Source: Promethearchaeota archaeon
GTDB taxonomy: Archaea; Asgardarchaeota; Heimdallarchaeia; Hodarchaeales; Hodarchaeaceae
Assembly: GCA_048939725.1 (NCBI GenBank)
Contig: JBHLPG010000056.1
Location: 1 to 19,001, forward strand
Reading direction: 5' to 3'
Length of the DNA stretch: 19,001 nt
The stretch's first letter is position 1. Every line of letters begins with the position of its first letter. This document shows, piece by piece, positions 1-19,001 of this stretch. The position numbers were made by a program, and so were the translations under genes. The notes under the pieces were generated by a model that made no database searches, had not been told where the DNA came from, and saw only the letters and a program-made list of their open reading frames with translations.

Positions 1-318
1 GTTCTGGGATTAAGCTCGTCATATAGCGTTACGATCTAGCTGAGCCGCTATCCTCAGCCGCCTACTGTTCCATGTAGATTCTTGTGTGTACCTTTATAAA
101 CATCGCCCCATGTAAATAGCTGGGTTTCTCTGCAAGTTATCTACAACTAATGTTGAACTATTTTCGCTTCTCTTAGGTTAATATAAGGTGAGTTTTGTAT
201 CCAATTATGTAAAAACATGGGAAAGATTAAATAAATTCAAAGGAGAGATAATAATAAGGCTCTCCCACCTAATCATATAAGGAATCTTACAATTGTAACT
301 AGACCTGGTTGATTATAA

Positions 319-810
319 TTGGCCCTTTCAAACAATTCCTCAAGAAAATCTGAAACTGGACTTCGACAGGTATTAACTGACATCGTAAACTCACTTGATG
401 GTATTTATTCAGGTTTTTGTGTCGATGTAGATGGGCTCTTAATTGAGGAGGTAAATCTTGAAGCTACATTGGGAAAGGAAAGTAGCTTGATCCTTTGCTC
501 ATTAGTAGCTGGAATTCAATCAAATATGGATAATATTGGTCATGAGATTGGGAGTTCCCCTTGGGTCTCTTTTACAGCTGAAAGTAGTAATTACAAATTC
601 TTTTTACGATCAATTGGTTCCCTTGCCTTTTTAGGTGTATTAACGGATCCTTATGTAGATCTCGAGCTCCTTAAATTGATAATTGGACCAGCTGTTGATT
701 CAATTCTCCAAATTATACAACAATGGTCTCCGTTAAAACGGCCTCAATCACAATCCCCTTTATCTATTACTCAAAAAGATTTGGATGAAATCCTAAAAAT
801 GAAGAAGTGA
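319..810 (+). CDS. Roadblock/LC7 (MglB-like) domain protein
   Basis: The translation follows the Roadblock pattern. Helix LRQVLTDIVNSLDGI, strands SGFCVDVDG and LLIEEV, helix SSLILCSLVAGIQSNMDNIG, strands YKFFLRSIG and LAFLGVLTD, helix LELLKLIIGPAVDSILQI. TTG 319 directly follows an in-frame TAA at 316-318. It is the only start that keeps the domain intact. Confidence 0.7.
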   Translation: MALSNNSSRKSETGLRQVLTDIVNSLDGIYSGFCVDVDGLLIEEVNLEATLGKESSLILCSLVAGIQSNMDNIGHEIGSSPWVSFTAESSNYKFFLRSIGSLAFLGVLTDPYVDLELLKLIIGPAVDSILQIIQQWSPLKRPQSQSPLSITQKDLDEILKMKK

Positions 811-816
811 ATAGCT

Positions 817-1128
817 TTGACCAAACCTCCTGTGCGCGATTCAAGGATTCCCTGTCCTAATTGCAAAAAAGGAACCCTTTTTTGGAATCCTGAAGAGAAA
901 TTATACGTTTGCACAGATTGTGGGGTTCAAGAGGCGGCTTTAAAAACATGGATTAGCGCTGCCGAGTATCGTCAGGAGAAAAAACATCGAAAACGTGAAA
1001 AAGAACGTCAATGGGCATTAGAAATATTAGGAGTGGAAGATCAGCTTACTCCTTCCAAGAAATCAAAAAAAGAACAAGAGTGGGCTGAACTAATTGATTT
1101 GATTAAAGAAAAAGAGTCTGAACCTTAA
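817..1128 (+). CDS. Zinc-ribbon protein with a charged helical C-terminal tail
   Basis: Two Cys pairs, CPNC...(15 aa)...CTDC, form a classic 4-Cys zinc ribbon. A Lys/Arg/Glu-rich tail follows (EKKHRKREKERQ, KKSKKEQEW). TTG start lies 6 nt after a GAAGTGA Shine-Dalgarno-like motif at 804-810. Only 6 nt separate it from the Roadblock gene. Confidence 0.6.
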   Translation: MTKPPVRDSRIPCPNCKKGTLFWNPEEKLYVCTDCGVQEAALKTWISAAEYRQEKKHRKREKERQWALEILGVEDQLTPSKKSKKEQEWAELIDLIKEKESEP

Positions 1129-1235
1129 AATAGTAGATTTCCCGCTAAAAAGTTACTCTGAAATATTTACCTCTGAATATGGGAGTAACGAAATTTCTCC
1201 CTTGTTTAATTAACCTAAATTTTCAAACTAATCCA

Positions 1236-1246
1236 GAGATCAATCT
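1236..1246 (+). terminator. T-rich tract (TTTTGTTTTTT), possible terminator of the Roadblock/Zn-ribbon unit
   Basis: The T4-G-T6 run lies about 110 nt downstream of the stop at 1128, within a 245-nt AT-rich spacer. Weak evidence. Confidence 0.25.
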
Positions 1247-1370
1247 TTTGTTTTTTCATGAATTTTATGTTAAATTGAAAACACTTAATTGAAGGTTAAA
1301 TAACCTCTGACTTGATAAACAACTCCACTCGAATACGGAAAACACTTTTCCATTCAGTCCTTGCAAGCAA

Positions 1371-1377
1371 AAGGTGA
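1371..1377 (+). promoter_or_regulatory. Shine-Dalgarno-like AAGGTGA upstream of ATG 1389
   Basis: AAGGTGA lies 11 nt before in-frame ATG 1389. The ORF-track GTG 1374 sits inside the motif, so ATG 1389 (MGTSERRG...) is the more plausible start. Confidence 0.4.
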
Positions 1378-2687
1378 TCCTGAAAATCATGGGTACTTCC
1401 GAAAGGCGAGGAGACATTCCTATTTACTTTTTCTTAGCCCACATTGTTTTTGATGAAGAACATGGTCCTGTATTAAATTCTTATCTAACTTATGGATTGG
1501 AAATCCCAAGAATAATTCTTCAAGGCGTTACTACTACCCTATTTACCATGGCCATTGGAGTAGGTGAACCAACAGGAGAATCTGAAACAGCTATCATTCC
1601 AATTAATGTGACGGACATCCAAGGTCGTGTATTAATTCATTCTTTTGTTATCGATGATCCCGAAGCGAGAGGAAGGAATCGAATTGAAAGTTTCATGTTG
1701 TTTATTCCGAGGTCTCATCAAGATAAATTACTTCAACACTCTCTAGCTTTTTCAAATATATTACAGGAAGCGATCCGCGAAATTAAAATCAAGAATAACC
1801 GTAAAAAAGAAAGTTATTCTTTAAACAAGGTTTTTGAGAATATTAAAACAGTTCTATTAACTAAGATCGATAATTCTATTCAAGACCAAATAAGTGATAT
1901 TTGTACCGATAAAGAAACCGTATTAGTTTCAGATGGAACTATCAGAGCTGTTCATAACATAATCTTGTCCCCAGATATAATCTCATTAGTGAACAAAATT
2001 CCTTCACTAATACAAAATTATGAGGATGAGCTTAAAACATATGGAACTTATTTTGATGCACTTCCTATCGAAATTCATGGAAAAACTTATAGTAATCACC
2101 AATTCTACTTAATAAACATCAGAAATAACTTCATAATAGCCTTTAGCTCAGGCAAAGGACGTCTGGGAAGTTTATTTAGGAATTTTCGTGAAATTCTATG
2201 GAGTTTAAGCATCCAAGGAGATCTCACTAACCAGTCCTCGATTTCACGTTATTTAATTTCAATAAGTGATGAAAGTAATCTTTTTCTTAAGAACAATTTC
2301 TTAGATAGGAGTTTTCAATTATTAAAAAGCTTTAAACCAATAATTACAGAAGTGTCCATTTCACGTTGCAATATGAATATGGTTGAGACACTCCGTACAA
2401 GCTCTGACCGTGTTGTAAAAAAACATGCTTTTATTTGCCAAATTTTTGAAGCTATTAACAATATTTGTTTACGATTATTCCGAACAGATCTGGTTCAACT
2501 GGTTTTGTCTCAACACGGTTCAAATGCTATTGCATTAAAGTGGGCAACCAATACTGAGAAGGATACTTCCTTACTCATGGTTGGGGATTCTTCCAAGGGA
2601 GTTGGACTGCTAAAGCTTGTTGGTGAACAAGTTCTGGAATACAGGGGTAAAGCTGAATCTTTTTCTAATATTAAACTAGATTTATGA
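1374..2687 (+). CDS. Hypothetical protein with three predicted alpha/beta domains (longin-like N-terminus, Roadblock/LC7-like middle and C-terminal parts), possible small-GTPase regulator
   Basis: The long ORF has good coding character, and the start is probably ATG 1389. The N-terminus reads as strand-strand-helix-strand-strand-strand-helix (IYFFLAHIVFDEE, GPVLNSYL, IPRIILQGVTTTLFTMAIG, TAIIPINV, RVLIHSFVID, IESFMLFIP, LLQHSLAFSNILQEAIREI), which is longin/uDENN-like. The middle part has Roadblock-like TVLVSDGTIRAV ... FYLINIRNNFIIAFSSGKGRLGSLFRNFREILWSL. The C-terminus has NAIALKW...SLLMVGDSSKGVGLLKLVGEQV. The function is inferred and unverified. Confidence 0.45.
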   Translation: MILKIMGTSERRGDIPIYFFLAHIVFDEEHGPVLNSYLTYGLEIPRIILQGVTTTLFTMAIGVGEPTGESETAIIPINVTDIQGRVLIHSFVIDDPEARGRNRIESFMLFIPRSHQDKLLQHSLAFSNILQEAIREIKIKNNRKKESYSLNKVFENIKTVLLTKIDNSIQDQISDICTDKETVLVSDGTIRAVHNIILSPDIISLVNKIPSLIQNYEDELKTYGTYFDALPIEIHGKTYSNHQFYLINIRNNFIIAFSSGKGRLGSLFRNFREILWSLSIQGDLTNQSSISRYLISISDESNLFLKNNFLDRSFQLLKSFKPIITEVSISRCNMNMVETLRTSSDRVVKKHAFICQIFEAINNICLRLFRTDLVQLVLSQHGSNAIALKWATNTEKDTSLLMVGDSSKGVGLLKLVGEQVLEYRGKAESFSNIKLDL

Positions 2688-2688
2688 C

Positions 2689-2695
2689 AAGGAGA
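2689..2695 (+). promoter_or_regulatory. Shine-Dalgarno AAGGAGA for the EndoQ gene
   Basis: AAGGAGA lies 7 nt upstream of TTG 2703 and only 2 nt after the stop of the preceding gene. This implies co-transcription. Confidence 0.5.
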
Positions 2696-2702
2696 ACGAG
2701 TA

Positions 2703-4088
2703 TTGGAAGTAGCAGTAGATCTACATGCTCATTCAGTTTTTGCCGGTGGAACCCAAGCCCTCTCAATAACACCCAAAACAGAAGCTGATAATCAGAAAAA
2801 GGCTATTTCTCATTTATCAAAAACGAATCAAACAATGCCATTAAAGGGTATTGATGTCATTGGTACAGGAGATTGTCAATTCACCTTATGGACTAATATA
2901 CTTAAAGAAATTCTCATTGAAGATATGGAAGGTGTCTTTCTGCTTCAAGATCAGAGAAAGACTCGCTTCATTCTACAAACAGAGATGATATTTACAGCAA
3001 AAATAGGTAAATACTCAAAAGAGACACATATTATCTTTCTTTTCCCTAATTTTTCTTCTGTGGATGAATTTCGTACATTACTAGATAGATGGGGGGTTAA
3101 ACATAAAAAAATGGCAAGACCATTTATTACCTGTAAATCCTCTAGTCAGGTTGCTCAGCGTCTTCATTCTATTTTAGATTTGGATCCTTGGATTGAAGCC
3201 ATTCCCTCCCATATAATGACACCACAAGGTGTTTTTGGAACTGGAAAAGGAAATATTCGAATTAACCACTTAGAAGATTTTTTTGGTTCTGCTACCTCAA
3301 GATTGCAAGTCTTTGAGACTGGATTATCCGCTGATCCAGAATTTTTATCTTTGATCCCAGAATTAGACGATAAAGTGCTAATTTCAAATTCTGATGCACA
3401 CTCAAGTGCTTTACATAGGATGGGACGCGAATTTACGGTGGTATCTACCTTAAAAACTGATTATAAGAATATTATCAAGGCTTTGCGTAATAATAATGTC
3501 TTGTATACTGCTGAATTTCCTCCAGAAGAAGGACGGTTTTTTCTAACAGGTCACCGAGCTGGAAGGAAACGACCAGGTTTTCATGGTGACAGTGATTACT
3601 GTTTCTTTTCTCCTCAAAATGTACCTTCTCATGATGTTTGCCCAATATGTAATAAACCTCTAACTATAGGTGTATTCCAGAGATGTGTTGAGATTAGTAA
3701 TGCTCAAGGTGGAAAAAGAGAGCTTGGAGGAACTACTTCCTTCAAAAAATTCATTCGTATGGTACCGTTGATAGATATATTGGGTCATGTGCTAGAAATA
3801 AAAACTAAGACTGCAAAATCATTAATCACGAAATATCGACAGATTATAGACATTATTGGCCCCGAACGCGTGTTATGGCAAATGGCCTCTGAAGAAGTCG
3901 AAAGTAAACTGAATGATCATATAGAAAACCACATTCTGAAAGCAATTCTCAAAGTAAAAGCTGGGGATTTTACATTTGAACCATATGGGTATGATGGAGT
4001 TTATGGTACTCTAGTAATTGGCCAGAGAGGAAATTATAAAAATGTAAATGTGATTCATTCTTCAAAACCAATTCAACAAACACTTTAA
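2703..4088 (+). CDS. endoQ: Endonuclease Q (PHP-domain nuclease acting at deaminated bases, with a Zn finger)
   Basis: The motif series matches my recollection of Thermococcales EndoQ. DLHAHS (PHP His pair), IGTGD, HIMTP, ETGLSADPEF, SNSDAHSSALHRMGREF, then the C/H-rich FFLTGHRAG...C...CPICNKPLTIGV zinc finger. Length is 461 aa. Confidence 0.8.
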   Translation: MEVAVDLHAHSVFAGGTQALSITPKTEADNQKKAISHLSKTNQTMPLKGIDVIGTGDCQFTLWTNILKEILIEDMEGVFLLQDQRKTRFILQTEMIFTAKIGKYSKETHIIFLFPNFSSVDEFRTLLDRWGVKHKKMARPFITCKSSSQVAQRLHSILDLDPWIEAIPSHIMTPQGVFGTGKGNIRINHLEDFFGSATSRLQVFETGLSADPEFLSLIPELDDKVLISNSDAHSSALHRMGREFTVVSTLKTDYKNIIKALRNNNVLYTAEFPPEEGRFFLTGHRAGRKRPGFHGDSDYCFFSPQNVPSHDVCPICNKPLTIGVFQRCVEISNAQGGKRELGGTTSFKKFIRMVPLIDILGHVLEIKTKTAKSLITKYRQIIDIIGPERVLWQMASEEVESKLNDHIENHILKAILKVKAGDFTFEPYGYDGVYGTLVIGQRGNYKNVNVIHSSKPIQQTL

Positions 4089-4130
4089 TCTGTTCTTTTT
4101 GGTTTATACTTCGATTATTCGTTTTAAGAA

Positions 4131-5408
4131 GTGAATATGACCATGGTAAAGGTACCTGCAAATCAAGAGCTGTGTCTCAGATGTAAAGCTGGTAAATTCC
4201 TCTGTGGTCTTCACTATTGTCCCATTATACTTAAGACAAAGGCCTTGTTACCTGTTAGAAAAATCTTACCAAGATTGAGAATAAAGAAAGAATATTACGG
4301 GCCTAGCCCTCCTAGTTTGTTTGTTGGAAGGTTTGGTTATCCAAAGGTTCGATTGGGACCAATGGCAGCATTGAATTGGGAGGATATTCATTTAATGGAT
4401 GAACCTGACCTATGGCGGACAAATATGTCATTAGAAGACGTTGTAAACCTTCGGGCTCAAATGTTTCGATTTATGGCTGAACCAGTAAATGTAACGGATG
4501 TAACATCACCAACTAAGATTCTTGAAATCACACAGGAACAAATTCAATCTTCTACTCCAGTTGATCTGGAAGTAAAGTTTTCTAAAAAGCCTCAATTAAA
4601 CCTAAATTTTGATCGTTATACTCAACCAATGGGTGCACGTATTAGAATAGACTCTATCCAATTGACGACAGTGCCTAAGATTGATCAACAGGTAGATCGT
4701 GTTGTGAGTGATTCTGATATGAATGCTACTTCTGCAGTTACGAAGCTATATACAACTGAGGCTACAGTAACTCAAATTTCAAGAATACTGTCTGCTGGTT
4801 TGTTAGGCCGAACAAAAAATCGAAGATTTGTTCCAACACGATGGAGTATCACGGCTGTTGACGATATGACTGGAAATTACCTTAGAAAGCAGATTCAAGA
4901 TTTTACTGAAATTCAGGATTATCAGGTTTATCACAACTCCTATTTAGATAATGATTTCTGGGTTCTATTTATTCCGAGACGCGTGTGGCACTTCGATTAT
5001 CATGAAACTTGGAAACAAAAAAGTGCATGGAACCTAACAGGATCTGCCCCATTTATCGCAACAGATACAGAAGGCCCTAATGGGCGAACATCATATGCGA
5101 CAAATACTGTTGGAGGGTATTATGCAGCACGATTAGCAGTATTGGAGAAATTATTTCAACTACGAAGAAAAGCCGCGGTTATTGCTTTTAGAGAAGTTGG
5201 GAAAGGATACGCTATTCCATTAGGTGTATGGCAAGTCCGAGAAAACATGCGAAAGGCACTTAGAAAACCAAGTAAAAGATTTTCTAGCTTAGAAGCAGCA
5301 TTAAGATTCATTCATTCCCATCTTACAATACCCATGAAGTATTATCATCAAAAAAGCCCATTACTCAAGCAGAAAACATTGGATGCCTACTTTAAAAACC
5401 AAACATAA
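4131..5408 (+). CDS. nreA: Archaeal Nre-family DNA repair protein (NreA-like, DUF650/DUF651) with a C-terminal PIP box
   Basis: N-terminal Cys cluster CLRCKAGKFLCGLHYCP, then YGPSPPSLFVGRFGYP, FVPTRWSITAVDD and GGYYAARLAVLE. C-terminal QKTLDAYF fits the PIP consensus QxxLxx[FY][FY]. The real start is probably ATG 4137 or 4143, because GAAGTGA at 4128-4134 overlaps GTG 4131. Confidence 0.8.
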   Translation: MNMTMVKVPANQELCLRCKAGKFLCGLHYCPIILKTKALLPVRKILPRLRIKKEYYGPSPPSLFVGRFGYPKVRLGPMAALNWEDIHLMDEPDLWRTNMSLEDVVNLRAQMFRFMAEPVNVTDVTSPTKILEITQEQIQSSTPVDLEVKFSKKPQLNLNFDRYTQPMGARIRIDSIQLTTVPKIDQQVDRVVSDSDMNATSAVTKLYTTEATVTQISRILSAGLLGRTKNRRFVPTRWSITAVDDMTGNYLRKQIQDFTEIQDYQVYHNSYLDNDFWVLFIPRRVWHFDYHETWKQKSAWNLTGSAPFIATDTEGPNGRTSYATNTVGGYYAARLAVLEKLFQLRRKAAVIAFREVGKGYAIPLGVWQVRENMRKALRKPSKRFSSLEAALRFIHSHLTIPMKYYHQKSPLLKQKTLDAYFKNQT

Positions 5409-5548
5409 GAGCTTATCCTTCCTCGTCTCATACTAGAATAAATAAATAATCAGATTTCCCTCCTTCTATTGACCACATTTCATTGAAAGATTCCCTTGCC
5501 ATAGTAATAGAAGTCTTTAAATCGAAATACTGATCTAGTCCATAACTG

Positions 5549-5917
5549 GTGATTATTCTCGTGGGTTATTACGAATCTCTAACTGCAGCCATTACCCGTT
5601 ATTACGTCTTTAGCGGTCTTTTTCGTGAGGGCGATGAACAGATGACTTTTGAAGTAGCTGACGCAAATTTGATTGAAGTAGGCCAGACTGTGGAAAAAGA
5701 ATTCGCAGGAAGCGCCCGAGCTTTCTTTATTGAACTAGATAGCTTTGATGACGAAACATATCAATGTGAAATCATCATTGGATTCACATTATGGCCCTAT
5801 GAAGACGATGAAAATGAAGAAAAGCTTATTCTAGATAGTTTACGTGAAGAGCTCGAAAAAATAGGTTTTGTAGAGGATGATGCATATTATCTGGGGGATG
5901 GGCCTGATAGGCGCTAA
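5549..5917 (+). CDS. Small, strongly acidic hypothetical protein
   Basis: The ORF has no recognisable family. From internal ATG 5642 (preceded by GTGAGG) the 92-aa product has 26 Asp/Glu against 7 Lys/Arg. The start is uncertain among GTG 5549, GTG 5561 and ATG 5642. Confidence 0.45.
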   Translation: MIILVGYYESLTAAITRYYVFSGLFREGDEQMTFEVADANLIEVGQTVEKEFAGSARAFFIELDSFDDETYQCEIIIGFTLWPYEDDENEEKLILDSLREELEKIGFVEDDAYYLGDGPDRR

Positions 5918-5950
5918 AATGTCTTTAGATTATTTTCTAGAGTGAGCACC

Positions 5951-6904
5951 TTACATTTCTATATGATGATAATATTTGATCCTCTTCCCATAAATCTGTT
6001 GAAACGTCATATGAACAGTTTGGGGTGGGATTAAACCCGCTTCAGTAATGTAGGCCGAGATATTATAACGATCTATTGTTTCAAAAGCAGGGTTCAGGAT
6101 TTTTATTCCTGCGGGAACATCCTCATCCCAAATTTCAAAAGGAGCACGCATTTCGATTTCACTAAGACGGCCAATACTTGTAGCTTGATCATATTTTAAG
6201 AGTGATGTGCATATATACAACGGAATGTGTTCTTCTTCAGCTGCTAAAGCACATAAACGGGAACCAATCTTATTTAAGGCAACACCTTCAACAGTTATCG
6301 CATCTGCTCCCATAAAAACCATATGAGGATTAAAAATATTCATTGCCCACCGCATTGCAGAATCTACAATGTGTGTAACACGAATATTATGATTTATCAG
6401 CCTTTTAGCTGTCTTTCTGCCTTGGTACAGGGGTCTTGTTTCAGTAGAAATAACTTCGAAATCTTTCCCTTGTTTTGCAGCCTCTAGAAATATTCCTACA
6501 GTGATGGAGGAATGACAGTGAGTGAAAACTCTTGAGCCATCTTGAATTCTCTCAGCACCAGTTTTAAAAATTTTCAATTTAGCATCATTTATGAGGTCAA
6601 TATACTTCTTACCATGTTCTACAGCAGACTCTTTTCCATCAAATTGAATCCCAGTCATCACATAACGTAAACCGTTCCTTAATGCTGGTTCAGTTACTCT
6701 TACCTTACTGAGCTGATCAACAACAACCTCTAAATGATCAAATAATTCTTTTTCTTTTAATGGAACAGTCTTTGCATGATTTGCGAAAGCACGAACCCCG
6801 AAAATAGCTACATTTGTGGCACCTTGAATAGTCAGATTTCTAATTTCCTTCATTGTAATTTTTAGCGCACGATACTCTGGGGTTTCTACAAAATTGTTTT
6901 TCAC
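5951..6904 (-). CDS. eIF-2B alpha/beta/delta-family protein, most likely ribose-1,5-bisphosphate isomerase
   Basis: 317 aa with THCHS (candidate catalytic Cys), GKDFEVISTETRPLYQGRKTAKRL, IVDSAMR, MGADAITVEGVALNKIGS (candidate catalytic Asp), EIEMR and NPAFE. This closely parallels my recollection of Thermococcus R15P isomerase. GTG start is preceded by AGGAGAGGA. Confidence 0.7.
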   Translation of the reverse strand: MKNNFVETPEYRALKITMKEIRNLTIQGATNVAIFGVRAFANHAKTVPLKEKELFDHLEVVVDQLSKVRVTEPALRNGLRYVMTGIQFDGKESAVEHGKKYIDLINDAKLKIFKTGAERIQDGSRVFTHCHSSITVGIFLEAAKQGKDFEVISTETRPLYQGRKTAKRLINHNIRVTHIVDSAMRWAMNIFNPHMVFMGADAITVEGVALNKIGSRLCALAAEEEHIPLYICTSLLKYDQATSIGRLSEIEMRAPFEIWDEDVPAGIKILNPAFETIDRYNISAYITEAGLIPPQTVHMTFQQIYGKRIKYYHHIEM

Positions 6905-6910
6905 AATTAA

Positions 6911-6919
6911 TCCTCTCCT
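6911..6919 (-). promoter_or_regulatory. Shine-Dalgarno AGGAGAGGA for the eIF2B-family gene
   Basis: Plus-strand TCCTCTCCT is AGGAGAGGA on the minus strand, 6 nt upstream of GTG (6904-6902). Confidence 0.5.
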
Positions 6920-7235
6920 AGGAAATTAACCAGCGGATTAAGATACTTTTTTACCTTTACTTAATATGTCTATTACAATCAAAAAACGTAGACTTGATTC
7001 TTCCACTCCAGCCTAGGGTGCTGGTTCCATTAAATTCGATGTTTCAAAGCTAACTAATAAAAATTTAAAAGCAAAAGGAACATACAGTTTAAGAATCACG
7101 ATAATCAGCCTAATCGTACTTTTTTGAATGTAATTAACTTCTCACAATTATTTTTTATTATCCCAAGAGCTTTATTTGTAAAAATTTATGAGTGAAGGCT
7201 AAAAAGTTTTACATAAATAACTGATTTATTTTCCT

Positions 7236-7240
7236 TAGGA
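7236..7240 (+). promoter_or_regulatory. Shine-Dalgarno AGGAG upstream of the Arf-like GTPase gene
   Basis: AGGAG lies 3 nt before out-of-frame ATG 7244, 7 nt before in-frame CTG 7248 and 10 nt before in-frame ATC 7251. Confidence 0.45.
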
Positions 7241-7247
7241 GCAATGA

Positions 7248-8225
7248 CTGATCTATAGCGATCGGTGGTTACCACTGTCAAGCATACTGCGAAGAATATT
7301 CAAAGGTAAGCCTGTTGAGAAATACGAAATAACTATCATTGGTCTCGACGGTGCAGGAAAAACTACAATCGTGAATCGATTATTACGCTCTGAATTTGTC
7401 CCTACAACACGAACTCTAGGTGTTAACTATCGTACTGTAAAATATCGTCAGATAGAGTTCAATTTGGTTGATTTGGGGGGGCAGGAAATCTATCGAAATC
7501 TTCTTTGGCACGATTCTTTAGATAAGGCTTCAGCTATCGTTTTTGTGTTAGATAGTGCTGATATTCGTATTTCCGAGGCATCTGAGGCTTTCTGGGATTC
7601 AATTCAGCGCAATGAAAAGGTTCCTGTCTTGTTTATTGCAAACAAAATTGATCTTCCAGGTGCTCGAGCATTTGACCGGATTGTTAAAGATCTCGATCTA
7701 CCACGTGCTCAAAGATCAGCGAGGTCCGTTGGACTTTTTCGAATCTCTGCAAAGACTGGTGAGAATTTTTACGATGCATTCGACTGGATAGCTGATATTC
7801 TCACGGGAGAAGAGTCTAAGTTTAAATGTAAGGTACGAGTGGTGATCTTAATCAATTTAGATACCCATCAGATATATACAACGAAATTCACGAACATAGA
7901 TCGTTTTGTTCTAGATCAATTGAATATGGGTATTAGTGAAACAGTAAAAGAGCTGTCAAAGAATTCAACTGGAATGGAGGTAATTACTGCGTCTGATTTG
8001 CAGCTTACTATAGTGAAGAATGATCCTTTAGTGATCGGCCTCATAATAGGCTATTCAGATTCTGTTGTGCGAGCTAAATTGATTGCTGAGAGGCTAATGA
8101 AAACAGCTTCTGCATCAATTGAAATTGATCAATTCGATTCACGAGTACTTTTAAAATTAATGAAGAAACAATGGCCTTTAGACATATACAAGCCACAAGT
8201 GCAAACTGAAGAAGAGACTGTCTGA
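7248..8225 (+). CDS. Arf/Arl-like small GTPase fused to a C-terminal longin/Roadblock-like alpha/beta domain (start codon unresolved)
   Basis: Arf-type motifs are present. P-loop GLDGAGKTT (7341-7367), TLGVNYRTVKY, G3 DLGGQ (7470-7484), NLLWHD, VFVLDSAD, G4 NKID (7641-7652), ISAKTGENFYDAFDWI. The ORF-track start GTG 7371 lies after the P-loop. The frame is open back to 7248, after TGA at 7245-7247. A non-GTPase extension of about 135 aa spans roughly 7818-8222. Confidence 0.8.
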   Translation: MIYSDRWLPLSSILRRIFKGKPVEKYEITIIGLDGAGKTTIVNRLLRSEFVPTTRTLGVNYRTVKYRQIEFNLVDLGGQEIYRNLLWHDSLDKASAIVFVLDSADIRISEASEAFWDSIQRNEKVPVLFIANKIDLPGARAFDRIVKDLDLPRAQRSARSVGLFRISAKTGENFYDAFDWIADILTGEESKFKCKVRVVILINLDTHQIYTTKFTNIDRFVLDQLNMGISETVKELSKNSTGMEVITASDLQLTIVKNDPLVIGLIIGYSDSVVRAKLIAERLMKTASASIEIDQFDSRVLLKLMKKQWPLDIYKPQVQTEEETV

Positions 8226-8228
8226 TAA

Positions 8229-10535
8229 TTAGAGATATTCTTTTATTCCCAGTAAATCCTTTCTACCGATTTCCGATTTACCTAGGAGCTTCTTTTCCAG
8301 TTCCATAAATTCTTTGATAATTCTCTCGTTAATACTGGGATGAATAGCCTTCTTGGCATCATGAAAATGACGTTGTTCAATTAATTCTGTGTTTAAATCC
8401 TCACGGAGAGCAATCATTACCGCTTCGCGGCATATTGCTGCAATATCAGCCCCTACATATCCATCTAGATCACTAGCGAGCTGAGAAAGGTTTACATCAT
8501 TACCTAACTTCATTCCGCTTGTGTGGATCTTTAGAATTTTCTCCCTAGATTTCAAGTCAGGAGGTTTCACTAAAAGTAATCGGTCAAATCTCCCAGGTCG
8601 GAGAAGGGCTGGGTCAATCATATCTGGTCGATTACTTGCTCCTAAAACCATAACATCACGTAAACTTTCTAAACCATCTATTAATGACAAAATTTGGTTT
8701 ACCACACTCTCTGTAACATGGCTTCCACCCGGAAAAGCGCCGCGGCGTGGAGCAATTGCATCTAACTCATCTAAAAAAATAATGGAAGGAGAAGCCTGCT
8801 TAGCTTTCCTGAAAACTTCACGAACGGCTTTTTCGCTTTCACCAACCCATTTTGATAATAATTCAGGTCCTCGAATAGCGATGAAATTGGCTTGACTTTC
8901 AGTAGCGACCGCTTTAGCCAAAAGGGTTTTTCCTGTGCCAGGAGGGCCATAAAGAAGAATGCCATGAGGAGGAGTGACACCATGGCGTTGGAAAATCTTA
9001 GGATGAGCTATAGGCCATTCGACAGCCTCAATAAGTTGTTGTTTCACTGTTTCTAGTCCTCCGATGTCTTCCCAATGGACATTTGGGATTTCAAGCAGTA
9101 CTTCCCTCATAGCTGATGGTTCTGTTATCTTAAGTGCTTCATCAAAGTTTTCTTTTGACACAACTAACTTCGAAAGAATCTCAGGAGTAAGGGGCTTGTC
9201 AAAATCAATTTTAGGCAGGACTTTTCTGAGAGTATGCATTGCAGCTTCTTTAGTAAGAGCAGCAATATCTGCTCCAACAAATCCATGAGTTTTAGCCGCA
9301 TATTCATGTAGGTCAACATCATCAGCTAAAGGCATTCCTCTAGTATGAACTAATAAGACCTCGTAACGGCCATTTTTATCTGGAACTCCGATTTCGATTT
9401 CTCTATCAAATCGGCCAGGCCGACGCAATGCAGGGTCAAGAGCATTCGGACGATTAGTCGCTCCAATTACAATGACTTTACCACGGCTCTTTAAACCATC
9501 CATTAAAGCGAGAAGTTGAGCTACAACACGTCTTTCTACTTCACCAGTAACCTCTTCCCGTTTCACAGCGATAGAGTCCAATTCATCTATGAAAATAATG
9601 CTAGGTGCCTCTTTTTCTGCATTTTGAAATATTTCCCGAATACGTTGTTCACTCTCTCCATAAAATTTAGACATAATTTCTGGACCCGCTATTGAAACAA
9701 AATTCACTCCTGATTCATTTGCAACTGCTTTCGCTAACAGAGTTTTTCCTGTTCCAGGGGGCCCATGTAATAAAACTCCTTTTGGGGGATCAATACCTAG
9801 ACGCTCAAAAAGTTCGGGGTGCTTCATCGGAAGTTCAATCATCTCCCGAACCCTTTTTATTTCCTCTGAAAGCCCTCCAATATCTTCATATGTCACACGT
9901 GGCATCATTCTAAGATCCTTAGGAGCTTCTTCGACAATTGTAACTTCTGTTGTATCTCCTACAGTTACGATGCCTTCTGGATCTGTTGCTACAACTATAA
10001 CTTTAATTTCACCCAAAGAAACAGGGCTTGTTGCCCCAAAGAATCTAGATATAAAATCATCCATTCCTGTACCAGTAGTTCCTCCTCCAGAAGGAGGTAT
10101 CTTCCTGATTTGTCCTGTGATAACTAGTAAATCTCCCCGAGAAACAGGATGATTCTGTAAGCGTTCACGAATAATCTCAGATCGAACTAAAAGACGAATT
10201 CTTTCTTCTGCGGGAGCAATCGTAATACGTTTTGCTTCTCGCTTCCTGATTTTCCGAATTCGAACTGTTTCCCCTAAACTTGTCCCCACATTTCCTCGAA
10301 TCAATCCATCCATCCGAATGATTTTTTTTCCCCGATCTTCTCTTCTTCCAGGTATGACCAATGCACCTGTTTTCTTACCTCCCGTCCTTTCACTGGCAAT
10401 CTCTACAATATCTCCAGTTTCTAATCCATTTTCCCGCATAATAGAATAGTCAACTCTGACTAATCCTCGGCCAACATCACCCTGGTTGGCTTCAACTACT
10501 TTTAAAAGTAGTTCCTTCTCATTATCATCTGTCAT
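8229..10535 (-). CDS. cdc48: CDC48/VCP/p97-type AAA+ ATPase (N domain plus D1 and D2)
   Basis: 768 aa with two Walker A motifs, [15 protein letters not shown]. Walker B motifs are IIFIDELD and IIFLDELD. Second-region-of-homology motifs are [23 protein letters not shown] and [23 protein letters not shown]. The N domain resembles the CDC48 N domain ([17 protein letters not shown]). Confidence 0.95.
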
Positions 10536-10602
10536 TTGACAAACAATTCCCTAATGCTTTTTTTCCTTAATTTAATCTAAGTTTGAAAGAATTATAATTA
10601 TT

Positions 10603-11409
10603 TCACCTGTCATTACCTGTTGAATTAATCAATTTATGAAGATATGCTTTTGCAGCAAGGACATCTTTCTTAGCAACCTCTACTGAGTCAGCTGTTTTAG
10701 AAATAATCAGGTGTATATTTTTTTCCTCCTGATATGCCTCAGGAAGTGATTTTATCCATACATCATGCTTTTGACGTACTTGTATTAAGAATGGGGCAAG
10801 TAATGATTCATCTGTAAAAGCTGAGGTGAACTCTGTCTCATAATAACCAATTTGCTTTTGATTTTTTAAAACAGAGATTTTCGTCTCAACTGCTTTATAC
10901 ATCTCCTTCATCTCACGGGGAACCCCTGGAAGACAAAAAATCCATGTATTCGAAAAATCGTGGATAAAAAAGATGCCAGGAGCAGTTCCTACTGGATTAT
11001 CAATAATTTCAGAACCTACTGGAAGAATTGCCATTTTTTTACGTGCTGGTGTAATCTCAGCAGTGTCTACTAGACCCTTATCAAATAGGTCTTTGTAACG
11101 CTTAGTTACCATTGATAAGGCTTCAATGTTAAGTTCAGTATTCACATTTAATGCTTTAGCTAAGAAGATTGCAGTCGAATCATCCCAAGTTGGGCCTAAT
11201 CCTCCTGTAATTAGAATAAGGCGATATCGACCAGAAGATATAAGGAGAGAAATTTCATTTGGAACTACATCTGGGTCATCAGGAAGGGTCAAGATTTTCT
11301 GAACAACAAAACCAAGGTTTGTGAGTTTTTTCGCAAGAAAGTTAGCGTTTGTGTTAACGGTTTTCCCTGACAGTAATTCATTTCCAACAGAAATCAAGCA
11401 CACATTCAT
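10603..11409 (-). CDS. cinA: CinA-like protein (MoCF-binding/COG1058 domain only, no PncC deamidase domain)
   Basis: MNVCLISVGNELLSGKTVNTNANFLAKKL, ILITGGLGPTWDD, GTAPGIFF and CLPGVPREMKEMY align closely with the CinA N-terminal domain as I recall it. At 268 aa it is too short to include the C-terminal NMN-deamidase domain. Confidence 0.7.
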   Translation of the reverse strand: MNVCLISVGNELLSGKTVNTNANFLAKKLTNLGFVVQKILTLPDDPDVVPNEISLLISSGRYRLILITGGLGPTWDDSTAIFLAKALNVNTELNIEALSMVTKRYKDLFDKGLVDTAEITPARKKMAILPVGSEIIDNPVGTAPGIFFIHDFSNTWIFCLPGVPREMKEMYKAVETKISVLKNQKQIGYYETEFTSAFTDESLLAPFLIQVRQKHDVWIKSLPEAYQEEKNIHLIISKTADSVEVAKKDVLAAKAYLHKLINSTGNDR

Positions 11410-11484
11410 TTATTAAAAGCCTCAAAAAAGTAAATCTGTTGATTTTACCACTCGATAGACATTTCTTTGGTCAAAACTCCTAAA

Positions 11485-11501
11485 AAGAAGAATATCTTCT
11501 T
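11485..11501. repeat. Perfect 7-bp inverted repeat AAGAAGA-ATA-TCTTCTT in the divergent intergenic region
   Basis: Read directly from the sequence. It lies between the divergently transcribed cinA-like gene and the 1171-aa gene. It could be an operator or a hairpin, and its function is unknown. Confidence 0.3.
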
Positions 11502-11791
11502 AATTTTTCTATCCAAAATGACTTGAATCTTTTCTATGTTCAATATGAGATTAAATTTGTTTAATAGAAATGTATTAATTTTTCTATGAATTATGAAGCA
11601 GGGTACTTATACTACAGAGCTCATTCAACATTTAAAGGTTAAATCTATTTGATCTGATTAGATTAATTTAAAAAAGGAGTAAGCTATCGTGAACTAAAGT
11701 ATGTCATTGTAATACACATATATAACTGAAACATATAAAGAACCCTCTCTGGAAGTAGTAACGAAAAGAAACTACACATCATCTTCAAAGG

Positions 11792-14700
11792 ATGCTTGTT
11801 AAAATGTCATCGGAAGGAAAGCTTCTGGTTTCAAAAGAAGTACTTCATAAAATTAGAGATTTAGTGACTGAGTTACGCTCAATTGACCCCACAGTGCAAG
11901 TTGTCTCCGCATTAAATGAAGCCCAAAAATTAGTGATAGAAATCGAAAAACTAGAGAAAGCCTTACCAAAAGCTGGTTTCTTTAAAAAGAGGGGAATTAA
12001 TAAAACTCTTACTCAAGATAAGGAAAAGTACAACAAGCTGACAGAGGAGTTACTAAACGCTCTTTTGGTTGGATTTCGTAAAATTTACTTTGATCTGGCA
12101 AATAACATCAAAGAAATAGCTAAATTTATCCCCCAGGAAACAGAAACTATTCGGAAACTGCAAATTCCAAGCTTTGATGTAAACGAAATCCTGAAGTTTA
12201 GTTCACAAGTTCTGAGGACATATAACCAGATTTCTGAGGTTTTACGAGGGAAAAATGTTTCAATTTTGTTATTTAATCGTGAGATTATCGAGCTTTATGG
12301 AAAATTTGTTAATTTTGATGAAGAAAAGGTTCAAGTGACAAATCAGACGACAAAAACAAGTATTCATGTGATGACAATACCCGATTTACTTGAAGTTTAT
12401 AGTCTTTTAGATGCTGAAAATGCGTATCTAAAGCAGCGGAGGAAAGGTACAGAAGGCAAAATACAATTGGCAATTGTTCAAATGTCCTCTGAACTACAAC
12501 AGCATATTGATACTGTTGCATCAATTGGTTTAGACCTTTGGAATAAAATTGATATTTTGAAAGAGGAAGTTCAAGACGTTCAGACAAGTGCGGACAGAAC
12601 AACTTCAGTTGAAACTCTTATCTCGTTAGAGAAACGACTTAATTCCCTTAGTAATGAGTTTATCAACATTTTACGGACATATGAAATATCCCTTAAGACA
12701 GAAACAGATGATCAAATTGGACGAATAATTCAGATCTTTGGGAAGGAAGGACTAGAGTCTACTTTTTCCCCAGCTCCAGAAACAGATATATCATCTACAA
12801 TTATTCCAACTATTATCCAGGATATCGAGAAAATTCGTTCTTGGCGCCAACAGCAGATAATTGCTACAAAAAAGATTCTTAGTACATCAGAGCTAATCAA
12901 TTCATCCAAAGCAATTCGTGCGATGAAGATACCAGTCCCTCCTAACATTGAGAAAGATGTACGGGCGATAGAGAAAGAAGCAGCAAAAACAAGCGACCTT
13001 CAAGAGTGGGTAGAACTAGCAAAAAGGTATCATGACTTGAAAACATCCCTTGCTGGCGAATGCCAGAATTATTTTTTCCGACTACTCGAAAATCCACATA
13101 TTCAAGAGGTCATTAACCTAAGTGAAGGGCCACAGATACCTACCATTCGCGATTTTGAAGCTCTTAGTCCCAGTGAATTAAGTAGTAAAGCTCGTGAGAT
13201 CAAGGATTGGGAGACTCGTTTGGTTGCTTATTTTTCTAAACCCGCTCAACAAAGCCTCAGACAGAATTTATTAAATTTATATGATTCTCGTGAAAGTTTA
13301 CGGGATATTATGTCACCTGAGTTGAAAGAACAAATCGATTATCAAAGAAAGCAGAAGATTGCAGAGGAAATTGATATTCGTGACTTAGTTCATGAGATTG
13401 AGGGGTTGCATAGACTTAATGCAAACATTAAAACTGAGCTTTGGAATAAAATAGATAATGAGATACATCCCATTTACAATCAACTTACAAATCTCGAAAC
13501 AATTCCTCCAAAATTAAAAATACATGTTCCAATTCTCACAATAGACGATTTAAAATCCTTCCGAGAAGAAGCCAGTGAAGCAGCTCAAAAAAGTATTCAG
13601 GAGCTGTTAGATGAATATGAAAAGATACCACTGTGGAAATACAAGATATCCTCCCGAATCCGTGAAAATTTGAAAGCAATTCCTTTTCCTTTAATACCTG
13701 TAGAGACACGATTCGATTTAAGGGAAAAACGTAATCAAATTGTTGATTTAATAGATGATTTTTCAGAACAAGGGAACATTGAAGCCGTAATCAAAGAATA
13801 TATTTCTTTCTTAGAAACAATTGAAGAAAATAAGAAGGAAATTCTTATTGAATTGAAAAAACAAATAGGGAATCTTGAAGGAGTCGATAGAAGACTCTTT
13901 AGATTATTAAAATCTCGGAAAACTAGTTTAATCTATTCTACAGATAAAGAAATAGATAATCTTGATTATTCTGAAGCTTTAACAGAATTCTGGCAATTAT
14001 CTGCCTTTATCGATCGAAAAGCTTCAACATTAGCAGAGCAAATGGAACGTGAGATTTCCTCTCATATACAGGACTATTCAAAACTTCCTAGTCAGTATTC
14101 AGGTTTTTTTGATGAAACCTTGAAACTTATGGAAGAGAAAATGGATGAAATTAAAACCCATAAAGATATTGTCCGTTTAGTTAATGTTTTTGAGAGTTAT
14201 AGCTTGGAAAGCTTACAAATGGCAAAAGATTCCTTAGCCAAACTTCATCAAAATCTCTATAATTGGCTGAGGGTTAGTCTCCCTAGGATAAATGAAATAA
14301 CACCTCTTCATGAAGCGATTTTTAGTGCGGAGAAGAAAGTTGCTGATTTTGAAGCTGAGGAAGTATCTCATGAGCGATTAGCTCACAAATTAAGACAGTT
14401 GATATTCCTTTATGATACGGAAATCTTGGCTGTTTTACTAGCACATGGAGTTCAGGAATCACGAAGGGTTCTGAAAAATGTTAACGACTTGAAAGATGTC
14501 GGGATCAATATTATTGAGTATGTTGGGAGTTATATCGAAAATTTCAGTCAAATAATTGTCAAAAACCAAGAAGATGTTCAATTACGAGAAGTAACTGATG
14601 TTTTCATCGAAATTGATAATTTACAGACTGATACTAAAGCTTGTCGTGAAATTCGATCCATGGGAAAACGCTATATTACTGAAATTCAAGATTCCGTGGA

Positions 14701-15307
14701 ATATTCATTTAATCATTATCAAATTGACTTACGTCAGGATGAACGAGTTGATCTAGCATATCTTAGCAAATTTCAAGAAATAGCAACGACTGATCACGTT
14801 AGTCGTTTAACTGAAGCTATCCTTGAATTAGCTGCAGTTAGAACCTCTGTAATTGAAATTATGAAAGCAATTGAGAAAAGTCGAAATGCTGCTCTACAGG
14901 CCGAGTTGGGGGAGTTAGAATATTATTCTGACATTCAAGAAGTGTTCAAACGATATACAAAGGAAGCATCAGAAAAGATATTCCCATTGTCAGAATTAAT
15001 TAAAGCTCGTGAGGAATTTCTTGATTCTCATGATCTTAGATATATTCTAGAGTTATTACCAAAAATAGATGAGCAAAGAAATGAGTGGAAAAACGTATCA
15101 ATACAGTTAAACCATTGGCACCGAGCTGTTCGAATGTTTCGACCTCGTTACACCCCAACAGAGAGTAGAGATGAAAATTTACGATTTTATAAAGAAATAT
15201 CTAAGAAAATCAAAGATACATATCCTCACAATGAAGTAATTCGTTCTTATTTAAGTCTAGTAATGAAATTACTAATTGAAATTAAATCTGGAATAAAATT
15301 GGAGTAA
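11792..15307 (+). CDS. Giant (1171 aa) all-helical/coiled-coil protein with internal periodicity, no recognisable enzymatic motif
   Basis: Uninterrupted 3.5-kb ORF rich in Glu/Lys/Ile/Leu and poor in Gly. Pro occurs mainly at helix boundaries. No Walker A (GxxxxGK[ST]) is present. An alternative start is ATG 11804. It lies 40 nt upstream of the tubulin-like gene on the same strand. Confidence 0.8.
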   Translation: MLVKMSSEGKLLVSKEVLHKIRDLVTELRSIDPTVQVVSALNEAQKLVIEIEKLEKALPKAGFFKKRGINKTLTQDKEKYNKLTEELLNALLVGFRKIYFDLANNIKEIAKFIPQETETIRKLQIPSFDVNEILKFSSQVLRTYNQISEVLRGKNVSILLFNREIIELYGKFVNFDEEKVQVTNQTTKTSIHVMTIPDLLEVYSLLDAENAYLKQRRKGTEGKIQLAIVQMSSELQQHIDTVASIGLDLWNKIDILKEEVQDVQTSADRTTSVETLISLEKRLNSLSNEFINILRTYEISLKTETDDQIGRIIQIFGKEGLESTFSPAPETDISSTIIPTIIQDIEKIRSWRQQQIIATKKILSTSELINSSKAIRAMKIPVPPNIEKDVRAIEKEAAKTSDLQEWVELAKRYHDLKTSLAGECQNYFFRLLENPHIQEVINLSEGPQIPTIRDFEALSPSELSSKAREIKDWETRLVAYFSKPAQQSLRQNLLNLYDSRESLRDIMSPELKEQIDYQRKQKIAEEIDIRDLVHEIEGLHRLNANIKTELWNKIDNEIHPIYNQLTNLETIPPKLKIHVPILTIDDLKSFREEASEAAQKSIQELLDEYEKIPLWKYKISSRIRENLKAIPFPLIPVETRFDLREKRNQIVDLIDDFSEQGNIEAVIKEYISFLETIEENKKEILIELKKQIGNLEGVDRRLFRLLKSRKTSLIYSTDKEIDNLDYSEALTEFWQLSAFIDRKASTLAEQMEREISSHIQDYSKLPSQYSGFFDETLKLMEEKMDEIKTHKDIVRLVNVFESYSLESLQMAKDSLAKLHQNLYNWLRVSLPRINEITPLHEAIFSAEKKVADFEAEEVSHERLAHKLRQLIFLYDTEILAVLLAHGVQESRRVLKNVNDLKDVGINIIEYVGSYIENFSQIIVKNQEDVQLREVTDVFIEIDNLQTDTKACREIRSMGKRYITEIQDSVEYSFNHYQIDLRQDERVDLAYLSKFQEIATTDHVSRLTEAILELAAVRTSVIEIMKAIEKSRNAALQAELGELEYYSDIQEVFKRYTKEASEKIFPLSELIKAREEFLDSHDLRYILELLPKIDEQRNEWKNVSIQLNHWHRAVRMFRPRYTPTESRDENLRFYKEISKKIKDTYPHNEVIRSYLSLVMKLLIEIKSGIKLE

Positions 15308-15347
15308 TATTCCCTATAAACAGATATTAAAAAAAGAGTGTGTCAAA

Positions 15348-16718
15348 ATGTCAATTGAAGGTGGACCAGAATCAGAGATCTTTGCAATTGGAATTGGTGA
15401 ATGTGGTAGTAATCTTGTGGGAAGCTACCTAGCCAGATCTAAGAAAGGCGAGCTACCTCAACGTATTAGAGAATATCTGGTACTAAATACTGATCGTGGC
15501 GATTTATTAAAAGCCCGAAAAAAATATTCCATTTCAAAAAATCGAACTCTTCTCTATTCAGACGCTGAAATTGGTGTCGGGGGAAAATTCTCTGCGGGAT
15601 ACGAATCGGTTATGAACTCTCAAGATATTATTCTAAATCAATTACAAGGTTTGGGCTACGAAGGGATTAGTGGTTTTTGCATTTTTACCAGCTTTGGGGG
15701 TGGAACTGGATGTGGGGGGACTCCTGCTTTAATACAATTGTTAAGAAAGCGGTTCGCTGAGGAGGAAAAGCGTAAGATCTTCATTTATGTTTTTGGGGTC
15801 TTACCATTTGTTAATCAATCATCTGAAGCAGTAAATAGTGTCTGGGCTTTATCAAAATTACTCCGACTTCAGCTTGAGGAAGGAAATATGGGACCTGATT
15901 TAATACTTCTTCTTTCTAACAGAACAATGCTTGAGAGGGTTTTAAGCTGGCAACGTGGGGAATCCGTTGATTTGTTGAGTCGTCAAATAGGAAAAGATCT
16001 AGCTGACTTGAGCAGTGAGCAAGTAAGCTCCAGTATTCCTGCTGTTATTGGCCAAGACGGGACAGCTTATCCAGCTCAGCTAGAAGAAGCATTTGTAGAA
16101 TTGGTTAACCCTCTAGCCTTGGAATCCATAGCTGAAATGTTATCCCCAGGAGTACCTGAAGTTGGGAAAGAAGTCTTACCTACAACTGATATTGGTGATT
16201 TCGCTCTAAAATTAGATAGTGTGGTTGTTCCAGCTATGTTTGATGATTTAGCTGTTTTTCCAGAAGTTGGAGGGATGGATTCACAGCTTTCTACTGCAGT
16301 TGAATATACTCTTTCTAATTGTAGCTTGACAGATATGGGAACAAACCCCACAGCTTCTTCTGTTTTTTCGGTACTCAGTGGACCACAGAATATTGCACGC
16401 GTAGAATATGATCCGCTTTTGAAAAAAGCATTGGCACCTTTTTTAGCTAAAGGAGCAAGTATCTCTCCAACATATTGTGCCTATGATGATGATAATACAA
16501 GAGCATCTCTTCTCCTGTTATTCGGCCTTCCAAAAATCCCAGAACTTCATGATATTCTTGAAGAAGCTAAAGCACTCATAAACCTTCATAGTGGAGACTC
16601 TGAATTAAAACAACATTGGTTTAAACGGTCTAAAGGTACAACACGAAAGGAATTGGAAGAAGCAGTGAGCGATTTAGAAAAATTATTTGGATATTATATT
16701 AAACCAGAAAAAGTTTAA
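15348..16718 (+). CDS. Divergent tubulin/FtsZ/CetZ-superfamily GTPase
   Basis: T1-like GIGECGSNLVG (15390-15422), NTDRGDL (15486-15506), tubulin signature GGGTGCGG followed by TPALIQLL (15696-15719 onward), VLPFVNQSSEAVNSVWALS, LLLSNRTML, and T7-like TTDIGDF followed by ALKL (16182-16202 onward). Confidence 0.8.
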   Translation: MSIEGGPESEIFAIGIGECGSNLVGSYLARSKKGELPQRIREYLVLNTDRGDLLKARKKYSISKNRTLLYSDAEIGVGGKFSAGYESVMNSQDIILNQLQGLGYEGISGFCIFTSFGGGTGCGGTPALIQLLRKRFAEEEKRKIFIYVFGVLPFVNQSSEAVNSVWALSKLLRLQLEEGNMGPDLILLLSNRTMLERVLSWQRGESVDLLSRQIGKDLADLSSEQVSSSIPAVIGQDGTAYPAQLEEAFVELVNPLALESIAEMLSPGVPEVGKEVLPTTDIGDFALKLDSVVVPAMFDDLAVFPEVGGMDSQLSTAVEYTLSNCSLTDMGTNPTASSVFSVLSGPQNIARVEYDPLLKKALAPFLAKGASISPTYCAYDDDNTRASLLLLFGLPKIPELHDILEEAKALINLHSGDSELKQHWFKRSKGTTRKELEEAVSDLEKLFGYYIKPEKV

Positions 16719-16722
16719 GGTG
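16717..16722 (+). promoter_or_regulatory. Shine-Dalgarno AAGGTG overlapping the tubulin-like stop codon
   Basis: AAGGTG lies 10 nt upstream of TTG 16733. The gap between the two genes is only 14 nt, which is consistent with translational coupling. Confidence 0.4.
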
Positions 16723-16732
16723 CTAGATCAAA

Positions 16733-17794
16733 TTGGACAGAAAAGATCCCCCAAGGTTTGAATACACTAACAAAGAACATCCAAACTCTAATGAATCTAA
16801 TGAAAAATCATCTGACCAAGATGAAGAAAAACTCCCTTCATCTGATTTTTGGATGTCCAGGGGAAACATGGGTGAGAAGATAAATATCCTTATAGGATTA
16901 AATCTCGTTCTTATAAACTTAGTTTCCTCATTTATGCTAACTAAGGATGATCCTATTCCTGGTGATTTGGTTAAAAGTCTAATCAAAACCCAGGAATTTC
17001 TTAATAAAATGGTCATGCAGCCAGAAAAAGGGTTAGAAATTTTAGAAAATATTGAAATAGTTTACTCCAAAGTGGCCACATTAATGGAGGGAGTTACAAA
17101 TTCTACTATGTCAACCATTGCTTTAGAAAAGAAACCTCAGGATGTCCCAGAAAATGTCTTTGGTTTATTTCAAAGAAATGCAGTCTACCTAGATAAATGG
17201 GGGATAATTGAAAGTATCGAAAACTTAATCGCTTCTTACTCAAATTTATCTCATATAGGTTTTCCGAATTTTTACTTCACTGCGAGTAAAGAGTTGCATC
17301 GTTATGAATTGACACAGGATCCTGTTTCAAACCAATATGATATTATTCAAATACCCTCCTTTCAACTTAGAAATCTGGTAAGTAAGTTATTACGTGAAGC
17401 ACCCGCAGCCCGTTTATTACAAAATCTTCGGAAAATGTTTCCTGCAGAAGAAGATTCAGCTCTTACTTCAATAGAACAAGATGAAATCCATAACATTGTA
17501 GAATTGTATTATAAAAACATTTCAGAATATTTTAGCGGAACTCGCAGCTTGCAGGATTCTCTCCGCATCTCATCAGGGATCTTAAAGAACTATAACCTAG
17601 GAACAGGAGATTTGGAATCAAGAATACCTAATGTTTCTTTTAATATTACAAAAGAAATCAATTTAGAGCTTCAAAATACGGAGAATATATTGAAACAGTA
17701 TATATTATCTGAAACCATCATCCTGATCCATCGATTGAATGATTCACTCTTACAGAGTGAAAGATTTGTCCTCTTCTTAAGACATCTAAAATAA
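16733..17794 (+). CDS. Hypothetical protein with an acidic/polar N-terminal tail, one hydrophobic (possible transmembrane) segment and a helical C-terminal domain of about 280 aa
   Basis: The ORF lies directly downstream of the tubulin-like gene. The hydrophobic stretch INILIGLNLVLINLVSSFML covers aa 50-69 (16880-16939). The N-terminal 45 aa are rich in Asn/Ser/Glu/Asp/Lys. Alternative starts are ATG 16853 and ATG 16868. Confidence 0.6.
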   Translation: MDRKDPPRFEYTNKEHPNSNESNEKSSDQDEEKLPSSDFWMSRGNMGEKINILIGLNLVLINLVSSFMLTKDDPIPGDLVKSLIKTQEFLNKMVMQPEKGLEILENIEIVYSKVATLMEGVTNSTMSTIALEKKPQDVPENVFGLFQRNAVYLDKWGIIESIENLIASYSNLSHIGFPNFYFTASKELHRYELTQDPVSNQYDIIQIPSFQLRNLVSKLLREAPAARLLQNLRKMFPAEEDSALTSIEQDEIHNIVELYYKNISEYFSGTRSLQDSLRISSGILKNYNLGTGDLESRIPNVSFNITKEINLELQNTENILKQYILSETIILIHRLNDSLLQSERFVLFLRHLK

Positions 17795-17798
17795 TAAC

Positions 17799-17804
17799 TT
17801 TTTT
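17799..17804 (+). terminator. Oligo-T (T6) tract, possible archaeal termination signal
   Basis: CTTTTTTA begins 4 nt after the stop at 17792-17794. Archaeal RNA polymerase commonly terminates at T-runs. Weak evidence. Confidence 0.25.
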
Positions 17805-17820
17805 ATGAAATAAGACATAA

Positions 17821-17836
17821 TTAAAAATATAAATTT
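17821..17836 (+). promoter_or_regulatory. TATA-box-like TTAAAAATATAAATTT, possible internal promoter for the 288-aa gene
   Basis: An AT-rich TATA-like element lies about 50-65 nt upstream of ATG 17886. It is followed by a GAGGT Shine-Dalgarno motif at 17875-17879, 6 nt before the ATG. Confidence 0.3.
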
Positions 17837-17885
17837 CATAATTATTTCTTGTCAAGACTGAAGGAACTATGTGTGAGGTAAGAAT

Positions 17886-18752
17886 ATGGGAATAGAAGAT
17901 GGTATTAAGAATATCCAACAGATGACAATAGAGAATAAGCAATCCCTTAATAGAATTAAAGATGTTGTAAGCTCACTTCAAGGATTTCAAGATCCTTCTG
18001 AATCAATCCAAAAGCTCTCAATGGTAATACTTGGTTTTGAAGAAAACATTAATTCCTTGCTTAAACTAGTTGAATCCTCTCGAATAAGTTCAGAGTTACA
18101 ATCTTCAATTGAAAGCCTTCCTCAAATGATCTCAAGCTTAGAGGAATCACTTGGTAAGATTCTTAGTACTTTTGAAAAAACTTCTGAAGAAACAAAAAAT
18201 GATTTAAAATTTATAAAAGTCAGTTACGTTGAAGACGTTGTTGGAAATATGCGTAATTTATCTAACAAAATTACTGAAGAGGTGGGTGGTTCCAACAACA
18301 GAATTACCGCGTTATATGAAGCAACAGTTGACCATTTTGGGGAAATAGTGGAAAAACTTAACAATGTTGAAAGTAGTTTAAACGCTCTAGTTGAGAATCA
18401 AGCAGATCAATTAGCCACAGTAGCAGATCTCAGGGATCGTGTTAGTGCAATCATTCAGGTTGAGTTAGCATCACTAAGAGATCGAATTGCAATATATCTT
18501 GAGACATCGATAAATGAGTTAAAAACATCAGTAACAGAACGCTTGGCTACCCAGGATGGTACTCTTCAAAACTTGACAAACGTCACCCGACAATTAACCC
18601 AGAACATTAATGCTTTACCTGAATTAGTAAAACAGCAAATAGAAGCAGCAGTTGAAACAAGAGTCACCACTGAACTCACTTCAATGGAAAAAGAAATGAA
18701 AAAGATGACTGCTTTTATTATCAGGGCCATGAAAGACAAAGATTCTTCATGA
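17886..18752 (+). CDS. Coiled-coil/helical-repeat protein (288 aa), function unknown
   Basis: ATG with a GAGGT Shine-Dalgarno motif. The sequence is almost free of Pro and Gly and is rich in Ser/Glu/Leu/Ile/Asn/Thr/Gln with heptad-like spacing (e.g. LASLRDRIAIYLETSINELKTSVTERL, LQNLTNVTRQLTQNINALPELVKQQIEAAVE). Confidence 0.7.
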   Translation: MGIEDGIKNIQQMTIENKQSLNRIKDVVSSLQGFQDPSESIQKLSMVILGFEENINSLLKLVESSRISSELQSSIESLPQMISSLEESLGKILSTFEKTSEETKNDLKFIKVSYVEDVVGNMRNLSNKITEEVGGSNNRITALYEATVDHFGEIVEKLNNVESSLNALVENQADQLATVADLRDRVSAIIQVELASLRDRIAIYLETSINELKTSVTERLATQDGTLQNLTNVTRQLTQNINALPELVKQQIEAAVETRVTTELTSMEKEMKKMTAFIIRAMKDKDSS

Positions 18753-19001
18753 TTCAGTAACGATTCGTTCAAAATTATACGCTTCAAATAGCCCTCGCTC
18801 TGTTAAGTATTTGAATAAATCAAGAATCTTCTCGCCATTATCCGTACCAAAACGTTCTAGACAATCATTGAAAGAAACCATGCTGTTTTTATCTAACATA
18901 TCATCAATTAATTCATCAAGGCTTTCCTGAGGAATATCATCCTGAATTTCTAGAGTTTTAGGAAATTCTTTGTAAAATGAATATAGCTTCCCCCCACGAG
19001 G
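18747..19001 (-). CDS. 3-prime part of a convergent gene running off the window (C-terminal 84 aa), function unknown
   Basis: The minus-strand frame is open from 19001 to a TGA stop (plus-strand TCA 18747-18749). It reads PRGGKLYSFYKEFPKTLEIQDDIPQESLDELIDDMLDKNSMVSFNDCLERFGTDNGEKILDLFKYLTERGLFEAYNFERIVTES. It is absent from the ORF track because the start lies outside the window. Confidence 0.45.
   Translation of the reverse strand, partial: PRGGKLYSFYKEFPKTLEIQDDIPQESLDELIDDMLDKNSMVSFNDCLERFGTDNGEKILDLFKYLTERGLFEAYNFERIVTES

Follow-up and report, generated by a model that had tools for sequence, protein, structure and literature searches.

The closest described relative of the GTPase considered here is Asg.Tub, named by Santana-Molina et al. 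(2023, Front Microbiol 13:1100249; PMC9871819) as a "CetZ-like group in Asgardarchaeota." That study included four Asg.Tub sequences, left their phylogenetic position open, defined no operon or partner families, and remarked of the neighbors that they were unknown coiled-coil genes. The first-pass annotation of the locus described here presented it as a candidate undescribed module. For the GTPase this needs amending: its family has been known, though never characterized, as this CetZ-like Asgard group since 2023; what does look undescribed is the module around it. We moderately favor the view that the locus, which is chromosomal, encodes a tubulin-superfamily filament system specific to Asgard, with a conserved core operon of three genes (W1-W2-W3). 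The module belongs to the closest archaeal relatives of eukaryotes.

The window, i.e., the whole stretch of DNA that was analyzed, is 19,001 nt long. Its nearest relatives are Hodarchaeales. As proposed at first pass, it contains four co-directional ORFs with short spacers, and the ORF listing reproduces both the coordinates and the gaps of 40, 14, and 91 nt.

11792..15307, + strand: gene 1 (W1), 1171 aa, ATG start (ORF listing)
15348..16718, + strand: gene 2 (W2), 456 aa, ATG start (ORF listing)
16733..17794, + strand: gene 3 (W3), 353 aa, TTG start (ORF listing)
17886..18752, + strand: gene 4 (W4), 288 aa, ATG start (ORF listing)
11410..11791, + strand: AT-rich intergenic region 5' of W1, common with a divergent MoCF gene (sequence reading)

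Translation of W1 probably starts at the second ATG (11804), given that the consensus of its homologs opens with MSSE; an AGGTG lies 5' of W3. Elsewhere in the window, where Arf-like, longin-like, and Roadblock genes had been proposed, Pfam returns an Arf match (83.7 bits) and a Folliculin match (31.7 bits, cut-off 23.3), the latter taken as the "longin-like" gene, while Roadblock stays under its cut-off (19.7 bits against 23). The intergenic region 5' of W1, presumed to be the operon promoter region, holds only weak two-copy AT-rich repeats in a repeat search, and no iteron-like array was found in it. The absence of such an array, the even G+C across the whole window, and the lack of viral relatives in IMG/VR all count against a mobile origin. 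The locus is chromosomal, amid housekeeping genes, in a position kept across Hodarchaeales. These observations also bear on whether the cluster could serve DNA segregation in the manner of a TubZ-TubR-tubC or PhuZ cassette, the adaptor being W3 or W1. Its layout, one operon that combines a tubulin-like GTPase with accessory genes both small and large, suggests such a reading. We regard this as very improbable, since centromere-like iterated repeats are missing upstream, IMG/VR holds no relatives, the chromosomal position is stable, no DNA-binding domain was found in W1, W3, or W4 (Pfam/NCBIfam; for W1 and W3 also PDB), and the best matches of W2 are CetZ and tubulins, with TubZ absent among the 60 PDB matches listed for the W2 family profile.

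As for the GTPase, W2 matches Pfam Tubulin (PF00091) with 65.1 bits (cut-off 33, E 1.4e-17). When its family profile is compared with the PDB, CetZ1 (4b46) comes best with an E of 1.4e-12, and OdinTubulin, BtubA, and gamma-tubulin follow at ~1e-5 over the N-terminal domain only. The match to Pfam Tubulin_2, which we take to be the FtsZ-like-1 type, is under the cut-off (21.7 bits against 27). The C-terminal half of W2 by itself has no significant similarity to tubulin/FtsZ in hhalign (tubulin probability 0.2%); compared by eye, it agrees at most positions with PWI48967.1 of the published Asg.Tub alignment. By these matches, W2 is a genuine tubulin-superfamily protein of the Asg.Tub family. It has 152 homologs at ≥50% identity, every named one from Asgard, in at least 11 subgroups, and since ≥50% identity is kept between all 11 subgroups, W2 appears to be under strong constraint. 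The initial reading of a divergent tubulin-superfamily GTPase is borne out. It lies outside canonical CetZ/FtsZ, and the published tree puts the clade outside canonical CetZ.

W2 might nevertheless be a divergent CetZ-type cell-shape protein, acting alone or with dispersed partners, in which case W1 and W3 would be unrelated co-travelers. Its best solved relatives are indeed CetZ1, CetZ, and CetZ2 (4b46; 3zid; 4b45), and Santana-Molina et al. place the Asg.Tub group nearer to CetZ than to tubulin. However, the stem of the clade measures 2.0 substitutions per site in the published tree, the Asg.Tub and CetZ HMMs for the C-terminal part fail to match each other, and the genome context of CetZ is reported as unrelated (PMC9871819). 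The conservation of gene order, considered below, bears on this reading as well.

The motifs of W2 were compared across 118 homologs, over which invariance was counted.

15390..15413, + strand: T1 loop GIGECGSN, aa 15-22 (alignment of 118 homologs)
15696..15719, + strand: T4 signature GGGTGCGG, aa 117-124 (invariant or nearly so in 118 homologs)
15936..16085, + strand: H6-H7 loop insertion of ~45 aa relative to tubulin/CetZ, aa ~197-246, partly variable (family and published alignments)
16179..16199, + strand: T7 loop PTTDIGD, aa 278-284 (118-homolog and published alignments)
16614..16688, + strand: C-terminal motif HWFKRSKG....EL..A..DL..LF, aa 423-447 (family and tubulin alignments)

Five of the eight T1 positions are invariant (G15, G17, E18, G20, and N22), C19 is found in 114/118 and S21 in 116/118 homologs, and at position 16 the residue is hydrophobic but variable. 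In T4, the G and C are invariant and the other positions nearly so, while N163 and S190-N191 are invariant. The spacing between N191 and D281 is 90 residues, compared with 45 in alpha-tubulin. The T7 residues D281 and D284, which are the counterparts of the D251/E254 pair of alpha-tubulin, are invariant (118/118). For T7, hhalign alone gave two candidate sites (D281/D284 and D217/D220), and the placement comes from the published L-INS-i alignment, in which VLPTTDIGDFALKL of Asg.Tub lies over GSLNVDLNEFQTNL of tubulin and GESVVDSSEIINTL of CetZ. In the C-terminal motif, which resembles the H11'-H12 motif HWY.GEGM..EF.EA..D...L..DY of tubulin in the alignment, W424, F425, K429, G430, and F447 are invariant and L446 is found in 117/118. 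Conservation of the GTP-binding loops and of the T7 acidic pair fits a polymerizing GTPase. Identity of ≥50% everywhere would also fit many fixed protein contacts, as in a non-polymerizing or nucleator-like GTPase (cf. Misato, gamma-tubulin) that forms one subunit of a discrete complex with W1 and W3, for example one that is linked to small GTPases and serves regulation or trafficking. Against this reading, the T7 acidic pair, whose role in the superfamily is activation of hydrolysis across the polymer interface, does not vary in any of the 118 homologs.

The giant W1 was predicted at first pass to be all-helical, and its AlphaFold2 model agrees, with DSSP helix throughout and a mean pLDDT of 81.5; with a pTM of 0.40, the overall shape is uncertain. 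No above-cut-off match to W1 was found in Pfam/NCBIfam, nor any sequence match in the PDB, and Foldseek finds no PDB fold match to the model (best E 0.19). The family is Asgard-only and fast-evolving; a set of 1.84 billion proteins yields just 32 representative clusters of it, and both W1 and W3 show 20-26% identity between Hodarchaeales and Thorarchaeota. Two regions stand out.

12542..13687, + strand: three tandem internal repeats of W1, ~115-150 aa each, aa 251-365, 366-480, and 481-632 (hhalign)
14939..15304, + strand: C-terminal ~120 aa of W1, with the motif WH.x.RMF near aa 1109-1116 (column conservation)

Each repeat closes with a conserved Trp (W351, W473, and W615), and the sub-alignments match one another in hhalign with probabilities of 97.8%, 94.2%, and 88.4%. 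Residues ~400-650 are gapped in >40% of the 19 aligned members in the conservation profile, and the repeat region is mostly missing in the ~900-aa Thorarchaeota homologs, whose tblastn matches skip roughly aa 434-729 (L001/L002) or 362-601 (L004). As judged from these alignments, W1 contains at least three tandem repeats of ~115 aa, the number of which differs by lineage. Conservation over the 19 divergent members is highest at aa 1050-1150, and the C-terminal ~120 residues are a candidate GTPase-binding site.

In W3, a disordered N-terminus and a single hydrophobic helix precede a conserved α-helical C-terminal domain (aa ~140-353); 14 residues are invariant across clades. The mean pLDDT of its AlphaFold2 model is 74.5, and the 10-residue blocks of the C-terminal domain are mostly >90 (range 66-96).

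16877..16942, + strand: hydrophobic helix of W3, aa 49-70, KINILIGLNLVLINLVSSFML (Kyte-Doolittle)

The claim of one hydrophobic segment in this protein is confirmed, residues 52-70 having a 19-residue Kyte-Doolittle mean (KD19) of 2.09. Its proposed role as a possible membrane anchor is weakly supported, Hodarchaeales being the only lineage in which the helix is of transmembrane grade. Other Hodarchaeales have values of 1.6-1.8 and Thorarchaeota 1.4-1.6; in Heimdall LC_3, L022, and L023 there is no transmembrane-grade N-terminal segment, and the protein-wide maximum is <1.35 and lies outside the N-terminus. W3 has no sequence match in the PDB, none above cut-off in Pfam/NCBIfam, and no Foldseek match in the PDB (best E 0.64). 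The flanking proteins had been said to lack a known family, and indeed the partners have no characterized match by sequence (Pfam, NCBIfam, PDB) or, for W1 and W3, by fold.

W4 occurs in all 15 Hodarchaeales loci that reach beyond gene 3 (L006 stops inside gene 3), with 41-80% identity, and was not found, even by jackhmmer, in Thorarchaeota, LC_3, L022, L023, or the loci of the second Hodarchaeales paralog. Nothing exceeds the cut-off in Pfam/NCBIfam; weak sub-threshold Pfam matches to helical/coiled families (such as Apolipoprotein, BshC coiled coil, and Fib_alpha) suggest that this accessory protein may be helical or coiled-coil-like. The spacer before it was read by eye.

17795..17885, + strand: W3-W4 spacer (sequence reading, by eye)
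17799-17804, + strand: T6 run (sequence reading)
17821-17834, + strand: TATA-like TTAAAAATATAAAT (sequence reading)
17873-17879, + strand: SD-like GTGAGGT (sequence reading)

Because the spacer holds these three elements, W4 may be transcribed separately, from its own promoter. With W4 confined to Hodarchaeales and probably under a promoter of its own, the conserved core consists of W1-W2-W3, three genes rather than the four initially grouped together.

The order of this core is conserved. W1 is directly 5' of W2 in six independent contexts (Hodarchaeales paralogs 1 and 2, Thorarchaeota, L022, LC_3, and L023), between which the flanking genes are unrelated. W3 comes next after W2 in 5/6, directly downstream in Thorarchaeota, L022, LC_3, and L023; it was not found near the second Hodarchaeales paralog. 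Junctions are tight, with overlaps of 1 and 4 nt in L022 and gaps of 12 and 16 nt in Thorarchaeota L001. Within Hodarchaeales, conservation of the four genes is uninformative alone because the whole neighborhood is syntenic there. The W2 family occurs widely among Heimdallarchaeia and Thorarchaeota. Synteny with its neighbors extends from related to distant Asgard genomes, and the family does not fall inside an ordinary CetZ/FtsZ clade lacking them. Counting against the favored view and for the CetZ-type reading, W1-W2 adjacency is lost in two Hodarchaeales, L016 and L017, where 4.3 and 9.8 kb of inserted genes show that strict adjacency is dispensable. However, the order is kept between Heimdallarchaeia and Thorarchaeota despite unrelated flanks and the low identity of W1 and W3, and coding regions overlap in L022, which makes that reading quite unlikely. 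A discrete complex coupled to small GTPases, which we consider rather unlikely, would be in keeping with two further observations: the second paralog always adjoins a pair of Rag/Arf-like GTPases, and Arf-like genes lie within 10 kb of the module in 4/6 contexts. Small GTPases are, however, very abundant in Asgard genomes, and by our estimate this proximity may be due to chance.

Since the trio recurs in distant Asgard lineages, it is probably an uncharacterized filament system. We infer that W2 polymerizes, that W1, W2, and W3 interact physically, and that the partners have distinct roles in a cellular function that might include membrane remodeling. In such a system, W2 would bind GTP via canonical T1-T6 loops and polymerize head to tail, D281/D284 of one subunit completing the GTPase site in the subunit that follows. 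W1 would be an elongated helical-repeat rod of lineage-dependent repeat number, and hence length, whose C-terminal ~120 residues probably dock on the polymer, making it a scaffold, spacer, or cross-linker. W3 would be an adaptor, its conserved helical domain binding the complex and its N-terminal hydrophobic helix perhaps tethering it to the membrane or another partner in some lineages, with W4 as a later Hodarchaeales-specific accessory.

How does this module compare with known systems? TubZ-TubR-tubC/PhuZ, FtsZ with SepF or ZapA, and FtsZ-like-1 likewise place a tubulin-superfamily GTPase beside dedicated partners. In contrast to these, neither a DNA-binding adaptor with iterons nor SepF was found at the Asg.Tub locus, and there is no vWA protein, OmpA, or second GTPase there, the FtsZ-like-1 system consisting of a vWA protein, GTPase, and OmpA (PMC2875224). 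The claim that the cluster is unlike these sets holds in that their defining partners were not found. BtubAB-BtubC, Asgard AtubAB, and OdinTubulin belong to the same superfamily and are organized in operons that also encode accessory proteins of helical type, such as BtubC, the "bacterial kinesin light chain" of BtubAB. However, BtubAB and AtubAB are A/B pairs whereas there is a single GTPase gene here, BtubA and OdinTubulin are only weakly similar to W2 (E ~1e-5, N-terminal domain only), and Asg.Tub is missing the H1-S2 insertion of tubulin. Tubulins occur in ~1% of Asgard genomes, whereas Asg.Tub is found widely across both Heimdallarchaeia and Thorarchaeota. Halo.Tub, from the haloarchaeal "Halo_adaptin" ESCRT-type system (PMC9871819, PMC10936438), is a weakly supported (62%) sister of Asg.Tub, in a relation that is unstable in PMC9871819. 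It is likewise a non-canonical tubulin-superfamily protein inside a multi-gene system, with a proposed function in protein sorting, but it is accompanied there by Vps4, ESCRT-III, and adaptin-like beta-propeller/Ig proteins, all absent from the Asg.Tub locus. CetZ is the best sequence match of the W2 GTPase domain (4b46, 4b45, 3zid), and in the published alignment both CetZ and Asg.Tub are without the long tubulin-specific post-H1 insertion and have the T7 D..E/D pair. Asg.Tub differs from CetZ in its position outside the canonical clade, in the ~45-aa H6-H7 loop insertion, in a C-terminal HW[FY] motif that CetZ is without (published alignment), and in its gene neighbors, and it occurs in Asgard rather than Euryarchaeota. 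Asg.Tub itself (PMC9871819) is the same family as W2, the P0069 copy being the Heimdall LC_3 protein (genome of OLS26264.1). The present analysis extends that description: the family comes to 152 members, which fall into at least 11 subgroups, the order W1-W2-W3 is conserved, there is a second module built on a paralog, and both partners are described at the level of structure.

The short, co-directional spacing that the first-pass annotation had described for this cluster is borne out by the ORF listing, in which four genes on the forward strand are separated by 40, 14, and 91 nt:

11792-15307, + strand, W1, giant helical protein, 1171 aa
15348-16718, + strand, W2, GTPase, 456 aa
16733-17794, + strand, W3, protein of 353 aa with a TTG start
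17886-18752, + strand, W4, accessory protein, 288 aa

The nearest relatives of the window are Hodarchaeales, within Heimdallarchaeia (the taxonomic labels of the compared genomes are those of their depositors). Its G+C content is even (0.32-0.41) and an island signature is absent; together, the even G+C and the absence of viral relatives led us to reject a viral or mobile origin of the module.

As for W2, database searches strengthen its assignment to the tubulin superfamily. The protein matches Pfam Tubulin (PF00091) with 65.1 bits against a cut-off of 33 (E 1.4e-17), and its N-terminal Rossmann-type GTPase domain is present, with T1 and T4 (GGGTG[ST]G-like) signatures. When a profile of the 29-member W2 family was compared with PDB sequences, all matches covered the N-terminal domain only, the best being CetZ1 (4b46, E 1.4e-12), followed by CetZ (3zid) and CetZ2 (4b45), while OdinTubulin, BtubA, gamma-tubulin, and AtubA gave E values of about 1e-5. 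Among 5.8 billion proteins, 152 homologues of W2 were found. Identity to W2 is at least 51% in the 120 matches listed, and the named homologues among these are all Asgard (Hodarchaeales, Heimdallarchaeota, Thorarchaeota, one "Loki," and one "Hermod"). The homologues form at least 11 subgroups with 49-68% mutual identity, an unusually high floor.

This GTPase family is already known, though uncharacterized. Santana-Molina et al. named Asg.Tub, a CetZ-like Asgard family, from four sequences, and their alignment includes PWI48967.1 (Heimdall B3-JM-08) and the Heimdall LC_3 protein P0069, a homologue of W2 (PMC9871819). W2 therefore belongs to Asg.Tub; read by eye against that alignment, its C-terminal half matches PWI48967.1 at most positions. 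The same study listed the neighbors of Asg.Tub as "unknown genes," mostly with coiled-coil regions (PMC9871819). In the literature searched, the name Asg.Tub is absent from other papers, in recent studies the clade serves solely as an outgroup for phylogenies, and neither a conserved operon nor the partner families were found to be described. What appears to be undescribed so far is the conserved trio of genes, along with both partner families, the repeat organization of W1, and a duplicate module in Hodarchaeales.

The nucleotide-binding loops of W2 are strongly conserved. In 118 full-length homologues, T1 GIGECGSN (GxGECGSN, in which position 16 varies), T4 GGGTGCGG, and the motifs LPF..QSSE..N163..W and LLSN191 are invariant or nearly so. 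Two sites could provide the T7 loop. The first choice of hhalign was L-G-x-D217-x-A-D220, yet when either candidate insertion was deleted, this site and P-T-T-D281-x-x-D284-[FY] scored equally. Position 220 is poorly kept (Asp in 72 of the 118 homologues), whereas both Asp of the second site are found in 118/118. Moreover, the published L-INS-i alignment puts T7 at D281/D284, with Asg.Tub VLPTTDIGDFALKL placed on yeast alpha-tubulin GSLNVDLNEFQTNL (NVDxxE) and on Haloferax CetZ GESVVDSSEIINTL (VVDxxE), with helix H7 aligned just before (PMC9871819). A T7 loop at D217/D220 would also leave 26 residues for H6 and H7, versus 45 in alpha-tubulin and ~43 in Escherichia coli FtsZ; what hhalign gave with these two sequences is consistent with the published alignment. 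We therefore rejected D217/D220 and, on the strength of the published placement, consider D281/D284 to be the T7 pair, which implies a partly variable insertion of ~45 residues in the H6-H7 loop.

In the second half of W2, HWFKRSKG....EL..A..DL..LF aligns to HWYvGEGM..EF.EA..D...L..DY of tubulin H11'-H12, both in the published alignment and with hhalign. The C-terminal half, a putative activation domain of the tubulin/FtsZ type, shows by itself no significant similarity to tubulin or FtsZ (hhalign probability 0.2%), as also found previously (PMC9871819). Since the nucleotide loops are intact and the T7 pair is invariant, we infer that W2 would polymerize with GTP. W2 might instead be a non-polymerizing subunit of a regulatory complex, an alternative that we find unlikely.

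Wherever the contig extends, the order of the cluster is the same in 16 Hodarchaeales loci (W1 is incomplete in L014 and L017, and L006 ends within W3, without W4).

Identity of Hodarchaeales proteins to those of the window
W1: 65-94%
W2: 83-97%
W3: 42-69%
W4: 41-80%

This synteny adds little because the wider neighborhood (IF-2B, Arf, CDC48-like, MoCF) is conserved too. The distant lineages are the informative comparisons: their loci have unrelated flanks, and homology was established by tblastn and jackhmmer. Of the four-gene neighborhood originally proposed, W1-W2-W3 is conserved in these distant Asgard lineages, but W4 turned up solely in Hodarchaeales among the loci examined.

Protein lengths at distant loci
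Thorarchaeota (L001/L002, L004): W1 871-897 aa, W2 460 aa, W3 355-359 aa
L022: W1 906 aa, W2 475 aa, W3 355 aa
Heimdall LC_3 (L021): W1 1396 aa, W2 454 aa, W3 392 aa
Further lineage (L023): W1 1311 aa, W2 449 aa, W3 602 aa

In L022, neighboring genes overlap, by 1 and 4 nt; in the Thorarchaeota locus L001, they lie 12 and 16 nt apart. Such tight junctions, with a slowly evolving GTPase versus fast-evolving partners, fit stoichiometric co-expression of interacting proteins. That W2 is a plain CetZ-like protein with incidental neighbors, a reading to which its CetZ matches in the PDB would lend themselves, seems to us quite unlikely.

In two Hodarchaeales loci, W1 and W2 are separated by an extra ORF just upstream of W2 (1202 aa in L016 and 773 aa in L017, 61% mutual identity), which has no Pfam match and in L016 starts with an acidic, low-complexity N-terminus. 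The W1-W2 gap of L017, ~9.8 kb long, also holds an AAA ATPase and other genes. The separated regions are:

L016:5711-9979, W1-W2 region with the extra ORF
L017:159-10000, W1-W2 region with the extra ORF, AAA ATPase, and other genes

In Thorarchaeota loci, the gene immediately upstream of W1 is divergent and encodes a WD40 beta-propeller protein of 626-656 aa (L001:5185-7065; L004:3294-5264). The Halo_adaptin system, with the possibly related Halo.Tub, also has beta-propeller proteins (PMC10936438).

W1 had been described as all-helical, and its AlphaFold2 model indeed consists of helices throughout, many of them 30-45 residues long (pLDDT 81.5, pTM 0.40). It had also been listed, like W3, as lacking a recognizable family, and neither sequence nor Foldseek searches gave a significant match for either protein. 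W1 matched nothing in Pfam, NCBIfam, or PDB sequences, whether searched alone, as a 19-member divergent profile, or member by member; the best Foldseek matches of its model in the PDB were dynein heavy chain (E 0.19) and PRC1 (4l6y, E 0.34, probability 0.20). An exhaustive phmmer search of 1.84 billion representatives returned only 32 clusters, in which full-length members measure ~860 to 1405 aa and the others are shorter sequences. Comparison of sub-alignments revealed tandem repeats at aa 251-365, 366-480, and 481-632 (probabilities of 97.8%, 94.2%, and 88.4%), each closed by a conserved Trp. Repeat number appears to vary, because aa ~400-650 are absent in >40% of aligned members and the tblastn matches at Thorarchaeota loci leave out roughly aa 434-729 or 362-601. 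The best conserved part is the C-terminal ~120 residues. At the other end, translation probably begins at the second ATG (11804), since the homologue consensus starts MSSE and M5 is nearly invariant. Two homologies were considered and rejected. For gamma-tubulin-complex proteins (GCP/GRIP), Pfam GCP gave no match at E up to 1 and none is present among the top 50 Foldseek PDB matches; for spectrin and PRC1/MAP65, Pfam Spectrin and MAP65 gave none at E up to 1. W1 is like spectrin or PRC1/MAP65-type rods only as a helical-repeat rod, with units of ~115 aa, which is analogy and not homology.

The W3 model (mean pLDDT 74.5) has a disordered N-terminus, a helix at 43-69, and a helical C-terminal domain (aa 140-353) with pLDDT >90 in most 10-residue blocks. 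Foldseek found no match in the PDB (best E 0.64), nor did sequence searches, and 14 residues are invariant across clades. The suggestion that W3 is a possible membrane anchor is borne out only weakly. A hydrophobic helix is present in the window protein, with a Kyte-Doolittle mean over 19 residues of 2.09, but a transmembrane anchor is not conserved across lineages: this value is lower in the remaining Hodarchaeales (1.6-1.8) and in Thorarchaeota (1.4-1.6), and W3 of LC_3, L022, and L023 stays below 1.35 over its whole length, with its maximum outside the N-terminus. Several W3 N-termini, read by eye, carry an Asn inside the hydrophobic helix. W4 has only sub-threshold Pfam matches, to helical families, and homology between W3 and W4 was rejected (hhalign probability 0.7%). 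Read by eye, the sequence upstream of W4 in the window shows a T6 run, a TATA-like TTAAAAATATAAAT, and an SD-like GTGAGGT, and W4 is probably transcribed on its own.

Elsewhere in the window, the neighbors that had been deemed typical of Asgard archaea were recovered unevenly: the Arf-like GTPase is clear (Pfam, 83.7 bits), but Roadblock is weak (19.7 bits against a cut-off of 23), and the "longin-like" gene is here equated with one for a Folliculin-type protein (31.7 bits against 23.3). At the left end (319-2687), the Roadblock-like gene, sub-threshold as it is, lies co-directionally with genes for a TFIIB-type zinc-ribbon protein and the 437-aa Folliculin-type protein, which could be parts of a small-GTPase regulatory system. 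Next to them (2703-4088), a 461-aa ORF starting MEVAVDLHAHS has no Pfam match above cut-off and a weak one to RHH_7 (E 5e-4). Pfam further identifies Nre, IF-2B, and MoCF, and a 768-aa ORF with two Walker-A motifs is CDC48-like by sequence. The Arf-like ORF (within 7248-8225), as listed with a GTG start at 7371, lacks a P-loop; GLDGAGKT lies in frame upstream at 7341, as does the N-terminal helix SSILRRIFKG, and from the stop at 7245 up to 7371 the frame lacks ATG, GTG, and TTG codons. Directly before SSILRRIF, orthologues have ATG or GTG and the window CTG (7275), which points to a putative non-canonical CTG start or a start-codon mutation. Of six independent lineage contexts, four have an Arf-family gene no more than 10 kb from the module:

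window 7371-8225, Arf-like gene
L003:371-934, Arf-family gene
L021:1-468, Arf-family gene
L023:749-1917, Arf-family gene

Small GTPases are plentiful in Asgard genomes, so this proximity may be due to chance.

A second paralogue of the module (W1'-W2') occurs in the same genomes: CP070695 carries both L005 (97% identity) and L003 (54%), and P0099, another W2 homologue, shares its locus-tag prefix with the window protein. It was examined at three Hodarchaeales loci:

L003:5568-14905, second-paralogue module
L024:309-9484, second-paralogue module
L025:3577-12745, second-paralogue module

No W3 was found near W1'-W2'. The layout is a 311-aa protein without recognized relatives, W1' (~1140 aa), and W2' (~447 aa), and the 311-aa protein was rejected as a homologue of W3 or W4 (hhalign probability <=0.2%). 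In all three loci, the module adjoins a pair of Rag/Arf-like GTPase genes (Pfam Arf and Gtr1_RagA; ~730 and ~300 aa) with ~31% identity between the two products. In L024, their order is swapped and their orientations are reversed relative to L003 and L025, and the pair still adjoins W2'. By analogy, it recalls a RagA/RagC-type heterodimer.

The best-supported reading is that the module is a dedicated tubulin-superfamily filament system, whose polymerization, interactions, and cellular role we infer. Around a polymer of W2, W1 would be a rod of variable length that docks by the conserved C-terminal end and scaffolds filaments, sets their spacing, or cross-links them; W3 would act as an adaptor, possibly membrane-proximal in Hodarchaeales, and W4 as a late accessory. 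A bolder version, which we offer tentatively as a possible but doubtful scenario, is that Asg.Tub together with W1 and W3 makes up an ancient cytoskeletal system of Asgard archaea, a third one distinct from FtsZ1/2 and the rare true tubulins, which predates the Heimdallarchaeia-Thorarchaeota split, in which an H11-H12-like polymer surface is read by a giant repeat protein (a MAP or ruler counterpart) and whose Hodarchaeales duplicate is coupled to the Rag-like GTPase pair. If so, the duplicate would link a tubulin-family filament to small-GTPase signaling or trafficking before eukaryogenesis. Heimdallarchaeia are the proposed sister lineage of eukaryotes, and how tubulin-family proteins evolved in Asgard archaea is directly relevant to the question of where the eukaryotic cytoskeleton came from. 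Only ~1% of Asgard genomes encode true tubulins; Asg.Tub is widespread in Heimdallarchaeia and Thorarchaeota, is constrained like a core cytoskeletal protein, and has two dedicated partner families without known relatives. With the operon defined, there is a concrete three-protein set, and the idea that Asgard archaea run a further tubulin-like filament system, served by binding proteins of its own, becomes testable.

The module is outside canonical CetZ, FtsZ, true tubulins, and the FtsZ-like-1 system. The GTPase could have fallen inside an ordinary CetZ/FtsZ clade, but in the published tree Asg.Tub forms a clade of its own outside the canonical CetZ node, with 100% support and a stem of 2.0 substitutions per site; it is sister to Halo.Tub with weak support (62%), its position between CetZ and tubulins is unstable, and its C-terminal HMM matches nothing else, with no cross-match to the CetZ C-terminal HMM (PMC9871819). 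W2 does not share the CetZ C-terminal region, our profile-PDB alignment spanning only CetZ residues ~12-171, and its HW motif resembling tubulin H11'-H12 is absent from CetZ in the published alignment. On the FtsZ equivalog TIGR00065, W2 scores 31 bits against a cut-off of 295, and in contrast to FtsZ, with its C-terminal linker and partner-binding peptide, it has no long linker and ends 8-25 residues past L446-F447. Bona fide tubulins (eukaryotic, Atub, OdinTubulin, Btub), similar in the N-terminal domain only, have an H1-S2 insertion that the W2 family lacks in the published alignment, and otherwise share with it only the H11'-H12-like motif, which is not significant by itself. The weakest alternative, that the module is a partition cassette, is very improbable. 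TubZRC is likewise an operon of a tubulin-superfamily GTPase and partners, but none of its DNA-binding adaptor, iterated-repeat centromere, or plasmid/phage location is seen here: Pfam and profile searches detect no DNA-binding domains in W1, W3, or W4, no iterons were found upstream of W1, there are no viral relatives, and the locus context is chromosomal. BtubAB-BtubC and the Halo_adaptin CetZ-like system are also built as such operons, and FtsZ-like-1 combines a vWA protein, a GTPase, and OmpA (PMC2875224). As first supposed, the module is unlike the known partner sets, sharing none of the partners of BtubAB-BtubC, TubZRC, or the Halo_adaptin system.

Follow-up and report, generated by a model that had tools for sequence, protein, structure and literature searches.

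A CetZ-like tubulin-superfamily gene of Asgard archaea and the two partner genes conserved at its side

The window analyzed here, a stretch of Asgard archaeal DNA of 19,001 nucleotides, contains an open reading frame (15348-16718) whose product is identical to GenBank MFX1506004.1 (100% identity), where it is labelled 'hypothetical protein'. This locus raises the question of which branch of the tubulin superfamily the protein belongs to and what part the genes on either side of it may play. Pfam PF00091 matched aa 10-171 of the 456-aa protein with an E-value of 1.4e-17 (65.1 bits; gathering cutoff 33), and more than 150 homologues were recovered at E < 1e-147, which together place the superfamily match beyond chance. 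The AlphaFold model (pLDDT 83.5, pTM 0.84) has two domains and contains the GTPase domain, H7, T7 and a C-terminal domain; strands S1-S6 of the GTPase domain reach to approximately aa 190, H7 spans aa 243-268, and T7 spans aa 269-281. The open reading frame is a genuine gene, and both sequence and model indicate a tubulin/FtsZ-superfamily GTPase, in agreement with the initial annotation. The positions of the features discussed below are given in Table 1.

Table 1. Features of the tubulin-like gene and its neighbors, in window coordinates.
Feature	Position	Strand	Details
Large partner gene	11792..15307	+	1171 aa, all alpha-helical, no known family
Asg.Tub-family tubulin-superfamily gene	15348..16718	+	ATG start, 456 aa
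N-terminal GTPase domain	15375..15860	+	aa 10-171 (PF00091)
T1 loop G-I-G-E-C-G-S-N	15390..15413	+	aa 15-22
T4 nucleotide-binding signature GGGTGCG, with Cys122	15696..15716	+	aa 117-123
Family-specific H6-H7 insertion	15963..16079	+	aa 206-244, pLDDT < 50
H7, C-terminal domain and three C-terminal helices	16074..16715	+	aa 243-456
T7-like loop P-T-T-D-I-G-D	16179..16199	+	aa 278-284
Small partner gene	16733..17794	+	353 aa, matching no known family; begins at TTG, as annotated in GenBank
Coiled-coil-like gene	17886..18752	+	288 aa, Hodarchaeales A-type loci only

The lineage of the protein is one that already has a name. OLS26264.1, which aligned with our protein at E 5e-162 (57% identity, 99% coverage), is an entry of the alignment Asg.Tub-C.afa.fa published for Asg.Tub, a group named by Santana-Molina, del Saz-Navarro and Devos (2023, Front Microbiol; PMC9871819) on the basis of four sequences, of which OLS26264.1 is one. 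Based on the presence of this entry in the published alignment and on the 57% identity, the sequence places our protein within Asg.Tub.

The mixed tubulin/CetZ/FtsZ motif signature proposed for the protein was recovered in full, with GIGECGSNLVG at aa 15-25, LVLNTDRGDL at aa 44-53, GGGTGCGGTPALIQLL at aa 117-132 (its Cys being C122), VLPFVNQSSEAVNSVWALS at aa 151-169, LLLSNRTML at aa 187-195, and TTDIGDFALKL at aa 279-289. In an alignment of 73 sequences, N47/T48, G117-G124 including C122, N191, D281 and D284 were invariant, and these positions were conserved across 85 loci. The T1 residues G15, G17, E18, G20 and N22 were also invariant in this alignment, with C19 and T279/T280 at least 90% conserved. 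Compared to the superfamily T4 motif, GGGTG[ST]G, the glycines and Thr are invariant and a Cys replaces the Ser/Thr, GGG[TS]GCG being present in 150/151 family proteins and at all 85 loci. The Cys singled out in the initial annotation is a hallmark of the family, though not unique to it: among the approximately 94 neighboring tubulin-superfamily proteins whose motif was readable, 5 carry Cys at this position as well. The T7 motif PTTD[LI][AG]D was found at 83 of the 85 loci, and the acidic residues that had been noted in it, D281 and D284, are presumed to be catalytic.

The T7 loop has Thr where Asn is usual, the phosphate-binding T4 loop carries an unusual Cys, and the gene is tightly coupled to the large helical partners described below, three features that raise the possibility of a non-polymerising GTPase or pseudo-tubulin that functions as a regulatory or scaffolding subunit with two helical proteins. 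We consider this quite unlikely. No variation was seen in any nucleotide-contact loop or in the two T7 acidic residues, as is expected only under selection for inter-subunit GTPase activation, and CetZ likewise has no T7 Asn (consensus VxDxxD).

The initial annotation had called attention to a long spacing before T7 and attributed it to an acidic/helical segment inserted after LLLSNRTML. The distance from T4 to T7 is 163 aa, compared to a mode of 100-119 aa in neighboring families. Residues of approximately 213-257 had no match when Asg.Tub was aligned with CetZ by HHalign, and pLDDT values below 50 in the AlphaFold model were confined to the insertion. Within the family, this segment varies from 45 to 64 aa, is poorly conserved, and consists of 21% Asp+Glu. 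Sequence and model support a real H6-H7 insertion of approximately 40 aa that forms an acidic loop of variable length; it is predicted to be disordered rather than helical.

The relationship of Asg.Tub to CetZ and to tubulin was gauged by HHalign profile comparisons. Against 38 CetZ sequences, Asg.Tub aligned over its full length (368 columns) with a probability of 99.9 and an E-value of 2.3e-31. Against tubulins, the alignment covered 106 columns, solely in the T3-T6 region, at E 2.6e-11, which is weaker than the result with just two CetZ sequences (E 2.9e-15). By profile, Asg.Tub appears to be nearer to CetZ than to tubulin, the HHalign comparison being a measure of relatedness and not of CetZ membership. 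Such data weigh against a protein of the tubulin lineage, that is, a stem relative of eukaryotic tubulin that forms tubules or mini-microtubules, as might be suspected from the likeness of its T1 sequence GECGSN to the tubulin GQCGNQ, from its tubulin-like length and C-terminal helices, and from one published tree in which Asg.Tub lies beside the tubulins (PMC9871819, Fig. 4). The top 50 Foldseek matches in the PDB were also all beta-tubulin or OdinTubulin (best matches at E ~1e-18, TM 0.61-0.67), but this ranking is biased towards tubulin due to the very many tubulin chains in the PDB compared to three CetZ chains among the entries seen. Identity to tubulins in the structural alignments was 14-18%, where a eukaryotic-type tubulin would be expected to reach roughly 30% or more against alpha/beta/gamma tubulin, and Tubulin_C (PF03953) was not found in either the full protein or its C-terminal half. 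The published study found the tree position of Asg.Tub to be unstable, noted CetZ-type indels in the alignment, and judged the group to be CetZ-like, not tubulin-like (PMC9871819). We therefore regard a tubulin-lineage origin, in the manner of OdinTubulin or AtubA/B, as very unlikely.

A closer relationship to CetZ could mean that the protein is a divergent CetZ orthologue, producing cell-shape filaments as in Haloferax, with its flanking genes being incidental. CetZ proteins were the best PDB sequence matches (4b46 at 2.6e-12 and 3zid at 4e-8), with the CetZ chains aligning across the N-terminal GTPase domain, and CetZ_C was present in 50 of the 105 nearest representatives from outside the family (TubZ-like_C was present in 2). 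One Asg.Tub family member is annotated 'Tubulin-like protein CetZ', a label in keeping with CetZ orthology. CetZ_C (PF21011) itself, matched by true CetZ neighbors at 1e-26 to 1e-68, was not found in the full protein at E <= 0.1 nor in aa 243-456 or aa 177-456 at E <= 10, and co-linearity of the C-terminal domain with that of CetZ was apparent solely by profile-profile alignment. Among 1.84 billion representative proteins, Asg.Tub forms an isolated island bounded by a wide gap, the E-values of its matches dropping from 1e-139 to 1e-39 and the remainder being 1e-16 or weaker, so that the tight clustering within a well-sampled CetZ/FtsZ subfamily, named at the outset as the result that would count against the initial annotation, was not seen. 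Published trees also place Asg.Tub outside CetZ, and the genome context of CetZ is unrelated to that of Asg.Tub (PMC9871819); Brown and Duggin (2023) set the CetZ boundary at the Thermococcales CetZ and refer to the Asgard proteins as 'non-canonical'. Taken together with the conservation of the flanking genes described below, these results make CetZ orthology unlikely.

The C-terminal region (aa 243-456) matched none of the Pfam C-terminal families. Neither FtsZ_C (PF12327) nor TubZ-like_C (PF22453) was found in the full protein or its C-terminal half, and the score against the FtsZ equivalog TIGR00065 was 31.2 bits, below the cutoff of 295.2. The C-terminal helices contain strongly conserved residues (W424, F425, K429, G430 and F447). 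A search of the protein for a membrane-targeting sequence, a C-terminal tail peptide or another recognisable interaction motif found none.

We also examined the genes that flank Asg.Tub. The published study had noted that coiled-coil genes of no known function adjoin the Asg.Tub genes (PMC9871819). We found a large partner gene immediately 5' of Asg.Tub on the same strand at 65 of 67 evaluable loci (median gap 17 nt) and a small partner gene immediately 3' on the same strand at 76 of 80 (median gap 14 nt), the small partner being missing solely next to a second (B-type) Asg.Tub paralog. The partners range across genomes from 870 to 1400 aa (large) and from 300 to 390 aa (small), and their homology extends between classes (E 3e-50, 3e-18, 4e-22 and 5e-20; 6e-71 and 3.6e-29 for Baldrarchaeia). 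At Baldr and Sif loci the cassette genes have start/stop overlaps or 1-nt gaps, and in at least 11 GenBank genomes they have adjacent locus tags. It is doubtful that the coiled-coil-like gene at 17886..18752 is part of the cassette. That the same two flanking genes nearly always lie beside Asg.Tub suggests a three-part cytoskeletal module; retention at 65/67 and 76/80 loci, with co-duplication of one of them, makes it hard to uphold the notion that they are incidental neighbors.

Neither partner matched a family in Pfam, NCBIfam or PDB sequences, and partner profiles run against the PDB sequences gave nothing beyond coiled-coil noise (E >= 0.01). The model of the large partner, built from a shallower alignment, has 45 helices (pLDDT 81), with a pTM of 0.42 that represents low global confidence, such that a known fold may be missed; the best Foldseek match (E 0.033, TM 0.07) did not amount to a fold match. 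We considered the large partner as a possible tubulin binder resembling GCP/Spc97, TBCD or TOG and found no support for this, the match to a gamma-TuRC chain having an E-value of 5.4, although matches at the level of single domains could be missed. Internal repeats were sought by hhalign over nine segments of the large partner, none of which exceeded 50% probability. A role for the small partner as a membrane anchor likewise found no support. The copy in the window has a single hydrophobic stretch (aa 52-70, KD 2.09), and the corresponding maxima in the LC-3 and Thor orthologues are 1.3-1.6, in stretches that contain polar residues; these weak stretches leave a conserved transmembrane helix unsupported.

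A filament gene and accessory genes in a three-gene layout are typical of TubZRC. The cassette could by this likeness encode a TubZ/PhuZ-like DNA-segregation system, with Asg.Tub as the motor and the partners acting like TubR and TubY as DNA-binding adaptor and regulator, and the two neighboring representatives with TubZ-like_C would be in line with such a system. We find this highly improbable. In addition to Asg.Tub having no TubZ-like_C match, searches of both partners for HTH, RHH and other DNA-binding domains found none, no centromere-like repeat arrays were found near the cassette, and PADLOC and PHROG searches revealed no membership in defence or phage families. In closed genomes the cassette lies on the chromosome; it is syntenic and appears to be passed on vertically rather than carried by mobile elements.

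The Asg.Tub family comprises more than 150 protein clusters, with 126 matches in a scan of species-representative genomes, and by sequence it is found only in Asgard archaea. The family includes Baldr-, Borr-, Sif- and Hermod-labelled genomes, and the cassette was found in Heimdall-, Thor-, Baldr-, Borr- and Sif-labelled genomes. The family tree broadly agrees with how the source genomes are labelled taxonomically. Copies from Heimdall-, Thor- and Borr-labelled genomes share 52-57% identity, pointing to strong purifying selection on Asg.Tub. The Hodarchaeales have a second copy of both the large partner and the tubulin-like gene, the second paralog being found in four genomes, where a large partner of its own accompanies it (homologous end to end, E 1e-59). 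Based on its gene context in a closed genome, this paralog lies elsewhere in the genome, so the two genes do not form a side-by-side A/B pair such as might be sought in a tubulin-lineage protein. Alongside the fold, the motif conservation and the family membership, the observations made here include what is new, a conserved same-strand cassette with two defined partner families and a co-duplicated pair.

A literature search for biochemical or cellular work on Asg.Tub members found none. From sequence and model, we favor, with a probability of roughly 0.6, a CetZ-like protein on a branch apart from canonical CetZ that likely forms a GTP-driven filament with two dedicated partners. We infer GTPase activity, polymerisation, partner interaction and a cellular role along the following lines. 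The N-terminal domain would bind GTP through intact T1-T6 loops, with GGGTGCG as T4. Subunits would stack head to tail, with the T7 loop (PTTDxxD, D281/D284) of one subunit entering the nucleotide pocket of the next to activate hydrolysis, resulting in dynamic GTP-dependent protofilaments like those of FtsZ, CetZ and tubulin. Asg.Tub would be co-transcribed, and is probably translationally coupled, with the genes for the large partner, predicted to be elongated and helical throughout (870-1400 aa), and the small partner, predicted to be helical (300-390 aa). The most likely role of these partners is to bind the filament, be it as adaptor, bundler, nucleator or regulator, and to link it to a cellular target, this interaction being read from gene adjacency, which does not prove physical contact. 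For partner binding, the best candidate surfaces would be the H6-H7 loop, given its acidic and disordered character, and the C-terminal helices with their conserved residues.

A broader and more tentative possibility is that Asg.Tub and the two helical proteins constitute an ancestral, Asgard-wide three-component cytoskeletal system, a third tubulin-superfamily machine beside FtsZ1/2 and the rare tubulins, in which the large protein would act as an archaeal counterpart to such filament-associated proteins as adaptors, nucleators or bundlers, and the family would have branched near the CetZ-to-tubulin transition. If this three-component reading is true, it would offer a model, far more widespread and tractable than the Asgard tubulins, of how tubulin-family filaments gained dedicated binding partners before eukaryogenesis. 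Asg.Tub occurs across several Asgard classes, including the Hodarchaeales, an order now in culture, and bona fide tubulins are found in ~1% of Asgard genomes (PMC13394414). With two partners nearly always present and one of them co-duplicated, a 'hypothetical protein' becomes a target for three-gene reconstitution with defined boundaries.

Among known systems, CetZ (4b45, 4b46, 3zid) is the nearest characterised family by profile, with both domains co-linear. Asg.Tub and CetZ have in common the GGGTGxGG-P context of T4, LP...E in T5 and xxDxxD in T7. Asg.Tub is set apart from CetZ by the ~40 residues added between H6 and H7, by Cys in place of Ser in T4, and by the GECGSN of T1; it also fails CetZ_C, lies outside the published CetZ boundary, is Asgard-restricted, and has a different conserved gene context. 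The Asgard tubulins (OdinTubulin, 7evb; AtubA/B, 9f6t) share the superfamily fold, a similar length and the T1 Cys with Asg.Tub, but differ in their low identity to it, in a profile match limited to T3-T6, and in Tubulin_C. Halo.Tub, a haloarchaeal CetZ-like group that is sister to Asg.Tub with weak support (62) in the Fig. 6 tree of PMC9871819, is similarly an orphan CetZ-like group with coiled-coil neighbors of no known function; the two groups have separate long stems (~2.0 and 1.8 substitutions per site) and C-terminal HMMs that do not cross-match (PMC9871819), and the Halo.Tub genes are quasi-tandem copies, unlike the Asg.Tub cassette. The Prosthecobacter BtubA/B genes, as outlined in PMC9871819, are co-transcribed with BtubC, an all-helical partner that binds and stabilizes the filament. 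The likeness of this system to the cassette is one of analogy only, BtubC being a TPR 'kinesin light chain-like' protein whereas the cassette partners have no TPR, recognisable repeats or fold match. The closest counterpart is Asg.Tub as first described (PMC9871819), whose length, motifs and orphan C-terminal domain our protein shares; that study reported no function, specific partners, second paralog or motif analysis for the group, and the latter three are found here.

The peptide motifs that the initial annotation read in the tubulin-like protein were all found at the residue numbers it reported, including Cys122 in GGGTGCGG. Residues 10-171 match the Tubulin/FtsZ GTPase domain of Pfam (PF00091; E 1.4e-17; 65 bits, gathering score 33), which confirms the assignment to the tubulin superfamily far above chance; the other 280 residues match no Pfam family. 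A 100% identical protein is deposited in GenBank as MFX1506004.1 ('hypothetical protein ACFFDC_07800'), and the nearest relatives, at 82-97% identity, come from Hodarchaeales/Heimdallarchaeia MAGs, closed chromosomes among them. Neighboring genes in the window are consistent with an Asgard archaeon, encoding Cdc48, an Arf-family GTPase, a Roadblock/LC7 protein, a folliculin/longin-like protein, Nre, and IF-2B.

Conservation was scored on an alignment of 73 diverse homologues. Invariant residues are found in or beside loop T1 (F12, I14, G15, G17, E18, G20, N22; C19 in at least 90%), at N47 and T48, in T3 (G76, G78, G79), T4 (G117-G119, G121, C122, G123, G124, P126; T120 in at least 90%), T5 (L152, P153, F154, Q157, E160), and T6 (S190, N191), in helix H7 (F249, N254, P255), and in the C-terminal region (W424, F425, K429, G430, F447). 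In T7, P278, D281, and D284 are invariant and T279 and T280 are present in at least 90%; the acidic residues, which the initial annotation took to be retained, are thus kept as in CetZ (consensus VxDxxD). An AlphaFold2 model based on the same alignment is confident (mean pLDDT 83.5, pTM 0.84) and has a canonical layout: a Rossmann-like GTPase domain with strands S1-S6, the core helix H7 (243-268) followed by the T7 loop and H8 (282-287), and a C-terminal domain containing a beta-sheet and three helices (398-414, 419-429, 433-450). The pLDDT falls below 50 only at residues 1-6, 206-244, and 453-456.

The protein is a new member of Asg.Tub, an uncharacterized Asgard group named by Santana-Molina et al. 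(PMC9871819), whose published alignment includes OLS26264.1; this sequence (P0069 in our searches) shares 57% identity with the window protein across 99% of the query (E 5e-162). Those authors reported that the tree position of Asg.Tub flips between tubulins and CetZ with the analysis used, that its C-terminal HMM matches nothing else, that it carries CetZ-type indels, and that it is surrounded by unknown genes, often of coiled-coil type; their conclusion was that CetZ, and not tubulin, is the closer relative. Their Fig. 6 tree gives Asg.Tub a stem of about 2 substitutions per site and makes it sister to Halo.Tub with weak support (62) (PMC9871819). Brown and Duggin (2023) drew the CetZ boundary at Thermococcales proteins and put Asgard proteins among 'non-canonical' tubulin-superfamily members. 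Later papers on Asgard tubulin and FtsZ use CetZ as outgroup or comparison only and do not treat the Asg.Tub family, and tubulin-family proteins go unmentioned in papers that describe cultured Hodarchaeales or the structure-based annotation of Asgard archaea.

Searches of solved structures placed CetZ first, both with the single sequence (3zid, 3.4e-7; 4b46, 6.6e-6) and with the family profile (4b46, 2.6e-12; 3zid, 4e-8; 4b45, 1.7e-7), followed by OdinTubulin (1e-5), BtubA and beta/gamma tubulins (about 5e-5), and AtubA (1.2e-4); all of these alignments were confined to the GTPase domain. By profile-profile comparison, the match to 38 CetZ sequences extended over 368 columns across both domains (probability 99.9%, E 2.3e-31), as against 165 columns for two canonical CetZ sequences (E 2.9e-15), 106 columns for seven tubulins (alpha, gamma, Btub, and OdinTubulin, with sequences from the PMC9871819 supplement; E 2.6e-11), and E 7e-8 for two artubulins. 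No match was obtained to CetZ_C (PF21011), FtsZ_C, or Tubulin_C, even with the C-terminal half alone at E <= 10, and the protein scored 31 bits against a cutoff of 295 for the FtsZ equivalog. Although the initial annotation described the sequence correctly and chose the right superfamily, the group to which the protein belongs had been named before and resembles CetZ more than tubulin. An exhaustive HMMER scan of 1.84 billion representative proteins with the Asg.Tub-family profile yielded 204 proteins with E below 1e-3, of which 29 were below 1e-10 and only 7 below 1e-30. E-values of 4e-212 and 5e-139 were obtained for two full-length representatives of the family and 1.6e-39 for a single outlier, the remaining matches being 6e-16 or weaker and limited to the GTPase domain. 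CetZ_C is carried by 50 of the 105 full-length representatives nearest to the family but outside it, FtsZ_C by 8, TubZ-like_C by 2, and Tubulin_C by 1. Judged by these searches, the family is an isolated island in sequence space with CetZ as its nearest characterized neighbor. The outlier, P0247 (locus L086), is the sole protein bridging the family and other tubulin-superfamily proteins; it lacks a large partner, and its stop codon overlaps the start of the next gene, whose 262-aa product has a transmembrane-like helix at the N-terminus and an 'IPTF' motif that recalls the small partner. This locus may represent a simpler form related to the three-gene module described below.

Two sequence features mark the family. 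The motif GGG[TS]GCG was found in 150 of 151 Asg.Tub-family proteins and in all 85 genomic loci; at the position equivalent to Cys122, neighboring tubulin-superfamily representatives have Ser (49), Asn (14), Thr (14), Gly (7), Cys (5), or Ala (4). Cys122 is therefore a hallmark of the family, although not exclusive to it. T4 and T7 lie 163 residues apart, compared to a mode of 100-119 in neighboring representatives, and residues ~213-257 have no counterpart in CetZ by HHalign. Across the family the H6-to-H7 segment measures 45-64 residues, is 21% Asp+Glu, and is poorly conserved in its second half. The insertion proposed in the initial annotation is thus real, acidic, and present in every family member, but in place of an inserted helical element the pLDDT values predict a disordered acidic loop.

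Features of the window and of related loci
Feature	Position	Strand	Length (aa)	Remark
Roadblock/LC7-like	319-810	+		
Zinc ribbon	817-1128	+		
Folliculin-N/longin-type protein	1374-2687	+	437	PF11704, E 1.6e-7
Unknown protein	2703-4088	+	461	
Arf-family GTPase	7281-8225	+		listed ORF starts at GTG 7371, past the P-loop
Large partner	11792-15307	+	1171	40-nt gap to tubulin-like gene
Tubulin-like protein	15348-16718	+	456	ATG start
Small partner	16733-17794	+	353	14-nt gap from tubulin-like gene
Coiled-coil-like protein	17886-18752	+	288	directly after cassette
Inserted gene, L016	4154-7762		1202	between large partner and tubulin-like gene
Inserted gene, L017	5325-7646		773	between large partner and tubulin-like gene
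P0247 region, L086	8001-10149			

The tubulin-like gene lies between two genes for helical proteins, the large and small partners, and this three-gene cassette is conserved across Asgard archaea. The arrangement of the window recurs in Heimdall LC-3 and Thorarchaeota loci, with homology in the large partner (E 3e-50 and 3e-18, respectively) and the small partner (E 4e-22 and 5e-20). A scan of one genome per GTDB species gave 126 matches, from which 80 loci were fetched, their genomes being labeled Hodarchaeales/Heimdall, Thor, Hermod, Sif, and Borr; partners were called with HMMs built for both flanking proteins. Where enough clean flank was available, the large partner was immediately upstream in 65 of 67 loci (median gap 17 nt) and the small partner immediately downstream in 76 of 80 (median gap 14 nt). 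In the two upstream exceptions, L016 and L017, an extra unknown gene is inserted, the large partner of L016 being one gene further upstream; the inserted gene matches neither partner HMM, and both loci are from related Heimdall/Hodarchaeota MAGs. All four downstream exceptions are a second paralog, the B-type. The three genes also stand together in a Baldrarchaeia locus (1-nt gap and 8-nt overlap; HMM E-values 6e-71, 6e-146, and 3.6e-29), and locus tags of at least 11 GenBank genomes independently give the same adjacency. Of this neighborhood the three core genes alone are universal; both the 288-aa coiled-coil gene downstream and the MoCF/Cdc48/Arf synteny upstream are lineage-specific. Clades in an NJ tree of the family (Heimdall, Thor, Borr/Sif, Baldr) roughly follow the taxonomic labels of the source genomes, suggesting mostly vertical inheritance. 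Members of the Baldrarchaeia type (P0244) share a 90% cluster with entries labeled as Odinarchaeota, Bathyarchaeota, and Thermofilum MAGs; these labels probably represent binning or labeling errors rather than occurrence outside Asgard archaea.

Neither partner matched a Pfam, NCBIfam, PADLOC, or PHROG family or a PDB sequence. The large partner is predicted to form 45 helices and no strands (pLDDT 81) with low global confidence (pTM 0.42); no internal repeats were detected and no fold match was significant (best E 0.033, TM 0.07), so that a GCP-, TBCD-, or TOG-like identity is unsupported, a gamma-tubulin-complex chain reaching only E 5.4. In the small partner, a stretch of ~200 residues toward the C-terminus is conserved, and the N-terminal hydrophobic helix is not convincingly transmembrane across orthologues. 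Between Hodarchaeales and Thor, the partners are 20-27% identical compared to 57% for the tubulin-like protein, and by this measure they evolve much faster. In four genomes of Hodarchaeales, one of them the closed chromosome CP070695.1, a B-type copy (about 54% identity) occurs alongside a complete A-type cassette. The B-type copy lacks a small partner, but a separate large partner of ~1140 aa lies ahead of it and is homologous over its whole length to the 1171-aa protein of the window (E 1e-59). This co-duplication is strong evidence that the large partner and the tubulin-like gene are functionally coupled.

Other genes of the window were also considered. For the Arf-family GTPase, the in-frame codons just 5' of 7371 read ...ILRRIFKGKPVEKYEITIIGLDGAGKTTIV, the G1 motif, and the stretch from the last stop to 7371 contains no ATG, GTG, or TTG; a non-canonical start codon or a mis-call is the probable explanation. 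At its C-terminus the product extends ~140 aa past the GTPase domain. The same-strand run at 319-4088 (+) looks like an Asgard longin/roadblock cluster of small-GTPase regulators. The 288-aa gene keeps its position in 16 Hodarchaeales-type loci only, and may have its own promoter given the T6 run (17800-17805) behind the small-partner stop codon. When the window (7371-11409) is compared with loci L001, L005-L020, and L057, Arf-like GTPase, Cdc48, and MoCF-domain genes hold their place ahead of the cassette in 10-13 loci of Hodarchaeales; an Arf gene and AAA fragment are likewise upstream in LC-3, and B-type locus L004 is also flanked by Arf-family GTPases and a Roadblock protein. The nearness of Arf and Roadblock genes to the cassette and the B-type locus may be chance, since Asgard genomes encode many small GTPases.

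The complete fold, the invariant nucleotide-contacting loops, and the retention of both T7 acidic residues suggest that Asg.Tub is most likely a polymerizing GTPase, with predicted GTP-dependent head-to-tail polymerization and polymerization-activated hydrolysis. The cassette is probably translationally coupled, and this, together with its tight spacing and the co-duplication, argues that the putative filament would work together with both helical proteins; the conserved helices at the C-terminus and the disordered acidic loop may be docking sites. A TubZ-type segregation role is without support: searches for centromere-like repeats, for DNA-binding domains, and for signals of mobile elements found none. 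To the published description of Asg.Tub our analysis adds the Cys hallmark, the disordered acidic insertion, the isolation in sequence space, a wider spread among Asgard classes, and the three-gene module with its co-duplicated partner. In kind the protein is ordinary, yet it represents a well-defined, widespread, and experimentally untouched candidate for an Asgard cytoskeletal element.
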